From: Candidatus Omnitrophota bacterium
Lineage (GTDB): Bacteria > Omnitrophota > Gorgyraeia > S143-82
Assembly (NCBI GenBank): GCA_015494465.1
Contig: WGBD01000007.1
Span: 67,009 to 131,008 of the forward strand
Reading direction: 5' to 3'
Length of the DNA stretch: 64,000 nt
Positions within the stretch are counted from its first letter, which is position 1. Each line of letters starts with the position of its first letter. This document shows positions 1 through 64,000 of the stretch, piece by piece. The translations under genes and the position numbers were made by a program. The notes beneath the pieces are model-generated. The model did not search any database. It was given only the letters and a program-made list of their open reading frames with translations, and was not told the origin of the DNA.

Positions 1-65
1 GCCAATACCAGGACCTGAGCAATCGCAATGCCACTTGCCCGAAAGGAGTTAAGAACTGCGGTCAT
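1..65 (-). CDS. 5' end (about 21 codons) of an unidentified gene running off the window edge
   Basis: An ATG (plus-strand cat at 63-65) lies just downstream of the argJ stop at 72-74. The reverse complement of 1-65 reads MTAVLNSFRASGIAIAQVLVL in an open frame to the window edge. It is too short to identify. Confidence 0.2.
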   Translation of the reverse strand, partial: MTAVLNSFRASGIAIAQVLVL

Positions 66-71
66 ATACGA

Positions 72-1259
72 TTATTCTTTGTTTATAAGCACATAATTAG
101 GCGAAAAGTCACAGGTGAACATGTAGTAGGAGTACTTCCCGCTGTGCAGGTTTATGATCACATGCAGATCTTTGTCTATCAACAAGGCCTTACTGCGGGT
201 AAACATCGTCTTCCCCCTCTTGAAGACCGTGTGGCGATTGGCGACGATCTCCAGCTTCTTCTCGTCCACCTTCTTGCTAGCAGCACCAACCGCAGCTGCG
301 ATCCTGCCCCAGATGACCTTCCCGCCAAACACCGAACACTTGAACAGGGCAGATGTGGCCACCTTCTCTGCGACCTTTATCGCCTCGTCCTGAGAGGAGG
401 CTCCTTCTACGGTTATCTTAACGAATCGGGTTGCCCCTTCTCCGTCTCGCACGATCATCTCTGCCAGCCTGAGACAGACCGCCTTTAGTCCCTCCAGGAA
501 GGCCTTGTACTCTGCGGATTGACGAGATTTTATGTGGATCCCCCTGCCGTTGGCCAACAAGAAAACGGAGTCGTTGGTACTCATGTCTCCGTCCACCGAG
601 ATCCGATTGAACGATATAGAGACCGCTTCCTTAAGGGCGCTCTTCAACAAGGGCGTGCTTATACTGGCGTCGGTGGTGAGCACGCATATCATCGTGGCCA
701 TGTGGGGGAATATCATGCCCGCACCCTTTGCCATCCCCCCGATGGTGATCTTGCCCTTGGGGGTGTTGACCACCACCGCTGCCTCTTTAGAAAAGGTGTC
801 TGTGGTCATGATGGCCATAGCAGCAGATGTGTGTCCGACGGTGTCGGTGTTCTCTACCAAAGCGGGAAGGGCATCCAATACCTTCTTCTCCGGAAATGGT
901 ACACCTATGACCCCGGTAGAGGCCAAGAGGATGTGCTTTTCCTCGTCGTAGATGAGACGGGCCAGTTTTTTTGATATGTTAAGCGCTGCCTTGTAGCCTT
1001 CATCTCCAGTACAGCAATTGGCATTACCGCTGTTTATCAAGATCGCTCGGGCGTATCCCCCCTTTACCCTTTCCCTAGATATCTTCACCGGCTGGCCGAC
1101 GATGCTGTTTGTGGTGAACATCGCAGCAACATTGCATATGTCGTCCTCGCACATCACCAACGCTAGGTCCTTTTGCCCCTCTTTCTTTATTCCACAGGAA
1201 ATCCCCCCTGCCTGAAATCCGTCCGGCGCACACACACCTCTCGGGACCCACTTGATCAC
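72..1259 (-). CDS. argJ: bifunctional glutamate N-acetyltransferase / amino-acid acetyltransferase ArgJ (ornithine acetyltransferase)
   Basis: The 395-aa ORF carries the ArgJ self-cleavage region GMAKGAGMIFPHMATMICVLTTDA with the ATM/T nucleophile and conserved ArgJ blocks (INSGNANCCTG, LLASTGVIG). Confidence 0.9.
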   Translation of the reverse strand: MIKWVPRGVCAPDGFQAGGISCGIKKEGQKDLALVMCEDDICNVAAMFTTNSIVGQPVKISRERVKGGYARAILINSGNANCCTGDEGYKAALNISKKLARLIYDEEKHILLASTGVIGVPFPEKKVLDALPALVENTDTVGHTSAAMAIMTTDTFSKEAAVVVNTPKGKITIGGMAKGAGMIFPHMATMICVLTTDASISTPLLKSALKEAVSISFNRISVDGDMSTNDSVFLLANGRGIHIKSRQSAEYKAFLEGLKAVCLRLAEMIVRDGEGATRFVKITVEGASSQDEAIKVAEKVATSALFKCSVFGGKVIWGRIAAAVGAASKKVDEKKLEIVANRHTVFKRGKTMFTRSKALLIDKDLHVIINLHSGKYSYYMFTCDFSPNYVLINKE

Positions 1260-2257
1260 CGCAATCCCTCCTTTTCCTCCAACCCAAATATCAGGTTCAT
1301 ATTTTGAATCGCCTGCCCACTGGCCCCTTTAACCAGGTTATCTATTGTGGAGACTATAAGCAACTTGCGGGGAGCAAGCAGACGAATTGCTATGTGGCAC
1401 TGGTTGGTGTTGCGCACATCGAGATAACTCGGCAGGTCTTGTCTCACTACCACGAAGGGACTATTTGCGTAAAAAGACTCGTAGGCCTCCTTTACCTCCT
1501 CCGGATCCAGTCTTTTGTCGGTCTCTACATAGATACTGGCCACGATCCCCCTGTCTATTCCGACTATGTGAGGTACGAATACAAAGTTCTCTGCCTCTAT
1601 CCCCAGTTGGGAGAGTATCTCTGGGATGTGCTGGTGGGTGTTGGGCTTGTACGGATAGAGATTATTGGCCATGGAGACGAACAACAGCTCCTCCCTTATC
1701 TTTCGCCCCGCCCCGGAGGTGCCGGACTTGGCATCTACCCAGATCGAACGGAAGGAAAAGTTCTTTACGAACGGATAGAGACCCAGTATAACCGCGGTGG
1801 GGTAGCACCCCGGATTGGCCACCAGGCTTGCCTTCTTTATCTCCTCTCGCCTCAGTTCTGGTAGACCGTAGACCGCCTTTTTTAAGAGATCGGGACAGCT
1901 GTGCCTTACGCGATACCAGCGCTCGTAGACCTCTGCCTCCCTAAACCTGAAGTCCGCGCTCAGGTCAATCACCACCGGACCGCCCACGAGGCCAGGGACG
2001 AACTGTTGCGAGACGGTGTGGGGAAGGGCAAGGAAGACGCAATCGCACCTCTCTCTTATCGACCCCACATCTATCTCTTCCACTTCCAGATCCAATCCAG
2101 ACCAAGGATAGATAGTGGACAGCTTCTGCCCAGCACCTCGGCTTGCCACCAGCGAGACCTCAACCCTAGGATGTCTCAACAACCAACGCAGGAGCTCCTC
2201 CCCGGTGTGCCCGGTTATCCCCAATATCCCTACTCTAATGCGATCACCTGCGGGCAA
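1256..2257 (-). CDS. argC: N-acetyl-gamma-glutamyl-phosphate reductase ArgC
   Basis: The Rossmann N-terminus RIRVGILGITGHTGEELLRWL and the active-site block NPGCYPTA identify ArgC. The ORF track extends it to 2350. A TTG at 2255-2257 preceded by GGAGGTGG (SD) is proposed as the start, with an in-frame ATG at 2273-2275 as the alternative. Its stop overlaps the argJ start by 4 nt. Confidence 0.85.
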   Translation of the reverse strand: MPAGDRIRVGILGITGHTGEELLRWLLRHPRVEVSLVASRGAGQKLSTIYPWSGLDLEVEEIDVGSIRERCDCVFLALPHTVSQQFVPGLVGGPVVIDLSADFRFREAEVYERWYRVRHSCPDLLKKAVYGLPELRREEIKKASLVANPGCYPTAVILGLYPFVKNFSFRSIWVDAKSGTSGAGRKIREELLFVSMANNLYPYKPNTHQHIPEILSQLGIEAENFVFVPHIVGIDRGIVASIYVETDKRLDPEEVKEAYESFYANSPFVVVRQDLPSYLDVRNTNQCHIAIRLLAPRKLLIVSTIDNLVKGASGQAIQNMNLIFGLEEKEGLR

Positions 2258-3719
2258 AACTAACCACCTCCACATCGAACTGGTCCGGGGCCAGTTCGTT
2301 GTCCACCACGAACTGGCAGTCGGTGTTGAACCTGTGGCGAATGTTCGCAATTATGTCCTTCTGGGACTTAAGGTAATCTACAACCTCTTTTCGGGCTCTT
2401 ATTATAGCCCGTTTCTTCCTCCGCCTATCCTGCCTCAACGCGTACCTCAACTTGCGGAACAGGGTAATAGCGATCGTCCTAGGGGACTTCACCTTACCCC
2501 TCCCCGAACAGCAGGGGCAATCCACGAATGCCCGGGCTTCACTCGTTCGCTCGGTCCGTTCGCGGGTCATCTCTACCAGACCCAAAGGAGAAACCAATAC
2601 TATCTCCGACTTGGCCTTGTCGTTGGCTAAGGCTGCCTTGAGGACCGAGAGGACCTCGTTTCGATTTGCGGACAGCCTCATGTCTATAAAGTCTATTACG
2701 ATTATTCCCCCAATGTCCCGCAACCGCAACTGCCGACCTATCTCCTGGGCTGCCTCGCAGTTTACCATCAGGGCCATCTCTTCTTGATTCCGCTTGACTT
2801 GCTTGAACCTACCGCTGTTGACATCTATCACCGTAAGGGCGTGGGTCTCCTCTATGATCAAGTATCCACCACAAGGCAGGTGAACGATTGGGTTGTATAT
2901 CTCCTCTATCTGCTGTTCTACGCCCCTCAACTCGAACAGGGGCACATCAGCCCGGTACAACTCTACCCTGTCCAGGAGCCTGGGAGAACCGGACTTTATA
3001 AAGGATCGGATCCGAGAAAACTCCTTTTTATCGTCTATTACCAACCTGTCTATCCGCTCGTCGAAGTAGTCCCGCACCACCCTTAACAGGACATCCTCTT
3101 CTTCGTAGACCAAGGCAGGTGGTTTGATTCTCACTGCCCTGCGGTAAATACTTCTCCATTGATTGACGAGGTAATTGGCATCCTTTTCCAGATCGCGTCG
3201 AGGCACGCCAGTGGCTGCGGTCCTAACGATGAAGCCGTAAGGCCAGCGAAAGGACTGGACTACCTCTTTGAGTCTCTTTCTTTCCGCATCGTTCAAGACC
3301 TTTTTAGATACACCCCTCACCTTGGAAAAGGGCATCAGGACCATGTACTTGCCGGGAAGGGATATGTTGGTAGTCAAACGCGCACCCTTGCCTCCAAACG
3401 GCTCCTTGGAGACCTGCACCAAAAGGACATCCCCCTTTTGGACCACTTCTCCGATCGTCTTACCTTTGACCCTACTTTCCGCAGCAAAGATCGTATCCGC
3501 AGGCTCACTCATGTAAAGAAAACCCTTCTTCTCCAGACCGATGTTGACGAAGACTGCGTCCAAGGCGGGGGTAATGTCCTCGACTATCCCTTTGTAGATG
3601 TTATTGACGATCGACTTTTCCCCTAAGCGCTCGAAGAAGTAGTCTTCAATGCGCCCATTCTCAAGTATGACTACCCTCTTCTCCTGCTCGTCTACGCTTG
3701 CCAAAATCTCCCGAGCCAT
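2244..3719 (-). CDS. rng: ribonuclease G (RNase E/G family endoribonuclease)
   Basis: The 491-aa ORF has an N-terminal S1 domain (NIYKGIVEDITPALDAVFVNIGLEKKGFL) and an RNase E/G catalytic core (GGYLIIEETHALTVIDVNSG, IIVIDFIDM). The size matches RNase G rather than RNase E. Confidence 0.8.
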   Translation of the reverse strand: MAREILASVDEQEKRVVILENGRIEDYFFERLGEKSIVNNIYKGIVEDITPALDAVFVNIGLEKKGFLYMSEPADTIFAAESRVKGKTIGEVVQKGDVLLVQVSKEPFGGKGARLTTNISLPGKYMVLMPFSKVRGVSKKVLNDAERKRLKEVVQSFRWPYGFIVRTAATGVPRRDLEKDANYLVNQWRSIYRRAVRIKPPALVYEEEDVLLRVVRDYFDERIDRLVIDDKKEFSRIRSFIKSGSPRLLDRVELYRADVPLFELRGVEQQIEEIYNPIVHLPCGGYLIIEETHALTVIDVNSGRFKQVKRNQEEMALMVNCEAAQEIGRQLRLRDIGGIIVIDFIDMRLSANRNEVLSVLKAALANDKAKSEIVLVSPLGLVEMTRERTERTSEARAFVDCPCCSGRGKVKSPRTIAITLFRKLRYALRQDRRRKKRAIIRARKEVVDYLKSQKDIIANIRHRFNTDCQFVVDNELAPDQFDVEVVSFARR

Positions 3720-3772
3720 AAAGATGTCCTTGAAACGGATCTGGATACGAAATCAGACAGCTTTAAATCAAG

Positions 3773-3801
3773 ATTATACACCAACACCCAACGGAAGGCA
3801 A
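3773..3801 (-). promoter_or_regulatory. candidate sigma-70 promoter for rng
   Basis: On the minus strand, TTGCCT (-35), a 17-nt spacer and TATAAT (-10, preceded by TG) lie about 54 nt upstream of the rng ATG, in the 108-nt gap after the secretin stop. Confidence 0.3.
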
Positions 3802-3827
3802 GAGACCAAGGAAGGGGATAGGGCCCC

Positions 3828-5564
3828 TTACCTCTCCGCAGTCACCTCGGTCAGCCCTTCCAATCCTGCCTCCGGAGCCACCTCGGGCAAGCTGGGAGAC
3901 AACAAGGCCTGGGCCTCAGGGCTCACCGTGGCCACATCCACCTCAGGCACCGGGGAAGCGGGATCCACTATCTTACTGGTGAGGAAGATGAAGAGGTCGT
4001 TCTTGTACTTATAGGTAAACTTGCGGGAGAAGAGTTTTCCCAATACCGGCAGATCGGATACCAACGGCACCCCTATCTTACCCGTCTTCTCCTCGTCCCG
4101 CATCAGCCCACCTATCACCAAGGTATCGCCATTACGCATCATCACCTGCGTCTCCGCCTCCCGGACCTCCATTATCGGATAAGACACGGCGGTACCCTCG
4201 GTTGCATCCCCCAAGCCCGGTGAGACCTCACCGCTCTTGTTCACTACCGCAGGGTGCACTATTAGGTTGATGTAATCGTCACCACATATCTGAGGCACCA
4301 CATTCAACTGTATACCTATGTCCTGATAGTACTCAAGGTCAACGGACAGACTAACCGTACCGTTGCTTATCTCCTTGTCTATGCTGAGGATGGGATACTT
4401 CGTACCGACTAGGATAGACGCCTCCTGATTGGAGACGGTCAGGACCTTCGGAGTGGACAGGACATTCGCATCCGCCATGTCCTCCAAGGCCCGCAGGCCC
4501 AGGGTAAACTGATTACCAGTGAGGTGTTTAAATATAAACGATCCTCCCCCAGTAAATGTCTCGCGATTAATGGGATCTAGCCCTACCCCTGAGACCTGCT
4601 CATAGCCATAAGGATCTACATAATTGGCTCCCAGCAATAAGTGCACGACCTCCCTTACTGCCTCGCCCTTGTAGGACACATCCATATATGGGCTAAACGT
4701 AGTCCCGGTCATTACCTGTGCACCCAGATCCACCAGCTTCCTCCAATCCACCTCCACTATACTCGACTCGATGAGGACCAATTTGGGCATCTTGTCTATC
4801 TCCTTCAGGACCGCCTCCACCTTATCCAAGACGCTTTTGATGTCCGTTACTATCAGCTTCTTGGACCGGCTCTTTCTCTCGCTCTGCTTGCGCTCACTCT
4901 TCTCCAGCTTGCCCCGCTCTTCGCTGGCTACGAACTTCCATCCCCCAAGGTAGGTCATCTCCAGTATCTCTGCAGTACCTCGGGGAGAAAGGAAGCTCTC
5001 GACGATCTTGAGGGCATCGCCTGCGTCTATGTAGGTGAGGTCGAAGACGCGAGTCTCTACCTCCTTGACCTGCTGTAACTCCATCTGCTTCTTTTTGGTC
5101 TCTATGATCTTATCGATGGGTTTTACTATAATCGTATTACCTACCCGCTCGTATCCGTATCCATAGGCCTCTACCATGGTCTTGATCGCCTCTTCCCACG
5201 GCGTATCGGTGAAGGAGATGCTGGTGATCGTATCGGTAACTTCAGGGGAGATCACGATGTTTACCCCTGCGTCCTCGGCAATGCTCGCCAGGGCCTGGGC
5301 CAAGGTCATGTCGTTGCTGAAACTGACCGTGATCCTGGCCTCCCCTTCAGTCTTGGCATCCTTCTCAGCCGTGTCCGTCTCGCTTGCTTTCTTTTCGGAC
5401 TCGACTGACTTGGACGAGGTAGGGGTATCAACCGCCGATCCTTCCTCCGACTGGACAGTGGACTTGCTTACAGCTCCTGTATCAGTGGATCCCAAAGAAA
5501 CAGAGACCAGGACTCCAAGGCTAAATAGAGCCACTAACAAAGGAATGGATATCTTGCGGATCAT
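3828..5564 (-). CDS. outer-membrane secretin (PilQ/GspD family)
   Basis: The C-terminal secretin domain carries the signature GGLMRDEEKTGKIGVPLVSDLPVLGKLFSRKFTYKYKNDLFIFLTSKIV. Upstream of it are N0/secretin_N-like repeats (ITVSFSNDMTLAQALASIAEDAGVNIVISPEV) and a signal peptide. The ATG at 5562-5564 has a strong SD (AAAAGGAGGGGG) 6 nt upstream. The ORF track start at 5588 is 8 codons further upstream. Confidence 0.8.
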   Translation of the reverse strand: MIRKISIPLLVALFSLGVLVSVSLGSTDTGAVSKSTVQSEEGSAVDTPTSSKSVESEKKASETDTAEKDAKTEGEARITVSFSNDMTLAQALASIAEDAGVNIVISPEVTDTITSISFTDTPWEEAIKTMVEAYGYGYERVGNTIIVKPIDKIIETKKKQMELQQVKEVETRVFDLTYIDAGDALKIVESFLSPRGTAEILEMTYLGGWKFVASEERGKLEKSERKQSERKSRSKKLIVTDIKSVLDKVEAVLKEIDKMPKLVLIESSIVEVDWRKLVDLGAQVMTGTTFSPYMDVSYKGEAVREVVHLLLGANYVDPYGYEQVSGVGLDPINRETFTGGGSFIFKHLTGNQFTLGLRALEDMADANVLSTPKVLTVSNQEASILVGTKYPILSIDKEISNGTVSLSVDLEYYQDIGIQLNVVPQICGDDYINLIVHPAVVNKSGEVSPGLGDATEGTAVSYPIMEVREAETQVMMRNGDTLVIGGLMRDEEKTGKIGVPLVSDLPVLGKLFSRKFTYKYKNDLFIFLTSKIVDPASPVPEVDVATVSPEAQALLSPSLPEVAPEAGLEGLTEVTAER

Positions 5565-5621
5565 TGCCCCCTCCTTTTTGCCCCCCAATCCGATCTATCA
5601 TCGATTTAAATATAACACATT

Positions 5622-6029
5622 CTAACGCTTTTTAGTACCCTTTTTTCCTGAGCTATGCCCCTTGCGGTTGTTGGGCTTGAGCCAAAGCTCGTAAGAGTCT
5701 TTCCCATCGCTCAAGACCACATGATCAGGATAGATCTCGGTGATGACGAGCCCTGATATGCGATCCCCGACTTTGTACAGCTTCTTCTCAATGATCGCCT
5801 TGGACGGTCCCTTGGAACGATAGATGATCCCTTGGAGCCTCAGGGCAAGGACCTTTTTACCGCTGTTCTCCTCTTCTTGGAAGAGGATCTTGCCAGAGCT
5901 ATCAACCACCGGCATAAGGGGATCCTTTCTGCCGTGATCGTCGTAGACGAACTTTTTTTCTCCTCCAAAGGCGAGAAAAGAGACAGCAAACAAAAGACCC
6001 AAACCCAAAAGGACCCTAACAGATCTCAT
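5622..6029 (-). CDS. PilP/GspC-like secretin-interacting protein (signal peptide plus HR domain)
   Basis: The 135 aa from [18 protein letters not shown] form a signal/anchor. The segment [49 protein letters not shown] matches the PilP/GspC homology-region pattern (L.L.G....AII....V..GD.I....V..I....V.L). It lies immediately upstream of the secretin. The ORF track start at 6125 overlaps hisI and is rejected. Confidence 0.5.
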
Positions 6030-6367
6030 AAGCGCCCCCCTCGATAGAAACAACTGCGGTTGCCCGTGTGACAGGCTATACCGCCCACCTGTTCCACCTT
6101 GATTAATATTGTATCCCCATCGCAATCATAATACAACTCTTTTACCAACTGATAGTGACCGGAGGTCTCACCCTTCACCCAAACCTTCTGACGGGACCTG
6201 CTCCAATAGGTGGCCTTGCCGGTCTCTATGGTCTGCTTCAGGGTATCTTTGTTCATGTAGGCCAACATTAGCACATCGCCTTTCTCGTAGTCTTGGACTA
6301 TCACTGGGATCAAGCCCTTCTCGTCGAACTTGATCTCATCCAAGAAAGAAGTGTCCAACTTATTCAT
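6026..6367 (-). CDS. hisI: phosphoribosyl-AMP cyclohydrolase HisI (monofunctional)
   Basis: The 113-aa ORF has [89 protein letters not shown], the canonical HisI metal-binding CDGD...CH...C core. No other his genes are in the window. Confidence 0.9.
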
Positions 6368-7745
6368 CCTCTCCTCCTTTCTCCTTCAATCCGTACTTCT
6401 CCAGGAGATTGTACAACTGGGTCCGACTTATACCCAAGAGATTAGCAGAAAGGGATATGTTCCCGTTCGTCCGCTCCAATGCAGAGGTCAAGAGGCGTCT
6501 CTCTAACTCCTCCTTTGCCCGTTTCAGATTAAAGGATTCGCCTAGGTTGAGGGGAAACACCCCGCTAGATCCGCCGGAGGGTATCTGGATGTGCTCTCCC
6601 TTGATTAGATGGGAATCGCACAGGATCACCGCTCGCAAGATCACATTCTCTAGTTCCCTCACATTGCCTGGCCAATGGTAAGAATACAGCTTCTCGATGG
6701 CCGACTCCGACAGGCCTATAATCCTCCTCTTCATCTGGGAGGAGAGTTTATCCACGAAGTACTGGGCCAACAAGATGATGTCTTCTCCCCTTTCTCTCAA
6801 CGGGGGCAGGTGTATGTTTATCACATTGAGCCTATAGAAAAGGTCCTCCCGGAAGGTCCCTTCCTCCACCTTCTTGGAGAGGTCCGCATTGGTTGCGGAG
6901 ATGATCCGGATGTCCAAAGGCACATCCTCTACCGAGCCTACGGGTTGTATCACCTTCTCTTGGAGGACGCGCAGGAGTTTTACCTGGAGGTGAAGGGGCA
7001 ATTCCCCTACCTCGTCCAAGAACAAGGTCCCACCGTTGGCCAGCTCAAACCTGCCTTTCTTGTTGCTCACTGCCCCAGTAAAGGCCCCCTTTTTGTGACC
7101 AAAAAGCTCGCTTTCCAGGAGGTGTTCGGGGATGGCCCCGCAGTTTACCGCCACGAACGGGCCCTCCTTTCTGGCGCTGAGATTGTGGATCGCCCGGGCG
7201 ACCAATTCCTTGCCCGTACCAGACTCTCCAGTAATCAGGACCGTAAAGTCCCCGTGGGCAACATGTTGAATCAGGTCGAAGACCCTCTGCATCTGGGTGG
7301 ACTTACCCACCAATCCCGCAAAGCCTATGTCCCCAGGCAATCGGTAGCTCTTTATGGCCTCCTCGATCTCCCTTATGTGCAGGGCACGGGTGAATATGAT
7401 CTTTAGCTCTTCCACCTCTATGGGTTTCACATAGAAGTCGAAGGCCCCATTCCTGATCGCGGAGATGGCGTTCTCGCGGGTGTCGTTAGCGGTAATCACC
7501 ACGACCTTGAGGAGCGGGTCTCGGGAGAGCATCTCGGAGAGGAGTTGCAGGCCTTCGTTTCCTTCCGGGCTCCCCGAGAGGTTTATGTCCAATCCGACCA
7601 ACTGGGGACGGAAGGACTCCAGTAAAGAAAAGACCTCCTCCCTATTACCTCTGGACAGGGCCACCTCGTAGTCCTCGGCAAAGGCCCACTTCAATTGATT
7701 CAGTATCGAGGGATCGTCGTCTATTATCAACAGCCTCGGCTTCAT
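6360..7745 (-). CDS. prsR: sigma-54-dependent response regulator (REC + AAA+ + Fis-HTH), probable PEP-CTERM-box regulator PrsR
   Basis: The REC domain is [15 protein letters not shown]...DINLSG. The sigma-54 activator core has the Walker [16 protein letters not shown] and the GAFTGA loop ([11 protein letters not shown]), followed by ESELFGH and a C-terminal HTH. The PrsR call rests on adjacency to a multi-TM histidine kinase, EpsI and the exosortase. PilR is the alternative. Confidence 0.7.
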
Positions 7746-7747
7746 TC

Positions 7748-9562
7748 TTAATATACCTCTTTCCCGAACCTTAATATCACCTCTGTACCGACATTCCGTT
7801 CCGAGACCACCTCTATTCTACCGTTGCAGGTCTCGAGCAACGACTTGACCTCGTACATCCCTATACCCAATCCGCTCTCTTTGGTAGTGACGAATGGGCG
7901 AAAGAGCTTCTTCCTCACGAAATCTTCGTCCATCCCCGTACCGGTATCCTTTACTATTATCGACCATTCCCCTCTATCGTTTCGTTCGCTCCAGACGGAT
8001 ATCTCGCCTTCTCCTTTCTTGCGGATGGCGTCCACCGCGTTGAGGAGGAGGTTCTCCACGATCCGGGCGAAGGCAGACTTACTGCAGTTGAGAACCAAGG
8101 CCTCGTCAATGTCAACCTCGACCCGTATACCAGTGGCTCCCAGGTTAAGTCGTTCCAAGACCTCCTCAACCACCTCCCTAGGGCTGAAGCGAGCGGTATC
8201 GCCCTCTACGGAGCTAGACTTCCGATAAGAGGAAAGCCTGTCCACCACTGCCTTCAGCCTCGCTAGTACCTCCTTTATCGTGGTGTAAGCGTCGGAGACG
8301 AATTCTGGGTTGTCTTTGTTCTTTTTCCAATTCATCACCAACAGGGAAAGACCGGAAACCGAATTCTTCACATCGTGGACCAGAAAGGAGACCACCCGAT
8401 TGAACTGGGCAAACTGCTGGATCTCCATGAGCTGACGCGACAGCTTGGATAAAGTAAGCATAACCGATATGTTCCGGCCTATCATGTAGATTAGATCCGA
8501 AGGTACCGTCCCCTTATCCAACCCCTTCAACAACATGAGCCCCACCAACTGCTTGCGAAATACCAACGGGATTATGAGTTCCACATCCTTGAATAGCTCC
8601 TCTTCCAGGCCGATTCGCCATATCTCTTCGGGAGATACGGGCCCATCCTTCAACCAAAGATACTTCTTAACCTCAGGTGGTAAGGAATCGAACGCCTCGG
8701 ACTCCCCCTTCCACACGATCGACAGATCCCCTACCCCAAACCTAGCCCTGAAGTAATCCCTAGCTCGCCTTACTATCTCGTCTTCGTCGGTTATGTCCTC
8801 AATAGTAGTGAGAAAGTCGTCCCACTCCTTGACCGGATCGTAATGTTGGTAACCTAGGATCCCCTGGAAAAGGCCCTTCATCCACCTCTTAACCCCTTCA
8901 CCGAAGAACAATATCAACCCCAAACTCACCAGACCCAGGGCTATCAGCGTCGACCAAAAGACCCTGACATCCAATCGCAATACATAGACGAGCTTGACTA
9001 TACCCGCAATCACCAGCATGTACAAGGCAGACAGCATCAGCAATGCCGAGGCGTCTACGACCTTTACGGTAGCAGTAGATCTACGGTCCCAGGTGCGCAA
9101 GGCCATGTAAAGGGAGATCAGCCCTACGCACAGCAGTGCCCACACGACGGGCCAGAGAAGACGGTTAAACATCAAAAACCAGGCCCCTAAGAAGATAAAG
9201 GCCAAGTTGTGGACCAGCAACCATACATAGGCAGAGGCCGACCCCTTGCGCAGGACCGTATCCGAGGAAAGGATGAGCAAGGCATGGCCGATAATCGCCC
9301 CTGAGATGAATATCTGGCCCCAAAGACCAAGGCTGGGATAGACCGACTCCACTGCAGACAACCCGGCGAACAGTAACAGCAACATTCCCAACCAGGGCAC
9401 CACATACCTGTACTTCCTCGCCACCGTACGGTGGGCCAGACCAAACAGGTGGAGTATCCAGGATAGGAAGAGGCCCAGCAAAACGATGTTCGGAGGAATC
9501 CAACCGCTCAGAAATCTACCCAGCAAGCCGACGAAGAAGAAGAGGAGGTAGAGTCCCAACAT
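7748..9562 (-). CDS. prsK: multi-pass membrane sensor histidine kinase, probable PEP-CTERM system kinase PrsK
   Basis: The N-terminal half is a run of about 8-10 hydrophobic helices. The C-terminal part has a GAF-like region, the H-box FLVHDVKNSVSGLSLL and an HATPase_c domain (ENLLLNAVDA...DTGTGMD...GLGIGMYEV). An ATG at 9560-9562 has GAGAGAGG upstream. The ORF track start is a TTG at 9592. Confidence 0.7.
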   Translation of the reverse strand: MLGLYLLFFFVGLLGRFLSGWIPPNIVLLGLFLSWILHLFGLAHRTVARKYRYVVPWLGMLLLLFAGLSAVESVYPSLGLWGQIFISGAIIGHALLILSSDTVLRKGSASAYVWLLVHNLAFIFLGAWFLMFNRLLWPVVWALLCVGLISLYMALRTWDRRSTATVKVVDASALLMLSALYMLVIAGIVKLVYVLRLDVRVFWSTLIALGLVSLGLILFFGEGVKRWMKGLFQGILGYQHYDPVKEWDDFLTTIEDITDEDEIVRRARDYFRARFGVGDLSIVWKGESEAFDSLPPEVKKYLWLKDGPVSPEEIWRIGLEEELFKDVELIIPLVFRKQLVGLMLLKGLDKGTVPSDLIYMIGRNISVMLTLSKLSRQLMEIQQFAQFNRVVSFLVHDVKNSVSGLSLLVMNWKKNKDNPEFVSDAYTTIKEVLARLKAVVDRLSSYRKSSSVEGDTARFSPREVVEEVLERLNLGATGIRVEVDIDEALVLNCSKSAFARIVENLLLNAVDAIRKKGEGEISVWSERNDRGEWSIIVKDTGTGMDEDFVRKKLFRPFVTTKESGLGIGMYEVKSLLETCNGRIEVVSERNVGTEVILRFGKEVY

Positions 9563-9563
9563 C

Positions 9564-10151
9564 TCACAGCCTCTCTCGCACGCTTGCGTCAAAGGCCCTT
9601 ATCAATTCCTCTCCAGCCGAGACCTCCCGAGGCGACAATACCAAGCGAATCAGATAAGTCCGCTTGGGGTGACCGGTCAAGGCGTAGTAGAGGTACTTTA
9701 GCTGATAAAGGTAATAGTTGTCCAGGTATTCGCTACCCAAGGCATACCAATACCACACCAATTGGTCGCCAGCCCTGTCCCGCACGGTCAACTGATTGAT
9801 CCTGTGCCCGTTGACAACCACCTTGCGTTTACCCAAGACCTTCTCCCCACCACCCTTAAGACACACCTCCGGAGGGTGCACCACCCTTCGATCGCTTTCG
9901 CTGACTATCACCGTAAGGTAGACGCTCCCACCAGGACAAGTATACCTCCTAGCCAGGACATTCCTGGTCCCCAAGATCTTATACACATAATCCTTGAGAG
10001 TAAGGGATTCCGAACTGCACTCCCCGAGTTCTTCAGGGACGACATTGGCCAGGTCCACTGACCTATTCACATCCCTGCCTACCTTGAAAAAGAGGTAATT
10101 CCCCGCGCAGGCAACCACGAACACCAAGAGGACTAATCCAATCCTCTTCAT
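9564..10151 (-). CDS. epsI: EpsI-family exosortase-associated protein
   Basis: The 195-aa ORF has a signal/anchor (MKRIGLVLLVFVVACAG). Its size, position immediately downstream of the exosortase and composition (YTCPGGSVYLTVIVSESDRRVVHPPEVCLKGGG) match the EpsI family that pairs with XrtA. Confidence 0.6.
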   Translation of the reverse strand: MKRIGLVLLVFVVACAGNYLFFKVGRDVNRSVDLANVVPEELGECSSESLTLKDYVYKILGTRNVLARRYTCPGGSVYLTVIVSESDRRVVHPPEVCLKGGGEKVLGKRKVVVNGHRINQLTVRDRAGDQLVWYWYALGSEYLDNYYLYQLKYLYYALTGHPKRTYLIRLVLSPREVSAGEELIRAFDASVRERL

Positions 10152-11047
10152 CTTCGGTCTTCCTCACCCACCTTCTTAGAGGCCACCGCAGAAAGCAAGT
10201 GGGCCACTATCAAAAGCCCTATCAAGTCCAAGCCAAATACCACATATCCCAAGGCATCGTGAAATCGTCCCAAGGCCACCTCCACCCCGTAAACATCCGC
10301 AACGAACCCCAGAGAAAGCACCCTAAAGACATTCCCTAGGAAGGCAACCAAAGGCGACAAGAGAACCAACATCAGGGTGTATCTGGTGCGCCAGCGCCTG
10401 ACTCGACCCAGCAAAAGGGCTATCGCCATCAGAGACACGATGGAACGCAATCCACTACAAGGGGCACCGACTTCCAACTGGGCCCGAGCGGTAAATATTC
10501 GATTTCCTACTACCTTGGTAGCGATACCAATGGCGCTCAACAACTTTCCCGCCAAGACCGCCGAGACACTCTTCAGATGCAGGGCAACCTGTTCCAGAAA
10601 TACCATGGGTAAAGGAATCGCCAACAGTGAGAAGAAGACCCAAAATCGGATCTTCCTCCAAAGCTGAGCCTCTAGTGAATACCTCAACACCACCAGAACG
10701 GACAGCCAGACCGATAAGGCCAATAGGAAGTAGACCTTTATCCATGAGGAGATGAGATAGAGGAGAGATACGAAGAGGACTGCTACCCAACCAGCCTTTC
10801 CCCCTCTAGCCAATGGCTCAGGCAGTCCACGGATGCGAAAGTCCCGATATAGGTGATAAATAAGCGCTACTATCGCAAGGCCTAGCACCAGAGGCCCGTG
10901 GGAATAATAAGACTCGTAAGCCATCCACCTCTCCCAGAACCAGCGGTAAACGGGCAGGCCCATTACCGCCACACCCACCGACAGGGCCAACCAGGTGAGC
11001 AGATTAATCAAATCTCTCGATGTCGTCTTCCTCGAGATAATCTCCAT
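10148..11047 (-). CDS. xrtA: exosortase (XrtA/EpsH family transpeptidase)
   Basis: The 299-aa polytopic membrane protein (about 8 helices) has a cysteine in the GAPCSGLRSIVSLMAIALLLG block and an Asn/Arg block FLGNVFRVLSLGF. This is consistent with the exosortase Cys-Arg-Asn triad. It is adjacent to EpsI and a PrsK/PrsR-like pair. Confidence 0.7.
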   Translation of the reverse strand: MEIISRKTTSRDLINLLTWLALSVGVAVMGLPVYRWFWERWMAYESYYSHGPLVLGLAIVALIYHLYRDFRIRGLPEPLARGGKAGWVAVLFVSLLYLISSWIKVYFLLALSVWLSVLVVLRYSLEAQLWRKIRFWVFFSLLAIPLPMVFLEQVALHLKSVSAVLAGKLLSAIGIATKVVGNRIFTARAQLEVGAPCSGLRSIVSLMAIALLLGRVRRWRTRYTLMLVLLSPLVAFLGNVFRVLSLGFVADVYGVEVALGRFHDALGYVVFGLDLIGLLIVAHLLSAVASKKVGEEDRR

Positions 11048-12416
11048 TCTGCACCTCTATGATCTCCAAAGGGATCTTGCCGGGATTCTCCAGCTTGTGC
11101 AACTCTCCCGCAGGTATGTAGGTGCTCTCGTTGGGATGGACATAGAACACCTCATCCCCCCGCCTCACCTTGGCCACGCCCCTCAACACTACCCAGTGCT
11201 CACTGCGATGCTGATGCCTCTGGAGGCTGAGGGCCTTGCCGGGATAGACCACTATCCTCTTGGTCTTGTACCTCGGGCCCCGATCCAGGATCACATAATA
11301 TCCCCAACCCCTCTCTACCCTGGCAGGATCTCTCCAGGAAAGGTCCTCTTCCTGCTCCAGCCTCTCTGCGACGGACTTCACCTCCTGAACATCGTCCATG
11401 GAGCAGACCAGGAGGGAGTCCGGCGTATCTACCACCACCAGGTCCTGCACCCCTACCAGCCCCACCGTCTTGTCCTTAGGAGAGATAACCAAACTCCCCC
11501 GGGCAGATTCTGAGACCACTCGTCCCAAGAACACATTCCCCTGCTCGTCTTTGTCGTACATCTCGTAGACTGCAGACCAGCTCCCCAGATCAGACCAACT
11601 GAACCTAGCAGGCGAGCACCACAGCTCGTCCAGTTTCTCCAAAAAGGCATAGTCTATCGATATGGAAGGCACCATGTCGTAGGCCTTCACCAGAGCTTCC
11701 TCCCCAGAGGCGTCGGCTATAGGTCGATACACCTCTGGCATCAACTCCTCTGCCTTTCGCGAGAAGGCCTCCAGGTCGAAGAGGAACATACCGCTATTCC
11801 AGAGATATCTACCCTCCGAGACATAGGCCTTGGCCCTGTCTAGGTCGGGCTTCTCGGTAAAACCTAAAACCTTACGGAGCTCAAACCGGGTATCGTCACC
11901 TAGACGCTCTCCCCCCACCTCTATGTACCCATAGCCAGTCGCGGGATAGGTAGGTGGTATGCCGAATACCACAAAAATCTTCCCCTCTCGGCACCTCTCA
12001 CCTGCCCAAGAGAGCTGGTGTCGAAATCTCTCCGTCTCTCGAATAAGGTGATCACAGGGAAGCATAACGCAGGGCCCACCCGCCCCTAACTCCTTGAGGG
12101 TCTTGACCGCCAACACGAGGGCGGGTGCGGTGTTCCTGCCTCGGGGCTCAGAAAGGAACACGGTCCTTCCCCTAGGGATACCGATATTATCTAGCTGCTG
12201 AGACAGAAGTCTACTCTGATCTGAGTTGGTCACCACTACCAACTTGCCCTCTTCCCCAAGCAGGTCCCACACCCTCATCACCGTCTCCTCGAAGAGGCTG
12301 GAATTACCGAAGAGAGATATGAGGTGTTTCGGGAGACCCTTTCTGCTGAGGGGCCAGAGCCTAGTTCCCTTCCCACCCGCAAGGAGTATCGCGTGCACTT
12401 CTCGACCTACCTCCAC
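11004..12416 (-). CDS. manC: mannose-1-phosphate guanylyltransferase / mannose-6-phosphate isomerase (ManC/XanB type)
   Basis: The N-terminal nucleotidyltransferase motif is ILLAGGKGTRLWPLSRKGLPKHL. The C-terminal cupin ends with GELHKLENPGKIPLEIIEVQNGDYLEEDDIERFD. The 470-aa length is typical of the bifunctional enzyme. Confidence 0.85.
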   Translation of the reverse strand: MEVGREVHAILLAGGKGTRLWPLSRKGLPKHLISLFGNSSLFEETVMRVWDLLGEEGKLVVVTNSDQSRLLSQQLDNIGIPRGRTVFLSEPRGRNTAPALVLAVKTLKELGAGGPCVMLPCDHLIRETERFRHQLSWAGERCREGKIFVVFGIPPTYPATGYGYIEVGGERLGDDTRFELRKVLGFTEKPDLDRAKAYVSEGRYLWNSGMFLFDLEAFSRKAEELMPEVYRPIADASGEEALVKAYDMVPSISIDYAFLEKLDELWCSPARFSWSDLGSWSAVYEMYDKDEQGNVFLGRVVSESARGSLVISPKDKTVGLVGVQDLVVVDTPDSLLVCSMDDVQEVKSVAERLEQEEDLSWRDPARVERGWGYYVILDRGPRYKTKRIVVYPGKALSLQRHQHRSEHWVVLRGVAKVRRGDEVFYVHPNESTYIPAGELHKLENPGKIPLEIIEVQNGDYLEEDDIERFD

Positions 12417-13531
12417 TTTACTGAATAGTCACCCCGCACATACCTCACCAGGGCCACAACCGCTGCCAGATTCATCACAAAGAAGGTATACGGCAGGGAC
12501 AACCTGCCCCTCGGCACCACCCCAAGAGAAAGTGGCACCACCGCCAGAAGGTAAAAGGCCGTCTGCAGGGCAAAGAACAGACCTGCCCACAGTGAGCCCG
12601 CTAAGGCGCTGGCAACATAACATACTACCATCGCATAGGGTACAAATAAACGAAATAGTTTGTGGGACAAAAACTGCCAGAATACCGGGTTCTTTAGGCT
12701 TACGAAGAAGGGATCAAGAGCGACTAGCTGAAAGTTCCCTATCAAAGTCCGCACCTTCCTTTGAAATTCCTCCCATTCGTCCTTGGCCACCCGATCGTAT
12801 ATCACCGCCTCCCGCTGAAAGACTATCCTCTTGCCCGCCCTTATCGCGTTAAAGGGCTGATAGACATCGTCGAGTATGACATCCCTCGGCAGGTCCGACA
12901 CCAATGAACCCCGCATTGCGTAAAGGGCACCAGTAGCACCCGTCAGGGAGAAGAACCTGGATTCACAGTCGCGAATAAGCTTCTCGTATCGCCAGTAAAG
13001 GCCTATGTCCCCCCTCACCTCACCCACATCGTCCAAAAACACCAACTCCCCGCTTACCGCTCCTACCGAAGGATCCCCCAAAGGTCTGATCAAGGTCCTA
13101 AGTGCGGAGGGGGCCAATGCCTGCCTGGCATCGCTAAAGACCACCACCTCCGCAGATAGATCCCGAGTGAGCTCGTTCAATACTGTCGGCTTACCCATAC
13201 GCTGGGCAAAGACCTGTATGGAGATGTTCTGGGATAGATCACCGAGGGCACTCCTTATACGCAAGGCCTCTTCCTGAGTTCCCTCGTCCAATCCAATCCT
13301 GACCTCTAACCGATCCAACGGATAGTCCGAGGCGAACACGCTCTTCAACTTCTCTATCAAAGCCTCCACCTCCCGATAACAGGAGATCACCATCGTGATC
13401 CTCGGGAGAAAATCCCCTTCCTTAACCGGCCTTGGTCTTATCCTCGCCAAACAACACATCAGCAGTGGATACCCCAGATAGGTGTACCCTACAAACAGGC
13501 AACTCGTTATCATTGCAACTTCTGCGATCAT
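12407..13531 (-). CDS. family-2 glycosyltransferase with C-terminal membrane helices
   Basis: The GT-A fold region has MVISCYREVEALIEKLKSV and the DxD region VVVFSDARQ. A hydrophobic C-terminal third suggests a synthase-like GT2. Confidence 0.7.
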   Translation of the reverse strand: MIAEVAMITSCLFVGYTYLGYPLLMCCLARIRPRPVKEGDFLPRITMVISCYREVEALIEKLKSVFASDYPLDRLEVRIGLDEGTQEEALRIRSALGDLSQNISIQVFAQRMGKPTVLNELTRDLSAEVVVFSDARQALAPSALRTLIRPLGDPSVGAVSGELVFLDDVGEVRGDIGLYWRYEKLIRDCESRFFSLTGATGALYAMRGSLVSDLPRDVILDDVYQPFNAIRAGKRIVFQREAVIYDRVAKDEWEEFQRKVRTLIGNFQLVALDPFFVSLKNPVFWQFLSHKLFRLFVPYAMVVCYVASALAGSLWAGLFFALQTAFYLLAVVPLSLGVVPRGRLSLPYTFFVMNLAAVVALVRYVRGDYSVKWR

Positions 13532-14220
13532 CTCCGGGAATAAAAACGAGACTTTATCGATTCGTAAACTCTACCTCCCAGCAATCTCTTCAGGGCCAAG
13601 GCAGAAAACCTGCGGACTTTTAGCCAACCCAGGTAAACTGGATCCTGGGAGAGAACCCTTTCCAATTGGGAGACCCCGTCAACCTTCCGAACGACGAATC
13701 TCGGAGCCAAGAATTCACCCCTCCAAACTCCGGGCTCGGAAGTAAAGGCGACCTCTACCCCGTAGTCCCTTAACACATCTTCACTGCGGGGGGGCACTAC
13801 GCCGTGGGGAAAGGAAAACCAGACAGGTCCCTGCAGCCACCTATTCAACTTATCTATCGCCTTCCTCAACTGGGCCTCTAACTCCTCTCGAGAGCTTATC
13901 GGTTTGTGCTCGTATCCGTGCAGACCGATCCTGATCCCTGCCTCTCTCAGTATGTCCAACTCCCCTTCCGCAAGCATCTTTCTTCCCTGCAAGGTTTCAC
14001 CCAGATAGGCTGGTGAGACGAAGACTACCGTCTCTATACCGGATTCCACTATCGGATCCAAGGCCTCCAGAATGGAGTTATACCCATCGTCAAAGGAGAG
14101 GATCACTCTACCTGAATAGGCCTTGATCACCCGCAGGTGATCCAAGAATCTCGGGAGGGAAACGGTATAGGGATCTCCATCCTCACCTATGTGGTGATAC
14201 ATCAGGACTACCTTCTCCAC
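13528..14220 (-). CDS. polysaccharide deacetylase (NodB homology domain)
   Basis: The NodB-type motifs are LSFDDGY, HGYEH and conserved His/Asp positions. The family is commonly found in exosortase loci. Confidence 0.7.
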   Translation of the reverse strand: MEKVVLMYHHIGEDGDPYTVSLPRFLDHLRVIKAYSGRVILSFDDGYNSILEALDPIVESGIETVVFVSPAYLGETLQGRKMLAEGELDILREAGIRIGLHGYEHKPISSREELEAQLRKAIDKLNRWLQGPVWFSFPHGVVPPRSEDVLRDYGVEVAFTSEPGVWRGEFLAPRFVVRKVDGVSQLERVLSQDPVYLGWLKVRRFSALALKRLLGGRVYESIKSRFYSRR

Positions 14221-16471
14221 CCAACACCTCGGAAAGGAATTCCCCTATCTCGTCCCTGCGCTTCAACAATTGACGGCCATCGTGTGTATACCTGGTAAAG
14301 GAATCCCAGAGCGAAGAGAAATCCAACAGGCGTCTCAATTGCTGGCGTTGCTCGAGAGGGAGATCCCTATTCTCCAATCCCTTCAAGAGGACCAGATACT
14401 CGTAGTCCTCCATACCGTCCCTAAATATCTCGTCCCTTATGCTGGGAACGATCTCGTCTTTATAGGGATAAAACAGACTACCGTTGCCGTTTTGCTGCCA
14501 CGGGGTATTGAAGGTAACCTCCCAGGGATTTCCCCCCTGCCAGAAGTTGACCGCCCAATACAGAAAACCCTTGATACCCTTTTCGAACATCATCCAGGGC
14601 AGGATACGATGCTCTACCCCCAGAGAGTCTATCACCAGGTTAGGGGTTTTGCCGTCGGGCCCAGAGACATACATCCATATCTCCATACCTCGCTCCATCA
14701 ACCTCCGCATCCCCAGCCGGTTATAACTGGCGATCTGGAAACACCAGATGTCTATGTCCTTGCCCCAATCGGGATTGACCGCGGGATCCCAGAACCCGTG
14801 ATAGCAGACCATGTTCTTCAGGCCGGGTGCAACCGAATGTATGGCGAAGCACACCCTTGCCACGAAGGGATCGCCTATCTTGCCCTCGTCCCAGGTGTAG
14901 ATGTAGGCCATGTCCAACAGTCCCATCTTGTCCAGGACATGGGCGTAATCCGCGTACCTGTCCGCCACTTCCTTCAACTTCTTCGGATCCCGGGGCCAGT
15001 TGTTCCCAAAACTTCCTCCGTAGCGCCCCACCGCAAAGGCATTGAGACCCCGATTTAGCAGGTCCTGGATCTCCTCCTTAAACCCGATCGCGGTGGGTTC
15101 CACCTTCAACATAGGGGACATGCGATACTCCAACATGAGGCTGTGGAGTTGATGCTTTATCTTTCTCAACCTTGCCTTCCACAGCCTGTAATCCTCCCCC
15201 TTCTTGCGGGGAAAGTACTCGGCAAAGAACGAGTCGTAGACATCGAAGGCGGTCTTGAGCGTGGGTCTTCTAGGGATAGAGAAGTCCCACACCTTTACGG
15301 TCAACGGTACCTCGTAGATCAGCTCCCCGCTGGATCCATCCACCAACCTAACCATCCCCGAATAGGTCCCTGCCTTTATTCTCTCACCCGCCTTAATCCT
15401 CACCAGGAGCAGACACATCTTCCCTTTGGATAGGTGGACCCTTCCCTTCACCTCCAACATTGGATCCGGCCACCACCCTACATGCGTGACCGGGTAATAG
15501 GGCCTTTTGGTCTTGACGAATCTCACCTCGTAGATCTCACACTTCAGGTTGGCCTTTAGGTCTAGCTCTATACGGAGATCCACATCCCGCTTCACATCGA
15601 ACAAGACGATCTGTTGGGACTCTGCCTCCCCTTTGGCCATTTTCAGGGATAGCACCTTGCCCATCTCCAGACGGTTGCGAAGATAGGAGCGCTTAGGTAT
15701 AACCTTAAAGATGCTATCTACCACCCCATAGGAGAAGGGCTTGACCACCTCTCCCGCAAAGGCAAGTCCCTCCCAAGCGAGGCCAGGGCTGCATTCCGCC
15801 TGGCGATTAGCGCAGTACTGTCCCAGTCCGTCCAGATACAGCTCCACGGTACTGCTAGGGGAGGGCAAGAAGATCTTTATGTAGGATATCGCCTTGGGAT
15901 CCAGGTTCTGGGAGAGCTCTGATAGGGGGATCCGCACCTTGGTCCACTTACCTGGTGCAAGGGAGTATGTGCGCTCGAAGACCTTTTTGGGATAGTTGGC
16001 CCCGCTCTTCAGCTTGACCACCAACCTCTGCTCGAACTGAGAGCGATTGAAGGCGTCAAATCCAAAGTACTCGCATCCCGACAGGTCCAGCAACCTAGAG
16101 ACATTGAACACCTCCCAATACAACCCCGGATAACTCGCCCCCGCAGGGAACTCTAGGTAGAGAGACCTCTTCCCCTCACTGGCCATCTCCGAGGTGAGCT
16201 CTGCGTACAACCCGTCGGTAAGCCGAAAGAACTTGAGGTCTCCCTGTTTCTCAAACCCCAAAAACCAACGGTCAGTTTTACCCCTCTTCCCCTGCTCCTT
16301 ATTGCCTCCAGCTGTGGAGGTAAAAGGCCTGCTCAAGCGCTTGCTCGTCTCCCGTATAGAGGAGAAGTCAGCGATCCCGCCCTCTTCCTTACCTAGTCCA
16401 TAACACACCACGAAGACCCCACAGGCCCCGAGGGCCAGACCTATCAAGAACGCAACTATCACATCCCGCAT
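14183..16471 (-). CDS. large membrane-anchored hypothetical protein (762 aa), possibly a DUF4091-like glycoside-hydrolase-fold protein
   Basis: The N-terminal TM helix is MRDVIVAFLIGLALGACGVFVVCYGL. The protein has a W/Y/D-rich region (VKVWDFSIP, YIYTWDEGKIGDP, FWDPAVNPDWGKDIDIWCFQ) that resembles carbohydrate-active folds. The family assignment is from memory and is unverified. Confidence 0.35.
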   Translation of the reverse strand: MRDVIVAFLIGLALGACGVFVVCYGLGKEEGGIADFSSIRETSKRLSRPFTSTAGGNKEQGKRGKTDRWFLGFEKQGDLKFFRLTDGLYAELTSEMASEGKRSLYLEFPAGASYPGLYWEVFNVSRLLDLSGCEYFGFDAFNRSQFEQRLVVKLKSGANYPKKVFERTYSLAPGKWTKVRIPLSELSQNLDPKAISYIKIFLPSPSSTVELYLDGLGQYCANRQAECSPGLAWEGLAFAGEVVKPFSYGVVDSIFKVIPKRSYLRNRLEMGKVLSLKMAKGEAESQQIVLFDVKRDVDLRIELDLKANLKCEIYEVRFVKTKRPYYPVTHVGWWPDPMLEVKGRVHLSKGKMCLLLVRIKAGERIKAGTYSGMVRLVDGSSGELIYEVPLTVKVWDFSIPRRPTLKTAFDVYDSFFAEYFPRKKGEDYRLWKARLRKIKHQLHSLMLEYRMSPMLKVEPTAIGFKEEIQDLLNRGLNAFAVGRYGGSFGNNWPRDPKKLKEVADRYADYAHVLDKMGLLDMAYIYTWDEGKIGDPFVARVCFAIHSVAPGLKNMVCYHGFWDPAVNPDWGKDIDIWCFQIASYNRLGMRRLMERGMEIWMYVSGPDGKTPNLVIDSLGVEHRILPWMMFEKGIKGFLYWAVNFWQGGNPWEVTFNTPWQQNGNGSLFYPYKDEIVPSIRDEIFRDGMEDYEYLVLLKGLENRDLPLEQRQQLRRLLDFSSLWDSFTRYTHDGRQLLKRRDEIGEFLSEVLGGEGSPDVSPHR

Positions 16472-17553
16472 GTTACCTCCTTCAACAATTCCTCGTACCT
16501 GGATATCATCCTCTCCAGGCTGTACTCTCGCTTTATCCTCTCCCTGGCCATCTGGCCCATTGTTCTCCTCACTTCCTCGTTTTCGTAAAGACTTAGTATT
16601 GCCCCTGCCAGGTCCATCGGATCGTCTGGGCTCACATAAAGACCGCAGTTGCCCAAGACCTCCTTGTTAGGGGCTATGGCAGTTGCTATACAAGGCCTCC
16701 CAGCGGACATGTATTCCAACAAGGTGTTGGACATCCCCTCGTCTCTTGAGAGCTGAACGCAGACATCCGAGCGAGAAAGGATCTCAGGGATGTCCTTCCT
16801 CTCCCCTAAAAACTCCACCACCGACTCCAATCCCTTAGCGTGCACCAAACCCTTGAGGCTGGACATCGTCCCTTTGTCCTTACCCACCAACCAGATCCTC
16901 ATTTCCGGAATCCGCGCCCTTATCAGCGAAGCGGACTCTATGAGCAGACGGTGATTCTTTACCTCCGAAAGGTTTGCTACATAGGTGATCACGAACCCCT
17001 CTCCTTCTTTCCCCTTCTCTTCGACAAGAAAGGATTCCACCCCGTTGGGAATGACCCTTACCTTCGCCTCGGGAAGGCCCTGTTGTCTGCGCAAGACCTC
17101 CTTTACATAGTGAGAGACCGCGCAGACATAATCGAACCGAGGATTTATAAACCAGCGGTAGACCCAAGGATGGTACGGTCTCATCCAGAAACCTGCATCC
17201 CTGCGCATCGAGACCATGGCCCCAGGATAAGAATCCCTCAAGAACATGGCCAGCCACAGGTCCGCACCGAAGTGATAGGAGAATATACTGCAGTAGGCCC
17301 TCTGGGCAATCCGCTTCCTCCAACGACAGGCAACCTCTCTGCCCCGAGGCGAATACACCCGCGATACCTTCTCGACGAAGACCTCTATCCCTTCCCGCTC
17401 AAACGAGGCCCTGTCCTTGCAATCCGACTGCAGGACCAACAGGTCTACCTTCCATCCTCTCTGGACCAATCCCTTAGCAAGTAGATACATCTGCTTCTCC
17501 GCACCCCCGGTGATCGCGTCCAGATAATCGGTTACTAAGAGCAGCCGCCTCAT
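16459..17553 (-). CDS. family-1 (GT4-type) glycosyltransferase
   Basis: The C-terminal GT-B signature is SRDEGMSNTLLEYMSAGRPCIATAIAPNKEVLGNCGLYV (the E-x7-E region). An N-terminal TDYLDAITGGAEKQMYLLAKGL block is also present. Confidence 0.8.
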   Translation of the reverse strand: MRRLLLVTDYLDAITGGAEKQMYLLAKGLVQRGWKVDLLVLQSDCKDRASFEREGIEVFVEKVSRVYSPRGREVACRWRKRIAQRAYCSIFSYHFGADLWLAMFLRDSYPGAMVSMRRDAGFWMRPYHPWVYRWFINPRFDYVCAVSHYVKEVLRRQQGLPEAKVRVIPNGVESFLVEEKGKEGEGFVITYVANLSEVKNHRLLIESASLIRARIPEMRIWLVGKDKGTMSSLKGLVHAKGLESVVEFLGERKDIPEILSRSDVCVQLSRDEGMSNTLLEYMSAGRPCIATAIAPNKEVLGNCGLYVSPDDPMDLAGAILSLYENEEVRRTMGQMARERIKREYSLERMISRYEELLKEVTCGM

Positions 17554-18902
17554 GCCCTATCCCTCGCGTACTCGTAGCTGGCCCTTGCCACTATCCCTGC
17601 GGAGACCGCAAGGTACATGTTAATGGGCAGATAGGCAAGCCTGGTCCCAAACATGTTACCCAGCAGTAAGGCCAGGATAGAACCGACGAGCCCCAAGGCC
17701 ATGGCCCTTAGGAACCACACATCCGCCTTGCGCCAGACCCGGTAGGCGATGAACAAGAGCCGAACGAACAGGTAGATCACCGCCATCAGCGAAGGCAACC
17801 CCATCTCCAGGGCTATGTCGTAGTACATGTTGTGGGTATCCCTGGGCAGTAAAAAGGCGGAGGCGTTGTAGCCGTAGCCTAGTATTGGCGAGGCCATGAT
17901 TTTCTGCCTCGCTATCCGCCAGACATTCTTGCGCCCCTTTATGCTGGCGTCCTCGTGGGTAATGGAAGTGAGTCTCTCCCTCACCGATACCGGCCACAGC
18001 GGATAGGACAACACCCCTAACAACACCAATAGGGCGAACACCCGCCGATCCTTTATCCAAGACATCCCACCCAATCCCAAGAAACACGACAGGTAGGCCC
18101 CCCGGGAATAGGTCATGAACAGGGCGTGGATCCCCAGTAATACCAGCAGAATAGAAAACAGGCGCAATGGTACATAGGGATGCTCCAGGGCTAGGGCGAA
18201 GACAAAAGGCAGGCCCTGGGCGTAATAGGTGCCCAGCTCGTTTGCCCCTCCACCGCCTTCGAAGGATCCAGGGATGCGCATCTTGTGGGAATAGTGCCAA
18301 GAGGCGACCGCGCTGTGCTGGGAAATGGTGACCCTAATCTCGTAAATCAGACCCAATACCATCACCCCAAAGAGGGCGATTATGTAGATGGGGCGCCGTA
18401 ACGAGAAGGAGTTCATAGAGAGCAACAGGACGATGTAGAAGGTAATGTAGCGCTTGAAACTGTTTAACTCCTCCCCCACGAGGGAATAACCAAAGAATGA
18501 GGCCCCTCTTATAAACGAGATAATGGCGAATACCAAGATTACCAATATCGGGATGTTGATAGGAGACGGCCTTACAAAGTCCTCCCTGCGCACCGCTGAA
18601 CCCAACAACCACCCCATCACGATCAAGACGAGAAATATGTTAGTCAGATTGACCCCTGAACCAAAGTTAAAGGTCCCAGTCATGAATGGCTCGTTGATGA
18701 TCAACAAGGTCCAGACCAGTAGGGGAATCTCCGGGCTGAACACCGCGCAGAAGAACAAGATCGCTCCCAAAAACAAGGCCAGGGTGATCTTGAGCCCTAG
18801 GACGAACATGCTCCAAAGGAGGATAAAGGAGAAGCCGATCCCTGCCAATAGGAGCCAACGCCAGTCTAGATATACGAACTCCTTCTCGTCAATTCGATAC
18901 AT
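17550..18902 (-). CDS. O-antigen ligase / Wzy-like polysaccharide polymerase family membrane protein
   Basis: The 450-aa protein has at least 10 predicted helices and a periplasmic loop typical of Wzy_C proteins (HNMYYDIALEMGLPSLMAVIYLF). The family is common in exosortase EPS loci. Confidence 0.6.
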   Translation of the reverse strand: MYRIDEKEFVYLDWRWLLLAGIGFSFILLWSMFVLGLKITLALFLGAILFFCAVFSPEIPLLVWTLLIINEPFMTGTFNFGSGVNLTNIFLVLIVMGWLLGSAVRREDFVRPSPINIPILVILVFAIISFIRGASFFGYSLVGEELNSFKRYITFYIVLLLSMNSFSLRRPIYIIALFGVMVLGLIYEIRVTISQHSAVASWHYSHKMRIPGSFEGGGGANELGTYYAQGLPFVFALALEHPYVPLRLFSILLVLLGIHALFMTYSRGAYLSCFLGLGGMSWIKDRRVFALLVLLGVLSYPLWPVSVRERLTSITHEDASIKGRKNVWRIARQKIMASPILGYGYNASAFLLPRDTHNMYYDIALEMGLPSLMAVIYLFVRLLFIAYRVWRKADVWFLRAMALGLVGSILALLLGNMFGTRLAYLPINMYLAVSAGIVARASYEYARDRA

Positions 18903-18916
18903 GGGCCGAGATCTAC

Positions 18917-19324
18917 CTACATTGCATAGGTGTTCTCTATGGTCCCGTCCCGGTTTATTCCAATGACATAGGGTTGATCCCTAGTCAGCTGATAGGAGGT
19001 CCTGTTGGCGTAACACACATCGGCTATGCTGGTATCTGGGGTGTCCCCAAGGTGGAACTCAAAGTACCTGGCAAAGGATTGGTCAGGTGGGGTTATGTCC
19101 AGGCTATTGAAGTAGGCGTCCGAGGATATCCACACCGCGTGTTCCGCGTAATAGCGAATCAAGGCCATCCTTATCTGACCCAGATACTTCAAGGCCTCGG
19201 ATTGCCTGGCCCTCTCCACCGTCTTAAAGTAGACCTGCTCCCCTAACGAGATCAGGATCCCGAGTATGATCAGGACCATCACCAGCTCCAAAAGGGTAAA
19301 TCCCGGTTTCGCCTTCATACCCAT
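18917..19324 (-). CDS. prepilin-type (type IV pilin / pseudopilin) protein
   Basis: The class III signal is MKAKPG|FTLLELVMVLIILGILISL (G-F-T-L-L-E with a hydrophobic helix). The mature protein is about 125 aa. Confidence 0.7.
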   Translation of the reverse strand: MGMKAKPGFTLLELVMVLIILGILISLGEQVYFKTVERARQSEALKYLGQIRMALIRYYAEHAVWISSDAYFNSLDITPPDQSFARYFEFHLGDTPDTSIADVCYANRTSYQLTRDQPYVIGINRDGTIENTYAM

Positions 19325-21174
19325 CTTCCACTTTCCTGAAGTATGCCCTTCAAGACCCTGCGAATGCCCCCTTTGTCCAACCCCACCTCTGCCAGTAGCT
19401 CTTCCCTCTTACCGTGCAGAACGAACCTGTTCTCCACACCACAGAGGTGAAATTCCCTATCCTTATTCCCTACCAGGGCCTTTAATCCCTCGCCAAAACC
19501 ACCCCGCACATACCCTTCCTCGAATACCACCACGGTATCCGCACCGTCCAAAACCCGCTCCAACCAAGCGCGATCCAGACCTATCAAGAAGACGGGATCC
19601 ACCACCCGTAGAGGCAGATTCTCCTCCTCGGCCACCTCTAATACCTGATATACCAAGGGGCCAACTGCAAATACCACCGTAGATCCCCTATCAATCAGCA
19701 CCTCACCTCGCCCTTCTAGTATCTCTCGCACCCGTCCTGGTCTGACCGCATCCTTTGGATAGCGAATAGCGATCGGTCTCCTCTCCATCCTGGCCTTTTC
19801 CAACGCCCAGCGCAGGGCAGAGCGAAGCATGCCTTCGTCCCTCGGGGCCAAGAGCTCCATCCTCGGGATGGACCTGAGATAACATATGTCTAACAGACCG
19901 TGATGCATAATCCCATCCTCTCCCACCAGACCCGCACGGTCGATGGCAAACACCACCCCCACATCCTGCAAGGCGACGTCGTTGACTACCTGATCGTAGG
20001 CCCTTTGGAGAAAGGTAGAGTATATCGCCACCACCGGCAATTTCCCTGCCCGGGACAGCCCCGCAGAGAAGGCAACCGCGTGCTCCTCCGCAATACCCAC
20101 ATCGTAGACCCGATTGGGAAACTTCTCTGCAACCGGTCTCAGACCAGTCCCGTCCAGCATCGCCGCGGTAATCGCCACCAAGGAATCGTCCTCAGAAAAG
20201 ACCTTGAGGACCTCTTCAGAGAATACCGAGGTAAAACTGCGCTGAAGGGCCCTGTCCACCTTGCCGGTATCTATGTCGAACTGCAAGACGCCGTGGAACC
20301 GCGTGGGGTCCTTTTCCGCAAACTGATACCCCTTGCCCTTTTTTGTCACCACATGCAACAACTTCGGCCCAGGCAGGAGCTTTATCCGCTCCAAGGTGGG
20401 TATCAACACCGACAGGTCGTGCCCGTCTATTGGACCAAAGTATCTGAATCCCAATTCCTCAAAAAGCCATCCCGGTACGATCAGCCCTTTAAGGGCCTCC
20501 TCCAACTTTCCCCCGAAGCGGGCCAGGTTTTTACCTATCTTGGGTATGCGGGATATAGCCGAACTGATACGATCGTGCAGTTTGTTGTAAGTGGCAGTAG
20601 ATATGATGCGGTTTACATACAGACTAAGTGCACCCTGCACCGGGGAAATCGCCATAGAGTTGGTGTTCAAGACCACGAGTATGTCGCTCTGGCCGTGCCC
20701 TGCGTGATTCAGGGCCTCGAAACACATCCCCCCGCTGAGAGATCCGTCGCCGATGACCGCCACCACCTTCCAATCATCCCCGTCCAAGTCCCGGGCCATG
20801 GCCAATCCCAAGGCCAGAGAAACCGCAGTGGAACTGTGCCCCACGGTGAAGGGATCGTGCTCAGACTCAAAGTGGGAGGGGAAACCGCTCAACCCCTTAT
20901 AGGTCCTCAAGGTATCAAAGCGATCGTTCCTGCCGGTGATTATCTTGTGGGCGTAGGCCTGATGTCCTACATCCCAGACGATCTTATCGCGGGGGGAATC
21001 AAAGACCCTGTGCAGGGCAACCGCCAATTCCACTGCCCCTAAAGAGGATGCCAGGTGCCCACCCCTGCGGGAGACGACCTCGATGATGCGCTCTCTGATC
21101 TCCTCGCAGAGCAGTTTCAGTTCCTCGAGATCCAAGGTCTTTAGATCAGAAGGGGAGTGAATCCTCTCCAACAT
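19315..21174 (-). CDS. dxs: 1-deoxy-D-xylulose-5-phosphate synthase
   Basis: The 619-aa ORF starts MLERIHSPSDLKTLDLEELKLLCEEIRERIIEVVSRRGGHLASSLGAVELAVALHRVFDSPRDKIVWDVGHQAYAHKIITGR. It has the TPP-binding GDGSLSGGMCFEALNHAG motif and a transketolase-like C-terminal domain. Confidence 0.95.
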   Translation of the reverse strand: MLERIHSPSDLKTLDLEELKLLCEEIRERIIEVVSRRGGHLASSLGAVELAVALHRVFDSPRDKIVWDVGHQAYAHKIITGRNDRFDTLRTYKGLSGFPSHFESEHDPFTVGHSSTAVSLALGLAMARDLDGDDWKVVAVIGDGSLSGGMCFEALNHAGHGQSDILVVLNTNSMAISPVQGALSLYVNRIISTATYNKLHDRISSAISRIPKIGKNLARFGGKLEEALKGLIVPGWLFEELGFRYFGPIDGHDLSVLIPTLERIKLLPGPKLLHVVTKKGKGYQFAEKDPTRFHGVLQFDIDTGKVDRALQRSFTSVFSEEVLKVFSEDDSLVAITAAMLDGTGLRPVAEKFPNRVYDVGIAEEHAVAFSAGLSRAGKLPVVAIYSTFLQRAYDQVVNDVALQDVGVVFAIDRAGLVGEDGIMHHGLLDICYLRSIPRMELLAPRDEGMLRSALRWALEKARMERRPIAIRYPKDAVRPGRVREILEGRGEVLIDRGSTVVFAVGPLVYQVLEVAEEENLPLRVVDPVFLIGLDRAWLERVLDGADTVVVFEEGYVRGGFGEGLKALVGNKDREFHLCGVENRFVLHGKREELLAEVGLDKGGIRRVLKGILQESGRWV

Positions 21175-21412
21175 CCTCGGGCATAAACTCCTTCTTCACC
21201 AGCGAACCGTCTATTTCCCTAACTATCATCTCTATCTTGCCCTGCAGTTGATTCAACAGTTCCATACACATCCGGTAGAGCCTTATCCCCTCCTCGTAGA
21301 GTTTAAGGCTCTCCTCCAACGGGATGTCCCCCTCTTCGAGGATGTTCACTATCTCCTCCAACCTGTTGAGGGCGGACTCAAAAGAGATCTTGTTGGGCTT
21401 CTCCTTCTCCAT
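21146..21412 (-). CDS. xseB: exodeoxyribonuclease VII small subunit
   Basis: The 88-aa ORF has ISFESALNRLEEIVNILEEGDIPLEESLKLYEEGIRLYRMCMELLNQ, the canonical XseB helix pair. It is immediately downstream of xseA. Confidence 0.85.
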   Translation of the reverse strand: MEKEKPNKISFESALNRLEEIVNILEEGDIPLEESLKLYEEGIRLYRMCMELLNQLQGKIEMIVREIDGSLVKKEFMPEDVGEDSLPF

Positions 21413-22685
21413 GGCCTTCTATCCCCTCGGTCTTTGCAATCACACTGCCGTCGCTCAGGCGAATCTTCAACCTATCTTTAGGGGCCAGTTGTCTAATCGA
21501 CCTTACCAAGACATCACCCTTATAGACCAAGGCATACCCTCTCGAGAGCGTACGCAAGGGGCTCAGTACTTCTAGCTTACCAGCCAGGTGCTCTATCTGT
21601 AAACGATTTTTGTCTAACAGGTTATGGACACCCTGCCCCAAGGCCTCCAATAGTCCATCCAACTGCTGGAGGTACTGTTCTAACCGATACCTTGGTTCCA
21701 AAAAGGCCCGGGAAGAACGGATCCGGTCCATCCTCCACAAGAGGTTATCCCAGCGGTGCTTCAGCGTTCGGGATAGCCTGCTCATCAGGTGGCGGATCTT
21801 GCCCAACAGTTCCTCCTTATTCGGCACCGCCAATTCCGCCCCTGCCGAAGGAGTGGGGGCACGCCTGTCCGCGACGAAGTCCGCTATAGTCACATCTATC
21901 TCGTGGCCCACCGCGCTTATTACTGGGATCACCGACTCGCTTATCGCCCGGGCAACCACCTCCTCGTTGAAGGCCCACAGGTCCTCTATACTGCCTCCAC
22001 CCCGACCAACTATCAACACATCCACCTCGTCCCGGAAGAACAGGTTCATCTCCCTTATGGCGTTGGCTATCTCCTCTGCAGAACCCTCGCCCTGTACTCT
22101 CACCGGATAGAGGAGGATGCTCACCCCTGGGAACCTGCGCTTGAGCACATTGATGATGTCCCTAATGGCGGCACCGGTGGGAGAGGTAATCACCCCTACG
22201 GTGCGGGGCAGAAACGGCAGGGGCTTCTTGAGTTCCTTGCGAAAGAGCCCCTCTTTCTCCAACTTCTCCTTCAACTGCCGAAAGGCAAGGTCGAGAGCTC
22301 CTATGCCCTTGGGCTGGATCTCCTCGACATAGAGTTGGTACTTGCCTTCCCTCTCGTACATGTCCACCCGAGCCAAGACCAGCACCTGCATACCGTGGGA
22401 TAGTTCAAACTTCAACCGCGCGCGGGCCCCGCGGAACATCACCGCGGGAACGGAGGCGTACTCGTCCTTGAGGACGAAGTACATGTGCCCGGAAGAGTGG
22501 ACCTTTACCCTCGAGACCTCCCCTTCTATCCACAGATAATCGGGAAATCCTTCCCTTATCCAGTTTCGCACCAGATTGTTTATCTCGCTGACAGTATAGA
22601 CGAGATCCCTATCCTCCGCAGAGGTCCTTTCCGCGAGGTCCTCAAAGAACTCGCCCATCAGATCGCGTGTATCGTCCTTTCCCAT
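21378..22685 (-). CDS. xseA: exodeoxyribonuclease VII large subunit
   Basis: The N-terminal OB-fold is YTVSEINNLVRNWIREGFPDYLWIEGEVSRVKVHSSGHMYFVLKD. It is followed by the catalytic core (VGVITSPTGAAIRDI, IVGRGGGSIEDLWAFNEE). Confidence 0.9.
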   Translation of the reverse strand: MGKDDTRDLMGEFFEDLAERTSAEDRDLVYTVSEINNLVRNWIREGFPDYLWIEGEVSRVKVHSSGHMYFVLKDEYASVPAVMFRGARARLKFELSHGMQVLVLARVDMYEREGKYQLYVEEIQPKGIGALDLAFRQLKEKLEKEGLFRKELKKPLPFLPRTVGVITSPTGAAIRDIINVLKRRFPGVSILLYPVRVQGEGSAEEIANAIREMNLFFRDEVDVLIVGRGGGSIEDLWAFNEEVVARAISESVIPVISAVGHEIDVTIADFVADRRAPTPSAGAELAVPNKEELLGKIRHLMSRLSRTLKHRWDNLLWRMDRIRSSRAFLEPRYRLEQYLQQLDGLLEALGQGVHNLLDKNRLQIEHLAGKLEVLSPLRTLSRGYALVYKGDVLVRSIRQLAPKDRLKIRLSDGSVIAKTEGIEGHGEGEAQQDLF

Positions 22686-23461
22686 CGGGTTATGGACCTT
22701 GCCCTGCCCGAATCCCTGTCTATCTCCAGAAACACCCCATTCACTATCACCGGAGGCGATGCCACCGGGAACCTTACCGGTATCCCCACTATGTACTTCT
22801 CCAATACATTCTCCACCTTTCTGCCTATCACCGATTCCATCGGGCCAACCATCCCTACATCGGTTACGTAGGCGGTCCCGTTGGGAAGGATCCGGGCATC
22901 CGCGGTGGGTATGTGGGTGTGGGTGCCCAATACCGCCGAGACCCTTCCGTCGAGGTAGTATCCCATCGCAACCTTCTCACTGGTGGCCTCTGCGTGGAAG
23001 TCCACTATCACCACACTGGCCTTGTCCTTTATCTCGGAAAGGATCTCGTCCGCCTTCCTAAAGGGGCAGTCCAGAGGATACATAAAGACCCGCCCAATCA
23101 GGTTCACTACCGCCACCACCAGCCCGTCAGCGGATACCCAGAGGGTGTAACCCCGTCCCGGGGCCCTGGGGGGATAGTTTGCAGGCCTGATGATAAAAGG
23201 GAATTCCTCCATCCGCCTGACGAAGTCGCGGTTCTTCCAGACATGGTCCCCGCTGGTCACCACATCCACCCCGCACCTCAGCAACTCGTGGGCAATCTTC
23301 ACCGTGATACCCGAGCCGTGGTCCAGATTCTCCCCGTTGACGATAAGCAGGTCCAATTCCAACTCCCTGCGCCAGTCCAGGGCGTAGGAGCGCAGGACAT
23401 CCAGTCCCGGCGGGCCGACCACATCCCCAAGGAAAAGCACCCTCAACGGCCTACTTTGCAT
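22658..23461 (-). CDS. ymdB: YmdB-family metallophosphoesterase (2',3'-cyclic-nucleotide phosphodiesterase)
   Basis: The motifs are [23 protein letters not shown] and GDHVWKN, with histidine motifs [10 protein letters not shown]. It is positioned downstream of rny, as in Firmicutes. Confidence 0.8.
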
Positions 23462-25022
23462 ACTCGACCGCCCTGGTCTCCCTTATCAATATCACCTTTA
23501 TCTGTCCCGGGTACTCCATCTCCGCCTCTATCTTCTTCTTCACATCGTGGGCCAAGAGGGGAAGCATCTCGTCGCTCACCTGACCGGGATCCACCATCAC
23601 CCGGACCTCTCTACCCGCCTGTATCGCGTAGGCCTTGCTGACGCCCTTGAAAGAGGTGGCTATCTCCTCCAGTTTCTGGAGCCTCTTTATGTAGGTCTCT
23701 ATCGTCTCCCTGCGGGCGCCGGGACGGGCAGCGCTTATGGCATCCGCTGCTGCTGCCAGGACCGCATACACGCTCTTAGGTGCCTCCTCCTCGTGGTGGG
23801 CAGCGATGGCGTTGACCACTACATCCGGCTCTCCGTACTTGCGGGCCAACTCCGCCCCTATCAGGGCGTGGGTACCCTCTACATCGTGGTCCACTGCCTT
23901 TCCTATGTCGTGGAGCAGACCTATCCGGTGGGCCAGGTTAAAGTCTAACCCCAACTCCGAGGCCATAACCCCCATTATAAAGGCAACCTCCTTGGAGTGC
24001 TGGAGGGCATTCTGACCAAAACTGGTGCGGAACTTCAACCTGCCTATCAACTTCACCAGCTCCGGGTGTATTCCGTGTATACCAGCGTCGAATACCGCCT
24101 TCTCTCCCTCCTCCATTATCGCCTCTTCTACCTCCTTCTGGGCCTTCTCCACCACCTCTTCAATCCTTGCGGGATGGATACGGCCATCGCTGATCAACCT
24201 CTGCAGGGCGATGCGGGCTATTTCCCTGCGGATGGGGTTGAAACCGGATATGGTAACCACCTCCGGGGTGTCGTCTATGATGATGTCTACGCCGGTCGCC
24301 ATCTCAAAGGCCCTGATGTTGCGCCCCTCACGACCGATTATACGCCCCTTCATCTCGTCACTGGGCAGACTCACCACGCTTATCGTAGTATCTATCGTCT
24401 CCTCCGCTGCGTATTTCTGTATCGCCAAGGCAATGACCTCCTTGGCCTTCTTTTCAGCGGTGTGCTGGATCTCCTCCTCCAAGAGGTGCAGGCGCTTGGC
24501 CTTCTCCTCCAACAATTCCTGCTCTATCTTGCTGAGCAACAGGTTCCGGGCCTCTTCTTGGGACAGACCCGATATCTTCTGCAAGAGGCCCTTTTCCTCC
24601 TCTATCAAGCCGGCCAGTTCCTCTTCCTGCCTCTTTATGGCGCTCTCCCTCTCTACCAGCTCCCGCTCTCTATCTTCTACCGCCTTCTCCTTGGCCTCCA
24701 GCAGGTCAAGGCGCCGGTCTAGGTTCTCCTCCCGTTGGATCAGCCTCTGCTCCAGGCGGTTCAGCTCCTCCCTCCGGCGCTTAGTCTCCTCTTCGAATTC
24801 GCTCTTCATCCTGAAGAGCATGTCCTTGACCTCTACCTCCGCCTCCCTGCGCCGGGACTGGGCCTCCTTTCGGGCCTGTTCCAGTATCTCTTCTGCCCTC
24901 TTACGGGACTCCTCTAACTGCCTGCGGGCAATCAGTTGATAGGATCTATACCCCAAGAAAAAGGCCACGCCCACTAGGACCAGACCACCAACCACTATCA
25001 ACGCGATGTGTTCCATAGCCAA
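23451..25022 (-). CDS. rny: ribonuclease Y
   Basis: The N-terminal TM helix is followed by a long coiled coil ([26 protein letters not shown]...), a KH domain ([24 protein letters not shown]) and an HD domain ([17 protein letters not shown]...LLHDIGK). Confidence 0.9.
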
Positions 25023-25075
25023 ACCTCCTTACGCTACAATCTCGCAAAGGAGGACGAAGGAAGGACTGAGACCTC

Positions 25076-25636
25076 TCAGGCGGATACCACCCTATCGACC
25101 CGCACATCCGCAGGGCCTACGGGGAGAGAGGGATACAGTTGGCAAGCAAAACATATACCTATCTTGGGGACACCTGCAGGCAATCGGGAGAGAAATCGGT
25201 CGTAGTGCCCCCCTCCCCGCCCTATGCGGTTCCCCGCAAGGTCAAAGGCCCGCCCGGGTACCAACACCAGGTCGATCTCCTCTGGATCCACCCATTCCTT
25301 CTCCAGAGGCTCCTTGATCCCGTATTGGCCTATCCCAAGCGGTTCCTTAAACTTACACGGCTTGATTTCACCGTTTTCCATCACCGGCACAACCACTTCC
25401 TTACCCTCTCTCACTGCGGTTTCGATGATTGGTTTGGTATCTACCTCGTCCTCCTTAGCGAGATAACTCATTATTACCCTTGCAGTTATAAACTCCTTAA
25501 GCGCGCAAACCAGCTCGCGGATCTTCTCCGCAACCTGTCGTTTATACCCCTCGTCAAGCTCAGCAACTCTGGTGCTGACCTCCTTTCTTATCTGGGCCTT
25601 GTTTACCATATCCACTCCAGACATGTTCCCACCCAT
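25076..25636 (-). CDS. 5-formyltetrahydrofolate cyclo-ligase
   Basis: The C-terminal MTHFS motifs are DLVLVPGRAFDLAGNRIGRGGGHYDRFL. The start is ambiguous among M1, M5 and M10. Confidence 0.8.
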   Translation of the reverse strand: MGGNMSGVDMVNKAQIRKEVSTRVAELDEGYKRQVAEKIRELVCALKEFITARVIMSYLAKEDEVDTKPIIETAVREGKEVVVPVMENGEIKPCKFKEPLGIGQYGIKEPLEKEWVDPEEIDLVLVPGRAFDLAGNRIGRGGGHYDRFLSRLPAGVPKIGICFACQLYPSLPVGPADVRVDRVVSA

Positions 25637-25653
25637 GCAAAAAACTACTGAAT

Positions 25654-27456
25654 TTATTTTATCACCTCTCCCGATTGCAGTCTATACAGACTCTTATACA
25701 GCCCGTCCTTCTCTATGAGCTCCTCGTGTGTGCCCATCTCCACCACCTCACCTTCGTGTAAAACGACTATGAGATCCGCAGAGCGGATGGTGGAGAGCCT
25801 GTGGGCTATTACCAAGACCGTTCTGCCCTGCATCGCAGAGGATAGGGCAGACTGGACCTCCTTCTCCGACTTGGCATCCAGGTGCGATGTGGCCTCGTCC
25901 AATATAAGTATGGGGGGATCCCGCAATACCGCCCGGGCAATAGCTATCCTTTGTTTCTGTCCTCCGGAAAGCTGACTTCCCAGATCGCCTATCCGGGTAT
26001 CGTAACCCTTTGGTAGAGAATGTATAAACTCGGATATGTGGGCTGTTCGCACCGCCTCTTCCACCTGTTGCCTATCTACATCTCTCAATCCGTAGGTTAT
26101 GTTGTTCCACAGAGTATCGTTGAACAGTATCAACTCCTGCGGAACCAGACCCACATGCCTGCGCAGGTCCTTAAGGTCCACCTCCCGTATGTCCACTCCG
26201 TCTATAAGGATCCGCCCCTTTACCGGGTCGTAAAGCCTCAAGAGCAGACCCGCCAGGGTGCTCTTGCCACTGCCCGATGCTCCCACGAGGGCCACTACCT
26301 TACCTTTAGGTATCTCAAAAGAGACCCCCTTGAGGACCCATCCCCGGTCGTCGTAGCGGAACCAGACATCCTCAAACCTTATCTTATCCTCAAAGCGAAA
26401 CCTTTTGGGCTCTGCCACCTCCACAACCGAGGGCCGGGCGTCCAGTACCTCGCCTATCCGCTCCATGGCACCTATCGCCTGCTGGAAGAAGACATGGATG
26501 TTGCTCAACCGCTTCAGCGGGCGCACCATGGAGAGCAAAGAGGCCAAGAACAGGGCAAACACCCCAAAGGAAAGCCTCCCCGAGAGGACCAGGTTGCCCC
26601 CGTACCACAGGATCGCCACCGCCACCACCGCAGAGAGGACCTCCATCAAAGGCGAAAGCAGGATCTCCCGCCCTATCCGCTTCATCGTCAGACGATAGTA
26701 GTCCTGATTCTTCTCCCGGAACCTCTCCACCTCTACATCCTCGCTGGCAAAGGCCTTCACCACCTTCGCCCCGGAGAGGGTCTCTATCAAAAGGACATTG
26801 ATGTCCGCTATCCTCTCCTGACTGCGACGGGTGAGCTTCTTCACCCTCCTGCCGATGTACATCGCAGGCACGACCACCAAGGGTATCACGATGAACATCC
26901 ACAGCGCGAGTCTCCAGTCTATGGCAAAGACGATGGCGGAGAAGACCAGCACCTGCCCGCCCTGATAGACCAACTCGGTGATACCGTAAGAGATGGAGTG
27001 CTGTATAACCACCACATCGTTGGTCAGGCGGGATACCAGATCCCCGGTCCTGTGGCGGGAGAAGAAGTCCATGGAAAGCATCTGCAACCTCTGGTAGAGC
27101 TTAAACCTGAGGTCCCGTATTATCCTCTGGGCGATGTCGGACATCAAGTACTTGTAGGCAAACTCCACCACCGCCTTGGCCAGGTATATCCCCAATATAG
27201 CCATCCCTATGTAAAACAGCAGGTCCCGGGGATCCAACGAGTTCAGTCTATCCACCCAGACCGCCAGCCAACGGGGAAGGGGATAAGGGAAACGGATGGG
27301 CTTACCCGCTAAGACCCTGTCCGATACCGGCACCAGCATGGAGAGGGATGCCCCGTCGAATATCGCACTCAGCACCATGAGCAGTCCCGCGAATAAAAAC
27401 AGGTACCAATAAGGCACTACGAGTCCCAACAACCTGCGGAATGCACTCGATTTCAT
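25654..27456 (-). CDS. ABC transporter fused permease/ATPase (MsbA/lipid-exporter type)
   Basis: Six N-terminal TM helices are followed by an NBD with Walker A GASGSGKST, the signature LSGGQKQRIAIARA and Walker B ILILDEATS. Confidence 0.85.
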   Translation of the reverse strand: MKSSAFRRLLGLVVPYWYLFLFAGLLMVLSAIFDGASLSMLVPVSDRVLAGKPIRFPYPLPRWLAVWVDRLNSLDPRDLLFYIGMAILGIYLAKAVVEFAYKYLMSDIAQRIIRDLRFKLYQRLQMLSMDFFSRHRTGDLVSRLTNDVVVIQHSISYGITELVYQGGQVLVFSAIVFAIDWRLALWMFIVIPLVVVPAMYIGRRVKKLTRRSQERIADINVLLIETLSGAKVVKAFASEDVEVERFREKNQDYYRLTMKRIGREILLSPLMEVLSAVVAVAILWYGGNLVLSGRLSFGVFALFLASLLSMVRPLKRLSNIHVFFQQAIGAMERIGEVLDARPSVVEVAEPKRFRFEDKIRFEDVWFRYDDRGWVLKGVSFEIPKGKVVALVGASGSGKSTLAGLLLRLYDPVKGRILIDGVDIREVDLKDLRRHVGLVPQELILFNDTLWNNITYGLRDVDRQQVEEAVRTAHISEFIHSLPKGYDTRIGDLGSQLSGGQKQRIAIARAVLRDPPILILDEATSHLDAKSEKEVQSALSSAMQGRTVLVIAHRLSTIRSADLIVVLHEGEVVEMGTHEELIEKDGLYKSLYRLQSGEVIK

Positions 27457-28115
27457 CTCTTCCCCAGCAACTTGAGTATCAATTGGGCATCCTGCCAGAC
27501 CAAGACCTTATCCTTGGGATTCCTGAGAAGATAGGCAGGGTGAAAGGTGGGCACCACCTTCATACCCCGCCACTCAAAGACCTGTCCTCTCACCGACTTT
27601 ATCCCTACATTGCGCCCCAGCAGGAGCGAGGTGGAAAACTTTCCCAGGGTGCATATCACCTTGGGTCCTATTATCTCCAACTGCTTCAAGATAAAGTGCC
27701 TGCAGGCGAATATCTCCGACGGCAAGGGGTTACGATTGTTGGGAGGCCGGCACTTAAGGACATTGGCTATGTAGACATCCGAACGGTCAAATCCCATCTT
27801 GTTTATCAGCCTAGTCAGGACCTCCCCCGCCCGCCCCACGAAGGGCCTGCCTTGGAGGTCCTCATCCCTTCCCGGGGCTTCACCAACGAATACCAGTTCC
27901 GCATAGGGATTCCCCTCCCCAAAGACCAGATTGGTCCTGGTCTTGTAGAGGTCACAGGCCTTACACTCCAGGGCAGAGCGGTACAATGCAGACAGGCTCG
28001 CCTCTTTGTCGCCTTTCTCCTCACCTTCGCCTTGCGAGGGCAAAAAGTAGTCCTCTATGCCCCAAAAGGCCTCTATCTCTTTCATCATATCCGGGAGATC
28101 CCTCTTCTCAAGCAT
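27453..28115 (-). CDS. uracil-DNA glycosylase, family 4
   Basis: The motifs are CKACDLYKTRTNLVFGEGNPYAELVFVGEAPGRDEDLQGRPFVGRAG and HPAYLLRNP, including the 4Fe-4S cysteines. Confidence 0.85.
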   Translation of the reverse strand: MLEKRDLPDMMKEIEAFWGIEDYFLPSQGEGEEKGDKEASLSALYRSALECKACDLYKTRTNLVFGEGNPYAELVFVGEAPGRDEDLQGRPFVGRAGEVLTRLINKMGFDRSDVYIANVLKCRPPNNRNPLPSEIFACRHFILKQLEIIGPKVICTLGKFSTSLLLGRNVGIKSVRGQVFEWRGMKVVPTFHPAYLLRNPKDKVLVWQDAQLILKLLGKR

Positions 28116-28818
28116 CCCTTAACAAGACCTCCAAAAGGGCAAGATCCTGAGGATAGGTTACCTTCACATTGGACCTATTCCCCTCGCAGACGAGGATACT
28201 TTCCCGTGGAAAAAACCTCTCCACGAATCCCGCACAATCGCTGAAGCCCACGCCTTCCTCCATCCCCTTGGAATAGGCCTCCCATATAAGACCGAACCTG
28301 TAGCCCTGGGGCGTCTGTATCTCCCTAAGCGTTTCCCTTTTTAGGGTCCTGCAGACGCGGACACCTTCCCGCCTCACCTCTACCTCTTTAACCGTGGAGG
28401 TGATCTCGATCCCCGGGACCACCGCGTGCCAGCCCGCTTTCAAGGAATCCAACACCCGATCCACCAACGCCCTCCCCACCGCAGGTCGAGCGCCGTCGTG
28501 TATCAACACCAGATCTTCGTCCTTGAGTCTGCTTCTCAAGGTCTTCAGACCGCTAAATACCGAAAACCACCTCTCAGGTCCCGGCTCGGCAAAGAAGACG
28601 GTCTTGTCTGGGGAGGAGATCACATCGCGATAGGCCCTTTCCACCTCTGGCCCAATCCACGCCTCCCCTCCTACGATCGCAATCACAGAGACCTCAGGAT
28701 GACACAAAAAGGCCTCCAGGCTCCAGCGCCACAGCTCCTTGCCCAGCAAAGACGCCCGCAGTTTATCCCCTCCGAACCTGCGGGCCTTACCACCCATCAA
28801 TAGGACGACCCCAACCAT
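28108..28818 (-). CDS. ispD: 2-C-methyl-D-erythritol 4-phosphate cytidylyltransferase
   Basis: The motifs are VLLMGGKARRFGGDK, VLIHDGARP and the IspD fold. It lies next to yacL, as in Bacillus. Confidence 0.8.
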   Translation of the reverse strand: MVGVVLLMGGKARRFGGDKLRASLLGKELWRWSLEAFLCHPEVSVIAIVGGEAWIGPEVERAYRDVISSPDKTVFFAEPGPERWFSVFSGLKTLRSRLKDEDLVLIHDGARPAVGRALVDRVLDSLKAGWHAVVPGIEITSTVKEVEVRREGVRVCRTLKRETLREIQTPQGYRFGLIWEAYSKGMEEGVGFSDCAGFVERFFPRESILVCEGNRSNVKVTYPQDLALLEVLLRDA

Positions 28819-28821
28819 ACC

Positions 28822-29841
28822 TCAGGCAGACTCCGATCTGCGCTCCCTTCCTGCCCCGTTTCTGGCCCGTTTCCGGGCAAATATGATGCGACCTGAAGGG
28901 GTCTGAATGGTGTTGTACACCTCCACTGTAGCCACCCTGCCGATCAAGTTCCGGGCGTTCTCCACCACCACCATAGTTCCCTCGTTGGTGTACCCCACCG
29001 CCTGATTAGGCTCCTTACCCTCCCTGACCAGCCTTATCTGGAGGACCTGCCCTGGGGAGACCTTCGGCTGTAGGGCAGATACCAGATCGTTTAGGTTCAG
29101 GACCTCAATCCCTTCTAACTGGGCTACTTTGCTCAGGTTGTAGTCCAAGGTGATTATCTTTGCTCCCAACAGCTTCGCCAAGCGCACCAACTTGGCGTCC
29201 ACATCCTCTCCCTCTGCAGGCTCCTCCTCGTAGATGTCCACCTGGGCGGATGGCCCCCGGGTGTAGGCACCCAAGAGGTCCAGCGCCTCCCTGCCCTTGC
29301 TCCGCTTGACGGGATCACTGGAGTCCGCTACGAACTGGAGCTCCCGCACCACGAACCGAGGTACGATCAGGCGCCCGCTCAGAAAACCCGTCTTCATCAC
29401 CTCAAATATCCTACCGTCCAAGATCGCACTGGTGTCTAACAAAAGGGGCATCTCGTCCCTGTCGCTCCGGGTAAAACGGATGTAGGGTAGGACGATAGCG
29501 AACTCGTCTCGCTTCTTCAAAGAGAAGGTAAGCCCGATGTAGATGAATACGAAGGTGAGCACCGGTGTTACCAACTTCACCACATAGGTATCCACCCCTA
29601 TCGCAAGCATCACATCGTGGACTATCTTGGCGGTCAATAAACCTAAAACCGCACCGAATATGGCAGAGGTAAGACCCCGCAGGGACACATTCTTCATCGC
29701 CATCTCTATCCCCGCCAGGACCACACCTAGTACCAATCCCACCAACCTCCCTAGGGCAGGATTCCCTAACTCCGTGCCGATAGAATTACCCAGTGCCACC
29801 ATCAAGGCGATAAAACCGATCCGCAATACCCAAAAGACCAT
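28822..29841 (-). CDS. yacL: YacL-like membrane protein with PIN and TRAM domains
   Basis: Four N-terminal TM helices are followed by a PIN domain (LLDTSAILDGRIFEV...) and a C-terminal TRAM-like beta domain (GQVLQIRLVREGKEPNQAVGYTNEGTMVVVENA). Confidence 0.7.
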   Translation of the reverse strand: MVFWVLRIGFIALMVALGNSIGTELGNPALGRLVGLVLGVVLAGIEMAMKNVSLRGLTSAIFGAVLGLLTAKIVHDVMLAIGVDTYVVKLVTPVLTFVFIYIGLTFSLKKRDEFAIVLPYIRFTRSDRDEMPLLLDTSAILDGRIFEVMKTGFLSGRLIVPRFVVRELQFVADSSDPVKRSKGREALDLLGAYTRGPSAQVDIYEEEPAEGEDVDAKLVRLAKLLGAKIITLDYNLSKVAQLEGIEVLNLNDLVSALQPKVSPGQVLQIRLVREGKEPNQAVGYTNEGTMVVVENARNLIGRVATVEVYNTIQTPSGRIIFARKRARNGAGRERRSESA

Positions 29842-29942
29842 GTCAGACCTCCTAACAATGAAACCGACCTATACCTCCAATAAAAATCCAGATCCGCTCT
29901 AATGTATCACAAAAACCGGGGCCAAAACAGTCCATTACCACC

Positions 29943-31154
29943 CTAAATAGTGTCCAGAATCTCCCTTATGCTCGAGACAACGCTATCTGGGGGAAAGAGT
30001 ACCTCGTCGTTTTCTTCGGGAGCCTCTCCCAACAGCACCGCCTTTATCCCGACCTCCTTAGCGACTTGGAGGAGTCCGAGATCACCGGAGATCATCAACG
30101 AATCCGCATAACTGACCCCGTTGAATTCCAGAAGAATACCTTCTACCTGCCGTTTTATCTCTCCAACCTCCCCTTTAACCACCAACCGCACCCTATCGTC
30201 GGCAAAAGACAGAGCACCCTCGGGACCAAGCACCACCACCAGATATCCTGAATACAAAAACCTCTCAACCACCGCGTTCAACTCGTCTCCATCCACCACC
30301 TCACCGTCCAGGACCACGATAGCCTTGACCCTAAGTGAGGACAACATATCCAACTCCCGCATCTTGAACCAGGTAAGGATCTGGTATAATCCCGCACAGA
30401 AACTTATGTACAAACCGACCAGACCCGCCCTCCAGCCCCCCTTCACGGTGTACTCCTTCAGGAAGTGGGAGAAGAACTTGCGCACCGCATTAAGCCCGGA
30501 ATACCTCCTCCCTAGGCGTATCCTCTTTCTGGCGTCCAGGTCCGTTTGGGCATTCACCTTCCTTATAAGATCAGAAAATCCCGAATAGGAAAAGTGTAAA
30601 ACTACCCCCTCCTCCGGGGACAGGGTATAGGTCTTCCCTTCCGAAGCAACGATAGAGGGATGGACCTCCTCCTCCTCGCTAAAGCGCACATACCGGCGGT
30701 CAAAGAGGCGCAACTGATAGGCAGGATCCCATCCCGGATGCCTCACCCAGAGGTTGCCAATAAAGATTCGCATAGGCAGGTTGATCCCCACAATTGTCTC
30801 CTTCTCCAGCCACCCTCGCCTTTCCATGAGTGAGGCAATTGTTCGGGCCAAGGTGGGAGTAACCAACTCATCACCGTCTATAGAGAGGATCCAATCGTGT
30901 TTCGCTTTAGCGATGGCCCAGTTCCTGTGCCTGCCTTCTATGTCCATCTTTCGTTGAAAGACGCGGGCACCCCAGTCCCTTGCGATATCAGGGGTGCGAT
31001 CCGTACTGAAGTCGTCCACGACCACGACATCGTCCACCCACCTCAAGGAGTCCAAAACCCGACGGATGTTCCTCTCTTCGTTCTTCACCACCAGGACCGC
31101 AGAGATAGGGACCTTCCCCAGACCTCTTTTCCCACTCATCCCAAGTACCTCCAA
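29943..31154 (-). CDS. fusion of a family-2 glycosyltransferase (N) and a HAD-superfamily hydrolase-like domain (C)
   Basis: The N-terminal GT2 has ISAVLVVKNEERNIRRVLDSLRWVDDVVVVDDFSTDRTPDIA and SIDGDE. The C-terminal 130 aa (KAIVVLDGEVVDGDEL...GIKAVLLGEAP) resemble a HAD phosphatase fold. Confidence 0.6.
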   Translation of the reverse strand: MEVLGMSGKRGLGKVPISAVLVVKNEERNIRRVLDSLRWVDDVVVVDDFSTDRTPDIARDWGARVFQRKMDIEGRHRNWAIAKAKHDWILSIDGDELVTPTLARTIASLMERRGWLEKETIVGINLPMRIFIGNLWVRHPGWDPAYQLRLFDRRYVRFSEEEEVHPSIVASEGKTYTLSPEEGVVLHFSYSGFSDLIRKVNAQTDLDARKRIRLGRRYSGLNAVRKFFSHFLKEYTVKGGWRAGLVGLYISFCAGLYQILTWFKMRELDMLSSLRVKAIVVLDGEVVDGDELNAVVERFLYSGYLVVVLGPEGALSFADDRVRLVVKGEVGEIKRQVEGILLEFNGVSYADSLMISGDLGLLQVAKEVGIKAVLLGEAPEENDEVLFPPDSVVSSIREILDTI

Positions 31155-31900
31155 AGATTTACCAACAGATAAGCCAGTCCCACAAAGGCAAGGAGCACGC
31201 CCAGATACCTGCGGTGGTGCTTTCTATTTAGACGACATCCCAAGCGGGCCCCTATCTGGGCCCCGAGGAAGACCACCGCCCAGTAAAACAACACCTCATG
31301 CGAAAATTCAAATCGTCCCCCGCTTACGTGCCCCAGAAGCCCCGACAAGGCGGTAAGCCCGACCATCAAACTGGATGTCCCCACCGCAACCTTCACCGGC
31401 ACTCCAAGGAACAGGACCATCAACGGGACCTTAATCACTCCCCCGCCGATCCCCAAGAGCCCGGCCACGCCCCCCGCAAACACCATGGCGAGCATCCCCA
31501 GCATCCACCGACTCCTATCCGGACTCACTTCCCTCTCCTCTGCCTCTTCACCGCTCATCATCTTATAGGCAGACAGAAACAAGAACCCCACGAACAGGCC
31601 CTTGGCAATCCCCTCCGGGAACCACGCGGAAACAAACCCGCCCAAAAAGGCTCCCACCAGAGTGGGCAACTCCACCGCAAGAAACAGCCTCCACGAGACC
31701 AACCCCGCCCGGTGATAGACCAGAAAACATGACAGCGAACTGACGAATATCATGCTTTGACTCACCGCCACCGCGGTGTGGAAGTCAAGACCGCTCAGGT
31801 TCAACAAGGGCACATAGACGGTTCCCCCGCCCTGCCCGAACATCGGAAAGACGATAGAGGTCAAGAATATCAGGAAACTAATAGGCGTGAGGATGGGCAT
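31136..31900 (-). CDS. TauE/SafE (TSUP) family anion exporter-like permease
   Basis: The 254-aa protein has two 4-helix repeats with GGG/G-rich motifs (FGQGGGTVYVPLL, LLGIGGGVIKVPLM). Confidence 0.75.
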   Translation of the reverse strand: MPILTPISFLIFLTSIVFPMFGQGGGTVYVPLLNLSGLDFHTAVAVSQSMIFVSSLSCFLVYHRAGLVSWRLFLAVELPTLVGAFLGGFVSAWFPEGIAKGLFVGFLFLSAYKMMSGEEAEEREVSPDRSRWMLGMLAMVFAGGVAGLLGIGGGVIKVPLMVLFLGVPVKVAVGTSSLMVGLTALSGLLGHVSGGRFEFSHEVLFYWAVVFLGAQIGARLGCRLNRKHHRRYLGVLLAFVGLAYLLVNLWRYLG

Positions 31901-32780
31901 TATCGTAGACCTCCCTCAGCCTGTCCACCGTGAGGTGGGTGTAGATCTGAGTCGTAGAGATGTTCTTGTGTCCCAACAACTCCTGAACGGTGCGCAGGTC
32001 CGCCCCTCGGTTCAGCATGTGGGTGGCAAAGGAATGCCTGAGGCTGTGGACCGACAGGCCCGGCCTCCACAACCCCGCCTGTATCAGACGCCTTTTTACT
32101 ATGTCCTCTACAGACCTGGCAGACAGCCTCCTACCAAATCGATTCACGAACAGGGCATCCTCTGCCCGATCCGCGACCTTTGCCCTAACCTCCAGATAGG
32201 CCCTGATCGCCTTACGGGCCCAACTCCCCAACAGGGCAAGCCTCTCCTTCCGCCCCTTGCCGAACAGTCTCACCACCCCGGAATCTAAGTCCAGATCCTG
32301 CAGAGATATACCCACCAGTTCACTGACCCTGCAACCGGTTGAGTATATGGTTTCCACTATCGCCCTGTCCCTCCTACCGGAAAAGTCGTCACCGAAGTCC
32401 ACATTCAAGAGCTGATCTATCTGCTCCTCGGTAAGGAAGTGAGGAAGACGCCTCTTCTGCCTCGGATTGGGCTGGTCCGCAAAGGGGTTGTCCTCAACTA
32501 CCCCCCGGGCTTGCAAGAACCGATAAAAGGCCCTCAATCCCGACAGCCTGCGGGATATCGACGAACCCGAAAGGCCCCTCCTCCTCAACCAGGACAGAAA
32601 CAAACGCAGGTGGAGGGGATCAAGGCTGGGGTTAAAATCACCACCCCGATGTTCTTTTAGAAACTCCAGAAAGGCATCTATGTCTTGGCGATAACCCTTG
32701 ACGGTCTGGGGAGAGTAGTTCCTCTCGCGGGAGAGGTAGAGCAGAAACCTGTCTTTCCACCAGGGCAAAGATCCCGGCAC
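31878..32780 (-). CDS. tyrosine site-specific recombinase XerC/XerD
   Basis: The catalytic C-terminus is LRHSFATHMLNRGADLRTVQELLGHKNISTTQIYTHL, with an R...HxxR...Y pentad and an N-terminal core-binding domain. There is no flanking phage or IS content. Confidence 0.85.
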   Translation of the reverse strand: MPGSLPWWKDRFLLYLSRERNYSPQTVKGYRQDIDAFLEFLKEHRGGDFNPSLDPLHLRLFLSWLRRRGLSGSSISRRLSGLRAFYRFLQARGVVEDNPFADQPNPRQKRRLPHFLTEEQIDQLLNVDFGDDFSGRRDRAIVETIYSTGCRVSELVGISLQDLDLDSGVVRLFGKGRKERLALLGSWARKAIRAYLEVRAKVADRAEDALFVNRFGRRLSARSVEDIVKRRLIQAGLWRPGLSVHSLRHSFATHMLNRGADLRTVQELLGHKNISTTQIYTHLTVDRLREVYDNAHPHAY

Positions 32781-32797
32781 CGGGCCCCTTCTCTGGC

Positions 32798-33013
32798 TTA
32801 CTTCTCCTCCAGATACTTCTTACCGTACTTCTTGACGAACTTTTCCACCCGCCCCGCGGTGTCAACGAACTTCTGCTTGCCGGTGAAGAACGGATGACAG
32901 GCAGAGCATATCTCCACCCGGATCCCGGGACGAGTAGATCGGGTGTGTATCACATTCCCACAGGCACAGGTGATAGTGCACTCGACATAATCCGGATGTA
33001 TACCCTTCTTCAT
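32798..33013 (-). CDS. rpmE: 50S ribosomal protein L31
   Basis: The sequence is [64 protein letters not shown], with a zinc-ribbon CxxC...CxxC. Confidence 0.95.
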
Positions 33014-33050
33014 ACTCCATCACTCCCCTTCTCTGACTAATTATGCAGAG

Positions 33051-33078
33051 ATTTTACTATCCTTACAAAATATTTCAA
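33051..33078 (-). promoter_or_regulatory. candidate sigma-70 promoter for rpmE
   Basis: The minus strand reads TTGAAA - 16 nt - TAAAAT. This is followed by GGGGAG (SD) and the rpmE ATG. Confidence 0.35.
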
Positions 33079-33104
33079 GGATTTTTCATCCCCTCAGGTC
33101 AGGT

Positions 33105-34211
33105 TTACCTGTCTATCTCCGGTGGGCAGATGCCGAAACTGGACAGGTATATGGGGACATCCTCTATCCGGGCCCCTTTGAGCATCTCCTGTATCATAGC
33201 AGTCCCGGTGGTGTAAGAGGGCCCTCGGACATGCACGCGATAGGGGTTTCCACTCTTGCCGTCGAACCGCATGTAATAGCCGTACTCCCCGTTGGTGGAC
33301 TCCACCACCTGATAGGTCTGACCCGCGGGAGGAATCCACTTCTTGTAGTTTATCGGCTTGTTGAAGACCTTGCCCTTGGGCATCTTATCCAGGACCTGAC
33401 GGATGATGTCTATGCTCTGCTCTATCTCCATCCGCTTTAATATCATCCGGGAATAGGCATCTCCGTCCTTGAGGGTTACCACCTCGAAGTCTATCTCCGG
33501 ATAGGCCTCGTAGGCGTAGATCTTTCTCATGTCCACCGGCTTTCCCATCGCCCTGACCGCGGGACCGGTGAGACAGTACTTCTTGGCCAGTTTCTCGGTG
33601 ACCACGAACCTGCCCTTGGTCCGGAAGACGAAGAAACTGTTGTGGTAAAAGGTCCGGTCGTAATCGACGAGTCTCCTCTCTATGTAATCCAAGACCTCCC
33701 TCACCCTATCCTCAAACCCCTCTGGCAGATCCCTGCGCACCCCACCGGGGACTATGTAGATGTGATAGACCCGCGCTCCGGTCAACCACTCGAACAGGTC
33801 CAATATGAAGTCCCTGTCCGCAAAGGCCCAGTTCATAACCGTGTATATACCAAGTCCTCCGCACATGAACCCGAGGTTCAGGAAGGTCGCAGCGATCCGC
33901 GCCAGTTCCAAGACCATCGTCCGGATGTACTTTGCCCGCGGGGGGACCTCTATCCCGCATATCGCCTCTATACAACGGGCGTAGACCTCCTCGTTGATGT
34001 CCGGCTCGGGTACGCATATTCGGGGTATGATGGAGACATTCTGCATCAGGTTGCGGTGCTCCATCAACTTCTCAAAGGAGCGGTGCAGGAAGCCGTACTC
34101 CGGCTCCATGTGTACGATGGTATCCCCCTCCAGCCACAGGTGCATACAGGAGTTACCCGCAGCACCGGGATGGTTAGGGCCTATGAATAACTCAACCCTT
34201 CTTTCCGCCAT
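33105..34211 (-). CDS. NuoD / [NiFe]-hydrogenase large-subunit homologue (Mbx/MbsL-like) with degenerate NiFe site
   Basis: The 49-kDa-family fold starts at MAERRVELFIGPNHPGAAGNSCMH. At the N-terminal ligand position, RICVPEP replaces RxCGxC. At the C-terminal position, FGICPPEIDR replaces DPCxxC. Only 2 of the 4 NiFe cysteine positions are therefore kept. The ORF track start at 34256 would overlap nuoC by 65 nt. The start chosen here is the internal MAERRV. Confidence 0.8.
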   Translation of the reverse strand: MAERRVELFIGPNHPGAAGNSCMHLWLEGDTIVHMEPEYGFLHRSFEKLMEHRNLMQNVSIIPRICVPEPDINEEVYARCIEAICGIEVPPRAKYIRTMVLELARIAATFLNLGFMCGGLGIYTVMNWAFADRDFILDLFEWLTGARVYHIYIVPGGVRRDLPEGFEDRVREVLDYIERRLVDYDRTFYHNSFFVFRTKGRFVVTEKLAKKYCLTGPAVRAMGKPVDMRKIYAYEAYPEIDFEVVTLKDGDAYSRMILKRMEIEQSIDIIRQVLDKMPKGKVFNKPINYKKWIPPAGQTYQVVESTNGEYGYYMRFDGKSGNPYRVHVRGPSYTTGTAMIQEMLKGARIEDVPIYLSSFGICPPEIDR

Positions 34212-34689
34212 AGTCCCTCTCTCCGTAGTGTTCCAAAGAGAACCTGATGGAATCAAACGACTTCCTCATCGGGAACCGCGGATGGGCAGGATCGTTGCCC
34301 TCGAATATAAACGGCTTATCGTAATCCGGATTCCCTGCGAAGTGGAGCCCGAACATCTCGTATATCTCCCTCTCGTAGAACTGCGCGTGGGGCCACAGGT
34401 GCATCACCGTGGGCTGGCGATCGGTTTCGTAATCCAACAGGCATGCCAGGAACAACCTCTGCTCCATAGAGAAGGAATAGAGGTTGTAAATCAACTCACA
34501 GTGCCTGTCGTCTCCCAGATCCACGCAGGTTATCGTGGCTAAGTAATCAAAGCCCGTCGCATAAAGGTCCTCTATTGCCTGCGGAACCTTATTCTTATCC
34601 AGCCGGGCGTAGAGGATCCCACCTGCCTCCTCTTTCACCTCTGCAGAGAGACTCTCTAAAAACCTGATTAAGTCCTTTTTATCCTTCAT
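34192..34689 (-). CDS. NuoC-like (30 kDa) subunit
   Basis: The 165-aa ORF has LATITCVDLGDDRHCELIYNLYSFSMEQRLFLACLL...ERE(I)YEMFGLHFAGNPD, typical of NuoC/MbhK. Confidence 0.8.
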   Translation of the reverse strand: MKDKKDLIRFLESLSAEVKEEAGGILYARLDKNKVPQAIEDLYATGFDYLATITCVDLGDDRHCELIYNLYSFSMEQRLFLACLLDYETDRQPTVMHLWPHAQFYEREIYEMFGLHFAGNPDYDKPFIFEGNDPAHPRFPMRKSFDSIRFSLEHYGERDYGGKKG

Positions 34690-34702
34690 ACCTCACACCT
34701 GC

Positions 34703-35248
34703 CTATACATCCGCGAGTATCTTCCTCTGATTTGCCTTGTACCAGTCGTAGCGTTCGGCGTAGTCTATCCACCCGCCGGGCAGTTTCTTCCTTATCCTCT
34801 CCTTTATCTCCAGTATCCCCTTCAAGACCGCCTCGGGTCTGGGCATGCAACCCGCAATGTAGATGTCCACCGGTATGTAGTCAGAAAGGCGGTTGATGGT
34901 GATGTAGGAATCCCAATAGTGTCCACCGTTGATGGTGCAGGAGCCAAATCCAATCACATACTTGGGGGCCTGCATCAACTCGTAGGACCATATCACCCGC
35001 TTGAGGGTCTTTAGAGACAGGTACCCGGTAATCAAGAGGACATCTGCCTGCCTCGGCGTGGCCATAGGGGCTATGCCAAAGCGGGTCATATCGTAACGGG
35101 AGGTCATCGTCGGGGGCAACTCTATCGCCCCGCAACCGGTACAGTAGTGGAGCAACCAGATAGAATTCTTACGCGCCCAGTCCCAAAACCCCCTCAATAT
35201 CGCGTTGTTTTCCTTTGCGTACTCTACATGCTCTGGGCACTGAGCCAT
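34703..35248 (-). CDS. NuoB-like (20 kDa, hydrogenase small-subunit homologue) with complete 4-Cys Fe-S site
   Basis: The four cysteines sit in HYCTGCGAIE, GFGSCTINGG and IAGCMPRPE. These are the N2-type [4Fe-4S] ligands. Confidence 0.85.
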   Translation of the reverse strand: MAQCPEHVEYAKENNAILRGFWDWARKNSIWLLHYCTGCGAIELPPTMTSRYDMTRFGIAPMATPRQADVLLITGYLSLKTLKRVIWSYELMQAPKYVIGFGSCTINGGHYWDSYITINRLSDYIPVDIYIAGCMPRPEAVLKGILEIKERIRKKLPGGWIDYAERYDWYKANQRKILADV

Positions 35249-35265
35249 AATCTATACCTCCGACT

Positions 35266-36168
35266 CTAAAACACCTTCCAGCCCAGATAGAGGAGCCAAC
35301 CTATTAGTGCCAAGACCACCGGTTTGGTCCAGTACATCTTTACCGCCCTCTGGGTAGTGGTCCTGGCCATCACCGCGCTTATCCATATCAGGACGAAGAA
35401 GACCGCCAGCATCTTCAGGTAAAACACCACGAAGTTGCTCGCCCCGCCCAAGAACAGGTCCACGAACAGGGCACAAGCGGTGTAGTAGTGAAGTGCCATG
35501 TAGATGAACAGGTACCCCAAAAACTTCCCCGAATACTCCACCATCGGCCCGGACGCGATCTCACTGGGGGCGATGATGATGTCAAACGGGTGTTTACCCA
35601 TCTCCGCTATCATCACCCAGAAGTAGACCACCGCAAACAGGGGCATTTTCACTATGTACCAATTGCTAATCCCTCCCGCCTGAGCGGATATCACATCCAT
35701 GAAGTTTGCGCTCCCGGTGTAGGAGATGATGCCCAACAGCACCATCACCAACGGCAGGTCGTAGCCCATCATCAACATCAGGGCGCGGGATATACCTATG
35801 CTGGCGTAGGGATTCTTTGCCTGGGCGGTACCCAAGGCCATCCCCAAGGGGGCAATCGTGAGTATGTACATCAGGGCAACGATGTCCGCCTGGGTGGACA
35901 GGACCGGCCTGTTGGCGAATGGAACGAAGTAAACCACCAGAGCAGCTCCCGCAAGGGCCATCCACACCCCGAGGTCAAAGACCCATCCGTAGGAGACCGG
36001 TCTTTGCTTGGAGAGCAACTTCACCACATCTATAAACGGCTGAATCAACGGAGGTCCGTACCTGCGCTGGATCCTCGCAGTTATTCGAGTACCGATACCC
36101 ATAAAGGATATCCCTATGAGAAAGCAGACTATAGGCAGACCAATCATCCCCAGTACGGTCATCGTCAA
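35266..36168 (-). CDS. NuoH / HycD / MbxM-like membrane subunit
   Basis: The 300-aa ORF has 8 helices. The motif RITARIQRRYGPPLIQPFIDVVKLL is the NuoH-family signature. Confidence 0.85.
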   Translation of the reverse strand: MTMTVLGMIGLPIVCFLIGISFMGIGTRITARIQRRYGPPLIQPFIDVVKLLSKQRPVSYGWVFDLGVWMALAGAALVVYFVPFANRPVLSTQADIVALMYILTIAPLGMALGTAQAKNPYASIGISRALMLMMGYDLPLVMVLLGIISYTGSANFMDVISAQAGGISNWYIVKMPLFAVVYFWVMIAEMGKHPFDIIIAPSEIASGPMVEYSGKFLGYLFIYMALHYYTACALFVDLFLGGASNFVVFYLKMLAVFFVLIWISAVMARTTTQRAVKMYWTKPVVLALIGWLLYLGWKVF

Positions 36169-37757
36169 CTCCCTTTACTGACCAGCAGAGACAATGCCAC
36201 TATCAATCCGCTCAAGGTCAACATTATGTAGGCCCCGTAGGTTGCCAACCGACCGTTGTACAAGCCACGCAAGACGAGACCGAGCCCTGCTATGTACTCT
36301 TTCCAGAACCCCGCCAGCCAGCCCAAAGAGAAGAGGTCCACGAAGGCCTTACCCAACCTGTTTACCGGAGCGTAAAAATTATAACTGTAGTCCCACAATC
36401 TTATCTGCTCAGGCAGATAGGCCGCTGCGGTGTATCCTTCGGTATCCGGGGCGTAGCGATGCTTGGGGAGAAGAATCCAAAACAGGATCACTACTACTCC
36501 CAAAAGCAGACCAAAGACCTCCAATACAAGAGATAAATTTACCAGACCTATACTTGTCTTGGTTATAGTTACTGGATCAAAAATTCCCGTGAGGGCTCTA
36601 CTTGTTAGACCCATAAACGGTTTCACATATGCTCCTATCAAAAAAGAGACCAGTCCCGAAACGACAAGAGGGATTATCTGTAGGGGATTCATCTCCTTAA
36701 CGAGGGAGATAGACGCCTTCTTTCGGCCCAAGAATATAGAGTGCAAGAGCCTATAAACATACAGGAACGACCCCACCCCGGCGACGAAGAAGAGGAGCAC
36801 CGGAAGGAGTCTGCCCTTGGAGATGAAGGCCTCGTACATAAGCCACTTGGAATTGAATCCACCCATCGGAGGGACACCGGCAAGGGATATCCCCAGCATA
36901 AGGAAAAAGAGGAAACTGACCGGCATCCTCCTGACGAAGTCCCCCATAGCGGTGTACTCGGTGGAACCGATCTTCCTCCAGATGTAGATCACCACGCTGA
37001 ACATCCCCAGTTTTATCAACATGTGATTTATGTAGTGCAGGACCGCACCCGATACGCTCACTGCCGACCAGAGCAGTACGCTGGCAAATATAAAGGTCAC
37101 CTGAGACAGGCTGGAGAAGGACAGGGCCTCTATTGCGTCCTCGCTCCCTACCGCCTTGAATGCAGACCATATCGCGGTAATACCCGCAAGGTATATAAAC
37201 AGGTTCTGCCATACGGCCAGATTCGGCAGGGAGGGCAACTCGGATACGGTGCGCAGGATCCCAAAGACGCCCAACTTACTGATTATAGCGGAAAGGAACA
37301 ACACGAACCGTTTGTCCGAACCCGTATACAGGTCCCCAATCCAGAAGTTGAAGGGTATCACCCCGGTCTTTACGACGAACGGCAGGCAGAACAGGGCTAT
37401 TGCGGTTGGGCCTGCCTTTGCCAGAGAAGATAGTGCAGTGGATCCGGTTACCGCGTAGGTATAACCTATGGCTGAGAGCATGGCAAACTCGCCCAAGAGG
37501 GATACCCACAGATACCCAAAGGCCTTGCGAGGATTGTTGCTCAAGATAAAGGTAAGCCAGGTGCTCGCGGACCAGAAGAGGAAGAAGTAGAGCATGTCCT
37601 TGGTGGAGTAAAGCCCTACCAGTACCAGGGTAAGGAGCAATATACCGAGAATAGGCCACGGCCTGCGGGTATACCTATCCCCAGCCAACAGGAAAAGTAT
37701 CTGCAGGCCCGCCAGTCCCAGAGTCAGCCAGGTAAACAGAAGCCCCAATCTATCCAT
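36165..37757 (-). CDS. proton-conducting antiporter-like subunit (NuoL/M/N / MrpD / MbxH' family)
   Basis: The 530-aa protein has about 14 helices and the conserved antiporter core (LSGAVLHYINHMLIKLGMF, WLMYEAF). Confidence 0.8.
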   Translation of the reverse strand: MDRLGLLFTWLTLGLAGLQILFLLAGDRYTRRPWPILGILLLTLVLVGLYSTKDMLYFFLFWSASTWLTFILSNNPRKAFGYLWVSLLGEFAMLSAIGYTYAVTGSTALSSLAKAGPTAIALFCLPFVVKTGVIPFNFWIGDLYTGSDKRFVLFLSAIISKLGVFGILRTVSELPSLPNLAVWQNLFIYLAGITAIWSAFKAVGSEDAIEALSFSSLSQVTFIFASVLLWSAVSVSGAVLHYINHMLIKLGMFSVVIYIWRKIGSTEYTAMGDFVRRMPVSFLFFLMLGISLAGVPPMGGFNSKWLMYEAFISKGRLLPVLLFFVAGVGSFLYVYRLLHSIFLGRKKASISLVKEMNPLQIIPLVVSGLVSFLIGAYVKPFMGLTSRALTGIFDPVTITKTSIGLVNLSLVLEVFGLLLGVVVILFWILLPKHRYAPDTEGYTAAAYLPEQIRLWDYSYNFYAPVNRLGKAFVDLFSLGWLAGFWKEYIAGLGLVLRGLYNGRLATYGAYIMLTLSGLIVALSLLVSKGS

Positions 37758-39246
37758 CTATGTCAACCCCTCCCTTGTAGGCAGAGACATCGTAAACGGT
37801 CTGGATGTATTCCTGCTTGGGTGTAAACCTCAATCGAGATAGATCCACACCTTTCTTCACCCCGTACACCGCCAAGACACCTGCACCCAACATCAACAGG
37901 GACAAGACCCACAAGGACAGCGCCTGCCCCGGGCAATCCTGTCTGCCCTCACCTTTTGCCGTCAACATAGCGGAACTTATGCGCATCAAGTAAATCGCTT
38001 CCAGGACCATAACTGCCAAGACTATCCCCACCAGTGCGTACATGTTTATGGCCAAGAGACCAAATACCAACGCGACCTTGCCCCAGAACCCCAGAAAGGG
38101 CGGTGCCCCCACGAGAGACAGGCCTCCCACCAGTCCCACCACCTTGTCGGAGAAGGCACACTCCTCGGCAAACCGATCCAGGTCCCGCGATCCGCTCCTA
38201 TCTGAGACCGCTCCCACCGAAAGGAAGAGCCCTCCCTTGGCCAACAGGTGGTTAAGGAAGAGGAGCACCAAGGCGACACTCCCCAGATCAGGTCGGGACA
38301 GACCAACCGCAAAGGCCATCAGCATCAGACCTATCTGCCCCGCCGAGGAATAGGCGAGCGCCCGCTTGACATCCCTCTGATAGAACCCGACTATCTCCGC
38401 AACCACAAAGGTCAACACCCCCAGGAGCAGCAGGGTCTGGCCCACCAGCAAGACTGCACCTTTGTCGAGGAAGAACAGGCCCACCAACCGCAGGAGCACA
38501 TACAACGCGGACTCTATCACTATCCCCGACAGGAGCGCAGAGACCGGGAAAGGCGCTGCGGGGTGGGCATCAAAGAGCCAAGCATTCAAAGGGAATACCC
38601 CGCTCTCCACGCCCAATCCTACCAGTATCAACACGAAAACCACCAGTTTAAACAACGCCGGCCAACTATTTGATAGATAAGATATCTGAGCCAGATTGAG
38701 GGTACCGGTCTTTCCGTATATCAGGGCTATGGCCAGCAGGAACAGAGAAGAGGCAACCGAGCCCAGGACGAAGTACTTGACGCCTGCCTCTATGGACTCC
38801 CTCTTCCTGTAATAGGCCACCAAGGCGAAGGAGACCAGACAGACTATCTCAAAGAAGACGAATACGTTGAACAGGTCCCCGCTCATTATCAGGCCGTTGA
38901 GCCCCGCCAAGAGTATCATCAACAGGCCGTAAAAGCGCCAGGAATACCTCGTGCCCGAACCTATAACCGCAAGAAACATCAACACATTCACAGAGAACAA
39001 CCACAAGCCTGCCAGAGGATCCAGGAAGAAGTTGATACCCAGAGGAGGCCTCCATCCCCCGAAGACTACCACTATGGAAGATCCCTTTAAGAGCGACAGC
39101 AGTACCTTCCCCGCCAACACGGTGGTTATCAGCGAGGTCAGGGCGGAGAATGCCTTTGCGGGGCGGTTCCCCAACCTGCCCACGAACCACATCAAAAACC
39201 CGGCCAGCAACGGCAGGGCAAATGTGTAGACCGCTAATTTCGTCAT
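37750..39246 (-). CDS. proton-conducting antiporter-like subunit (MrpD / MbxH family)
   Basis: The 498-aa protein has about 14 helices with the antiporter-core motifs (FFEIVCLVSFALVAY, LFLNHLLAKGGLFLSVG). It is the second paralogue in tandem. Confidence 0.8.
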   Translation of the reverse strand: MTKLAVYTFALPLLAGFLMWFVGRLGNRPAKAFSALTSLITTVLAGKVLLSLLKGSSIVVVFGGWRPPLGINFFLDPLAGLWLFSVNVLMFLAVIGSGTRYSWRFYGLLMILLAGLNGLIMSGDLFNVFVFFEIVCLVSFALVAYYRKRESIEAGVKYFVLGSVASSLFLLAIALIYGKTGTLNLAQISYLSNSWPALFKLVVFVLILVGLGVESGVFPLNAWLFDAHPAAPFPVSALLSGIVIESALYVLLRLVGLFFLDKGAVLLVGQTLLLLGVLTFVVAEIVGFYQRDVKRALAYSSAGQIGLMLMAFAVGLSRPDLGSVALVLLFLNHLLAKGGLFLSVGAVSDRSGSRDLDRFAEECAFSDKVVGLVGGLSLVGAPPFLGFWGKVALVFGLLAINMYALVGIVLAVMVLEAIYLMRISSAMLTAKGEGRQDCPGQALSLWVLSLLMLGAGVLAVYGVKKGVDLSRLRFTPKQEYIQTVYDVSAYKGGVDIDG

Positions 39247-39602
39247 CCCGCCAGATCCTTCAGTTCAGAGACATCGGTGGTACCAAACCGCCTGTGCATC
39301 CACACCGCCATCCCCAGCCCAACTGCCAGAAGACCGAGTCCTATGACGATAGCGGTGAGCACCAAGGCCTGGGGCACCGGATCCACGACCTTGCCGACTG
39401 CAGAGGCCTGCAGTTCCTTGCTGAACAATATTGGGGCAATCCTTCCCCGCACATAGCCGATACTGACGATGAGCAGGTTCACCCCCGACTCTAGTACCGA
39501 CAGACTTATCAGTATCTTTACAAAGTCCCGGTTCAGGAAGACACCCATCAGTCCCAGACCTATCAGAAACACGCTAAGGGCGTAGAAGTCAAGCGCGTTC
39601 AT
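39243..39602 (-). CDS. MrpC / NuoK-like (chain 4L) subunit
   Basis: The 119-aa protein has 3 helices. The motif LSVFLIGLGLMGVFLNRDFVKILISLSVLESGVNLLIV is characteristic of MnhC/NuoK. Confidence 0.8.
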   Translation of the reverse strand: MNALDFYALSVFLIGLGLMGVFLNRDFVKILISLSVLESGVNLLIVSIGYVRGRIAPILFSKELQASAVGKVVDPVPQALVLTAIVIGLGLLAVGLGMAVWMHRRFGTTDVSELKDLAG

Positions 39603-40314
39603 CCTCTTCTCCCGAACTGGTAAACCTCTCCAGTATCGCCACGAACTCGCTGGCCACCTTCACCCCAATGAAAGCGTACAGGACCGGCAGGACACCAGCA
39701 CTCAGCAGGGTCCCCGGTACACCCTTCGGACCGAAACTGTAGAGGAAACTCCCGTACTTCACCAATCCAACCAAGGCCAAGGCCACGAATCCTGCCCCCA
39801 TCAAAGACTCCAGGGCATGAACCAACCCCCCAAATCCGGACTCCTTCTCCCTCTTCAATATCAATTTAAGAAGGAGCCCGGAGGAGATAACGACACCACC
39901 CTGAAATCCCCCTCCCGGGCTCACATGCCCCTGAGAGACGATGTATATGCCTATCAGGATAATAAGATACGGAAGAAACCTGCTTGCCACCCGAAGGACG
40001 AAGTTCTCCTCCCTCTGCCACATACCTGCCCCCGGCAAGAGGAACAATCCCACTGCCATAGCGGAGGCGAACAGGACCGTAACCTCCCCAAGGGTATCCA
40101 ATCCCCGGAAGGACAACACCACCGAGGTAACCAGATTCGTGGCCCCGGTGGAATTCACACCCATCTTTATGTAGTCCTTAGACACCAGCATCTTATCCTG
40201 CCCGTAGGGAATCTGGGTGTAGAGCAGATATATTAACAGCCCGCTGAATGCAAGGACCACCAAGGAGGCGATTATACCCGATATGTCGTACTTCCTATTT
40301 ATCCCTTCCAGCAT
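39589..40314 (-). CDS. MrpB / MnhB-domain membrane subunit
   Basis: The MnhB domain is NSTGATNLVTSVVLSFRGLDTLGEVTVLFASAMAVG, followed by extra C-terminal helices. Confidence 0.7.
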   Translation of the reverse strand: MLEGINRKYDISGIIASLVVLAFSGLLIYLLYTQIPYGQDKMLVSKDYIKMGVNSTGATNLVTSVVLSFRGLDTLGEVTVLFASAMAVGLFLLPGAGMWQREENFVLRVASRFLPYLIILIGIYIVSQGHVSPGGGFQGGVVISSGLLLKLILKREKESGFGGLVHALESLMGAGFVALALVGLVKYGSFLYSFGPKGVPGTLLSAGVLPVLYAFIGVKVASEFVAILERFTSSGEEDERA

Positions 40315-40316
40315 AT

Positions 40317-40556
40317 CTAGTCCCCTCTGATACCCATCTTACGCAAGGCAAACAGGAAGAGGGCTGTGGACAGGCCTGCTGAAATCACCGCCTCCGCCAT
40401 GGCCACATCCGGTGCCTGTAGGAGATAGAAACTCGCGGTCAATCCCACGCTCGCCAAGGCCAGCGCTACCACCGACGAGACCCGCCCTCGGGAAAAGACC
40501 GCAATCGCTGCAGTAAATCCGGTGAACAAGACGACTGCAAGGTAAATGTAACCCAT
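40317..40556 (-). CDS. small MbhD-like / DUF4040-type membrane subunit
   Basis: The 79-aa ORF has 2-3 helices. Its position and size match the MrpA-C-terminal-like MbhD/MbxD subunit. Confidence 0.55.
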   Translation of the reverse strand: MGYIYLAVVLFTGFTAAIAVFSRGRVSSVVALALASVGLTASFYLLQAPDVAMAEAVISAGLSTALFLFALRKMGIRGD

Positions 40557-40557
40557 C

Positions 40558-40827
40558 CTATTCCCCTTCTCCCCTCACCGCACGGGCAAGGACCGAGGCA
40601 GACACCGGCGCCCCCACCAGCACCAGCACCATTATCACCAGCAACTCCAACCACCAACCCGGTTTCAGACAGATAACCCCCGCTATCGTGGCGATCACCC
40701 CGAGAGTGGATGCCTTGGTCCCCGCCTGAAGACGGTTGAATACATCCGGCATGCGCACCAGCCCCAACCCCGAAAGGGCCAAAAAGAGCGCACCCACTAT
40801 CACCAAGACATACCCCACCGAAATCAT
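40558..40827 (-). CDS. MrpG / MnhG subunit
   Basis: The MnhG signature is LGLVRMPDVFNRLQAGTKASTLGVIATIAG. Confidence 0.7.
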   Translation of the reverse strand: MISVGYVLVIVGALFLALSGLGLVRMPDVFNRLQAGTKASTLGVIATIAGVICLKPGWWLELLVIMVLVLVGAPVSASVLARAVRGEGE

Positions 40828-41066
40828 CGTTCGATAAACCTCCCCACGACGATGCTCCCTATAAAACTCACCGCGGAAAGGGCAAGGGCCACATCCAGAT
40901 AGATCCTTACTTCAAACTCAAGGGCCAAAAGTACCAGCACCCCAACCAACACCGTAGTAAGCACATCCACCGCCACCATCCTGTTGGCAAAGTCCGGGCC
41001 TATAACGAACCGCAGAAGAGAAAGACCCACCGCAATCGTCAACAAGGCCACCAAGACCGGAATCAT
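40824..41066 (-). CDS. MrpF / MnhF subunit
   Basis: The 80-aa ORF has the MnhF-like motif LRFVIGPDFANRMVAVDVLTTVLVG. Confidence 0.7.
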   Translation of the reverse strand: MIPVLVALLTIAVGLSLLRFVIGPDFANRMVAVDVLTTVLVGVLVLLALEFEVRIYLDVALALSAVSFIGSIVVGRFIER

Positions 41067-41413
41067 GACTCCATCCTCTTAAGGATCCTCTCAAACCGTC
41101 CGCAGATCAACTCCTTGGCCTTTTCCTGAGGATACATCCCCGCCTTTATCCAGTGAACGGTCAACTCCTGCTCCTCAACATCCAGGGTCATCGTTCCCGG
41201 CGTCAAGGTGATAGAATTGGCCAAGATGAACTTCAACCAATCCGACTTCAGGTCCGTCCTGACCTTTACGAATCCCGGAGATATAGGCAGGGAGGGATTT
41301 ATCACCCTCAAGGCCACATCCAGATTTGCCTTCACCATCTCCACTAGGAGCACCACCAAGTAGATTGGGAAATTTATCACAAACTTTATCATACAAACAA
41401 TCCCTTCCACCAA
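41063..41413 (-). CDS. MrpE / MnhE subunit
   Basis: The 116-aa ORF has the MnhE-like pattern (NLDVALRVINPSLPISPGFVKV...LANSITLTPGTMTLDVEE). Confidence 0.7.
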   Translation of the reverse strand: MVEGIVCMIKFVINFPIYLVVLLVEMVKANLDVALRVINPSLPISPGFVKVRTDLKSDWLKFILANSITLTPGTMTLDVEEQELTVHWIKAGMYPQEKAKELICGRFERILKRMES

Positions 41414-41449
41414 ACAGAACCTGCCTAAAATTGAGTTTTATTTTACTGG

Positions 41450-41477
41450 TTCAGGTCCCGTTGTCAACACAATTTCT
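41450..41477 (-). promoter_or_regulatory. candidate sigma-70 promoter for the mrp/mbx-like operon
   Basis: The minus strand reads TTGACA - 16 nt - TAAAAT about 35 nt upstream of the mrpE ATG. It lies immediately after the tcdA stop. Confidence 0.35.
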
Positions 41478-41480
41478 CTT

Positions 41481-42194
41481 CTACCTGGAAAACAGGAAGA
41501 ATCTTACCATCTCAATCGCAACAGCGACAGGGGACAACACCCACGAGCCCAATACCTTTCTACGAGGGCGAGATGGCGAGGATTCCCCGAAGCTTCGGGG
41601 ATCTACCCCCTCTTCAAAGGTCACCACCGGGATTGGATCGCAAGGGACCTTCCAACGCTTCAACCTCCTCCTCAGCCGTGTCAACAAGGGATCCACGCGG
41701 ACCTCGGAGAGCACCTTCGCCTGGGGACGAACGGAGATAATCCCAGCAGAGGCCCCGGCACTTATCAAGGGTATACCGACCTGGACACAGTACCTCAATA
41801 GAAGGGCTTTACCGTTTAATCCATCAACGCAGTCAAACACGAAGTCGACCCCTTCGAAGCAACTGAAATCGTACCCCTTACCCACCGAATCAACGCACGA
41901 TTTCACCTCCGCTTTATCTCTGAGATAGGCCCTGACGGCCTCACAGACCACCTCTGCCTTGTAGCGCCCGACCTTACCCCAGTCAAAGAAGGCATAACGG
42001 TTGAAGTCTCCCACGGAAAGCCGATCGTCGTCCACCAGCACCCAGTGCCTTATCCCGAAAGGAAGGAGCAAGCGTACCACCCATCCTCCCACCGCCCCTA
42101 ACCCGACCACAGCTATACGCACCTTATCGTCGGGCACAGCGATAGAGTAGGCCCTTGCTAACAGGTGCAATCTATAGAATGGATCCTCGCTCAT
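41481..42194 (-). CDS. tcdA: ThiF/MoeB-family E1-like enzyme, probable tRNA threonylcarbamoyladenosine dehydratase TcdA
   Basis: The Rossmann dinucleotide loop is KVRIAVVGLGAVGGWVVRLL, with the TcdA-like region DFNRYAFFDWGKVGRYKAEV. The upstream 116 codons of the ORF (Gly/Arg/Pro-rich) are judged non-coding. The start chosen is MSEDPFYRL, which overlaps the tatD stop by 4 nt. Confidence 0.65.
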   Translation of the reverse strand: MSEDPFYRLHLLARAYSIAVPDDKVRIAVVGLGAVGGWVVRLLLPFGIRHWVLVDDDRLSVGDFNRYAFFDWGKVGRYKAEVVCEAVRAYLRDKAEVKSCVDSVGKGYDFSCFEGVDFVFDCVDGLNGKALLLRYCVQVGIPLISAGASAGIISVRPQAKVLSEVRVDPLLTRLRRRLKRWKVPCDPIPVVTFEEGVDPRSFGESSPSRPRRKVLGSWVLSPVAVAIEMVRFFLFSR

Positions 42195-42907
42195 CTCCTC
42201 AACAGGTCTTTGAAGTTGGCCTCTACTGCCTGCGCCACTTCCTCTTTTGGGACAGCCTTCCACTCCGCAATCTTCTCCACCACCTGTCCCAGTATCCGGG
42301 GACTTTGGGCCTGATAAGGCCAATCGCTCTCGACCAACAGCCTGTCTAAGCCAATCGTCTGAATCACTCTGCGTTTTTCCTTTGGCCATTTCAGGACCGT
42401 CGGCCCTAAAGAAAAATACACACCCGGCATGAGGGAAAACCTCTCCACATAAAAGGTACTGCCATTGTAAGCGTGGAGTATGACCCGAAGGTCTTTCCGT
42501 CCTCGTAGTATCTCCCACAGGTCTTTCCAGGCCCGGACGCAATGCACATTCAAGGGGAGTTTCCTCTCCTCTGCCAGAGAGACTGCTTTCTCAAATATCT
42601 CCAACTGGACAGAATAATCTGCACCCCACAACCTATCCAGGCCTACTTCCCCTATGCCCGCTATCCTCTGTAAATTCCTCTGGAGGGCATCCTTCCACCC
42701 TAACCAATCAAGGCCGTCCAGGTACCACGGATGGGCACCCAACATCAAACCTGCACCCGAATATTCATTAGAGACATTAAGAGCGGAGTAGAAGTCCTCA
42801 AGGTGCAAGGTGCAGAGGAATCCCCTCCAAGGAACAAATTCATCCAGTCCTGTCAAAGGAAGGTGATAATGGGCATCCGGCAACGAAGGTACGGTCTGAT
42901 CATCCAC
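42191..42907 (-). CDS. TatD-family metal-dependent hydrolase
   Basis: The TatD pattern is DAHYHL near the N-terminus, then LNVHCVRAW, ILHAYNGS and VESDWP. Confidence 0.75.
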   Translation of the reverse strand: MDDQTVPSLPDAHYHLPLTGLDEFVPWRGFLCTLHLEDFYSALNVSNEYSGAGLMLGAHPWYLDGLDWLGWKDALQRNLQRIAGIGEVGLDRLWGADYSVQLEIFEKAVSLAEERKLPLNVHCVRAWKDLWEILRGRKDLRVILHAYNGSTFYVERFSLMPGVYFSLGPTVLKWPKEKRRVIQTIGLDRLLVESDWPYQAQSPRILGQVVEKIAEWKAVPKEEVAQAVEANFKDLLRR

Positions 42908-42908
42908 T

Positions 42909-43514
42909 TCAGAAAAACGACTGGACCATGTCCCAGGCCACGAACTGGGCGAATATGTCCTCCGAGAGGGCGACCCGCCTGTACCCTAACGGGCGATCCT
43001 TCCAATCGAATAACTTTGCAAAGACCTTCATTCTGCTAACTATAAGGCGATTCTCGGTATCGTAATACCTGTGCCCATGGCAGATGGGATTTTCCACATT
43101 TACCAGAGGATAGAGCGTGGCATCAAATGCCACCGCCCGGGGATGGGCTGAATAATCGGCCAAGAATCCCAACACGAAGCCGTCCGCACTCAACTTCGTC
43201 GCTATCGCCTCGGCCTTCTTTGGGGTTATCACATACCCGCTTGCCTCACCCACAAGCTCCCGTACGAGCCTGGGATGAACCACGAAGACCTTCCGCCTCT
43301 CTATCAGATACTCGACGAAATACCTATAAACCTTATCCTTAAAGGCAGGGGGCACCGTATCATCTCCTGCGAACTCGAATACGACTATACGCTCTACCTG
43401 GTGGGAAAGCTCCGGAGGTCCGGGCAGGGGTAGAGATTGATCTACCTTTCCCCGTATACACCCCCCTGCAAACACGAGGGCCTGAAGCAAAAGCACGCAA
43501 AGGAATCTAACCAT
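42909..43514 (-). CDS. hypothetical lipoprotein
   Basis: The signal peptide ends in a lipobox-like FAGGC (MVRFLCVLLLQALVFAGGCIRG). No recognisable domain. Confidence 0.4.
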   Translation of the reverse strand: MVRFLCVLLLQALVFAGGCIRGKVDQSLPLPGPPELSHQVERIVVFEFAGDDTVPPAFKDKVYRYFVEYLIERRKVFVVHPRLVRELVGEASGYVITPKKAEAIATKLSADGFVLGFLADYSAHPRAVAFDATLYPLVNVENPICHGHRYYDTENRLIVSRMKVFAKLFDWKDRPLGYRRVALSEDIFAQFVAWDMVQSFF

Positions 43515-43881
43515 TCATTACCTTTTCTATCTTCTCCTTGAGTATCTCAGGAGTAAACGGCTTGACGATGTAATCGTTTACCCCCAGCTGGAGGGCCTCC
43601 ATGACCTCGTTCTTCTCTGCCTCTGTGGTCACCATTATAACCGGAACGGTACCAAACTTGTCCGAGGCCCTTATGGATTTCACCAGCGTAATACCATCCA
43701 TCTCAGGCATGTTCCAGTCAGTCAACACCAAGGAGATGTCCCCTTCCTTGAGTTTGGTAAGGGCATCTATACCGTTTTCTGCCTCCACCACATCCGAATA
43801 CCCTATCCGCTCCAGCGTATTCTTTATAATCCTGCGTATCGTAGCGGAATCGTCAACCACCAACACCTTTGACATAATCAC
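43507..43881 (-). CDS. cheY: CheY-like single-domain response regulator
   Basis: The motifs are KVLVVDDSATIRRIIKN, LVLTDWNMPEMDG and DYIVKPF (D-D...D...T...K). Confidence 0.85.
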   Translation of the reverse strand: MIMSKVLVVDDSATIRRIIKNTLERIGYSDVVEAENGIDALTKLKEGDISLVLTDWNMPEMDGITLVKSIRASDKFGTVPVIMVTTEAEKNEVMEALQLGVNDYIVKPFTPEILKEKIEKVMNG

Positions 43882-44710
43882 TGACCTCCGTTATTCTTAC
43901 TCCGAACTTCTCCCCCACCGTAACCACTTGGGCCTTGGCAATAGACTTGCCGTTGAGCACTACATCCACCGGTTGAGAAACATACTGAGGGAACTCTATC
44001 ACTGACCCCGGATTCAAGTCCCAGAGCTCCTGGAACACCATACTCTTGTTGGCCAAGACCACCGAGAGCTGAACCATGACATCCGGGACATCTTCTACTG
44101 GACTTCCCGCTTCAACCCCCTTTTGCTCCCCGGAATCCTGCGCCTTTGCTTCGAACTCTTCTAACTGGGCAGACAACTCCCCCAACATGTCACTGGCGAG
44201 CTTTTCGCCCAATTGGGTGGGCACGATGTGCCAGAAGTGAGAACTCACCTTGCCCTCGTCCAGTCTAAACTGCATCTCTATGAAGACGACGTTGCCCTCG
44301 AACTCCGGCACCCCATCTACCACCGAACCCGGCACGCACTTCAGATTCTTTCGGCTTATCAGCATAGCCAGTGTCTCGTTTATCCCCTCCGCCATCCCTT
44401 GGGATAGGGCCGATTCGGGAGAGTCCGCCTTCCCTGAGGAGTCTATCGCAGAAAGGAGATAATCCAGATCGTCCTTCTTAAACACGAAAGCCATCTCCCC
44501 ACCGTAATCGCCCGAATACTCCATAACAACCGCCGTTTTGGCCCCTTCTGGCAGTTTGGCCATCGCTTCTGAGAACGGCAATTCCTCCGCCTTGGGTTTT
44601 ATCATCTTCACCTGTATACCAGCGATCCCCTCTAGCTTGGTCGCCGCCGAACCCAAGGTTATGTTATCCAGCTCACACAAGGCATCCAGATACTCTGGGG
44701 AAAGAGGCAT
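43853..44710 (-). CDS. CheC-like phosphatase domain fused to a FliN/SpoA domain (FliY-like)
   Basis: The N-terminal CheC signature is ELDNITLGSAATKLEG (E-x2-N). The C-terminal FliN/SpoA domain is LNPGSVIEFPQYVSQPVDVVLNGKSIAKAQVVTVGEKFGVRITEV. Confidence 0.65.
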   Translation of the reverse strand: MPLSPEYLDALCELDNITLGSAATKLEGIAGIQVKMIKPKAEELPFSEAMAKLPEGAKTAVVMEYSGDYGGEMAFVFKKDDLDYLLSAIDSSGKADSPESALSQGMAEGINETLAMLISRKNLKCVPGSVVDGVPEFEGNVVFIEMQFRLDEGKVSSHFWHIVPTQLGEKLASDMLGELSAQLEEFEAKAQDSGEQKGVEAGSPVEDVPDVMVQLSVVLANKSMVFQELWDLNPGSVIEFPQYVSQPVDVVLNGKSIAKAQVVTVGEKFGVRITEVSDYVKGVGG

Positions 44711-44715
44711 AGCAA

Positions 44716-45105
44716 CTACTTCCTAAGGCGCTTTAGCCTGCGCAATACGTACTCCAACAGCTCCTCTTGATGCTTGGTGTATATGTCCACAAACTTTACC
44801 GCCACGCAGTGCTCCCCATTATCGTTTGTCCACTGCCGAACCACCTTCGCTAATGAGACTACCGGCCCAAATATCTGGTTCTCGGGTAAGGGTTTGTGAT
44901 AATCCGGTATCTGCACCTCTACCTTAAGCACATCCTGATCGTTAAGTGGGGCATCCACCACGAAGGCCACCCCGCCACCACTGATGTCGATAATCCTGCC
45001 CTCCTTCATTCGGGACTTCATTGGAATCTGTAAGACCTGATAGCGCAAGCGGATCTGTGAAGGGACTCTTGCATATCTCCTTCTCTCCTTAGCGTCCACG
45101 ACCAC
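44716..45105 (-). CDS. PilZ-domain (c-di-GMP-binding) protein
   Basis: The RxxxR motif sits in ERRRYARVP and the D-x-S-x-x-G motif in IIDISGGGVAF. These are the two c-di-GMP-binding PilZ signatures. Confidence 0.75.
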   Translation of the reverse strand: MVVDAKERRRYARVPSQIRLRYQVLQIPMKSRMKEGRIIDISGGGVAFVVDAPLNDQDVLKVEVQIPDYHKPLPENQIFGPVVSLAKVVRQWTNDNGEHCVAVKFVDIYTKHQEELLEYVLRRLKRLRK

Positions 45106-46972
45106 CGTTTCCTCCCGCTCGGGTTGCTGCCACCTTTCTTACCGCATGCGCTGACAACTGCATGACCCCCGTTATGTCGAGGATCAAGCAGACCCGCCCA
45201 TCGCCCATAATCGTTGCCCCGGCTATGCCCGGGACATTGGTGAGGAAACCTCCCAGCGACTTGATTACCACTTCCTGCTGGCCAAGCAGATCGGAGACCA
45301 AGATGCCCAATCTTTGCTCGGCCAATCCTATTATAACAACATAGCGCCGGGGAGTCTCCTCTATTTTTTCCGGCTCGTTGAAGACCTCTTCAAGGCATAG
45401 TAGAGGTATAACCATATCCCTTACGCGCACCACAGCCTGCTGCTCTATGGTGTAGACCTGCCCCTCGTCAAGGTGGATAATCTCCTGCACGGAAGCAAGG
45501 GGTATGGCGTATATGTCGTTATTGGATAGTACCATTAAGGCCTGGATTATAGCAAGGGTGAGCGGGAGCTTTATCTTGATCGTCGTCCCTTTACCCAACT
45601 CGGTATCCAATTCTATGACCCCGTTGAGCTTCTCGATGTTCGTCTTCACCACATCCATACCCACGCCTCGCCCAGAGACGTCGGTCACCTTTTCTGCAGT
45701 GGAGAATCCGGGCATAAAGATAAGGTTCAGGATGTCTCTATCTCCCATGTGGGCTAGATCGGACTCTTTCACGATACCCTTCTCTACCGCCTTCCTGGCC
45801 ACCTTCTGTACATCTATACCTCTACCGTCGTCGGAAACCTCTATGACTATGTGGTCTCCCTCCTGATAGGCGGAGAGCACGATAGTGCCCCTTCGGGGTT
45901 TACCCAACCTTTCTCTTTCTTCGGGTGGCTCTATCCCGTGGTCCACCGCATTGCGGAGTATGTGTATAAGCGGATCGCCTATGTGCTCTATCACCGACTT
46001 GTCTAACTCGGTCTCTTCACCGTGGATTATCAGATCTATCTCCTTGTGCATCTCTCTACACAGGTCTCGCACCATCCGAGGGAACTTGTTAAAGACCCGT
46101 TGGACCGGGAGCATGCGCGTCTTCATCACCGACAACTGCATCTCGGTGGTAACGAACCCAAGCTGTACCAAGGCATTATTAAAGGCGTCTACCAAGGCGG
46201 TGTCAGACACTTGGGCATCTATGTGCTCTGCCAATTGCCCTAGTCTATTCCTCACCAATACCAGCTCTCCAACCAGGTTCATCAACGCGTCCAGCCTTTT
46301 GACATCCACCCTTATAGTCTCCTCTATCCCACCCGCTGCGGCTCTCTTCTGAGGAGCAGGAGAAGGCTTCTGCGCATCAGACGGCGCCGGCTTTGGTTGT
46401 GCTTCCTGGGTCTGAGGAGAAACGGAGGACTGGGATTCCTGTTTTTGAGGTTTTTGCTCTTGTTGAGGGGGCTCTTTGCTCTCGGCCTCCGCAGGGGCAT
46501 GCTCTTCCGTGGCCTCTTCCTCTTTTCGTCTCTCCCCTTCTGCCTGAGGCTCTTCTTTCTCAGCGGGTTTCTGCGGAGGTTCCTCTACCGGAGCGGTCTC
46601 TCCCTCCAGTATTGCCTTCAGTTTGGCCTCGGTGTCACTGGTATCCACCGTGCCAGAGGTACCATTGCGCACCTCGTCCAAGAGCAACTTTAGCTTATCT
46701 ACCGACTCCAAGATGACATCCATTATCGTGGGAGTGACTACCATCTCCCCTTTTCTCAATTTGTTGAGGACATCTTCCATGTGGTGGGTCAATTGGGATA
46801 TCTGGGTAAAACCTAAGAAACCAGAGCTACCTTTAATGGTGTGGGCTGCGCGGAATATCCTGTTGAGGAGTTCGAGATCGTCAGGCCGTTCTTCAAGCGT
46901 AACTAGATCCTGATCCAATTGCTCCAACAACTCAGCCGACTCTACCAAAAATTCCTGGATTATCTCGTCCAT
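45089..46972 (-). CDS. cheA: chemotaxis histidine kinase CheA
   Basis: The P1 Hpt domain carries the phospho-His in AAHTIKGSSGFLGF. P3/P4 has HILRNAVDHGIE and VSDDGRGID, and a CheW-like P5 follows. P2 is replaced by an approximately 110-aa E/P/Q/K low-complexity linker. Confidence 0.9.
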   Translation of the reverse strand: MDEIIQEFLVESAELLEQLDQDLVTLEERPDDLELLNRIFRAAHTIKGSSGFLGFTQISQLTHHMEDVLNKLRKGEMVVTPTIMDVILESVDKLKLLLDEVRNGTSGTVDTSDTEAKLKAILEGETAPVEEPPQKPAEKEEPQAEGERRKEEEATEEHAPAEAESKEPPQQEQKPQKQESQSSVSPQTQEAQPKPAPSDAQKPSPAPQKRAAAGGIEETIRVDVKRLDALMNLVGELVLVRNRLGQLAEHIDAQVSDTALVDAFNNALVQLGFVTTEMQLSVMKTRMLPVQRVFNKFPRMVRDLCREMHKEIDLIIHGEETELDKSVIEHIGDPLIHILRNAVDHGIEPPEERERLGKPRRGTIVLSAYQEGDHIVIEVSDDGRGIDVQKVARKAVEKGIVKESDLAHMGDRDILNLIFMPGFSTAEKVTDVSGRGVGMDVVKTNIEKLNGVIELDTELGKGTTIKIKLPLTLAIIQALMVLSNNDIYAIPLASVQEIIHLDEGQVYTIEQQAVVRVRDMVIPLLCLEEVFNEPEKIEETPRRYVVIIGLAEQRLGILVSDLLGQQEVVIKSLGGFLTNVPGIAGATIMGDGRVCLILDITGVMQLSAHAVRKVAATRAGGNGGRGR

Positions 46973-47011
46973 CCCCCGCCCTCCTCATTCGCTAGGCGTC
47001 AGTAATCCACC

Positions 47012-47386
47012 TCAACTTTCACTAGCATTCAACAGGCTTCCAATCTTATAGAGGATCAGTGACGGTGGTGCTGGTTTGACCAAGTAGACATTCGCGCCAG
47101 CCTCGAATCCCCTCTTTTTGTCCTCGTCACTCCCCTCGGTAGTTAACATCACGATCGGTATGTCCGAATAAAGAGGATCTTTTCGAATAGTCCTTATTAG
47201 CTCCAGCCCATTCATCCTGGGCATGTTAAGGTCCGCTATTATCAGATCTATGTCCTCTTGAGCCAGCTTTTCTAAGGCATCCACCCCGTCAACTGCCTCC
47301 ACCGTCTCGTAATTGGCCCCTTTCAATATGTTACTTATCAACTTCCTTACCGTAGCTGAATCGTCCACCACCAATATCTTAGGCAT
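47012..47386 (-). CDS. CheY-like single-domain response regulator (second copy)
   Basis: The motifs are KILVVDDSATVRKLISN, LIIADLNMPRMNG and VYLVKPA. Confidence 0.85.
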   Translation of the reverse strand: MPKILVVDDSATVRKLISNILKGANYETVEAVDGVDALEKLAQEDIDLIIADLNMPRMNGLELIRTIRKDPLYSDIPIVMLTTEGSDEDKKRGFEAGANVYLVKPAPPSLILYKIGSLLNASES

Positions 47387-47406
47387 ATCCCGCCTCCCTG
47401 GTTTTT

Positions 47407-48252
47407 TTATTCCTTCTTATAAGCCAACGCCCCTGGGAAATGCACTATCTTGAAGGCTCTAGTTATGTTGTGCAACGATTCCGAATGACCGATAACCAAA
47501 TATCCGCCTATTTTCAATATATCATAAAAATGCCCAACTACCTTCTTCTTTACCGCGTCGTCGAAGTAGATCATCACATTCCTGCAGAATATCACATCTT
47601 TTTTCGTGATCCTGCGCATCTGATTGTCGTCGGTCAAGTTGAGATGATAAAACCGCACCATCCTCTTTATCTCATCTTTTATCCTATAATTATCTCCCTC
47701 TTTAGTGAAGTACTTGTTGAGATATTCCTTGGGGACATTCCTCAACGTATACTCGTTATAGACGCCCTCCCGGGCCTGGGCCAAGGCAGCCTCGCTGAGA
47801 TCACCTGCCTCTATCATTACCCTCCACCCCGCTGCCTTGGTATCCACGAACTCTTTACAAATGATCGCCAAGGTATAGGGTTCCTCACCAGTGGAACAGC
47901 CCGCGCTCAACAAGGTAAGGGTCTTAAATGTCTGCCTATCGGGCAAAGACACTAGTTCGGGCAAGATGTGATTTTTAAGTGCCTCCATCTGAGGTCGATT
48001 GCGGAAGAAACTGGTCTCGTTTATGGTTATAGCATTGAAGAGATACTTAAGTTCTTCCTTGTAGTCCTTCGAATAGAGTAAAAAATAGGCATACTCGTTA
48101 AAGTCGCGGAATCCCCTCTCTTTTATCCTCTCCAAGATCTTCGTCTCCAGCAAATACTTCTTGTTATCGCTGAAGTATATGCCGCTTTTTTCGTAGATAA
48201 AATCGCGCAAAGACTTAAATGTCTTATCGTCCATCTTGAGTGTAATAGACAT
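47407..48252 (-). CDS. cheR: chemotaxis protein methyltransferase CheR
   Basis: The N-terminal helical domain is FKSLRDFIYEKSGIYFSDNKKYLLETKILERI. The SAM-dependent methyltransferase fold has LLSAGCSTGEEPYTLA and IFCRNVMIYFD. Confidence 0.85.
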   Translation of the reverse strand: MSITLKMDDKTFKSLRDFIYEKSGIYFSDNKKYLLETKILERIKERGFRDFNEYAYFLLYSKDYKEELKYLFNAITINETSFFRNRPQMEALKNHILPELVSLPDRQTFKTLTLLSAGCSTGEEPYTLAIICKEFVDTKAAGWRVMIEAGDLSEAALAQAREGVYNEYTLRNVPKEYLNKYFTKEGDNYRIKDEIKRMVRFYHLNLTDDNQMRRITKKDVIFCRNVMIYFDDAVKKKVVGHFYDILKIGGYLVIGHSESLHNITRAFKIVHFPGALAYKKE

Positions 48253-48258
48253 ACCCCC

Positions 48259-49158
48259 CTACCCTCTAGTTATAGCTATGAATTCCTTTACCTTGTCTAT
48301 CTCGTTGTCCAGCTCAAAGGTGAATCTCTCGACATCTAGATCAGCAAGTTCCGGTTTTATCTTTTGTACCAAGGCCCAGGAAATGTCCTCTGCTAATACA
48401 AAGCCTTTTCTGTCACCTCCGTAACCTATGTCTTTGGCCTTACAGAACAGGTCCGCAATCCTGACCACCGCCACGGTAAGTGGCGATACCTCCGCCTCTT
48501 CGGGGTGGTGATGACAGGAGATTGCCTCCTGAATAGCAGGAGGAAGATTCCACTTTTCCGCCAAGACGAGCCCTACCTCTTCGTGGGTAAATCCAAGGAC
48601 CTCCTTTTCGACATCGTATATAGCCCTGTCCTCTTCCTGGGCCCGAGTAAATATGTCAGTGAAGACCTCGTGGGCCATCTCGTCCAACACTACCTTCCCT
48701 ATGTCGTGGAGAAGCCCACCCACGAACACCTCACCACTCAAAGCAGGAGATCCCAACTTCCGCATTATTATCCTGGCAAAGTGCCCACAACCCGCCGAAT
48801 GGATCCAGAACCTCTCCCTGTCAAAGGTCTGCTTGCCAGGGATGTCGGGAAAGGCAGAAAAGACCGAAACGCTCATAACCAAGTGGCTTATTTCCGACAT
48901 ACCCAAGACCACCAAGGCCAACTCTAAGGAATTGACCTGCTGTTTGAGACCGTAGAAGGCAGAGTTGGCGACTTTCAAGACCTTGGAGGTCAAGGCGGGA
49001 TCGGATTCCAATATCTTGGAGATCTCCTTCACCGAAGTCTTCGAGCTCATAGCCAGCTCCATCACCTGAGCTGCAACATGGGGGAGGGTCGGCAGGGACT
49101 CCAAATCCCCAATCAAGTCTATGATCTTGGTCCTTATCTCCGGAGATAGTTCCTTCAT
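48259..49158 (-). CDS. HDOD-domain protein
   Basis: The HDOD signature is LESLPTLPHVAAQVMELAMSSKTSVKEISKILESDPALTSKVLKVANSAFYG, with an HD-like LLHDIGKVVL. Confidence 0.8.
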   Translation of the reverse strand: MKELSPEIRTKIIDLIGDLESLPTLPHVAAQVMELAMSSKTSVKEISKILESDPALTSKVLKVANSAFYGLKQQVNSLELALVVLGMSEISHLVMSVSVFSAFPDIPGKQTFDRERFWIHSAGCGHFARIIMRKLGSPALSGEVFVGGLLHDIGKVVLDEMAHEVFTDIFTRAQEEDRAIYDVEKEVLGFTHEEVGLVLAEKWNLPPAIQEAISCHHHPEEAEVSPLTVAVVRIADLFCKAKDIGYGGDRKGFVLAEDISWALVQKIKPELADLDVERFTFELDNEIDKVKEFIAITRG

Positions 49159-49159
49159 G

Positions 49160-50227
49160 CTATTCCCTCGACTTTATCTTGTTGATAGCCTCCTCTGCCA
49201 GCTCCCTCTGCCGTTCGTCGTCCGAATTCTTAAACCGCTCCAGGACCTCGAGGCTAGCGCTGGTCCCGACCTCTCCCAATCCCTCTATCGCGGAAGCTAT
49301 TATCATGGGTTCTTCTACCGAGTTGAGGACATCGATAAGAATGTCCTCAGCACACTCGCCAAGCTTGGGAATCACATTGACTGCCCGATAAGCAGTCCAC
49401 CTATCGTCGGAGTACTTTATGTAGGCGCACAAGTATACCCCAAACTTGTACCTCAATCTCTTATCGTCTATGCTGTCTACCCTCAAGCCTAGCTCCACTA
49501 TATCAGAGTATATATCGGAAAGCTTCCGTGTCATCAGGTACTCGAACACATACATCGCATCGTAAATAAAGTCGTCGTCACCAAACTTCGCTATGCCATC
49601 CAAGAGGGACTTCAGAACGACCTCGTTATTCTCCTTAAATAAGGCCTTCCGCAGGACTTCTTTCGCTGAGGGCAGACCAATCTGGGTCAAGGCATCTATT
49701 ATGGAGAAGCGAACCCAAGTATCTTCCTCGCGATTCAACAGCTCCTCTAGGGCCTTTACCGCCCGTTCGCTCTTGACTCTCCCGATTCCCATCACCGCTG
49801 AGTTGCGCACATTCACTTCTGGATCGTCCAAGGCCTTTATCAGGTAATCCAGCGCAGATTCGGTGCCGAACTTGCCGATGATGTCGCACACGAATAAGCG
49901 CACATCTTTATCCTCGTCGTTCAAGTAAGCCCCTATTAGATCCACCTTGTCTCGTCCTATCTTTTCCAGGATCTCTATTGCAGCATTCCTTACCGAAGCA
50001 TTTTCTTCTCTCAAAAGGGGCAGTAATTTCTCCACGACTATCGGCTCGTTTCTCTGCATCAAGAACTCAATAACCGCCTCCTGAACCGCCTTGTTCTCGT
50101 CGTACAAGGCCTTCATCAACGAATCTATGATCGACTCTATGGGGAACTCGTTTGCAGATCTTATGGCCTCTCTTTTTTCCTCCGGAGTCCCTGATTCCAA
50201 CTGTGCCTTCCACATCTCTACATTCAT
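49160..50227 (-). CDS. HEAT-repeat (PBS-lyase-like) protein
   Basis: The sequence shows repeating approximately 30-aa units (NASVRNAAIEILEKIG, DKDVRLFVCDIIGKFG, EVNVRNSAVMGIGRV, DTWVRFSIIDALTQIG). Confidence 0.7.
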   Translation of the reverse strand: MNVEMWKAQLESGTPEEKREAIRSANEFPIESIIDSLMKALYDENKAVQEAVIEFLMQRNEPIVVEKLLPLLREENASVRNAAIEILEKIGRDKVDLIGAYLNDEDKDVRLFVCDIIGKFGTESALDYLIKALDDPEVNVRNSAVMGIGRVKSERAVKALEELLNREEDTWVRFSIIDALTQIGLPSAKEVLRKALFKENNEVVLKSLLDGIAKFGDDDFIYDAMYVFEYLMTRKLSDIYSDIVELGLRVDSIDDKRLRYKFGVYLCAYIKYSDDRWTAYRAVNVIPKLGECAEDILIDVLNSVEEPMIIASAIEGLGEVGTSASLEVLERFKNSDDERQRELAEEAINKIKSRE

Positions 50228-50238
50228 GAATCCACCTC

Positions 50239-51330
50239 CTATACCAAGGCCAATATCTCAGAAGCCATTCTTTCTATAGGGACCACCTTATCCGCCAAAC
50301 CTGCATCGACCACTGCCTTTGGCATGCCGTAGACAACAGAGGTGGCCTCGTCTTGAGCTAATACCTTTCCCCCCACCTTCTTCACCGCCCTGGCTCCTTC
50401 CAATCCATCCTTACCCATTCCAGTCAATATCACAGCCAATGTCTTTGGACCGTAGATCTCTGCGGAAGAGGTTATCGTTATGTCTATACAAGGATGATAT
50501 ATAGAGTCTTTCGGTTCCTCGGTTAGTACTACGGATACCTTTGACCCAAGTTTCCTCAACTGCATGTGATAAGCACCCGGTACCACCAATATCTTACCCG
50601 GCTCAAGAAACTCGCCCTGTTGGGCCTCTTTTACCAGCGGTCCCCCCAGGGACTTCAACCTATTGGCCAAGGCGCCGGTGAAGGTCGGGGGCATGTGTTG
50701 GATTATAATGCCCGGAACGGGAAGATCCTTCGGCAAACCGCTTATCAACTTCTGGAGCGCGGTTGGTCCACCGGTAGATACCCCAATCACTACTACATCC
50801 ACCAATCCCTTCCTCCCCCTCGCTGATGGGGCAGAAACAGCGCTTGGCCGAGCCTCGGGCTTGGCCTGGGGAGCGGTCTGAGTAAAAGCGCCAACTCGCT
50901 GGGCGAACTGAGCCTTTTTAAGTGCTATCAGCTTTATCTTCTCCAACAGCTGGGCCTCTATCTTCTCCAGATTTATCCCGGCTGATGCCCCCTGATATAA
51001 TTCCTTGGGGATGAAATCCACTGCTCCCAAGGAGAGGGCCTCCAATGTCACCTTCGCTCCCTCCCGGGTCAAAGAACTTATCATGATCACCGGGCGGGGA
51101 AAGTCCCGCATTATCACCTTCAAGGCCTCTATCCCGTTCATGCGAGGCATCTCAACATCAAGCGTCACCACATCGGGATCCAATTGCTTTACTTTCTCGA
51201 TAGCCTCTAATCCGTCGTGAGCGGTCCCTACTACCTTAATACTAGGATCCTTTTCTAAAATCCTGCTGATCGCTTTGCAAATGAATATTGAATCGTCTAC
51301 AACCAACACCTTGACCATGTCAACCCCCAT
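50239..51330 (-). CDS. cheB: chemotaxis response regulator protein-glutamate methylesterase CheB
   Basis: The N-terminal REC is VLVVDDSIFICKAI...VTLDVEMPRMNG. The C-terminal CheB_methylest domain has VVIGVSTGGPTAL...HMPPTFT...GMGKDG. Confidence 0.9.
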   Translation of the reverse strand: MGVDMVKVLVVDDSIFICKAISRILEKDPSIKVVGTAHDGLEAIEKVKQLDPDVVTLDVEMPRMNGIEALKVIMRDFPRPVIMISSLTREGAKVTLEALSLGAVDFIPKELYQGASAGINLEKIEAQLLEKIKLIALKKAQFAQRVGAFTQTAPQAKPEARPSAVSAPSARGRKGLVDVVVIGVSTGGPTALQKLISGLPKDLPVPGIIIQHMPPTFTGALANRLKSLGGPLVKEAQQGEFLEPGKILVVPGAYHMQLRKLGSKVSVVLTEEPKDSIYHPCIDITITSSAEIYGPKTLAVILTGMGKDGLEGARAVKKVGGKVLAQDEATSVVYGMPKAVVDAGLADKVVPIERMASEILALV

Positions 51331-51342
51331 TCTCTCGTCAAC

Positions 51343-52500
51343 CTAGAACTTAAAGCGACTTAACATGTGCATCAATTCGTGGGATAGCTCACTTAAATTA
51401 TTAGCAGATTCCTTTGCCTGAAATACCCCCTCTTGCACCTGAGAGGCAACTGCCTTTATGACCTCCATGGTCTTGGATATGTCTTCTACCGCAGCGGTCT
51501 CCCTTTCAGCGAACACATTTATCGGTTCCATCAATTGCTGGGTTTGTTCAGCCCGAGCGCTCATTTCCTTTATGATCTCCCCGGTCTTGTCGATCATAGT
51601 CTCCGCTTCCCCAACCTTAGATCTAGCTGACTCCACGGAACCCAGGACGCGCTCGCTCCTTATGTGCAGATTATCTATCATCTCCGCCACCTCTTTAGTG
51701 GCCTGGGCTGTCTTCTCCGCGAGCTGTCTCACCTCATCCGCGACCACTGCAAATCCTCTTCCGTACTCCCCAGCTCGGGCTGCCTCTATAGCTGCATTCA
51801 AGGCCAATAAGTTCGTCTGATTGGCTATGTCGTCTATCGTCTCTATTATCTGGCCGATCTGTCCGAAGCTCTCCCTCAACTCCTCCGCGTTGTGGGCCAT
51901 AACTTCAACTTCTCCAGAAACGTCCTTCATCTTGGATATTCCATCTTCTATCCTATTCACGCCTTCCCGGGCTATCTCCAAAGACTTCTCCGCCGCATCG
52001 CTTGCCTGGCGAGCGTTTTCAGAGACCTCAAGTATAATGGAGGTTATCTCCCCGATCTTCACTGCCGCCTCGGAGGTCTCTTTAGTCTGAGTTTCGGTTC
52101 CACGACTTATCTCTTCGGAGATCTGGGATAGCTCTGCTGCTGCAGTAGCAAGGCGGGTAATGTTGGCCTGGACATGACCCAACAACTCTTTTACCGACGC
52201 AAGCATGGTATTGTAGGCCTTGATCAAGTCCCCTATCTCGTCGTCTGAGTAAACGGCTATGATCCGAGTGAAGTCCCCTTCTCCCATGGAGAGAAGGGAG
52301 TTCTTGAGGCGCAAGAGAGACGAAACTATGTTGTTGGAAAGCAAATATCCGAATATGTAGGCAACTACCATGTTTATGGACAAATTCACTACCAGTGCCA
52401 TGTTCTGATTGTGTATCCACTTATGGGCAACCCATCCCACCAATGCAGCAAACAAGACATTGCCCATTATCCCCAGATGAATCTTAGTCCCTATCTTCAT
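51343..52500 (-). CDS. methyl-accepting chemotaxis protein with two TM helices and no periplasmic sensor domain
   Basis: Two N-terminal helices are separated by only a few residues. A HAMP-like segment is followed by the MCP signalling domain ([32 protein letters not shown]). Confidence 0.85.
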
Positions 52501-52521
52501 CCCCCCTCCTTGCTCCCGGAA

Positions 52522-53022
52522 TCAGAAGTTACTCAACATGCTCTTTTCCTCTTCGGTCATAAACTTCTCGATGTCGATTATTATGATCAACCTATCTTCT
52601 AACTTGCCCACCCCTTTTATGCACTGGGCGTCTATAGAAGTTGAGATCATGGGAGGTGTGGGATCTATGGTCTCCTTGGGTAAGCGCAAGACTTCCGATA
52701 CGCTATCCACTATGAGCCCAACGGTCTTCCCCTCTATGTCCACTACTATTATGCGGGTCTCTTTCGTGTTTTTGGGCTCTAGGCCAAAGCGCTTTCTAAG
52801 GTCAAGGACCGGGATCACCTTCCCTCGCAGATTCACCACCCCTTCGACGAAGTATGCGGAATTCGGGACATGGGTGATCTCCATCATCCTGTTGATCTCT
52901 TGGACCTTAAGGATGTCTATCCCGTACTCTTCTTCTCCTAAGGTAAAGCTTACCAACTGAACGATCTCACTGTCTCGCTGTCCGGCTGTTTGTTCTTTGT
53001 TATTCACCTCGTTCATCTCCAC
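52522..53022 (-). CDS. cheW: chemotaxis coupling protein CheW
   Basis: The 166-aa ORF has the CheW-fold motifs (LVSFTLGEEEYGIDILKVQEI, VVNLRGKVIPVLDLRKRFG). Confidence 0.85.
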   Translation of the reverse strand: MEMNEVNNKEQTAGQRDSEIVQLVSFTLGEEEYGIDILKVQEINRMMEITHVPNSAYFVEGVVNLRGKVIPVLDLRKRFGLEPKNTKETRIIVVDIEGKTVGLIVDSVSEVLRLPKETIDPTPPMISTSIDAQCIKGVGKLEDRLIIIIDIEKFMTEEEKSMLSNF

Positions 53023-53033
53023 CCCTCCCCATT

Positions 53034-53912
53034 TTACTTTTTCCTTATGATATCTAAAAACTCCCGCATACCCTCGAATTGCGAGACGGTTTCGGACAAT
53101 ATGTAGTCCAAGCCTGCCAGATCCAACCTCAAGAGAGATAAAATATTCTTGTTTATGTCAGGCACATAAGGATCACCCCCATTGCCTAGACCGACTAAGC
53201 GAGCTAGGGCATCGGAGACGGACACAACCGCCACGCTTTGCAGGTACTTACCATCGTACTGAACTACAGAATGGTGCCAAGTCACCACATCGACTACATC
53301 TGGAGGCAGGTTCCAGCGGTCGAACACCAAGCCCCCAACTACGCTGTGATTAAAACCCAAGATCTCCTCTTCCGCCTCCCTCAAAGGTATGTCTTTCTCT
53401 TCTCTATGGCTCAAAACCGTCTTATAGTACTCCTTCCCATAGTAATCCATTATCAACTTGCCCACATCGTGGAGGAGTCCGAATATGAAGTGCTCCTCTA
53501 CATTGGGAAGGCGTAAGTACTTCGCAATGGACTTGGCCACGACCCCCACGCCAACCGAGTGCTCCCAAAATCCTTCCACATCGAACCCTATCGCATTCTT
53601 GCCGTCCTTGAATACCTCCAATATAGAGGCGGTAAAGATGGCAGCCTTGAGTCGATTGAACCCCAATATTACCAAGGCATGATCTATCGTCTTTATCTGC
53701 CTAGGAAAGCCGTAAAAGGCAGAGTTGACGATTCTTAATATCCTGGAGACCAAAGATTGGTCCTGACTTATTATCCGAGCTACCTCTCGAGCTGAGACCC
53801 GAGGATCACTAAGCATGGGGATCACCTTGGCCAATACCTGGGGAAGTGTGGGGATGTTAACTATCTGCTCTAGCCTATTTTTTATGTGCGGAGGTATGGG
53901 CTTGCTGGCCAT
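53034..53912 (-). CDS. HDOD-domain protein (second copy)
   Basis: The HDOD signature is IPTLPQVLAKVIPMLSDPRVSAREVARIISQDQSLVSRILRIVNSAFYG, with LLHDVGKLIM. Confidence 0.8.
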   Translation of the reverse strand: MASKPIPPHIKNRLEQIVNIPTLPQVLAKVIPMLSDPRVSAREVARIISQDQSLVSRILRIVNSAFYGFPRQIKTIDHALVILGFNRLKAAIFTASILEVFKDGKNAIGFDVEGFWEHSVGVGVVAKSIAKYLRLPNVEEHFIFGLLHDVGKLIMDYYGKEYYKTVLSHREEKDIPLREAEEEILGFNHSVVGGLVFDRWNLPPDVVDVVTWHHSVVQYDGKYLQSVAVVSVSDALARLVGLGNGGDPYVPDINKNILSLLRLDLAGLDYILSETVSQFEGMREFLDIIRKK

Positions 53913-54247
53913 TACTTGCCTGAACCCCTGATAAGCAGACGATACCTTATCGCTAATAATTTAGCCTGTTCTTTCAGGTCTTCATCATTAGGACAACAGA
54001 ACTTTAGGGCCCTTTCCACCTCTTCTTTCAGATCCTCCGGTGCGGTCTTTTCTTTCTCCTTCAGGATGTCGATGAGGACATTCTCACCTTCTACCGTTGC
54101 GAACTCAAGCCGAGGGAACTGCCTTATCTTGGCGATGTCCTCCTCCTCCAACACCTTACCAGCTGGGAAGAGCACATTCCCCCCTTCTAACACCAGATTC
54201 TCCGCCAATACCATACCTGGTTTTAGGTCTTCCACCCGCACTCGCAT
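53912..54247 (-). CDS. hypothetical protein (111 aa), first gene of the chemosensory operon
   Basis: The ORF is compositionally coding, has an acidic/lysine-rich C-terminal half and shows a 1-nt junction with the downstream HDOD gene. No recognisable domain. Confidence 0.35.
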   Translation of the reverse strand: MRVRVEDLKPGMVLAENLVLEGGNVLFPAGKVLEEEDIAKIRQFPRLEFATVEGENVLIDILKEKEKTAPEDLKEEVERALKFCCPNDEDLKEQAKLLAIRYRLLIRGSGK

Positions 54248-54248
54248 G

Positions 54249-55874
54249 TCACTTGCCCTGCTTCAACAACCTCTCGTACATGCGTTTGTACTCGCGGGCA
54301 CTACGGGACCAAGAGAAGTCCAACTTCATCGCCCGTTTTACCCTCTCCCGCCATCCATCTGCGTCTCGAAAGACCTCAAGAGCAGACTCCAAAGAAGATA
54401 ATAAATCAGCCCCTGTCGCTTTGTCAAATAGGAACCCCACATCCTCGGGGATCGTATCCACAAGCCCGCCGGTCCTCCTGGCCACTGGCAAGGCTCCGTA
54501 GCGCATCCCTATCATCTGGGTAAGCCCGCAGGGCTCGTACCTAGAAGGGACGACCACCACATCTGCCCCCCCGTAGAGCCTGTGGGCCAAGGGCTCGTTA
54601 AATTCAACGAAACTCCTAACCTTATCAGGGAACCGCCCCGCCAGATCCGAGACCATGGCCTCGAATCGGGCCTCGCCCCTGCCCAATATCACCAGACCGA
54701 CCTTTTCCCGGGGAAGGAGCTCTTGGAAAGCCGAAACCAAGACGTCGATCCCCTTCTGCTCCACCAACCGCCCCACGAAGACCGCAAGCACATCTACAGC
54801 CTTGAGACCGAGCTCTTCCAATAGTCGGACCTTGTTAACCGCCTTCCCCTTTAGGAAACAGCGATTTGCCCTCACGCCAAACTTGTCCGGGAGGTAGGGA
54901 TCGATCCAAGGATTCCAGTAGTCGTAATCTATCCCATTGATAATCCCTTCCAGTTTTGCCTTGTGGGTCCTGAGGACACCGTCCAACCCCCAGCCGTACT
55001 CCGGGGTCTGTATCTCCTTGGCGTAGCGGGGACTTACGGTAACCACCTTGTCGGCATACACTATCCCTGCTTTCAGGCAATTGCCCTTGCCGTAGAACTC
55101 TATCCCCTGATAGGTGAAGTAGGACCAATCCAGGCCCAAAAGATAGAACTTCTCCACCGGGAACAGGCCCTGATAGGCGATGTTGTGTATGGCAAACACC
55201 ACTTTGGTGGAGGAATAAAATGGGTCCTCGGAATAAAAGGCCTGCTTAAACAAAGGTAGCAATCCCGTCTGCCAGTCGTTGCAGTGGATTACATCCGGGC
55301 GATAATCCAGCCTCTTCAACAGCTCCAACGCAACCTTGGAGAAGAAGGCGTACCTCTCTAGATTGTCCGGGTAGTCTCCCGAAGAGGTCCCGTAGATTCC
55401 CTCTCTAGCAAAAAACGGATCGTACCTGACCAGATAGTACTTTACCGGTCCAATCTCAGTCTCCTCTACGGAGGCCTCTAGCCAATGGGATCCGATAGGA
55501 GAGCTTATCTTGATACCCGTATCCCTGAGGTTAAACGCCTCTCTATCGATCACCGAATATGCAGGGAGGATCACCACGCTAGAGAGTCCCAACTCGCTCA
55601 AGGCCTTAGGCAGAGCGCCCACCACATCAGCCAATCCCCCAACCTTCACCAAGGGCACCGCCTCAGAGGCAACGAATGCGACCTTCATCTGCTTTCGAGA
55701 GCGAGAGGAGCTTTTTCTGGCGGTTTTAGAGGTGGATACCTTATTATCCGACTCCACCGACCCCTTGCTCTTCCTCGGGCCTGTCCCCGTTTCTTTCTTT
55801 TTCACCTTCGCAGAAGAGCCCTTTCCCCTCCTCTGTGGCTTACTAACGGACCTTTTAATTACCCTCTTCGCCAC
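54249..55874 (-). CDS. glgA: glycogen synthase GlgA with an approximately 60-aa lysine/serine-rich N-terminal extension
   Basis: The GT5 core starts at MKVAFVASEAVPLVKVGGLADVVGALPKAL, with a C-terminal GT-B part (LVDTIPEDVGF...). The GTG at 55872-55874 is preceded by GGTGGAGGG (SD). An alternative ATG at 55686-55688 lacks an SD. Confidence 0.85.
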   Translation of the reverse strand: MAKRVIKRSVSKPQRRGKGSSAKVKKKETGTGPRKSKGSVESDNKVSTSKTARKSSSRSRKQMKVAFVASEAVPLVKVGGLADVVGALPKALSELGLSSVVILPAYSVIDREAFNLRDTGIKISSPIGSHWLEASVEETEIGPVKYYLVRYDPFFAREGIYGTSSGDYPDNLERYAFFSKVALELLKRLDYRPDVIHCNDWQTGLLPLFKQAFYSEDPFYSSTKVVFAIHNIAYQGLFPVEKFYLLGLDWSYFTYQGIEFYGKGNCLKAGIVYADKVVTVSPRYAKEIQTPEYGWGLDGVLRTHKAKLEGIINGIDYDYWNPWIDPYLPDKFGVRANRCFLKGKAVNKVRLLEELGLKAVDVLAVFVGRLVEQKGIDVLVSAFQELLPREKVGLVILGRGEARFEAMVSDLAGRFPDKVRSFVEFNEPLAHRLYGGADVVVVPSRYEPCGLTQMIGMRYGALPVARRTGGLVDTIPEDVGFLFDKATGADLLSSLESALEVFRDADGWRERVKRAMKLDFSWSRSAREYKRMYERLLKQGK

Positions 55875-55886
55875 TTTCCCTCCACC

Positions 55887-59753
<3,867 letters not shown>

Positions 59754-59758
59754 AGGCC

Positions 59759-61276
59759 CTAGACCTGAAACCTTTCCTTAAACTTCTCTATCGCCTTCTT
59801 TATCTTCTCTTCCAGTTCGGGAGAGATCTCCTTTGCCTTCTCTATCTCCTCCAGTATGTGAGGATATTCGCTCCTCAAGGTGGACAACCACTCTTCCTCA
59901 AAGCGCTTTACCCTATCGAGCGGGATGTCGTCCAGATAACCGTTCACCCCCACGTACAGGACCATCACCTCTTCGGGCATAGACAGGGGCTGATACTGGG
60001 GCTGTTTGAGGAGTTCCACCAGCCTCCGCCCCCTCTCCAACTGGGCGATAGTTGCCTTGTCCAACTCCGTACCGAACTGGGCAAAGGCCTCCATCTCCCG
60101 GTACTGGGCCAGATCCAGCCTCAACCTGCCCGCCACCTGTTTCATCGCCTTCACCTGGGCATTACCCCCTACGCGGGACACCGACAATCCCACGTTTATC
60201 GCAGGTCGCACGCCCTGATAGAACAGGTTGGTCTCCAGGTATATCTGCCCGTCGGTGATGGATATCACATTCGTCGGGATGTAGGTGGTAACGTCACCCG
60301 CCTGCGTCTCTATTATCGGCAAGGCCGTGAGAGAGCCCCCGCCCTTGGCATCGCTGTACTTACAGGCCCTCTCCAGAAGGCGGGAGTGGGCGTAGAATAT
60401 GTCGCCAGGATAGGCCTCACGGCCCGGTGGACGGCGCAGCAGCAAAGACATCTCGCGATAGGCCTGGGCGTGCTTGGTGAGGTCGTCGTAGATGATTAAT
60501 GCGTGCCTACCGGTCTCCAAGAATTCCTCTGCCATAGCACAACCCGCATAGGGGGCTATGTAAAGGAGCGGGGCGGGTTCACTGGCACCCGCAGCCACCA
60601 CTATCGTGTATTCCATAGCCCCAAACCTCTCGAGGGTCTTTACTATGTTGGCTATAGTGGAATTCTTCTGCCCTATCGCCACGTAGACGCAGACGACCCC
60701 TTTGCCCTTCTGGTTTATTATCGTATCCAAGGCGATCGCGGTCTTTCCCGTCTGGCGGTCGCCGATGATCAACTCCCTCTGTCCCCGGCCTATCGGGATC
60801 ATCGCATCTATGGCCTTTATCCCCGTCTGCAATGGCTCCTTCACCGGCTGGCGCTCTATGACCCCAGGGGCAATCCGCTCTATAGGGCGAAACCTATCCG
60901 CCTTTATCTCTCCCTTGCCGTCCACAGGTATACCCAAGGGGTTCACCACCCTCCCTATCAGGGCATCACCCACCGGGACCTCTGCAATCCTTCCGGTGCA
61001 CCGGACCTCATCACCTTCCTTGACCTCGCTGTCGTCCCCGAAGAGACAGACACCAACGCTCTCCTCTTCCAAGTTAAGGACCATCCCGTACATGTTCTGC
61101 TTGGGGAAGAACACCAACTCCCCGGCCATAGCGTCTTCCAAACCGTATATCCTAGCAATACCGTCGCCTACCTCCAAAACCTGACCAACCTGAGCGAGCT
61201 CGTAGGACTTGGAAAAGGATTCGAGACGGGAGCGTATCACCGAACTGATCTCTTCAGGGCTTATCCTGACGTTCAT
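59759..61276 (-). CDS. atpA: F1 ATP synthase alpha subunit
   Basis: The Walker A is [18 protein letters not shown], and the alpha-specific C-terminal domain is present. Confidence 0.95.
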
Positions 61277-61815
61277 CTCACCAACTCCTCTTTTAAAAGT
61301 TCCAGCCGTTTCTTAAGAGAGGCATCGTACAGATATCCCCGGAAATAGACCTTTATCCCACCCAAAATATCCTCATCCACCTCCTCCACGAGGTTTATCC
61401 AGCGCTTGAGATAGGCTCCCCATATGTGGAGGAACAACTGCCTCTCGCTCTCCGAGAGAGCTCGAGCAGAGACCACTCTTACATCCACACGGTGGTGGAA
61501 GGTGTTGTAGAGTATCCTGAATCTCTCAACTATGTCCGGGAGGAACCTTATCCTCTTTTTCTCCATCAATATTCGCAAGAAATACTCCACCGCATCACTA
61601 AGGCCAAAGGCACGCTTTATCTCTTCGACAAACTCGACCTTCCTCTCCAAAGGGATTATGGGCACCGACATCCAACGAAGGAAATCCGGAACGAGCCCTG
61701 ACGCCTCTTTTAAAAGGAGGAGGTCAGACATAACCTCCTCTATAAGGTTGTTATCCTTCGCATAAGAAAACAGCGCCTGAGCGTACTTCTCTGCTATCAG
61801 AAACTTGTCATCCAT
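61273..61815 (-). CDS. atpH: F1 ATP synthase delta (OSCP) subunit
   Basis: The 180-aa ORF has the OSCP-fold N-terminal helices ([22 protein letters not shown]). It lies between atpF and atpA. Confidence 0.8.
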
Positions 61816-62287
61816 TCACTATCCCCTCTATCGCCTCCCTGATTATCTGTTCGTGCTCCTGAGCGGAGATCTCCCTCTTAAGTATCCGCGAGGCTATTGT
61901 TACTGAAAGATCCACCACCTCTCTGCGAAGCTCTGCCTTGGCCCGCTTGACCTGCTCCTGAATCTCCGCCCGGGCGGACTCAAACATCTTCTCTATCTCC
62001 TCCTTCGTCTTCCTCACCTGCTCACGGTAGTAGGCATCGGCGTCCTGCTCGGCCTTCCGGCGGAGCAATTGGGCGTCCTCCTGGGCCTTGTGGAGCATCT
62101 CCTGAGCCTTGCGCCGGTTCTCCTCGGCCTCCGCCAGGAGTCGCTTTGCCTCCTCCAGATCCGACTTCACCCGATTCACCCGCTCGTCCAAAAGGTCCTG
62201 AAGCGGACGATAGAGAATCTTGGTCAAGAGGAAGAGGAGGATTAGAAAACTGATAACCTGCACCAATAAAGTGGCATTTAGGTTCAT
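61808..62287 (-). CDS. atpF: Fo ATP synthase b subunit
   Basis: A single N-terminal TM helix is followed by a long charged coiled coil (LLAEAEENRRKAQEMLHKAQEDAQLLRRKAEQDA). Confidence 0.8.
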   Translation of the reverse strand: MNLNATLLVQVISFLILLFLLTKILYRPLQDLLDERVNRVKSDLEEAKRLLAEAEENRRKAQEMLHKAQEDAQLLRRKAEQDADAYYREQVRKTKEEIEKMFESARAEIQEQVKRAKAELRREVVDLSVTIASRILKREISAQEHEQIIREAIEGIVNG

Positions 62288-62301
62288 ACGCTAACCCCTC
62301 G

Positions 62302-62607
<306 letters not shown>

Positions 62608-63312
62608 TCACCTCAACACCGCTATGTAGGCCGCTGCCAACAAGGCAAACACCAGCGCCTGCACCGCACCTACGAATACATCAAAGAAACCCTTAAGGAC
62701 AGGCATTATCAACAGGAGAAACGGCACCCCCCATCCCCCCAGCAGTTTCAACACGATAAAGGGGATAAGGGCAACGACGATCCCGCCCGCGTATATGTTC
62801 CCGAACAAACGGAAGGAGTGGGAAAGCAACTTCCCGAACTCCGATATCACATTCAGGGGCAGGAAAAAGGGAAACGGCTCCAGATACATCTTCAAATATC
62901 CCAACAGGCCTTTTTCCCTAATCGCCGAGCCGTGGGCCACGAAAAAGGCCAACAAGCCAAGCCCCAGGCAGGTGTTTAGATCCGCAGTCGGAGAGGCAAG
63001 CCCCGGGATCAGGGAGAGCCAATTGGAGATAAGGACGAATACAAACAGCGTAACGATGTAAGGGACGAACTTCTCCCCACCCTTGCCAATCGTATCCACT
63101 GCAAGCCCCCTCAACGATTCGTAAAGTATCTCGACGAAGGCCTGAAATCTGGATGGGATCTTCCGCAGGCGATAACTTACCACCGAGGCAACGATCAGAA
63201 GGAATAGACAAATGACCCAAGTGGTGATTATAGTAACGGGATTGATCTCCAGGGTAACATCCAATCCCGGGATGAGCAAAGGTATGGTCTTTATAGCACC
63301 GAATTCCCCCAT
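62608..63312 (-). CDS. atpB: Fo ATP synthase a subunit
   Basis: The conserved Arg helix is LSHSFRLFGNIYAGGIVVALI. Confidence 0.9.
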   Translation of the reverse strand: MGEFGAIKTIPLLIPGLDVTLEINPVTIITTWVICLFLLIVASVVSYRLRKIPSRFQAFVEILYESLRGLAVDTIGKGGEKFVPYIVTLFVFVLISNWLSLIPGLASPTADLNTCLGLGLLAFFVAHGSAIREKGLLGYLKMYLEPFPFFLPLNVISEFGKLLSHSFRLFGNIYAGGIVVALIPFIVLKLLGGWGVPFLLLIMPVLKGFFDVFVGAVQALVFALLAAAYIAVLR

Positions 63313-63356
63313 GCGCCCCTTCTTTCACAACCAAAATGGGTCAGGAAAAATTATAA

Positions 63357-63749
63357 CTAAAAATCTCCCTTTATGCCATACATAAATATCCCAATCCTCA
63401 CTACCAGAAGACCAAATCCCGCCGAAAGCAGGTGGGCTATACCGTAGTGACCTACCCAAAAGAGAAATAAACCCATCAAGAAAAGGCGTCCCCCATAGCC
63501 AAGAACAACCGACAAGATGACCGCATTAGAATGTAGCCGTTTTACCATCCAATCCAACTGTATCCTAAGGAGAAGAAAGTTGAGGACGGAAACCAAGGCC
63601 CCTGCTAGATAAGAAAAGGCCACTGCCTTTCCCAGCAACCAGGCCATGAGAAAAGAGACCACAGAGGCAAAGGCACCAGTAAACTTCAAGACCTCTACGA
63701 TGGCCTTATTTACTTCTGCGCTCGGTTGCCTGGATGAGCTGATAGACAC
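63357..63749 (-). CDS. atpI: ATP synthase protein I (AtpI-like small membrane protein)
   Basis: The 130-aa protein has four hydrophobic segments. It lies immediately upstream of atpB. Confidence 0.55.
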   Translation of the reverse strand: MSISSSRQPSAEVNKAIVEVLKFTGAFASVVSFLMAWLLGKAVAFSYLAGALVSVLNFLLLRIQLDWMVKRLHSNAVILSVVLGYGGRLFLMGLFLFWVGHYGIAHLLSAGFGLLVVRIGIFMYGIKGDF

Positions 63750-63942
63750 TCAGGAATCCTCCTCCTATGCCCGCAATTATCCCCAGCAAAGTAAAGACGA
63801 ACCCCGTACCCAGCCATTGATCTAATTTATAACCCAAGAATAGTCCAACCAAAAGGGTGATAACGAACTGGAAACCAACCTGCGACACGAGAGAAAAGAA
63901 TCTGAAAACGGAAGATAAATCCTTATTATCTGATGAGGACAT
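63706..63942 (-). CDS. AtpZ-like small membrane protein (putative ATP synthase assembly factor)
   Basis: The 78-aa protein has two helices with GxxxG-like packing motifs (GIIAGIGGGFLSVY). It is the first gene of the atp cluster. Confidence 0.45.
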   Translation of the reverse strand: MSSSDNKDLSSVFRFFSLVSQVGFQFVITLLVGLFLGYKLDQWLGTGFVFTLLGIIAGIGGGFLSVYQLIQATERRSK

Positions 63943-64000
63943 CTAGACGATTATCCCTAACCCTAACGACACCCCTTTGCACGGGGATAACCTCTTGCTT

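What the first reader, a model, noticed from the sequence alone, without database searches (positions are those of the whole stretch)
3828..6367. Orphan PilP-like/secretin pair with hisI wedged between it and the exosortase regulators
A secretin with N0 domains and a small PilP/GspC-like HR-domain protein are present without pilM/N/O, the gspE/F/G ATPase and platform genes, or any pilus ATPase nearby. They sit directly downstream of prsR-hisI with overlapping junctions (prsR/hisI by 8 nt, hisI/pilP-like by 4 nt), so one transcript is likely. A secretin co-transcribed with an exosortase regulator suggests an outer-membrane conduit linked to the EPS / PEP-CTERM system rather than a conventional T2SS or T4P. 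A lone monofunctional hisI in this position is also odd. Only one prepilin-like gene is visible (18917-19324), about 13 kb away.
Basis: inference. Interest (0 to 1): 0.55.

Follow-up and report, generated by a model that had tools for sequence, protein, structure and literature searches.

The report
Pilus secretin pair stranded beside exosortase genes
The small protein and the secretin are the last two genes (PilP and PilQ) of the usual Omnitrophota type IV pilus operon, cut off from pilMNO and joined to hisI in one clade, and their place next to the exosortase regulators looks like a lineage-specific rearrangement, not a new export system.

Summary
On the minus strand the order is prsK, prsR, hisI, a 135-aa signal-peptide protein, a 578-aa secretin, then rng. 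prsR/hisI overlap by 8 nt and hisI/small by 4 nt. No other pilus or T2SS machinery gene lies in the 64-kb window or the 10 kb beyond its high end.

- In about 70 other Omnitrophota species the orthologous pair ends the locus pilins, DUF4900, pilM, pilN, pilO, small, secretin, DUF2344, rng.
- The window belongs to a monophyletic clade (12 assemblies). It shows hisI-small-secretin in all 11 where upstream DNA is visible, and never pilMNO.
- What lies upstream of hisI varies: xrt-epsI-prsK-prsR, hisA-hisF, recA, a phosphoesterase, or manC.
- Two close relatives (secretins 83% identical) differ by presence or absence of the exosortase cassette.
- The small protein has the GspC/PilP/GspB HR fold. 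The secretin is closest to solved PilQ structures.
- Overlapping junctions are the norm here (29 of 59), so they say little about function.

Best reading: a dispersed PilP-PilQ module of a type IVa pilus. I could not check whether pilMNO and the ATPases lie elsewhere in the genome. Interest is low to moderate.

The parts
3828..5564 (-). PilQ-type secretin, 578 aa from ATG 5564 (the ORF extends to TTG 5588). Signal peptide, Ser/Thr/Glu/Lys-rich linker, STN/N0 domain (aa 101-149), one N1-type domain (aa 171-259), secretin domain (aa 359-534), Pro/Glu/Ala-rich tail.
   Evidence: Pfam PF00263 133 bits, PF07660 39 bits, PF03958 25 bits. NCBIfam PilQ 220.4 and GspD 220.9 bits, both below cut-off. 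The closest solved sequences are all PilQ (4av2, 9sh1, 3jc8, 6w6m, 6ve2; 90-96 bits), against 75 bits or less for GspD. 381 homologs, mostly Omnitrophota 'PilQ'.
5622..6029 (-). PilP-position protein, 135 aa. N-terminal signal or anchor without a lipobox cysteine, conserved FxYDxHGxKDP(M/L)xPVV motif, C-terminal HR-type beta-sandwich, Lys-rich tail.
   Evidence: Orthologous to the gene between pilO and the secretin in 68 of 73 other Omnitrophota loci. AlphaFold2 pLDDT is 86-92 over aa 60-120. Foldseek: 3oss_C GspC HR domain TM 0.75, rmsd 2.1; 4wfw GspB TM 0.59. Family profile against PDB sequences: GspC 7oio E 0.005; M. xanthus PilP 3jc8 E 0.11 on the N-terminal motif. Pfam T2SSB in 29 of 34 family members.
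6026..6367 (-). hisI, monofunctional phosphoribosyl-AMP cyclohydrolase. Overlaps the small gene by ATGA.
   Evidence: NF000768 176.5 bits, above the 126 cut-off. hisI-small-secretin is present in all 11 clade assemblies with visible upstream DNA, with a 4-nt overlap in 10 of them. It follows hisA-hisF in the basal members.
6360..7745 (-). PrsR, sigma-54-dependent response regulator of the PEP-CTERM/exosortase system. A neighbour, not a conserved partner of the pair.
   Evidence: TIGR02915 537.8 bits, above the 502.6 cut-off. Absent next to hisI in L005/6, L009, L011, L012, L090 and L096.
7748..9592 (-). PrsK-like histidine kinase
   Evidence: TIGR02916 is the best hit at 228.5 bits, below the 300 cut-off.
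9564..11047 (-). EpsI (9564-10151) and exosortase (10148-11047)
   Evidence: TIGR02914 56.7 bits, above the 42.8 cut-off. PF09721 144.5 bits. No specific Xrt subtype reaches its cut-off.
18917..19324 (-). Prepilin-like gene (MGMKAKPG|FTLLELV...) directly after dxs. Conserved at the same position in relative L096, where only manC and hisI separate it from the pair.
   Evidence: PF07963 N_methyl 25.7 bits. 57% identical to the L096 7207-7608 product.
3720..3827 (-). Intergenic gap between the secretin stop and the rng start. It holds the best sigma-70-like site of the region (TTGCCT-17-TATAAT, 3801..3773).
   Evidence: No terminator-like site lies in this gap.
2244..3719 (-). rng (RNase G), the phylum-wide conserved downstream neighbour of this secretin
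   Evidence: PF10150 329.7 bits. rng lies downstream of the secretin in 54 of 65 other Omnitrophota loci and in most clade members.

Best explanation
The two genes are the PilP and PilQ orthologs of the type IVa pilus system that is standard in Omnitrophota. PilQ forms the outer-membrane secretin pore. The small protein is anchored by its N-terminus in or at the inner membrane. It binds the secretin N0 (STN) domain through its HR beta-sandwich, and probably binds the PilN/PilO alignment complex through its conserved N-terminal motif.

In the ancestor of the window's clade, the pilins-DUF4900-pilMNO part of the locus was removed from in front of pilP. The promoter-less pilPQ pair then became translationally coupled to hisI, the last gene of a hisAFI operon. 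Later rearrangements changed what lies upstream of hisI. In the window's sub-lineage this is an EPS/exosortase cassette ending in prsK-prsR.

So the pair is read through from whatever operon lies upstream, while it still serves a pilus whose other parts are encoded elsewhere.

Shown: orthology, synteny history, domain folds, variable exosortase adjacency.
Inferred: that pilMNO, pilB, pilC and pilT exist elsewhere in this genome, that the N-terminal motif binds PilNO, and that the genes are co-transcribed.
For: Orthology and synteny:
- (1) Relatives at about 40% identity (L007, L008) have N_methyl pilins, DUF4900, PilM_2, PilN, PilO, small, secretin, DUF2344, rng by precomputed Pfam labels.
- (2) In a survey of 76 further species loci, the small gene is upstream in 68 of 73, PilO in 61 of 66, PilM+N+O+small in 50 of 56, and rng downstream in 54 of 65.
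- (3) The clade secretins are monophyletic and nested among these PilQs.
- (4) Secretin identity to relatives tracks that of rng and argC. Examples: 55/65/56% to L003 and 43/46% (secretin/rng) to L007. This fits vertical descent under constraint.

Variable context in the clade:
- (5) Upstream of hisI the clade has xrt-epsI-prsKR (window, L003, L091, L092; prsKR in L001), hisA-hisF (L005/6, L090), a metallophosphoesterase (L009), recA (L011, L012) or manC (L096).
- (6) L091 (with the cassette) and L096 (without) have 83% identical secretins and the same downstream gene.

Protein-level evidence:
- (7) The closest solved sequences are PilQ, not GspD.
- (8) The HR fold of the small protein is confirmed.
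- (9) Its N-terminal motif matches the M. xanthus PilP N-terminus. Within the clade, 12 of 24 motif positions are invariant.

Background:
- (10) A conserved prepilin gene lies nearby.
- (11) Type IVa pilus genes are reported in nearly all Omnitrophota (PMC10066038).
- (12) A PilB/PilT-like ATPase lies within the fetched flanks of only 7 of 90 loci, so a distant ATPase is normal in this phylum.
Against: - No pilM, pilN, pilO, pilB, pilC or pilT was seen anywhere I could look: the 64-kb window, 10 kb beyond its high end, about 3 kb beyond its low end, and the 10-kb flanks in 11 relatives. The rest of the 782-kb contig and of the genome was out of reach.
- The clade's small protein carries clade-specific changes at otherwise near-invariant positions (RDPF to KDPM/KDPL, PLV to PVV, LEGII to LQGII). 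These could reflect a changed partner.
- Neither the PilQ nor the PilP curated model reaches its cut-off.
- Five clade species do keep the pair at the end of an exosortase operon.
Confidence: 0.7

Rival explanations
1. The pair has been co-opted as the outer-membrane exit of the exosortase/EPS system. It is transcribed from the xrt-epsI-prsK-prsR operon and exports PEP-CTERM proteins or polysaccharide, as the T2SS does for other C-terminal sorting-tag systems.
For: - The pair is in the same tightly packed gene string as xrt-epsI-prsK-prsR in 5 clade species.
- In L001 EPS genes flank the pair on both sides.
- There is precedent: MYXO-CTERM and GlyGly-CTERM proteins cross the outer membrane through the T2SS (PMC11980579).
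- No pilMNO is seen locally.
Against: - The hisI-small-secretin unit predates the adjacency and exists without it in 6 of the 11 clade assemblies with visible upstream DNA.
- The cassette is absent at this position in L096, which keeps a secretin 83% identical to its cassette-bearing relative.
- No PEP-CTERM-tailed ORF is in the window.
- No sigma-54 promoter consensus lies near the pair, and matches to it are not enriched (20 found, 21 expected).
- Overlapping junctions are the base rate in this genome.
- The exosortase itself matches no defined Xrt subtype.
Confidence: 0.08
2. The clade has lost PilMNO. The pilin, PilP and PilQ are kept for a reduced or different type IV filament function, for example DNA uptake, or sharing the secretin with a Tad or T2SS-like machine.
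For: - pilMNO is absent next to the pair in every clade member.
- There are clade-specific substitutions in the PilP N-terminal motif.
- Independent loss of adjacency is seen in L031 and L060.
- Secretins that serve both pilus extrusion and DNA uptake are described (T. thermophilus PilQ, PMC5745081 abstract).
Against: - The N-terminal motif is as strongly conserved within the clade as the HR domain, which suggests a retained partner.
- Type IVa pilus sets are near-universal in the phylum.
- No positive evidence exists for any alternative machine.
Confidence: 0.15
3. The pair is GspC/GspB plus GspD of a type II secretion system rather than pilus components.
For: - The small protein hits T2SSC and T2SSB more often than PilP in Pfam.
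- Its best fold matches are GspC and GspB.
- The NCBIfam GspD score equals the PilQ score.
Against: - The orthologs sit behind genes labelled PilM_2, PilN and PilO and behind pilins, not GspL/M/E/F.
- The closest solved secretins are all PilQ.
- GspC, PilP and GspB share one HR fold, so the fold match does not discriminate between them.
Confidence: 0.05

Closest known systems
PilP-PilQ of the type IVa pilus pilMNOPQ operon (Myxococcus, Pseudomonas, Neisseria; canonical Omnitrophota loci such as L007 and L008)
   Same: Same gene order for the small HR-domain protein then the secretin. The secretin has an N0/STN domain, an N1 domain and a secretin domain, and is closest to solved PilQ chains. 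The small protein has a YxYxxxG(K/R)(K/R)DP motif like M. xanthus PilP plus an HR beta-sandwich. The position upstream of rng is shared with about 54 other Omnitrophota.
   Different: pilM, pilN, pilO and the pilins are not adjacent, and hisI is translationally coupled in their place. The small protein has no lipobox cysteine. The secretin has no AMIN domains. The curated PilQ and PilP models do not reach their cut-offs.
GspC HR domain-GspD N0 complex (3OSS) and GspB/OutB (4WFW) of type II secretion
   Same: The predicted fold of the small protein superposes on both (TM 0.75 and 0.59). It has a single N-terminal anchor plus a linker plus an HR domain, as in GspB.
   Different: There are no T2SS genes in the orthologous loci. 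The secretin scores higher against PilQ than against GspD structures. There is no PDZ or coiled-coil domain as in GspC.
XrtA/PEP-CTERM system (exosortase, EpsI, PrsK, PrsR)
   Same: These four genes are really present directly upstream and probably in the same transcript.
   Different: From my own knowledge, a secretin is not a described component of that system. The adjacency is not conserved in the clade. No PEP-CTERM substrates are in the window.
T2SS-dependent surface sorting of MYXO-CTERM and GlyGly-CTERM proteins
   Same: It gives a mechanistic precedent for a secretin that serves a C-terminal sorting-tag system (PMC11980579).
   Different: Those systems use a complete T2SS encoded apart from the sortase. 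Nothing here shows such a dependence.

Membership tests
Secretin superfamily (PF00263) | C-terminal secretin domain matched over its full length above the curated cut-off | tested here: met
   133.1 bits against a cut-off of 27.5, model positions 1-169 of 169
Type IVa pilus secretin PilQ (TIGR02515) | Score at or above the curated NCBIfam cut-off | tested here: not met
   220.4 bits against a cut-off of 284.35. GspD TIGR02517 scores 220.9 against 351.35.
Type IVa pilus secretin PilQ | Closer to experimentally characterised PilQ than to GspD, SctC or RcpA | tested here: met
   The top six PDB sequences are PilQ (90-96 bits). The best GspD scores 75 bits and RcpA 60 bits.
Type IVa pilus secretin PilQ | Encoded with pilM-pilN-pilO-pilP | tested here: not met
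   Not met in the window or in any of the 11 clade assemblies with visible upstream DNA. Met by the orthologs in 50 of 56 other Omnitrophota species.
Type IVa pilus secretin PilQ | Periplasmic N0 domain that docks PilP | tested here: met
   STN/N0 PF07660 39.1 bits against a cut-off of 28.4, at aa 101-149. The docking itself was not tested.
PilP / GspC-HR / GspB superfamily | HR-type beta-sandwich fold | tested here: met
   AF2 pLDDT 86-92 over aa 60-120. Foldseek 3oss_C prob 1.00, TM 0.75, rmsd 2.1; 4wfw prob 1.00.
PilP (PF04351) | Sequence match to the PilP model | tested here: not met
   The window protein has no PF04351 hit. Only 2 of 34 family members hit it, at E 0.016 or weaker. T2SSB hits 29 of 34.
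PilP | Lipoprotein signal (lipobox cysteine) | tested here: not met
   There is no cysteine in [26 protein letters not shown].
PilP | N-terminal segment that binds PilN/PilO | tested here: inconclusive
   The family profile aligns its FxYxxxGKRDPF motif to the M. xanthus PilP N-terminus with E 0.11. The motif is conserved in the clade. Binding is not testable here.
XrtA/PEP-CTERM system accessory gene | Conserved co-location with the exosortase across relatives | tested here: not met
   Adjacent in 5 of the 11 clade assemblies with visible upstream DNA and in 0 of 76 other Omnitrophota loci.
XrtA/PEP-CTERM system | PEP-CTERM substrate genes in the neighbourhood | tested here: not met
   A regular-expression scan of all window ORFs of 40 aa or more found none. 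The rest of the genome was not examined.
Type II secretion system | gspE, gspF, pseudopilins and gspL/M with the secretin | tested here: not met
   None among the annotated window ORFs.
Monofunctional HisI | PRA-CH domain only, above the equivalog cut-off | tested here: met
   NF000768 176.5 bits against a cut-off of 126. 113 aa with no HisE part.

The most novel reading that the evidence does not exclude
In this Omnitrophota clade the PilP-PilQ module works without PilMNO as a stand-alone outer-membrane gate. In the five species where it ends the xrt-epsI-prsK-prsR operon, it is the exit route for PEP-CTERM proteins or the associated exopolysaccharide. That would be the first secretin tied to an exosortase system.
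Probability: 0.07. Interest if true: 0.7.

Novelty: new member of a known kind. Interest (0 to 1): 0.25.

Why it matters
As read here, this is mainly a caution for annotation. In compact, single-strand genomes, overlapping junctions and shared transcripts do not imply shared function, and comparative synteny resolves an apparent 'orphan' secretin as the tail of a pilus operon.

It also records a small evolutionary oddity. A secretin pair stayed fixed next to rng across a phylum while its operon partners were replaced. It then travelled for a long time welded to hisI.

If instead the clade truly lacks PilMNO, or the secretin serves the exosortase system, it would bear on the open question of how PEP-CTERM proteins cross the outer membrane.

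Tried and rejected
- Genome-wide search for pilM/N/O/B/C/T. The window comes from GCA_027052805.1, contig JALUEM010000002.1 (781,960 bp). The tools only let me read 10 kb beyond the high end (L093: no pilus machinery) and about 3 kb beyond the low end (L095). The single genome-contig scan went to the synteny survey, and this assembly was not among its hits.
- Second secretin in the same genome. None of the 120 listed secretin homologs lies on a 781,960-bp contig. This is weak evidence only.
- Sigma-54 promoter search (TGGCAC-N5-TTGCW, up to 2 mismatches). 20 matches against 21 expected, none near the pair.
- Internal promoter or terminator scan of 2000-12600. Counts are at shuffle level. The only strong site is in front of rng.
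- PEP-CTERM tail scan of the window. Nothing found.
- Homolog search for the prepilin-like protein. Only the protein itself came back. A 57% identical ortholog was later found by synteny in L096, so the word-based prefilter had missed it.
- Idea that 'PrsR-like' hits beside canonical pil loci show an old pilus-exosortase link. Rejected, because BLASTP finds full-length PrsR relatives only in L001, L003 and L081.
- Idea that the pilin and pilPQ are the two ends of an ancestral pil locus split by insertions. Attractive for the window's sub-lineage (L096: dxs-pilin-manC-hisI-pilP-pilQ). Not supported by the basal hisAF members, which show no pilin within 10 kb.
- Pfam scan of the 1041-aa ORF beyond the window. 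No family hit.
Full report
**What is in the sequence**

All genes in the region are on the minus strand. In transcription order they are:
- manC (11004-12416)
- an exosortase (10148-11047)
- epsI (9564-10151)
- a PrsK-like kinase (7748-9592)
- prsR (6360-7745)
- hisI (6026-6367)
- a small ORF (5622-6029)
- a secretin (3828-5564)
- a 108-nt gap, then rng, argC and argJ

Reading the sequence confirms the 8-nt prsR/hisI overlap (ATGAATAA) and the 4-nt hisI/small overlap (ATGA). It also corrects two starts. The small protein begins at ATG 6029, giving 135 aa that open with [21 protein letters not shown]. The secretin most likely begins at ATG 5564, behind AAAGGAGGGGG, giving 578 aa.

Family scans support each label:
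- PrsR is above its equivalog cut-off.
- PrsK has its best hit to the right family, but below cut-off.
- EpsI, the exosortase (no defined Xrt subtype) and monofunctional HisI are supported.
- The secretin has Secretin, STN/N0 and N1 domains.
- The small protein has only sub-threshold T2SSC and T2SSB matches.

**Is the pair locally orphan?**

Yes.
- Pfam annotation of the large minus-strand ORFs of the 64-kb window (150 aa or more, plus the prepilin-like ORF) found housekeeping genes, an EPS cluster, an Mrp/Nuo-like complex, a chemosensory cluster and an F-type ATP synthase. It found no PilM/N/O, PilB/C/T or Gsp components.
- Profiles I built from about 60 Omnitrophota PilM, PilN and PilO sequences found nothing in the window or in the 10 kb beyond its high end.
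- Only one prepilin-like ORF exists, at 18917-19324.

**What the pair is**

The secretin has 381 homologs at E below 1e-10. Almost all come from Candidatus Omnitrophota, and those that carry a name are called PilQ.

Two distant relatives on long contigs (about 40% identity) have this order by precomputed Pfam labels: N_methyl pilins, DUF4900, PilM_2, PilN, PilO, an unlabelled or T2SSB-weak small protein, the secretin, DUF2344, RNase G.

I then scanned one genome per GTDB species with a secretin alignment (80 loci). I classified their ORFs with iterated phmmer/hmmsearch profiles seeded from those labelled genes. Among the 76 loci outside the window's clade:
- the small gene is directly upstream of the secretin in 68 of 73
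- PilO is upstream in 61 of 66
- PilM+PilN+PilO+small are all present in 50 of 56 with at least 3 kb visible
- rng follows in 54 of 65, and DUF2344 plus rng in 52 of 65

The window's small protein aligns along its whole length with these PilP-position proteins. So the pair is the PilP-PilQ end of the standard Omnitrophota pil locus. The secretin-rng adjacency in the window is the phylum-wide one.

**Protein-level checks**

- By sequence, the six closest solved chains to the secretin are all type IVa PilQ (Neisseria, Myxococcus, Vibrio, Pseudomonas; 90-96 bits). They rank ahead of every GspD, at 75 bits or less.
- A profile of the small-protein family hits the GspC HR domain (7oio, E 0.005). 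It also hits GspB and two more GspC entries. Through its N-terminal FxYxxxGKRDPF motif it hits the N-terminus of M. xanthus PilP (3jc8, E 0.11).
- An AlphaFold2 model built from ten clade sequences is confident over aa 60-120 (pLDDT 86-92). Its best PDB matches are the GspC HR domain from the GspC-GspD N0-N1 complex (3oss_C: TM 0.75, rmsd 2.1 Å, 33% identity) and GspB (4wfw).
- The HR fold is therefore met. The curated PilP and PilQ sequence models are not met. There is no lipobox.

**History of the arrangement**

Close relatives form a monophyletic clade nested among the canonical PilQs (NJ tree). I recovered 12 distinct assemblies including the window.

In all 11 whose upstream DNA is visible, the order is hisI-small-secretin, and the gene calls show the 4-nt overlap in 10 of them. 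None has pilMNO.

| Upstream of hisI | Loci |
|---|---|
| xrt-epsI-prsK-prsR | window, L003, L091, L092 |
| prsK-prsR, contig ends | L001 |
| hisA-hisF | L005/L006, L090 (= L013) |
| metallophosphoesterase | L009 |
| recA | L011, L012 |
| manC | L096 |

- The hisAF members are the basal branch. The simplest history is that pilPQ came to lie behind a hisAFI operon, and later rearrangements cut between hisF and hisI. That explains the 'lone' hisI.
- L096 is especially telling. Its backbone (5-FTHF cyclo-ligase, RNase Y, YmdB, xseA, xseB, dxs, pilin-like, manC, hisI, small, secretin) is collinear with the window. It lacks both the wzy-to-GT2 block and the xrt-epsI-prsK-prsR block.
- The L096 secretin is 83% identical to that of L091, which has the cassette. 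So the exosortase cassette comes and goes at this site while the pair is kept.
- Downstream context also varies: rng-argC-argJ, an EPS cluster (L001), GT4-rnfC (L011, L012), or a reverse-gyrase-like gene (L091, L096).

**Constraint**

- Secretin identity to relatives tracks that of rng and argC in the same loci. The gene evolves like a vertically inherited, constrained gene.
- Within the clade, the N-terminal motif of the small protein (12 of 24 positions invariant) is at least as conserved as its HR domain. I take this as a sign of a retained binding partner.
- From my own knowledge of PilP biology, that partner would be PilN/PilO. This is inference.
- The motif also carries clade-specific substitutions (RDPF to KDPM/KDPL). 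That leaves room for a changed partner.

**Co-transcription**

- A consensus scan finds no convincing promoter or terminator between prsR and the secretin. Its best sigma-70-like site (10 of 12) lies in the gap after the secretin, in front of rng. One transcript from prsR, or from further upstream, through the secretin is plausible.
- This says little about function in this genome. All of about 60 genes of the window are co-directional, 29 of 59 junctions overlap, and 15 more have gaps of 20 nt or less. That includes junctions between plainly unrelated genes such as dxs/pilin and rng/argC.
- The sigma-54 promoter consensus is not enriched, and no match lies near the pair.
- No PEP-CTERM-tailed ORF is in the window.

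**What remains open**

- The window comes from GCA_027052805.1, contig JALUEM010000002.1 (781,960 bp). I could not read the rest of it.
- Published surveys find type IVa pilus gene sets in nearly all Omnitrophota (PMC10066038).
- In the canonical loci a PilB/PilT-like ATPase lies within the fetched flanks in only 7 of 90 cases. Dispersed pilus genes are therefore normal in this phylum.
- Two other lineages (L031, L060) also show secretin-DUF2344-rng without pilMNOP upstream.
- A weak lead: a 1041-aa ORF about 7 kb beyond the window's high end resembles the DUF4900/PilX-like protein that follows the minor pilins in canonical loci (19.5 bits).

The idea has a real precedent. MYXO-CTERM and GlyGly-CTERM proteins reach the surface through the T2SS (PMC11980579). 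But the comparative data show that the secretin pair is older than its adjacency to the exosortase genes, exists without it, and survives its loss. I put that reading at under 10%.

**Verdict**

- The functional interpretation is largely not supported.
- The feature is a new member of a known kind (PilP-PilQ) in an unusual but explicable gene context.
- Interest is 0.25.

Noticed in passing
window 1-64000: All of about 60 genes are on the minus strand and about 95% of the window is coding. 29 of 59 junctions overlap and 15 more have gaps of 20 nt or less, so operon-like packing joins unrelated genes.
   Followed up: yes
window 18917-19324 (-); L096 7207-7608: The prepilin-like gene overlaps the dxs stop by 10 nt and precedes a Wzy_C gene. 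The word-based homolog search returned only the protein itself. A 57% identical ortholog sits at the same place after dxs in L096, where the usual Gly before the cleavage site is Ser.
   Followed up: partly
window 43853-53912 (-): Chemosensory cluster: a FliN_C/CheC-like protein, CheA, CheR, two HDOD proteins, a HEAT-repeat protein, CheB, an MCP and CheW. No flagellar genes are in the window. It might be a pilus-type (Chp-like) signalling system.
   Followed up: no
L093 1-3024 (window-equivalent about 70.3-73.3 kb, beyond the window's high end): A 1041-aa ORF with a weak match (19.5 bits) to my Omnitrophota DUF4900/PilX_N-like profile, including an AxYLAEEGL motif, but no Pfam hit. It may mark pilus genes just outside the readable range.
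   Followed up: partly
L014-L089 (canonical Omnitrophota loci): The order pilQ-DUF2344-rng is conserved across the phylum (52 of 65). DUF2344 is missing between the secretin and rng in the window's clade.
   Followed up: partly
L031 9782-11497; L060 9718-11277: Two other Omnitrophota lineages have secretin-DUF2344-rng with no pilMNO or pilP upstream. UDP-sugar dehydrogenase and epimerase genes, or a radical SAM gene with PilZ nearby, sit there instead. These look like independent splits of the pil locus.
   Followed up: partly
L001 5592-15417: In this clade member the secretin is followed by an EPS cluster instead of rng: flippase, GT2, pyruvyl transferase, hexapeptide acyltransferase and GT4. 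Polysaccharide genes therefore flank the pair on both sides.
   Followed up: no
window 3828-5564 (-), protein aa ~25-85 and ~535-578: The secretin has a Ser/Thr/Glu/Lys-rich low-complexity linker after the signal peptide and a Pro/Glu/Ala-rich C-terminal tail. A basic insertion (KLEKSERKQSERKSRSKK) in the N1 region appears in the consensus of the 19-sequence secretin alignment, which is dominated by clade members.
   Followed up: no
window 14183-16471 (-): A 762-aa protein with a GH123-like catalytic domain sits inside the EPS/exosortase cluster, next to a polysaccharide deacetylase. It is conserved in L003, L091 and L092.
   Followed up: no
window 55887-63942 (-): An F-type ATP synthase operon (atpI-like, a, c, b, delta, alpha, gamma, beta) is followed directly by a DUF4140/DUF4139 protein and glycogen synthase. 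Published work links some Omnitrophota F-ATPase loci to pilus clusters, but none is seen within 10 kb here.
   Followed up: partly

Follow-up and report, generated by a model that had tools for sequence, protein, structure and literature searches.

A divergent exosortase-EpsI operon with a PrsR-type regulator in Candidatus Omnitrophota, with no PEP-CTERM gene in view

The locus described here, from a Candidatus Omnitrophota genome, raises two questions: to which exosortase system it belongs, and where the proteins that such a system would sort are encoded. The window, by which we mean the whole 64-kb stretch of DNA that was analysed, carries on its minus strand, at 6360-19324, eleven chained genes whose junctions either overlap by 4-44 nt or leave at most 14 nt between neighbours (Table 1). 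This region is confirmed as a tightly packed operon combining surface-sugar synthesis, an exosortase and regulators. The first-pass annotation had listed the same genes in the same order over the same coordinates, the first four of them chained by overlapping stops and starts, and had placed an exosortase and EpsI within glycan-synthesis genes; the matches to EpsI, PF09721, TIGR04178, ManC and glycosyltransferase models bear this out.

Table 1. Genes of the exosortase operon, with positions counted from the first letter of the window.
Feature	Coordinates	Strand	Models and remarks
PrsR-type sigma-54 enhancer-binding response regulator, 461 aa	6360..7745	-	TIGR02915
PrsK-like multi-TM sensor histidine kinase	7748..9592	-	614-aa ORF; gene-caller start 9562 gives 604 aa; HATPase_c
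EpsI-family exosortase partner, 195 aa	9564..10151	-	TIGR02914, PF11984; one N-terminal TM segment
Exosortase, unnamed divergent subfamily, 299 aa	10148..11047	-	PF09721, TIGR04178
ManC, GDP-mannose pyrophosphorylase / mannose-6-P isomerase	11004..12416	-	TIGR01479
Membrane GT2 glycosyltransferase, C-terminal TM bundle	12407..13531	-	PF13641, PF13632, PF00535
NodB-type polysaccharide deacetylase	13528..14220	-	PF01522
Membrane-anchored GH123-like glycoside hydrolase, 762 aa	14183..16471	-	PF13320
GT4 glycosyltransferase	16459..17553	-	PF13692, PF00534, PF13439
Wzy_C-domain polytopic membrane protein (polymerase, ligase or O-oligosaccharyltransferase type)	17550..18902	-	PF04932
Prepilin-like protein, adjoins cassette, not a conserved part of it	18917..19324	-	PF07963, TIGR02532

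Membership of the exosortase superfamily is clear, the protein scoring 144.5 bits against PF09721 (cutoff 25.7) and 56.2 bits against the signature model TIGR04178 (cutoff 23), the only two models passed among the Pfam and NCBIfam exosortase models. Prediction gives the protein seven to eight hydrophobic segments, and its AF2 model (pLDDT 84.7) is a polytopic helical bundle with ten predicted helices; a search of the PDB by sequence and by fold found no relative. Both motifs that had been noticed in the sequence are present, GAPCSGLRS spanning residues 194-202 and GNVFRVLS residues 238-245, and the putative catalytic residues Cys197, Arg201, Arg242 and His263, along with other positions, are invariant in 13 clade sequences of 37-85% identity. 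Since the active-site residues are invariant despite such strong divergence, the enzyme is not a relic.

The first-pass annotation went further and read the locus as XrtA in a classic exosortase A neighbourhood, which does not hold. Against the XrtA model TIGR03109 the protein reaches 87.7 bits (cutoff 208), it falls short of the general model TIGR02602 (8TM_EpsH; 84.1 bits, cutoff 105.55), and it lies below the cutoff for all other named Xrt, Crt and Art subtypes, the nominally best of which, XrtD, gives 106.2 bits, far under its own cutoff. The named minor subtypes (XrtD with VPLPA-CTERM, XrtC with VPDSG-CTERM, XrtV, XrtW and others, covered by NCBIfam 'exception' models) each form, like the present clade, a subfamily with a neighbourhood of its own, but the exosortase falls well short of their cutoffs (145-475 bits), and the archaeosortase models (cutoffs 95-100) are missed as well. 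XrtD, XrtW and XrtT are moreover fusions of about 470-490 aa, whereas here a shorter exosortase is accompanied by a separate EpsI.

An exhaustive phmmer search of 1.84 billion representatives, with the exosortase as query, returned at E<=1e-30 three 50%-identity clusters (243, 236 and 196 bits), followed by a next score of 113 bits. This gap of more than 80 bits sets the clade apart from all other exosortases, and the clade is monophyletic in a neighbor-joining (NJ) tree; the enzyme thus represents a discrete, rare subfamily distinct from XrtA. Around it, a cassette of ten genes (Wzy_C, GT4, GH123-like hydrolase, deacetylase, GT2, ManC, exosortase, EpsI, kinase and PrsR) is usual in the clade. 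It is seen in full, with Wzy_C first, in loci L002, L054 and L055, and is kept across genomes whose exosortases share only 44-51% identity. The core of ManC, exosortase and EpsI is present in every clade locus where the contig reaches, ManC being the next gene upstream of the exosortase wherever a locus is long enough to show it; the 44-nt overlap between these two genes is conserved in L002, L054 and L055, and the deacetylase gene is kept in the same three loci and in L006. Flanking dxs and hisI genes are common to the window and L054, while the flanks of L055 differ. The prepilin-like gene occurs in the window and L002 only, being absent in L055 and from between dxs and Wzy_C in L054. On the same contigs the exosortases share 45-48% identity and RNase Y 80-84%, which points to fast evolution of the exosortase. 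A GspC/PilP-like gene and a secretin gene lie 0.3-2.5 kb downstream of the cassette in the window.

The genes next to the exosortase can be assigned with differing precision. EpsI, whose gene shares 4 nt with the end of the exosortase gene, belongs to its family by 56.7 bits against TIGR02914 (cutoff 42.8) and 74.4 bits against PF11984, and its N-terminal hydrophobic segment is the only one. The response regulator, previously called PrsR-like, has TIGR02915 (PrsR) as its best NCBIfam match at 537.8 bits (cutoff 502.6), 106 bits ahead of the next match, with AtoC and NtrC below their own cutoffs. A receiver domain, a Walker A motif (GESGTGKE, residues 173-180), the sigma-54 contact loop GAFTGA (220-225) and an HTH_8 domain make up its architecture, and the orthologue in L005 scores 533 bits against the same model. 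The nearest homologues that bear a name share about 50% identity with it and are called 'PEP-CTERM-box response regulator'; they come from Desulfonatronum, Pelotalea, Geoalkalibacter and Nitrospiraceae. The protein, whose GAFTGA loop is intact, is a genuine sigma-54 activator of the PrsR family.

For the kinase, the proposed likeness to PrsK stands only in part. TIGR02916 (PrsK) is its best NCBIfam match, but at 228.5 bits it stays under the cutoff of 300, and the C-terminal half alone aligns (residues 334-607 to profile positions 408-676); the second-best match is AtoS at 98.8 bits, and no PilS model is among the matches listed. About nine hydrophobic segments occupy residues 1-230, followed by an H-box (HDVKN, 406-410) and HATPase_c (507-609). 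Because PrsK and PrsR are the best matches of kinase and regulator, the pair does not read as NtrB/NtrC-like. Among the four models put forward in the first-pass annotation for scoring the locus, TIGR02915 and TIGR02914 were thus passed, and TIGR02916 and TIGR02602 were not. PrsT, a TPR lipoprotein, is roughly 900 aa long; none of the window ORFs scanned matched it, and none in the window reached about that length.

The remaining genes describe a small set of glycan enzymes. ManC scores 451.1 bits against TIGR01479 (cutoff 372.95). The GT2, with 3-4 predicted C-terminal TM segments, has its best PDB match in 6YV7/6YV9 (PcManGT; E 2.5e-17, residues 18-326), a GDP-Man-binding membrane GT2 (PMC12595478). 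It resembles PcManGT in aligning over about 310 residues, in its C-terminal TM helices and in adjoining ManC; the similarity is low-scoring, however, the donor and acceptor specificity of the GT2 is putative, and PcManGT comes from a different biological setting. The deacetylase (PF01522, E 1.9e-11) has no predicted TM or hydrophobic segment and no signal-like N-terminus. The 762-aa protein, which had been listed as unknown, is not wholly so: it contains a GH123_cat domain (PF13320, E 8.9e-18), has the beta-N-acetylgalactosaminidase 8K2F as best PDB match (E 3.9e-22), carries one predicted N-terminal TM segment, and its W-D-E-G motif at 526-530 is invariant in five homologues. The Wzy_C protein (PF04932, E 6.1e-14; at least eight predicted TM segments) matches none of the exosortase-associated NCBIfam models, its sole match being IctB, and the prepilin-like protein begins with the leader MGMKAKPG|FTLLE.

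In keeping with the first-pass annotation, which had remarked on the lack of Wza and Wzc, NCBIfam and Pfam scans of window ORFs, together with precomputed Pfam matches, revealed neither of these, no Wzx and no priming sugar transferase, so that the Wzy_C-domain protein alone stands for the Wzy-dependent pathway. Towards a synthase-dependent pathway of Pga, Pel or Bcs type the locus offers a membrane GT2, a deacetylase without signal peptide and a hydrolase, with no porin or TPR protein; PgaC scores 31.5 bits against a cutoff of 422 and PelF 67.3 against 100. Since flippase, primer transferase, co-polymerase and outer-membrane exporter are all lacking, neither a Wzy-dependent nor a classical synthase-dependent route appears to be complete.

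Substrates were sought in six frames as C-terminal tails in which P[ED]P precedes a hydrophobic helix and a basic terminus. As the first-pass annotation had stated, no such tail occurs in the 64-kb window (three independent scans), nor is there a PEP-CTERM ORF in the window and about 13 kb of additional flank, together about 77 kb of a genome of more than 0.78 Mb. None of the eight clade loci with enough sequence has a PEP-CTERM ORF within 2-10 kb downstream of the exosortase, and about 150 kb of clade sequence yielded no candidate for an alternative C-terminal TM-plus-basic tail. The first-pass conclusion that the sorted proteins must lie elsewhere is, on this coverage, an inference.

The picture is different in the sister loci L007-L016, which are XrtA-like and come from other Omnitrophota and Planctomycetota MAGs (e.g., JAKLGJ010000001.1, JAUIER010000007.1). 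The order of exosortase and EpsI is the same there, a GT2 homologue (36-38% identity) stands directly upstream of the pair in L010, L014 and L015, a GH123-like homologue (46%) occurs in L010, and in L007 and L014 a kinase and a sigma-54 regulator follow downstream as in the window clade. Nine of the sister loci (L007-L012 and L014-L016; exosortases 28-34% identical) carry 1-4 tandem VPEP-CTERM ORFs 1.1-4.3 kb downstream, which in L007 and L014 lie between EpsI and the kinase/regulator pair; TIGR02595 confirmed PEP-CTERM examples from L007 and L011. These loci indicate that the homologous ancestral module does sort PEP-CTERM proteins. The PEP-CTERM-linked sister exosortases pass TIGR02602 (177-190 bits; 190.1 and 176.6 in two cases), but their regulators fail the PrsR cutoff (403-408 against 502.6 bits). 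The window clade reverses this: its regulator is a true PrsR, its exosortase is divergent, and no substrate gene is linked to it.

The most likely interpretation is a new exosortase subfamily with its substrates encoded elsewhere. On balance we favor, with moderate confidence, a vertically inherited operon of a small Omnitrophota lineage that joins exosortase/EpsI sorting to glycan synthesis and whose substrates, elsewhere in the genome, are most likely of PEP-CTERM type. In such an operon ManC would supply GDP-mannose to the PcManGT-like membrane GT2, and the GT2 may work with the GT4, the Wzy_C protein, a deacetylase in the cytoplasm and the membrane-anchored GalNAcase-like hydrolase to make and trim a surface glycan containing mannose and hexosamine. 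The exosortase and EpsI would cut a C-terminal tripartite signal off secreted proteins and hand these to an acceptor in the glycan layer; the multi-TM kinase may sense an envelope signal and phosphorylate PrsR, which would then activate sigma-54 promoters of substrate genes located elsewhere in the genome, probably PEP-CTERM-type as in the sister cassettes. The PrsR family is linked to PEP-CTERM proteins (Haft et al., 2006, PMC1569441), Desulfonatronum (L100) has a PEP-CTERM gene directly upstream of its 50%-identical PrsR, and in Aquincola the PEP-CTERM gene pepA needs RpoN (PMC9850573). The functional definition of a PEP-CTERM/exosortase system given by Haft et al. (2006, PMC1569441) asks that one genome encode more than two proteins of PEP-CTERM type (TIGR02595). 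Counting against this reading are the lack of a PEP-CTERM ORF in the window, its additional flank and the eight clade loci, the apparently incomplete glycan pathway, a number of sigma-54 promoter consensus matches in the window that is not enriched (20 observed, 21.4 expected), the absence of rpoN from the window, and the divergence of the exosortase below the TIGR02602 cutoff, which would be expected if its specificity had changed.

Such a change is the substance of an alternative that we consider unlikely but worth weighing, namely a new exosortase subtype of altered specificity that recognizes a new flavour of signal or a dedicated non-PEP-CTERM substrate, again with targets elsewhere in the genome. 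Exosortase subfamilies are known to act on target sets with differing signal flavours (Haft, bioRxiv 10.1101/2023.06.07.544157), and the failure against every named and the general model, the isolation of the clade, its fast evolution and the absence from all eight clade loci of the PEP-CTERM genes that are adjacent in the sister clades would all fit. However, the regulator passes the curated cutoff of a family defined by its co-occurrence with PEP-CTERM (Haft et al., 2006, PMC1569441), no alternative tail was found in the clade sequence searched, and dedicated systems normally have the target beside the enzyme (Haft, bioRxiv 10.1101/2023.06.07.544157), which is not so here. A more speculative and rather doubtful idea is that of an 'orphaned' exosortase module uncoupled from PEP-CTERM, which would either respond to a C-terminal signal not yet described or join EpsI in acting on, or together with, the mannose- and hexosamine-containing glycan of its own operon, PrsK/PrsR having been recruited to control it, possibly from Desulfobacterota- or Nitrospirota-type systems.

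That the locus is nevertheless a classic XrtA system with PrsK/PrsR, its substrates merely out of view, is improbable, being already contradicted by the model scores. The proteobacterial XrtA-EpsI system with PrsK/PrsR/PrsT (Haft et al., 2006, PMC1569441), which is involved in floc formation in Aquincola and Zoogloea (PMC9850573), does share with the locus an exosortase and EpsI inside glycosyltransferase genes, a regulator and an EpsI passing their curated cutoffs, a kinase closest to PrsK, and the conserved Cys, Arg and His. In contrast, the host here is an omnitrophotan and not a proteobacterium, the exosortase lies under the XrtA and general cutoffs with XrtD scoring higher than XrtA, the N-terminal sensor of the kinase does not align to PrsK, PrsT, Wza, Wzc and an EpsB-type priming transferase (TIGR03013, no match in the locus) are missing among the window ORFs scanned but may be encoded elsewhere in the genome, and neither a PEP-CTERM gene nor a PEP-CTERM box is in view. 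The XrtA-associated glycosyltransferase, ligase and acyltransferase families are lacking as well: TIGR03088, TIGR03087 and TIGR04063 are all far below cutoff in the locus, the first being the best NCBIfam match of the GT4 (130.6 bits, cutoff 409), and neither TIGR03694 nor TIGR03098 is matched by the FeeM-like and AMP-ligase genes that lie close to the end of the window.

Very improbable, finally, is a module serving mainly protein or pilin O-glycosylation or a surface glycan, with Wzy_C as a PglL/PilO-like oligosaccharyltransferase acting on the prepilin and the exosortase and EpsI in another role or as relics, for although the prepilin-like gene directly upstream of Wzy_C presumably resembles a pilA-pilO arrangement, GspC/PilP-like and secretin genes are nearby and polymer export machinery is lacking, the cassette is intact in L054 and L055 where the prepilin gene is absent, the active site is invariant under strong divergence, and ManC, exosortase and EpsI form the most conserved core.

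To our knowledge, exosortases are widespread, and we know of no proof of their chemistry as regards substrate attachment, the role of EpsI or the link to polysaccharide, nor of any exosortase structure. The present clade is compact and strongly conserved, with the exosortase physically tied to GDP-mannose synthesis through the overlap with ManC and also to glycan enzymes that form a small, defined set; the question of the acceptor can therefore be put more cleanly here than in the sprawling XrtA loci. If ordinary PEP-CTERM genes lie elsewhere in these genomes, the clade would represent a routine, though unnamed, exosortase subfamily. The sister cassettes with linked substrates provide a natural contrast for target discovery by comparative genomics, and PrsK/PrsR-type regulation is extended to the Omnitrophota, a candidate phylum for which metagenomes are the only source.

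The exosortase gene lies within a run of eleven genes flanked by dxs upstream and hisI downstream (see table). All eleven genes of the first-pass annotation, as well as the exosortase motifs it quoted (GAPCSGLRS, residues 194-202; GNVFRVLS, residues 238-245), were found, with family assignments from NCBIfam/Pfam, which confirms its observation. Every long ORF of the 64-kb window, some 70 credible genes in all, is on the minus strand, and GC skew is negative across positions 1-64000. Neighbouring genes mostly overlap or lie <20 nt apart, so that operon boundaries are unreadable from spacing; a scan for sigma-70 promoters and terminators (3.5-22 kb) remained at shuffle level, and Rfam gave no family at gathering score in the whole window. 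The prepilin-like gene (leader MGMKAKPG/FTLLE), directly upstream of the Wzy_C gene, recalls pilin/O-oligosaccharyltransferase pairs.

Features of the window, with the eleven-gene run in transcription order
Feature	Position (nt)	Strand
dxs	19315-21174	
Prepilin-like gene (first of eleven)	18917-19324	minus
Wzy_C membrane protein	17550-18902	minus
GT4	16459-17553	minus
762-aa GH123-like protein	14183-16471	minus
Polysaccharide deacetylase	13528-14220	minus
Membrane GT2	12407-13531	minus
ManC	11004-12416	minus
ManC/exosortase overlap	11004-11047	
Exosortase	10148-11047	minus
EpsI	9564-10151	minus
Multi-TM histidine kinase	7748-9592	minus
Sigma-54 response regulator (last of eleven)	6360-7745	minus
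hisI	6026-6367	
Small TM protein	5622-6125	
GspD/PilQ-type secretin	3828-5588	
Nuo/Mrp/Mbh-type subunits	33105-41413	
Proton_antipo_M ORF (498 aa)	37750-39246	
ARAGORN tRNA-Arg(CCG) call	38109-38189	minus
Chemotaxis cluster	43500-53900	
MuiA-family gene and adjoining GT5/GT4 gene	55887-57491 and 54249-55874	

The ten-gene stretch running from Wzy_C through PrsR recurs in identical order in three further loci of the same exosortase clade, with exosortases 86% (L002), 45% (L054) and 44% (L055) identical to that of the window; L054 shares the dxs and hisI flanks, while L055 has others (PFK, Amidase_3). Reduced versions consist of ManC, exosortase, EpsI, kinase and PrsR only (L004, L005), or of deacetylase, GT2, ManC, exosortase and EpsI followed by a 206-aa TM protein, without kinase or regulator (L006, L060). 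The invariant core common to full and reduced versions is therefore ManC-exosortase-EpsI. The 3' end of ManC and the 5' end of the exosortase gene share 44 nt, read in different frames, and the identical overlap occurs in the window, L002, L054 and L055 despite exosortase identities of 44-86%. The 13 N-terminal exosortase residues encoded there are kept in clade sequences P0001-P0010 and missing in the subclade P0011-P0013, in which L006 has an ATGA junction instead. In this most divergent subclade, the polytopic membrane protein that replaces kinase and regulator after EpsI (L006, 6335-6955) may be a remnant or a stand-alone form of the kinase TM sensor region.

The regulatory pair had been described as PrsK/PrsR-like. 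This holds for the regulator, which passes TIGR02915 (PrsR; 537.8 bits vs a cutoff of 502.6) with >100 bits over the next model, and fails AtoC (431.6 vs 714) and NtrC (412.1 vs 558.6). The kinase has PrsK (TIGR02916) as its top match, although residues 334-607 alone align, followed by AtoS at 98.8 bits, but at 228.5 bits it stays below the cutoff of 300. As PrsR and PrsK are the best-scoring models among the matches listed, in which there was no PilS model, the pair does not read as PilS/PilR or NtrB/NtrC. EpsI passes TIGR02914 (56.7 vs 42.8). Among the matches listed, the closest named PrsR relatives outside the clade (~50% identity) come from Desulfonatronum, Pelotalea, Geoalkalibacter and Nitrospiraceae and are annotated as PEP-CTERM-box regulators; the Desulfonatronum regulator gene is directly preceded by a PEP-CTERM gene.

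The exosortase itself belongs to a rare group. Relatives at >=39% identity form 13 clusters among 5.8 billion proteins, an exhaustive phmmer search of 1.84 billion representatives gave three clusters at E<=1e-30 (243, 236 and 196 bits) before falling to 113 bits, and a scan of JGI metagenomes added four further clade members only, three of them <3 kb. The clade is monophyletic with its own stem in an NJ tree calculated without support values. The titled genomes closest by exosortase are Omnitrophota MAGs, and the named close homologues of the window's RNase Y, among the matches listed, are all from Candidatus Omnitrophica/Omnitrophota; beyond one incidental mention, we found no literature linking Omnitrophota to exosortases. 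Residues C197, R201, R242 and H263 are invariant within the clade and match the Cys/Arg/His proposed to be catalytic (PMC1569441; bioRxiv 10.1101/2023.06.07.544157). The clade alignment yielded a confident AlphaFold model (pLDDT 84.7, pTM 0.80); PDB searches gave no relative, either by sequence or, using Foldseek with the AF2 model, at E<=0.001.

No PEP-CTERM-type tail turned up when the window was scanned three times by pattern in six frames, in agreement with the first-pass annotation, nor was one found in ~13 kb of extra flanking sequence. A scan for alternative C-terminal signals (TM helix plus basic tail) in the window and the clade loci returned ordinary membrane proteins only. Across the clade, a linked PEP-CTERM gene is present in none of the eight loci with >=2 kb of downstream sequence. 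The picture differs in the ten sister loci (L007-L016) that carry the next-nearest exosortases (28-34% identity; Omnitrophota and Planctomycetota MAGs). In nine, the exosortase is followed at a distance of 1.1-4.3 kb by one to four ORFs in tandem with a VPEP-hydrophobic-basic C-terminus, the tenth having just 1.5 kb of downstream sequence; some are near-duplicates, and at least seven are distinct. TIGR02595 was satisfied by the examples tested from L007 and L011, and in L007 and L014 EpsI is separated from a kinase/sigma-54 regulator pair by the PEP-CTERM genes. The GT2 directly upstream of the exosortase in L010, L014 and L015 is 36-38% identical to that of the window, and L010 also encodes a GH123-like protein (46% identity). 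Given the linked PEP-CTERM genes and these shared genes, the window cassette has homologues among modules in which PEP-CTERM proteins are indeed sorted. The model scores of the two groups are mirror images: sister exosortases are near-canonical (TIGR02602 177-190 bits, XrtA 173-194) and their regulators generic (TIGR02915 403-408, below 502.6), whereas the window clade combines a divergent exosortase with a true PrsR (538 bits; 533 in L005).

We suggest, with moderate confidence, that the locus is a lineage-specific operon combining exosortase/EpsI with glycan genes, with PEP-CTERM-type substrates encoded elsewhere, which the kinase/PrsR pair would activate via sigma-54. This best-supported model builds on the genes present, their conservation, the invariant active site and the family to which the regulator belongs, and extends from these to a presumed substrate identity, regulatory targets, glycan chemistry and attachment step. 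Matches in the window to the sigma-54 site TGGCAC-N5-TTGCW (<=2 mismatches) were at chance level (20 found vs 21.4 expected), with none convincingly placed, and upstream of the relatives' PEP-CTERM genes a good site was seen in L007 only; these matches were kept out of the evidence. The divergence of the exosortase clade and its loss of linked PEP-CTERM genes are also consistent with recognition of a new signal flavour, the main rival, which we consider conceivable but doubtful. A classic XrtA system is very unlikely, as it is contradicted by the model scores: the exosortase reaches 87.7 bits for XrtA (TIGR03109; cutoff 208), 84.1 for the general TIGR02602 (105.55) and 106.2 for XrtD (400), and lies below the cutoff of all other named subtype models too, while it passes PF09721 (144.5 vs 25.7) and the TIGR04178 signature (56.2 vs 23). 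The original finding is real and correctly described, but its XrtA label is wrong by curated criteria. Also very unlikely is a pilin or protein glycosylation module, against which stand the conserved exosortase active site and the prepilin-like gene, which is limited to the window and L002 (absent in L054 and L055) and hence not part of the module.

As for the glycan part of the favoured exosortase/EpsI operon, the GT2 has predicted C-terminal TM helices and finds its best match of known structure in PcManGT (6YV7/6YV9, E 2.5e-17), which binds GDP-Man (PMC12595478); this fits the adjoining ManC. The 762-aa protein combines one N-terminal TM anchor with a GH123-type domain; among solved structures, it matches beta-N-acetylgalactosaminidases best (8K2F, E 3.9e-22), and its W-D-E-G motif, invariant in five homologues, could by inference rather than alignment be the candidate place of the GH123-type catalytic Asp-Glu pair. 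The deacetylase probably acts in the cytoplasm, as it has no hydrophobic N-terminus. The Wzy_C protein, for which a PDB sequence search gave no match, may be a polymerase, ligase or oligosaccharyltransferase, and we infer that these genes make a glycan or glycoconjugate of the cell surface that contains mannose and hexosamine. The reported lack of Wza/Wzc was borne out, with no Wza, Wzc, Wzx, priming sugar transferase or PrsT among the scanned window ORFs; the genes make up neither a full Wzy-dependent pathway nor a recognisable synthase pathway of the Pga, Pel or Bcs type (PgaC 31.5 vs 422, PelF 67.3 vs 100).

The remaining window genes are housekeeping, including argJ, argC, RNase G, a secretin, a GspC/PilP-like gene, xseAB, RNase Y, an MsbA-like ABC exporter, XerC, an Mbh/Nuo-Mrp-like complex, a chemotaxis cluster and ATP synthase. 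Just downstream of hisI are a small TM protein, which matches T2SS-C/B-like Pfam families weakly, and the secretin (220 bits, under both family cutoffs), an arrangement kept in L002 and L054. NuoD, NuoC, NuoB and NuoH-like subunits followed by Mrp/Mbh-type antiporter subunits (MnhB, MbhE matches) resemble a respiratory complex of the membrane-bound hydrogenase/Mrp type rather than full complex I; the tRNA called within the Proton_antipo_M ORF is probably a false positive, because Rfam reports none there. The chemotaxis cluster (CheY-like receivers, CheC/FliN-like, PilZ, CheA, CheR, HDIG protein, HEAT-repeat protein, CheB, MCP, CheW, HDOD protein) has a GC content of 0.48-0.51, lower than the 0.52-0.58 of the rest of the window. 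Between it and the ATP synthase operon, a MuiA-family "mucoidy inhibitor" gene (DUF4139/DUF4140; TIGR02231, 215 bits) adjoins a glycogen-synthase-like GT5/GT4 gene. Just beyond the right end (L057, 1-8907), a >1041-aa protein without Pfam match, a methyltransferase, a B12-type radical SAM enzyme, an AMP-dependent ligase, a 284-aa protein and a FeeM-like N-acyl amino acid synthase may form a small cluster for the biosynthesis of lipids or N-acyl amino acids; this differs from the XrtA-associated version, the synthase and ligase having been rejected as XrtA accessories because they match neither TIGR03694 nor TIGR03098.

We would classify the locus as a rare exosortase subfamily, as yet without a name, within a conserved Omnitrophota cassette.

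Follow-up and report, generated by a model that had tools for sequence, protein, structure and literature searches.

The twelve-gene operon at the centre of the window, the whole 64 kb stretch of DNA analysed here, raises the question of how electrons enter a membrane complex whose operon lacks a gene for the NuoI/MbxN-type subunit N. An earlier note had read the operon as a bacterial Mbx/MBS-type complex that is neither MBH nor complex I, with an input module missing or encoded elsewhere and, for a version devoid of N, no known entry point for ferredoxin. All 12 ORFs are oriented in one direction on the minus strand (41413..33105), and their order on that strand is MbsA-B-C-D-E-G-H-H'-M-J-K-L (Table 1). 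The gene ends are 33105 and, depending on the start, 41413 or 41392, which corrects the operon end of 41480 given previously. Pfam domains were recognized as MNHE, MrpF, MnhG, MbhD, MbhE/MnhB, Oxidored_q2 (NuoK/MrpC) and two Proton_antipo_M (498 and 530 aa), and in the remaining four genes as NADHdh (NuoH), Oxidored_q6 (NuoB), Complex1_30kDa (NuoC) and Complex1_49kDa (NuoD). Subunit A covers only profile positions 40-144 of Pfam MNHE, and L may alternatively start at a TTG at 34256, the longer ORF increasing the overlap with K. The promoter-like site falls within the 67-nt gap between a ThiF-like gene and mbxA. As noted before, rpmE (Ribosomal_L31, Pfam E 6e-34) follows 91 nt after the L stop codon.

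Table 1. Positions in the window of the operon genes and adjoining features.
Feature	Position	Strand	Basis or remark
Promoter-like site TTGACA-16-TAAAAT, 11/12	41440..41467	-	Consensus scan only; just upstream of first operon gene
Subunit A, MnhE/MrpE-like, MbsA equivalent, 109-116 aa by start	41063..41413	-	Pfam MNHE E 3.6e-32
Subunit B, MrpF-like	40824..41066	-	Pfam MrpF_PhaF E 7e-14
Subunit C, MrpG/MnhG-like	40558..40827	-	Pfam PhaG_MnhG_YufB E 1.7e-20
Subunit D, MbhD-like	40317..40556	-	Pfam MbhD E 1.8e-16
Subunit E, MbhE and MnhB domains	39589..40314	-	Pfam MnhB E 2.3e-17, MbhE E 8.9e-8
Subunit G, MrpC/NuoK-like	39243..39602	-	Pfam Oxidored_q2 E 7.5e-24
Subunit H, MrpD-type antiporter-like, 498 aa	37750..39246	-	Pfam Proton_antipo_M E 4e-56
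Subunit H', second antiporter-like, C-terminal extension, 530 aa	36165..37757	-	MbsH' (6u8y_X) E 7e-38
Subunit M, NuoH-like membrane anchor of peripheral arm	35266..36168	-	Pfam NADHdh E 1e-61
Subunit J, NuoB-like, proximal [4Fe-4S]	34703..35248	-	MbsJ (6u8y_J) E 5.2e-64
Subunit K, NuoC-like	34192..34689	-	Pfam Complex1_30kDa E 4e-25
Subunit L, NuoD/MbsL-like, 368 aa from ATG	33105..34211	-	MbsL (6u8y_L) E 4.8e-94
Spacer between L and rpmE, 91 nt	33014..33104	-	Promoter-like site for rpmE inside; relatives have N-GltD gene there

Neither a NuoI/MbxN-type gene nor NuoEFG was found in the operon or the window, in line with the earlier note. Six-frame inspection of the whole window detected no CxxCxxCxxxC[P...] motif in an open frame, tblastn with two operon-encoded N-GltD proteins gave no match to it (best E 0.41), and the spacer between L and rpmE holds no remnant of N. 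Synteny with the congeneric loci L095/L096 ends exactly at the L stop codon. An adjacent nuoI hidden by an assembly artefact is unlikely, since the L-rpmE junction reappears, with 99.985% identity, in a Logan contig (L006) of run SRR10312501 that is stored separately. In other species, an N-GltD fusion, in which an MbxN domain precedes a GltD/NfnB-like NAD(P)H flavoprotein in a chain of ~600 aa, lies directly after L in 72 of 76 informative loci, in 71 of them as a single ORF, and the remaining four have a stand-alone N; the fusion is also found directly 3' of L in relatives with L identities of 82% (L007/L008) and 56% (L003). Bacterial Mbx-like operons, whose complexes the earlier note had called sparsely characterised, are widespread: matches were obtained for more than 590 species loci. 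An mbx-like operon in which a gltD-related flavoprotein occupies the NuoI position has already been described (Degli Esposti 2015, PMC4758237), and Thermotoga maritima has a 13-subunit MBX upregulated by S0 (PMC9431562). The flavoprotein-fused N subunit is thus a known architecture (PMC4758237; PMC9431562) of a biochemically uncharacterised family.

The orphan N gene that the earlier note had proposed to look for elsewhere does exist: P0270, a 605 aa MbxN-GltD fusion, is encoded on JALUEM010000002.1 (781,960 bp) of GCA_027052805.1 and ends 5 nt upstream of fhs. A length of 781,960 bp is recorded alike for the contig of P0270 and for every window protein checked, and run SRR10312501 contains the window operon (L006) as well as P0270 (L099); based on this identical record, the shared sources and the common sequencing run, P0270 and the window operon almost certainly lie on one contig of about 782 kb, of which about 86 kb (the window and L097) was covered; a further, stand-alone NuoI-like gene may lie in the rest of it. 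The same split was found in GCA_054035575.1 (operon L001, N-GltD L090) and GCA_054005615.1 (operon L095, N-GltD L094), and in all three lineages the N-GltD gene stands 0-6 nt upstream of fhs. The top solved-structure match of the P0270 N domain is the MbsN chain (E 1.5e-29). Residues ~155-605 match NfnB/GltD/SudA-type flavoproteins (E 1e-59 to 1e-73) and contain two [4Fe-4S] motifs, the FAD motif GAGPSG and the NAD(P)H motif GGGNVA; no gene for an NfnA or GltB partner is adjacent to P0270. N-GltD identities to P0270 of 95.7, 78.8, 74.7, 69.0 and 49.7% follow the same rank order as the L identities in the corresponding genomes (97.8, 83.4, 81.8, 79.6 and 56.1%), and each genome examined gave a single close N-GltD cluster. 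As judged from these sequence comparisons, P0270 is orthologous to the gene that close relatives have in 13th position of the operon. Because P0270 is present and is this ortholog, the window complex probably has an electron entry module of known type and is not inputless: of the two options in the earlier note, the input module would be encoded elsewhere and not be missing.

Detachment of the gene might also mean that the complex truly consists of A-L only, with the J cluster fed directly by a soluble donor and N-GltD acting as a soluble protein, e.g., in C1 metabolism with formate-tetrahydrofolate ligase. This would be in accordance with the separation of N-GltD from the operon in three genomes, with its position at fhs in all three, which suggests co-transcription, and with an operon that has its own promoter-like site and persists under purifying selection without an adjoining N. 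Given the tight coupling to fhs, the N-GltD product could indeed now serve another process. However, conservation of the relocated protein is highest in its MbsN-like domain (88% as compared to 76% for the GltD part between the two split lineages), none of the eight cluster cysteines of MbsN has been lost, and the N-terminal segment follows that of MbsN closely in the alignment. Moreover, strong purifying selection acts on P0270, with dN/dS of 0.028 for the whole protein and 0.019 for the N domain, the latter equal to the values of J and L. Among 79 genome-collection loci having any sequence downstream of L, none lacks N and none has a detached N-GltD gene beside fhs, as opposed to the three related genomes, and in the solved MBS, MBH and complex I structures the J cluster can be reached only via the two N clusters (PMC7684303, PMC8165549). 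A complex devoid of N hence appears unlikely.

That the 13th gene is absent, and that the rearrangements right downstream of L differ in three relatives, could alternatively reflect a complex that became non-functional upon loss of N, its operon turning into a pseudogene. This is contradicted by the selection analysis and very improbable: all 12 ORFs are intact, dN/dS of the operon genes is 0.014-0.16 at dS of 0.5-0.8 (window vs L095; A 0.048, D 0.014, M 0.025), and the L proteins are 97.8% identical at ~86% DNA identity, with the signature residues intact.

The assignment of the complex itself follows from L, J and H'. Among solved structures, L matches MbsL with 319 bits, Nqo4 with 229 bits and MbhL with 151 bits. 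Its motifs RICVPEPD and FGICPPEIDR hold a single cysteine each, as stated in the earlier note, so two of the four NiFe cysteines are gone and the alignment does not show a four-cysteine site. The note had highlighted this half-degenerate site, which is no oddity of the locus; by sequence, the RICVPEPD/CPPEIDR pair is what characterises MbsL of P. furiosus, where the second motif reads CPPDIDR and the counterpart cysteines are C85/C385 (PMC7684303). MbsJ is the top solved-structure match of J, residues 20-179 aligning without gaps on 9-168, and Cys 36/39/104/134 correspond to MbsJ C25/C28/C93/C123. The four N2 cysteines claimed for NuoB are thus present, yet as the CxxC...C...C set of MbsJ (CTGC) and not with the tandem CC of complex I. 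For H', the top match is MbsH', with the alignment reaching residue 520 of 530, equivalent to 614 of 618 in MbsH'. A simplified complex I (Nuo11- or Ehr-type quinone reductase) or a group-4 [NiFe] hydrogenase, as the complex I Pfam labels, database homologs named 'NADH-quinone oxidoreductase subunit D' and the second rank of Nqo4 might suggest, is highly unlikely in view of these scores and cysteines, of the replacement of the Nqo4 quinone ligands H38 and Y87 by Ala and Val in the alignment with L, and of the complete Mrp-type module A-G in MBS order. Taken together, it is likely that the complex is a bacterial ion-translocating oxidoreductase of the MBS/Mbx type, for which the locus supplies the membrane arm (A, B, C, D, E, G, H, H', M) and, except for N, the four-subunit peripheral arm (J, K, L), and, jointly, that in this lineage the N gene was moved out of the operon and not lost.

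For this MBS-type complex with relocated N, we propose that NAD(P)(H) at the flavin would exchange electrons with the pair of GltD-type clusters, and that both clusters of the N domain would relay them to the proximal J cluster at the top of a chamber built by L, J and M. The loop system of H', L and M would couple turnover in the chamber to H+ paths in H and H' as well as to the Mrp-like Na+/H+ module. Judged by analogy with the P. furiosus enzyme, a sulfane-sulfur compound (polysulfide-type) is probably reduced in the chamber, at a cluster iron without a cysteine ligand. Physical association of the relocated N-GltD with the complex, the substrate, the electron direction and any role of ferredoxin are what we infer. 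The potentials of NAD(P)H (~ -320 mV) and polysulfide (~ -260 mV) leave little free energy for ion pumping, and this small gap makes substrate and direction the weak part of the model. Alternatively, ferredoxin:NAD(P)+ oxidoreductase activity has been proposed (PMC4758237; bioRxiv 10.1101/322537).

Compared with known systems, complex I/NDH-1 shares a homologous peripheral-arm core (Nqo4, Nqo6, Nqo8, Nqo9 module), and its three-loop coupling architecture may be shared by analogy with the MBS structure (PMC7684303); in contrast to complex I, the window system has neither quinone ligands nor the tandem-Cys N2 motif, has an Mrp-type sodium module, and shows no NuoEFG, NuoA or NuoJ in the 64 kb window. 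MBH (PDB 6CFW) and group-4 hydrogenases have the Mrp-like module and the NuoH/B/C/D/I-type peripheral module in common with it through shared ancestry, whereas MBH has one antiporter-like subunit instead of two (H, H'), these enzymes keep all four NiFe cysteines, and MbhL is a much weaker match to L than MbsL. NfnB/GltD/SudA-type flavoproteins (e.g., PDB 5JCA_L, 4YLF_B, 6S6S_G) are homologous to the C-terminal part of P0270, where such a module is joined to an MbsN-type 2x[4Fe-4S] domain without a neighbouring NfnA/GltB gene. The archaeal membrane-bound sulfane reductase MBS of Pyrococcus furiosus (formerly Mbx; PDB 6U8Y; mbsABCDEGHH'MJKLN) has its first 12 genes in identical order, provides the top structural matches for L, J, H' and the P0270 N domain, and shares the RICVPEPD/CPPxIDR motifs, the J cysteine spacing and the lack of quinone-binding residues. 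Its N is a free protein of ~200 aa encoded last in the operon, whereas the window system is bacterial, has a shorter subunit A (109-116 aa) and carries N as a domain of the flavoprotein encoded elsewhere, its possible donor being NAD(P)H instead of or besides ferredoxin. Subunit set, gene order and N-GltD fusion agree with bacterial 13-gene Mbx-like operons such as T. maritima MBX, and the window locus is a member of this family, in which a gltD-related flavoprotein takes the place of NuoI. P0270 shares 75% identity with the closest operon-encoded version and 45-49% with those of Thermosipho, Spirochaetes and others; while in those operons the 13th gene is in place, in the window lineage it stands detached, beside fhs.

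ORF calling placed twelve tightly packed or overlapping genes at 33105-41413 on the minus strand, and their order, A-B-C-D-E-G-H-H'-M-J-K-L, is that of the MBS/Mbx set, with an Mrp module, a duplicated antiporter subunit and NuoH before NuoB, NuoC and NuoD. The Mbx-type layout claimed in the earlier note was borne out by the ORFs and Pfam matches, and the 12-gene respiratory operon with rpmE as its next gene was confirmed by these together with the reproduced L/rpmE junction. The rpmE gene starts 91 nt after L and is followed by genes for a XerC-like recombinase and a TauE-family protein, and a ThiF-like and a TatD-like gene lie upstream of the operon. An assembly artefact at the L/rpmE junction was rejected, since the separately stored Logan contig L006 matches this junction at 99.985% identity and the operon ends at L in two related genomes. 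The ThiF/E1-like gene adjoins the operon also in L095, the operon of the close relative GCA_054005615.1, and not in the relatives L001 and L003, and a promoter-like site was seen between this gene and mbxA. The MnhE-like subunit A is short, with 109-116 aa and a Pfam match to profile positions 40-144 of 145, as compared to 162 aa in L003, and may be without the first transmembrane helix of MbsA.

Positions of the operon genes and of other features in the window and in related loci
Feature	Sequence	Position	Strand	Basis or remark
MNHE (subunit A)	window	41063-41413	-	Pfam
MrpF (B)	window	40824-41066	-	Pfam
MnhG (C)	window	40558-40827	-	Pfam
MbhD (D)	window	40317-40556	-	Pfam
MbhE+MnhB (E)	window	39589-40314	-	Pfam
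NuoK/MrpC-like Oxidored_q2 (G)	window	39243-39602	-	Pfam
Proton_antipo_M, 498 aa (H)	window	37750-39246	-	Pfam
Proton_antipo_M, 530 aa (H')	window	36165-37757	-	Pfam
NuoH (M)	window	35266-36168	-	Pfam
NuoB (J)	window	34703-35248	-	Pfam
NuoC (K)	window	34192-34689	-	Pfam
NuoD (L)	window	33105-34211	-	Pfam
ThiF/E1-like gene	window	41481-42224	-	67 nt upstream of operon
Promoter-like site	window	41440-41467		11 of 12
Sequence after L stop	window	33014-33104		rpmE
Sequence after L stop	L095	11108-11436		non-coding
Sequence after L stop	L001	11111-11141		hisH
P0270 gene	GCA_027052805.1 JALUEM010000002.1	576,665-578,482		fhs starts 5 nt later
N-GltD + fhs pair	L097	10001-13374		JALUEM010000002.1 record 576,665-580,038
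RelA_SpoT + HATPase_c ORF	L097	13583-19867		2094 aa
N domain and GltD-like part	L080	11100-14101		separate ORFs
PEP-CTERM-type two-component pair	window	6360-9592
Secretin gene	window	3828-5588

In the window as a whole (1-64000), all annotated genes and, generally, the long non-nested ORFs are on the minus strand and all 2-kb bins have a negative GC skew, which indicates that the whole window lies on one replichore with its genes co-oriented. Apart from the operon, a PEP-CTERM-type two-component pair was observed, with a response regulator above the curated cutoff of TIGR02915 (E 2e-161) and an adjacent histidine kinase below that of PrsK (TIGR02916; 228 vs 300 bits). Together with the neighbouring secretin and sugar-nucleotide genes, the pair suggests an exopolysaccharide/exosortase locus. 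An Rfam scan of the window gave no matches.

The earlier note had also described the complex as devoid of a NuoI/MbxN subunit. This holds for the operon and the 64 kb surrounding it: a motif scan detected no CxxCxxCxxxC ferredoxin motif in an open frame in the six frames of the window, tblastn with two operon-encoded N-GltD proteins of relatives found nothing there, and the 91-nt spacer after L carries no remnant of N-GltD. It does not hold for the genome, which encodes the N domain elsewhere as part of P0270, a 605-aa N-GltD fusion, and the accompanying claim that an electron entry module is missing could not be upheld.

The location of this gene emerged from a search with the fusion protein of the relative L007, which returned five close clusters at 95, 81, 77, 73 and 74% identity before a drop to 49%. 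P0153 (73%) belongs to GCA_054035575.1, the assembly that also contains the N-less operon L001, and is encoded on another contig between the genes for aspartate kinase and formate-tetrahydrofolate ligase (FTHFS; fhs). The P0154 cluster (74%), of which P0270 is the second member, has its gene immediately before fhs in GCA_054004955.1, GCA_054005615.1 and one ENA assembly; GCA_054005615.1 also has the 12-gene operon L095, whose L is 97.8% identical to that of the window. Run SRR10312501 yielded contigs with the window operon (L006) and with P0270 (L099), and the P0270 locus and the window do not overlap. The window's own genome encodes its N subunit as P0270, almost certainly on the window's own contig. 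N-GltD is followed by the FTHFS gene after 0-6 nt in three lineages (L090, L092, L093, L094, L097, L098, L099), with differing upstream neighbours, and the two genes seem to form a conserved unit. Directly downstream of fhs in L097 lies a large ORF with RelA_SpoT and HATPase_c domains, found also in L092 (2085 aa) and L098, which encodes an unusually large (p)ppGpp-synthetase-domain protein.

How uncommon such a location is was apparent from a census of relatives. A pattern scan in which each species was represented by one genome confirmed at least 593 loci with the L motifs in Spirochaetes, Bacteroidales, Calditrichia, Ignavibacteria, Thermotogae, WOR-3, Caldisericota, Aminicenantes, Desulfurellales, Fermentibacteria and others, and none of these species-representative loci listed has an L more than 56% identical to that of the window. 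The gene after L was inspected in the best 80 of the at least 593 loci, 79 of which had any downstream sequence and 76 of which were informative. An MbxN-like 2x[4Fe-4S] domain and then a GltD/NfnB-like domain followed L in 72 of the 76, from many phyla, and formed a single ORF of about 600 aa in 71 of those 72; N alone followed L in four of the 76 (three archaea, one Synergistota), three of the 80 showed N and then the contig end, and one had no sequence downstream. Among closer relatives, the 601-aa fusion is the 13th gene in L007/L008 (L 82% identical to the window's) and also follows L in L003 (56%); in L001 (83%; GCA_054035575.1) the operon ends at L and hisH and hisF come next. In the Mesoaciditoga MAG locus L080 no single ORF covers both the N domain and the GltD-like part, and a second GltD-like gene (33-35% identity) lies a few kb downstream in each of L043, L079 and L080; flavoprotein modules may thus be split or duplicated in some lineages.

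Earlier papers already describe the fused arrangement, and the family is known and widespread; the MBX of T. maritima is regarded as an MBS homolog with 13 subunits and is upregulated by sulfur (PMC9431562). The window complex is a regular member of this bacterial Mbx-like family, known from sequence, and its only unusual trait is the detachment of the 13th gene, which was found next to fhs in three related genomes as compared to none of the 79 loci with sequence downstream of L among the best 80 of at least 593; none of these 79 was without N. What follows the L stop differs between the window, L095 and L001, the synteny of the window with L095/L096 breaks off right at the stop codon of L, and the 329 nt beyond it in L095 have no frame free of stops and encode no N domain. 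This site looks like a repeated rearrangement breakpoint, and the layout is most simply explained by a single relocation in an ancestor shared by the three genomes and then further rearrangement downstream of L.

That P0270 is the N subunit of the window complex is in line with its sequence and with its constraint. Its residues 14-119 match MbsN best of all NuoI-type chains (E 1.5e-29), with all eight cluster cysteines in register with the MbsN ligands, and residues ~155-605 match flavoproteins of the NfnB and GltD kind (E 1e-59 to 1e-73) and hold two further cluster motifs as well as a GAGPSG FAD motif and a GGGNVA NAD(P)H motif. The ranking of N-GltD proteins by identity to P0270 is that of the L subunits of the corresponding genomes.

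Identity of N-GltD proteins to P0270 and of the corresponding L subunits to that of the window
N-GltD protein	L subunit	N-GltD to P0270	L to window
P0154 (congener genomes)	P0123	95.7%	97.8%
P0153 (GCA_054035575.1)	P0002	78.8%	83.4%
L007 protein (operon-encoded)	P0003	74.7%	81.8%
P0152	P0004	69.0%	79.6%
L003 protein	P0005	49.7%	56.1%

A paralogous origin of the fhs-linked gene, the operon copy having been lost, is unsupported, as each genome examined has one close N-GltD cluster and the identities track those of L. Conservation within the protein is highest in the N domain, with 88% identity between two split lineages (operon and N-GltD gene apart) as compared to 76% for the GltD part, and between the window genome and the congener N-GltD has a dN/dS of 0.028 over the whole gene and 0.019 in the N domain. 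That the complex truly works without N, its flavoprotein having been recruited to fhs, is therefore unlikely: this conservation pattern argues against it, as does the universal presence of N in the family (best 80 of at least 593 loci). In the same comparison J and L show dN/dS values of 0.019 and 0.022, and all twelve operon genes fall between 0.014 and 0.16 at a dS of 0.5-0.8, which indicates that operon and N-GltD are both functional and similarly constrained and contradicts the view of a decaying operon.

Regarding the type of enzyme, L matched MbsL (E 4.8e-94, 319 bits) ahead of Nqo4 (229 bits) and MbhL (151 bits) among solved-structure chains. Its two motifs, RICVPEPD and FGICPPEIDR, hold one Cys apiece and are invariant in these columns across 25 homologs; aligned to 6u8y_L, RICVPEPD is identical and CPPEIDR differs by one residue from CPPDIDR of MbsL. 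The half-degenerate NiFe site proposed earlier was seen insofar as each motif has a single Cys, but it is not peculiar to this locus, given that the motifs match those of MbsL, in which C85 and C385 are two residual cysteines, a vestige of the NiFe site, and are dispensable for catalysis (PMC7684303). J aligned to MbsJ over 160 residues without a gap (E 5.2e-64), and its Cys 36, 39, 104 and 134 correspond with exact spacing to C25, C28, C93 and C123 of MbsJ, including what appears to be the shortened CxxC motif; in MBS the first of the four is not a ligand, so that the proximal cluster has three Cys ligands and a catalytic iron (PMC7684303). The 530-aa H' had MbsH' (6u8y_X) as best match (E 7e-38), with an alignment that stops no more than 10 residues before the C terminus, and by this alignment has the C-terminal extension (lateral helix and TMH15-16, the supplier of loop 1 in MBS).

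The window complex is thus assigned as an MBS/Mbx-type enzyme and neither a hydrogenase nor a quinone-reducing complex I, two assignments that the signature residues contradict. Group 4 [NiFe] hydrogenases (MBH/Ech/Hyf) have four Cys in the large subunit (RxCGxC ... DPCxxC), whereas L is without this ligand set, as the earlier note had recognized, and its Pfam NiFeSe_Hases match is below threshold. In complex I (NuoD/Nqo4) the quinone His and Tyr are present together with a tandem CC in NuoB, and the four NiFe Cys are lost; by contrast, the window proteins have Ala in place of H38 and Val in place of Y87 (gapless alignment block), CTGC in J and two NiFe-site Cys kept. Ehr complexes, as reportedly described by Marreiros et al. 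in 2013, have a small subunit set, no full Mrp module and neither NiFe nor quinone ligands; for the window complex, MBS/Mbx would be the better assignment since its Mrp module is complete and in MBS order and its L bears the signature of MbsL.

The genome encodes the parts of the complex, and the residues that bind cofactors are conserved in them; we infer an electron chain that would run from NAD(P)H via FAD, two GltD-type and two N-type clusters to the proximal cluster of J. This cluster would open on a chamber formed by L, J and M, where redox turnover would drive proton paths in H and H' together with the Mrp-like sodium module, in keeping with the proposal for MBS (PMC7684303). The mbx operon of T. 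maritima responds to S0 (PMC9431562). MBS itself couples the ferredoxin-dependent reduction of polysulfide (sulfane sulfur) to ion translocation. By analogy, the acceptor in the chamber might be a sulfane-sulfur compound. NAD(P)H offers a small driving force for the reduction of polysulfide, so that ferredoxin may also take part, or the complex may act as a ferredoxin:NAD(P)+ oxidoreductase. The latter activity was assumed in older papers (PMC4758237; bioRxiv 10.1101/322537).

The census ties the N-GltD fusion tightly to bacterial Mbx-like operons (72/76 informative loci) and supports the view that the bacterial complexes, unlike archaeal MBS, would be NAD(P)(H)-linked; near-universal N-GltD in bacteria as compared to free N in archaea represents a clear putative functional difference. 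The split layout offers a natural case of a flavoprotein subunit transcribed separately, apparently with fhs, and can be used to ask whether the flavoprotein module belongs to the complex permanently or can be exchanged. A quite improbable proposal is that this small clade uncoupled N-GltD from the Mbx operon and joined it to fhs either as a shared or switchable module, which might dock on the membrane complex or take part in soluble C1/NAD(P)H metabolism, or with an A-L assembly running without N, possibly by a different electron entry route. If true, either variant would provide the first example of a complex-I-type peripheral arm that works with its NuoI-type subunit detachable or absent. 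The case also cautions that a subunit gene absent from an operon or window is not thereby absent from the genome.

Compared with known systems, the window complex with P0270 as its predicted N subunit differs from the MBS of P. furiosus in that N is encoded last in the operon and is free-standing in the latter, while the window operon has no N gene and the N domain is encoded elsewhere within a fusion protein. With bacterial Mbx-like complexes the window genome shares a fusion protein that joins an MbxN domain to a GltD/NfnB-like FAD/NAD(P)H module and is an ortholog of those encoded in the operons; there, however, the fusion gene lies directly downstream of L as the 13th gene, whereas in the window this place is taken by rpmE and the fusion is located next to fhs.

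Follow-up and report, generated by a model that had tools for sequence, protein, structure and literature searches.

A probable flagellar-type chemotaxis operon with added PilZ, HDOD and HEAT-repeat genes in a deep, barely sampled bacterial lineage

Introduction

PilZ proteins reportedly place chemotaxis and motors under c-di-GMP control, as exemplified by the MapZ-CheR1 pair of Pseudomonas aeruginosa and by YcgR of Escherichia coli. Among the chemosensory systems most similar to the locus described here, class F3 is exclusive to Campylobacterota and defined by cheVAW, a CheA-REC fusion and a REC-less CheB, the 40H class being one of its cognate receptor classes (PMC9321776); its CheA lacks the P2 domain (PMC10542144). 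The alpha-group clusters of Geobacteraceae contain HD(HDOD) genes and carry no assigned function (PMC2577667). In haloarchaeal che regions, a HEAT_PBS protein is needed for motor switching, and that of Halobacterium salinarum, OE2401F, interacts with Che proteins (PMC2666748). More than half of all CheAs have a disordered linker and no P2, while CheAs with several Hpt domains or a fused receiver are found mostly in the Tfp and ACF classes (PMC10542144). Here we compare with these systems a chemosensory gene block found in a 64-kb window (the whole stretch of DNA analysed), whose host lineage is deep and barely sampled in Bacteria.

Results

Along the minus strand from 54247 to 43507, a small conserved gene (hyp111) is followed by genes with HDOD, CheW, MCP, CheB, HEAT, HDOD, CheR, CheY, CheA, PilZ, CheC/FliN and CheY domains (Pfam), and all 13 genes of the original prediction were recovered at their positions and with their domains. 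The block grows to 14 genes once a lipoprotein-like gene (42909–43514) overlapping cheY2 by 8 nt is counted. From hyp111 to cheY2 the successive gaps are -1, 11, 21, 12, 11, 1, 6, 20, 39, -17, 5 and -29 nt; junctions of 0–20 nt or overlaps, as had been proposed, thus apply to nearly all gene pairs, the exceptions being 21 and 39 nt. The predicted 17-nt overlap between cheA and the PilZ gene is exact in the window, whereas relatives have a 2-nt gap at this junction. Upstream, glgA lies 1 nt from the block and also precedes it in the five fully mapped relatives; the 3' end of glgA contains a promoter-like site (TTGACA-18-TATTAT; 54398–54427, minus strand) about 150 nt ahead of the first gene, which matches 11 of 12 consensus positions but is a consensus match only, the regional total of such sites not exceeding shuffle expectation. 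No terminator-like site was seen at either block end; from the ATP synthase operon through glgA and the che genes to TatD and ThiF, the genes share a strand and either follow one another at 1–12 nt or overlap. Since ten related contigs (L082, L084/85, L086/87, L088 and, incomplete, L089–L091) show the same order as far as each extends, despite only 27–48% identity in the fastest-evolving proteins, the 14-gene order is not a product of chance; identity to the window is lowest for the lipoprotein (27–48%) and highest for CheY2 (87–96%), the block's most conserved protein. Inner gene positions are fixed, while the context downstream of the block varies among relatives. The chemosensory genes form one conserved operon. 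Elsewhere, the window also holds an exosortase/EPS locus.

The core signalling proteins, all encoded on the minus strand, include a CheW coupling protein of 166 aa (52522–53022; Pfam CheW, 9.7e-42; 83–88% identity in relatives), CheB with an N-terminal receiver (50239–51330; Response_reg and CheB_methylest) and the methyltransferase CheR (47407–48252; CheR_N and CheR). The MCP (51343–52500; HAMP and MCPsignal) has, as foreseen, two adjacent transmembrane segments (residues ~7–25 and ~35–54, with a loop of ~8 residues) followed by HAMP, and neither a periplasmic domain nor a C-terminal extension. Its hairpin tip, Glu245, lies 140 residues ahead of the C-terminus and ~141 behind the end of HAMP, which assigns the protein to the 40-heptad (40H) class, and its best NCBIfam match, CtpM, aligns end to end. 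Membership in a cognate F3 receptor class argues for a flagellar-type pathway (PMC9321776).

CheA (45089–46972, minus strand) comprises a single Hpt domain (His44) plus dimerisation, HATPase and CheW domains (Pfam), without a fused receiver. In agreement with the initial description, no P2 domain was matched in Pfam and a low-complexity linker of 114 aa (68% E/P/Q/K/A) stands in its place; loss of P2 is common, however, and had been overstated as an oddity. The CheA core is 54.7% identical to Campylobacterota F3 CheAs, 54.6% to that of the Geobacter alpha group and 56.7% to the CheA of a Deferribacteraceae flagellar locus, L074 (flhA-flhF-flhG-fliA-cheB-fliM-fliY-cheY-cheZ-cheA); its proximity to the F3 and L074 proteins speaks for a flagellar-type system. 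When its placement among these three groups was examined, a sister relation to the Geobacter alpha group gained only 44/100 bootstrap support.

The two single-domain receivers differ in character. CheY1 (47012–47386, minus strand) is of a generic CheY type (Pfam), with scores that are flat over the CheY types in the PDB (99, 92 and 88 bits); it keeps D8/D9/D52/T83/K104 and should be phosphorylatable, making it a candidate phosphate sink or second output. CheY2 (43507–43881, minus strand), which carries D10/D11/D55/T85/Y104/K107, is of the motor type by its scores against solved CheYs: 154 bits for H. pylori CheY1, 135 for V. cholerae CheY3 and 129 for E. coli CheY (50% identity), versus 83 for the non-motor V. 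cholerae CheY4. This ranking is one reason for the flagellar-type reading.

The overlapping gene upstream of cheY2 (43853–44710, minus strand) encodes 285 aa with a CheC-like phosphatase domain and a C-terminal FliN (SpoA) domain (Pfam FliMN_C, weak CheC/CheX). The original prediction had termed it a CheC-FliN fusion; these domains are indeed present, but the protein belongs to the FliY-type switch phosphatase family. The N-terminal domain model (pLDDT ~90) found T. maritima FliY (4hyn, E 3.6e-12) as top Foldseek hit, ahead of CheC and then FliM; FliY is also the best NCBIfam match, at 84 bits under a cut-off of 218 bits, and the nearest full-length relatives outside the lineage reside in motA-motB-fliL-fliM-fliY operons. 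These fold and family matches, together with that genomic setting, favour a flagellar-type pathway. The C-terminal domain matched FliN (1e-11) better than YscQ (5e-4), with nearly equal NCBIfam scores for FliN and SctQ. One CheC active-site motif (D9-x3-E13-x2-N16-x22-P39) is intact and invariant across 13 sequences, while the second site is degenerate; a phosphatase role is predicted. The gene evolves fast (43–48% identity) and has no fliM beside it. Its adjacency to cheY is seen too in the flagellar locus L074, where a STAS-HEAT/cheR pair is likewise present, and the recurrence of both arrangements there also supports the flagellar-type reading.

The single-domain PilZ protein (129 aa; 44716–45105, minus strand; Pfam PilZ, 1.9e-10) displays RRYAR at residues 9–13 (R9-x3-R13) and DISGGG at 40–45 (D40-x-S-x-x-G45). 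Intact motifs had been claimed and their degeneration on alignment named as grounds for refutation; every one of the five orthologues aligned keeps both motifs. No more than 13 homologues turned up, apparently all within the same lineage, and comparison with solved MapZ or YcgR chains gave no sequence match. The protein probably binds c-di-GMP, and a c-di-GMP input to the chemosensory pathway via PilZ is a reasonable inference from its motifs. The more specific proposal of an input or output on CheA stands less well, as it derives from adjacency only and the FliY-like gene is equally close. Background on PilZ-mediated c-di-GMP control of chemotaxis is given elsewhere (PMC3861689, PMC5677366).

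The remaining genes, again on the minus strand, code for HDOD1 and HDOD2, a HEAT-repeat protein, hyp111 and the lipoprotein-like protein. HDOD1 (292 aa; 53034–53912; Pfam HDOD, 1.4e-62) retains the H...HD...H...HH motif residues and is 55–72% identical in relatives. HDOD2 (299 aa; 48259–49158; 3.4e-61) is closest to the HD-domain protein of Geobacter alpha-group che clusters; its lineage HMM matches Geobacteraceae loci with E ~1e-70, and in the PDB it matches 3hc1 best (E 1e-32). Homologues of the HEAT/PBS-lyase-type repeat protein (355 aa; 49160–50227; HEAT_2, 1.7e-65) adjoin cheR in ~21 related loci. HDOD and HEAT proteins are common to a multi-phylum family of che clusters. The HDOD-HEAT-HDOD set had been called an undescribed module. 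It has indeed no described function, but HDOD (PMC2577667) and HEAT (PMC2666748) proteins were already reported from che loci, and at least five further loci combine both with a CheA of the same clade. The 111-aa hyp111 (53912–54247) is without a Pfam match; its N-terminal 47 residues are similar to the tail domain at the C-terminus of REC-HD-GYP c-di-GMP phosphodiesterases (E 8.6e-8 to the C-terminal part of NCBIfam NF053512), and a helical part comes after them. It yielded only seven matches among 1.84 billion representative proteins, its AlphaFold2 model (pLDDT 90.6) no PDB fold match, and identity in relatives is 31–36%. The lipoprotein-like protein (201 aa; signal peptide ending at Cys19), without a match in Pfam, NCBIfam or PDB, follows cheY2 in every relative whose contig extends that far. 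PilZ, the FliY-like protein, hyp111 and the lipoprotein are lineage-specific.

Discussion

We consider it probable, with moderate confidence, that the block is a complete flagellar-type chemotaxis operon, of a known kind but unusual in its c-di-GMP and HDOD/HEAT layers, and we infer that it acts on a flagellar motor whose genes lie in another part of the genome. The phosphotransfer routes would be as follows: the membrane-anchored 40H receptor, lacking a periplasmic sensor, would join CheW and CheA, from whose His44 phosphate would pass to CheY2, which in turn would act on a FliM/FliN-type switch. There, the FliY-like protein may be anchored by its FliN domain and dephosphorylate CheY2-P at the sole intact CheC site, while CheY1 would serve as second phospho-acceptor, either as a sink or as an auxiliary output, and CheR and CheB would provide adaptation. 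PilZ most likely ties the pathway output to c-di-GMP by binding a neighbour, candidates being CheA, the FliY-like protein or, by the MapZ precedent, CheR. The two HDODs, the HEAT protein and the small HD-GYP-tail-like protein may be accessory scaffolds or regulators.

The original prediction had instead envisaged a Chp/Frz/Wsp-like pathway for surface behaviour. In such a scenario, a lineage without flagella would have turned the CheC-FliN, CheY, PilZ and HDOD proteins to a non-flagellar output, for instance type IV pili, secretion or exopolysaccharide, coordinated with c-di-GMP. Apart from the fliY-like gene, neither the 64-kb window nor the flanks of the fully mapped relatives contain a flagellar gene, which counts against the flagellar-type reading; the earlier statement that the window has none is nonetheless debatable, as the CheC-FliN gene itself belongs to a flagellar-switch family. 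That gene is, on the other hand, separated from fliM and fast-evolving, with a SpoA domain almost equally close to SctQ, the MCP is single and sensor-less, and PilZ, HDOD and the HD-GYP-tail-like protein are c-di-GMP-associated families. Type IV pilus or T2SS-like genes (pilin-like, PilN-like or PilM-like) occur 5–9 kb downstream in L084, L086 and L088, and the window does contain the secretin (3828–5588), the prepilin-type gene (18917–19324) and the exosortase/EPS locus that had been noted. Yet these lie 24–40 kb from the block with housekeeping genes in between, they are not syntenic with it, and the downstream context differs between relatives. Furthermore, the block encodes no output enzyme or transcription factor; CheY2 scores far better with motor-binding CheYs than with V. 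cholerae CheY4, and best with H. pylori CheY1; and CheA, with one Hpt and no receiver, does not have the multi-Hpt or receiver-bearing layout seen mostly in Tfp and ACF kinases (PMC10542144), its nearest relatives found being flagellar (F3, L074). With the 40H MCP and the FliY homologue added, a Chp/Frz/Wsp-like assignment is not supported, and we regard a non-flagellar output as unlikely.

More improbable still is an ordinary flagellar chemotaxis operon in which PilZ, the HDODs, HEAT, the small protein and the lipoprotein are mere neighbours without a pathway role. The block edges are admittedly blurred by the dense packing from the ATP synthase operon through ThiF and by the missing terminator-like sites. 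However, the extra genes are interleaved among the che genes rather than appended, and hold their exact places on every related contig, whereas the region downstream changes. Loci of Nitrospirota, Desulfobacterota, Geobacteraceae and Deferribacteraceae, moreover, show independent recurrence of HEAT-cheR and HDOD-che pairings, and the Halobacterium precedent is a protein required for motor switching (PMC2666748).

The flagellar-type operon with added layers that we favour resembles several known systems in part. With F3 of Helicobacter pylori and Campylobacter jejuni it shares a CheA core at ~55%, the lack of P2 in CheA, the 40H receptor and CheY2's best solved match; in a Helicobacter locus, the FliY-like HMM matches a 285-aa ORF that lies next to fliM and bears no annotation (pairwise, the FliN domain only), and C. 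jejuni has an HDOD protein, Cj0248. Unlike F3, all genes are in one operon rather than scattered, PilZ, HEAT, two HDODs, hyp111 and the lipoprotein are added, cheV is missing, CheA has no receiver fusion and CheB keeps its receiver; assignment to F3 is ruled out by the class definition (PMC9321776). The Geobacteraceae alpha group (Tran et al. 2008) offers a similar arrangement, cheW-cheA-cheR-HD(HDOD)-cheB(-HDOD), along with the HDOD2 and CheA similarities (E ~1e-70; 54.6%), but lacks mcp, cheY, HEAT, PilZ and the fliY-like gene. Clusters of the type HEAT-cheR-cheY-cheY-cheA-cheB(-cheW-HDOD), of which we found no description in the literature searched, occur in Nitrospirota, Thermodesulfovibrionia, Desulfobacterota, Ignavibacteriales, Zixibacteria and Calditrichia MAGs. 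They share HEAT, CheR, both CheY types, CheA, CheB, CheW and one or two HDODs with the block (CheW up to 66% and CheY2 up to 60% identical), differ in gene order and in HEAT size (~600–690 aa), and were not found to contain PilZ, FliY-like, hyp111 or lipoprotein genes. The FliY-like protein matches FliY of Bacillus subtilis and Thermotoga maritima in its CheC-like and FliN domains, the intact first phosphatase motif and the cheY gene directly downstream, but differs by the lack of an adjacent fliM, the degenerate second CheC site and the lack of a separate N-terminal CheY-docking peptide. Like OE2401F, the block's HEAT protein consists of HEAT repeats only and is encoded among che genes; OE2401F is archaeal, works with CheF and the archaellum, and the two proteins show no demonstrable homology outside the repeats. 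Finally, the block's PilZ is, like MapZ and YcgR, a small protein with canonical motifs, placed to couple c-di-GMP to a 40H-receptor chemotaxis pathway; unlike them, it has no PilZN domain and its gene resides inside the che operon.

Results

Composition and conservation of the che operon

ORF listing and Pfam scans confirmed all 13 genes of the original prediction, in the predicted order, on the minus strand from 54247 to 43507: a 111-aa protein without Pfam match (hyp111; 53912–54247), an HDOD protein (HDOD1), CheW, an MCP with HAMP domain, CheB with receiver, a HEAT-repeat protein, a second HDOD protein (HDOD2), CheR, a CheY (CheY1), CheA, a PilZ protein, a protein with a weak N-terminal CheC/CheX and a C-terminal FliN domain (43853–44710, 285 aa), and a second CheY (CheY2). 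Overlaps and short gaps prevail as predicted, but the spacing between genes varies from −29 to +39 nt and thereby exceeds the proposed upper bound of 20 nt. The 17-nt overlap of the cheA and PilZ genes proved exact; the hyp111 gene overlaps that of HDOD1 by 1 nt.

Conservation was assessed on five full arrangements on seven contigs and on three shorter metagenome contigs, each covering part of the block. The order glgA-hyp111-HDOD-CheW-MCP-CheB-HEAT-HDOD-CheR-CheY-CheA-PilZ-CheC/FliN-CheY-lipoprotein was kept at every CheC/FliN homologue locus fetched. As the lipoprotein-like protein of about 200 aa (42909–43514, minus strand, in the window) directly follows cheY2 in the relatives, with varying context beyond it, we consider the block to comprise 14 genes, with glgA as a conserved neighbor. 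Identities between the window and its relatives are 87–96% for CheY2, 83–88% for CheW and 73–80% for CheA, compared with 42–69% for PilZ, 43–48% for CheC/FliN, 31–36% for hyp111 and 27–48% for the lipoprotein. Such a wide spread combined with perfect synteny indicates that the arrangement of the block is under selection. AtpD (ATP synthase beta) is 92–93% identical within the lineage and at most 78% identical to others, a mix of Omnitrophota and Clostridia. A promoter-like site within the 3’ end of glgA agrees with the consensus at 11 of 12 positions and is a consensus match only.

The block is flanked by housekeeping genes, namely the ATP synthase operon, a DUF4140/DUF4139 protein and glgA upstream, and TatD, ThiF and an Mrp/Mbh-like membrane complex downstream. 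In the upstream stretch (54249–58903, minus strand), atpD is not followed by atpC; the DUF4140/DUF4139 gene (55887–57491) overlaps atpD by 4 nt and is followed by glgA, with the che block beginning 1 nt further on, a junction kept in all five fully mapped relatives. The Mrp/Mbh-like complex (33105–41413, minus strand) comprises MnhE/F/G, MbhD/E, two antiporter-like and NuoH-, NuoB-, NuoC- and NuoD-like subunits; a tyrosine recombinase gene lies at 31878–32780. The secretin, prepilin (a prepilin-type gene) and EPS locus (exosortase/EPS) of the original prediction are present at 3.8–19 kb, far from the che block. What looks like a PEP-CTERM/exosortase-type EPS locus (3828–18902, minus strand) holds an exosortase (EpsH) and EpsI-like pair beside a sigma-54 response regulator and a histidine kinase, along with an STN-domain secretin, a T2SS-C-like protein and polysaccharide genes. 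In the relative L082, the che block gives way (11802–20846) to two ORFs, one of 2021 aa and one exceeding 10,500 aa, without recorded Pfam domains.

A FliY-like protein and a motor-type CheY

The protein previously described as a CheC-FliN fusion has FliY architecture, with a CheC-like domain in the middle and a FliN domain (FliMN_C, 1.5e-18) at the C-terminus. Only 13 full-length homologues were found among 5.8 billion proteins, and the CheC-type motif D9-x3-E13-x2-N16-x22-P39 (general form D/S-x3-E-x2-N-x22-P) is invariant in all 13 family members, and the second CheC site is degenerate. Its AlphaFold2 model (pLDDT about 90 over residues 1–190) has T. maritima FliY (4hyn) as best PDB fold match (Foldseek E 3.6e-12, target TM 0.74), followed by CheC and then FliM. 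By sequence, the C-terminal domain is closer to T. maritima FliN (1e-11) than to YscQ (5e-4), and in NCBIfam the SctQ score lies near the FliN score. The best NCBIfam model is ‘flagellar motor switch phosphatase FliY’ with 83.8 bits, which is under the cut-off of 218; with this sub-threshold score and no fliM among the Pfam calls in the window, we refer to the protein as FliY-like rather than as a FliY orthologue. The closest full-length relatives outside the lineage (25–27% identity) are encoded directly after fliM, and in one such locus (L092) the operon was confirmed to read motA-motB-fliL-fliM-fliY. Apart from the FliY-like gene, no flagellar gene was found in the 64-kb window, in line with the original prediction, or in the regions beside the block in the fully mapped relatives.

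The gene directly downstream encodes CheY2, which reaches 154 bits with H. pylori CheY1, 135 with V. cholerae CheY3 and 129 with E. coli CheY, versus 83 bits with V. cholerae CheY4, which is not known to control the motor. CheY2 retains all phosphorylation residues and the equivalent of Tyr106, and is 50% identical to a manually entered sequence of E. coli CheY. By these features CheY2 is of the motor type, the kind of output that marks the flagellar class. CheY1 is phosphorylatable and of generic CheY type.

CheA and the receptor

As predicted, CheA lacks P2 and instead carries a low-complexity linker (114 residues, 68% E/P/Q/K/A) alongside Hpt, dimerization, ATPase and CheW-like domains. The absence of P2 is ordinary: over half of all CheAs, among them the C. 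jejuni and H. pylori proteins, have a disordered linker and no P2 (PMC10542144). The best CheA matches listed among species-representative genomes fall into Campylobacterota cheV-cheAY-cheW loci of the F3 class, Geobacteraceae cheW-cheA-cheR-HDOD-cheB-HDOD loci, many HEAT-cheR-cheY-cheY-cheA-cheB(-cheW-HDOD) loci from Nitrospirota, Desulfobacterota, Ignavibacteriales, Zixibacteria and Calditrichia, and one Deferribacteraceae locus (L074) reading flhA-flhF-flhG-fliA-cheB-fliM-fliY/N-cheY-cheZ-cheA. Core identity to all these groups is about 47–57%, the nearest CheAs among the matches listed being of the F3 class and of a flagellar operon (about 55–57%). In a neighbor-joining tree, CheA of the window lineage is monophyletic (100/100). 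The tree places the Geobacter group as its sister, but we do not claim this relation because its bootstrap value is 44/100.

The sole MCP has two adjacent transmembrane segments, as predicted (hydrophobic stretches at residues of about 7–25 and 35–54, joined by a link of some eight residues). With arms of 140 residues either side of the hairpin-tip Glu245 and without a C-terminal extension, it belongs to class 40H; its NCBIfam alignment with P. aeruginosa CtpM runs over the full length.

PilZ and accessory proteins

The PilZ protein (Pfam score 41 bits, cut-off 22.5) carries both elements of the receptor motif (RxxxR and D/NxSxxG), as RRYAR at residues 9–13 and DISGGG at 40–45, and is accordingly predicted to bind c-di-GMP. 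With these motifs intact, as originally predicted, and conserved in relatives, the proposed link to c-di-GMP stands as a probable reading. Only thirteen PilZ relatives were found, apparently all from the lineage. Searches of PDB gave no match to YcgR chains and, by sequence, no solved PilZ better than Alg44 (E 0.15). Lineage HMMs detected no homologues of PilZ, hyp111 or the lipoprotein in the related che loci; two PilZ HMM matches at E ~1e-3 were discarded, and the one checked (L052) carries no Pfam domain.

Both HDOD proteins hold the HDOD domain (Pfam, 211 and 207 bits) and keep the H...HD...H...HH residues; the matching solved structures, including C. jejuni Cj0248, are without assigned function. 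Stand-alone HD-domain genes of unknown function were already on record in 2008 from che clusters of the Geobacter ‘alpha group’ (PMC2577667), and the HDOD2 lineage HMM matches Geobacteraceae loci at ~1e-70; those listed correspond to the alpha-group clusters. HDOD-HEAT-HDOD had been put forward as an undescribed module; it is indeed an uncharacterized accessory set, but the occurrence of HD genes in che clusters is not new.

A HEAT gene immediately precedes cheR in about 21 fetched loci from several phyla, among them L074 (16197–18442), where a STAS-HEAT fusion adjoins cheR, L045, L050, L051, L053, L057, L062, L063, L066–L072, L075, L078 and L080. HEAT and HDOD occur together in five or more of these loci (L053, L067, L069, L071 and L078). 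Bacterial HEAT-cheR pairs are not described in the literature searched; the one experimental precedent we found for HEAT in che regions is the HEAT_PBS protein OE2401F of Halobacterium, which is needed for motor switching (PMC2666748). We also considered whether c-di-GMP enzymes generally accompany related clusters and dropped the idea, REC-HD-GYP genes standing beside HEAT only in the Nitrospirota locus L045, where two of them (1351–5238) lie directly upstream of the HEAT gene.

Recurring as they do in other loci, HDOD and HEAT are widespread components, though uncharacterized; PilZ, the FliY-like protein, hyp111 and the lipoprotein are lineage-specific additions. The lipoprotein has no match in Pfam, NCBIfam or PDB. 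Hyp111 is a near-orphan (7 matches among 1.84 billion representatives), and its confident predicted model has no PDB fold match. Its first 47 residues match the tail found at the C-terminus of REC-HD-GYP c-di-GMP phosphodiesterases (NCBIfam NF053512, E 8.6e-8; also the protein P0175), as if the hyp111-HDOD1 pair were an HD-GYP-type protein split and permuted.

Discussion

From the gene content, motifs, homology and conservation observed, we infer, with moderate confidence in the scheme as a whole, a flagellar-type mechanism. An array of the 40H receptor, CheW and CheA would phosphorylate CheY2, which would act on a switch of the FliM/FliN type; the FliY-like protein, anchored by its FliN domain, would strip the phosphate, and CheY1 may serve as a sink or second output. 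Adaptation would proceed via CheR and CheB, PilZ may tie the output to c-di-GMP through one neighboring protein, and the HDOD, HEAT and hyp111 proteins might be accessory regulators. That the extra genes are mere neighbors of a che operon is very unlikely, since they sit in between the che genes and their positions are conserved.

The main weakness of the flagellar-type reading is the absence of visible flagellar structural genes from the DNA read, which also speaks for the non-flagellar, Chp/Frz/Wsp-like pathway of the original prediction, as do the pilus-like genes that some relatives carry close to the block. The latter are pilin-like (N_methyl), PilN-like or PilM-like genes (L084 17734–20882, L086 17527–20864, L088 15701–16687) situated 5–9 kb downstream of the che block and not belonging to the conserved block. 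This lack of synteny, the motor-type features of CheY2 and the architecture of CheA all argue against a non-flagellar pathway, which we regard as rather doubtful; the observation behind the original prediction, its c-di-GMP link and its uncharacterized accessory set are retained, and its pathway assignment is not. A bolder proposal, which we rate as unlikely, is that the lineage has no flagellum and that the FliY-derived protein, the motor-type CheY and PilZ were re-wired to another machine such as a pilus or secretion system, and/or that HDOD-HEAT-HDOD and hyp111 form a cytoplasmic c-di-GMP-linked input module. Within that same improbable proposal, the module would replace the ligand-binding domain absent from the sole receptor and, if true, would represent a new way of feeding signals into a chemoreceptor array.

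One strictly conserved che operon here packs a putative c-di-GMP receptor, a predicted switch-type CheY-P phosphatase and three uncharacterized accessory families, and the genomic context therefore nominates direct partners for the HDOD proteins and the cheR-adjoining HEAT proteins. In this nomination, together with a possible new entry of c-di-GMP into chemotaxis, lies most of the value of the system. HEAT-cheR and HDOD-che associations were encountered in Nitrospirota, Desulfobacterota, Geobacteraceae, Deferribacteraceae as well as the window lineage, so that a function solved in any one of them would inform many others and would bear on the unexplained Geobacter alpha-group clusters of 2008.

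Compared with known systems, the operon shares with F3 a receptor of a cognate class (40H or 28H; PMC9321776) but is not F3 by definition, because it has no CheV (CheW-REC) gene in place of the cheV-cheA-cheW core, its CheA stops after the CheW-like domain where that of F3 has a C-terminal receiver, and its CheB keeps the Response_reg domain (residues 8–111) that F3 CheB lacks (F3 traits: PMC9321776). Multi-Hpt and/or receiver-fused CheAs belong mostly, not always, to the Tfp and ACF classes (PMC10542144), whereas the window CheA has one Hpt and no receiver; the output genes of those clusters (a GGDEF regulator, PilG/H with pilus genes, or a transcription factor) are absent from the block, whose only encoded outputs are the two stand-alone CheYs. 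The Geobacter alpha group has the core of cheA, cheW, cheB and cheR plus a stand-alone HD protein in common with the window, but lacks the mcp that the window block holds in addition to two cheY genes. The YcgR-type brake combines an N-terminal PilZN (YcgR) domain with PilZ, whereas the 129-aa window protein consists of a single PilZ domain. The literature searched describes no PilZ gene within a che operon. The window operon is a candidate for c-di-GMP action within a chemotaxis pathway that differs from the cases of MapZ and YcgR.
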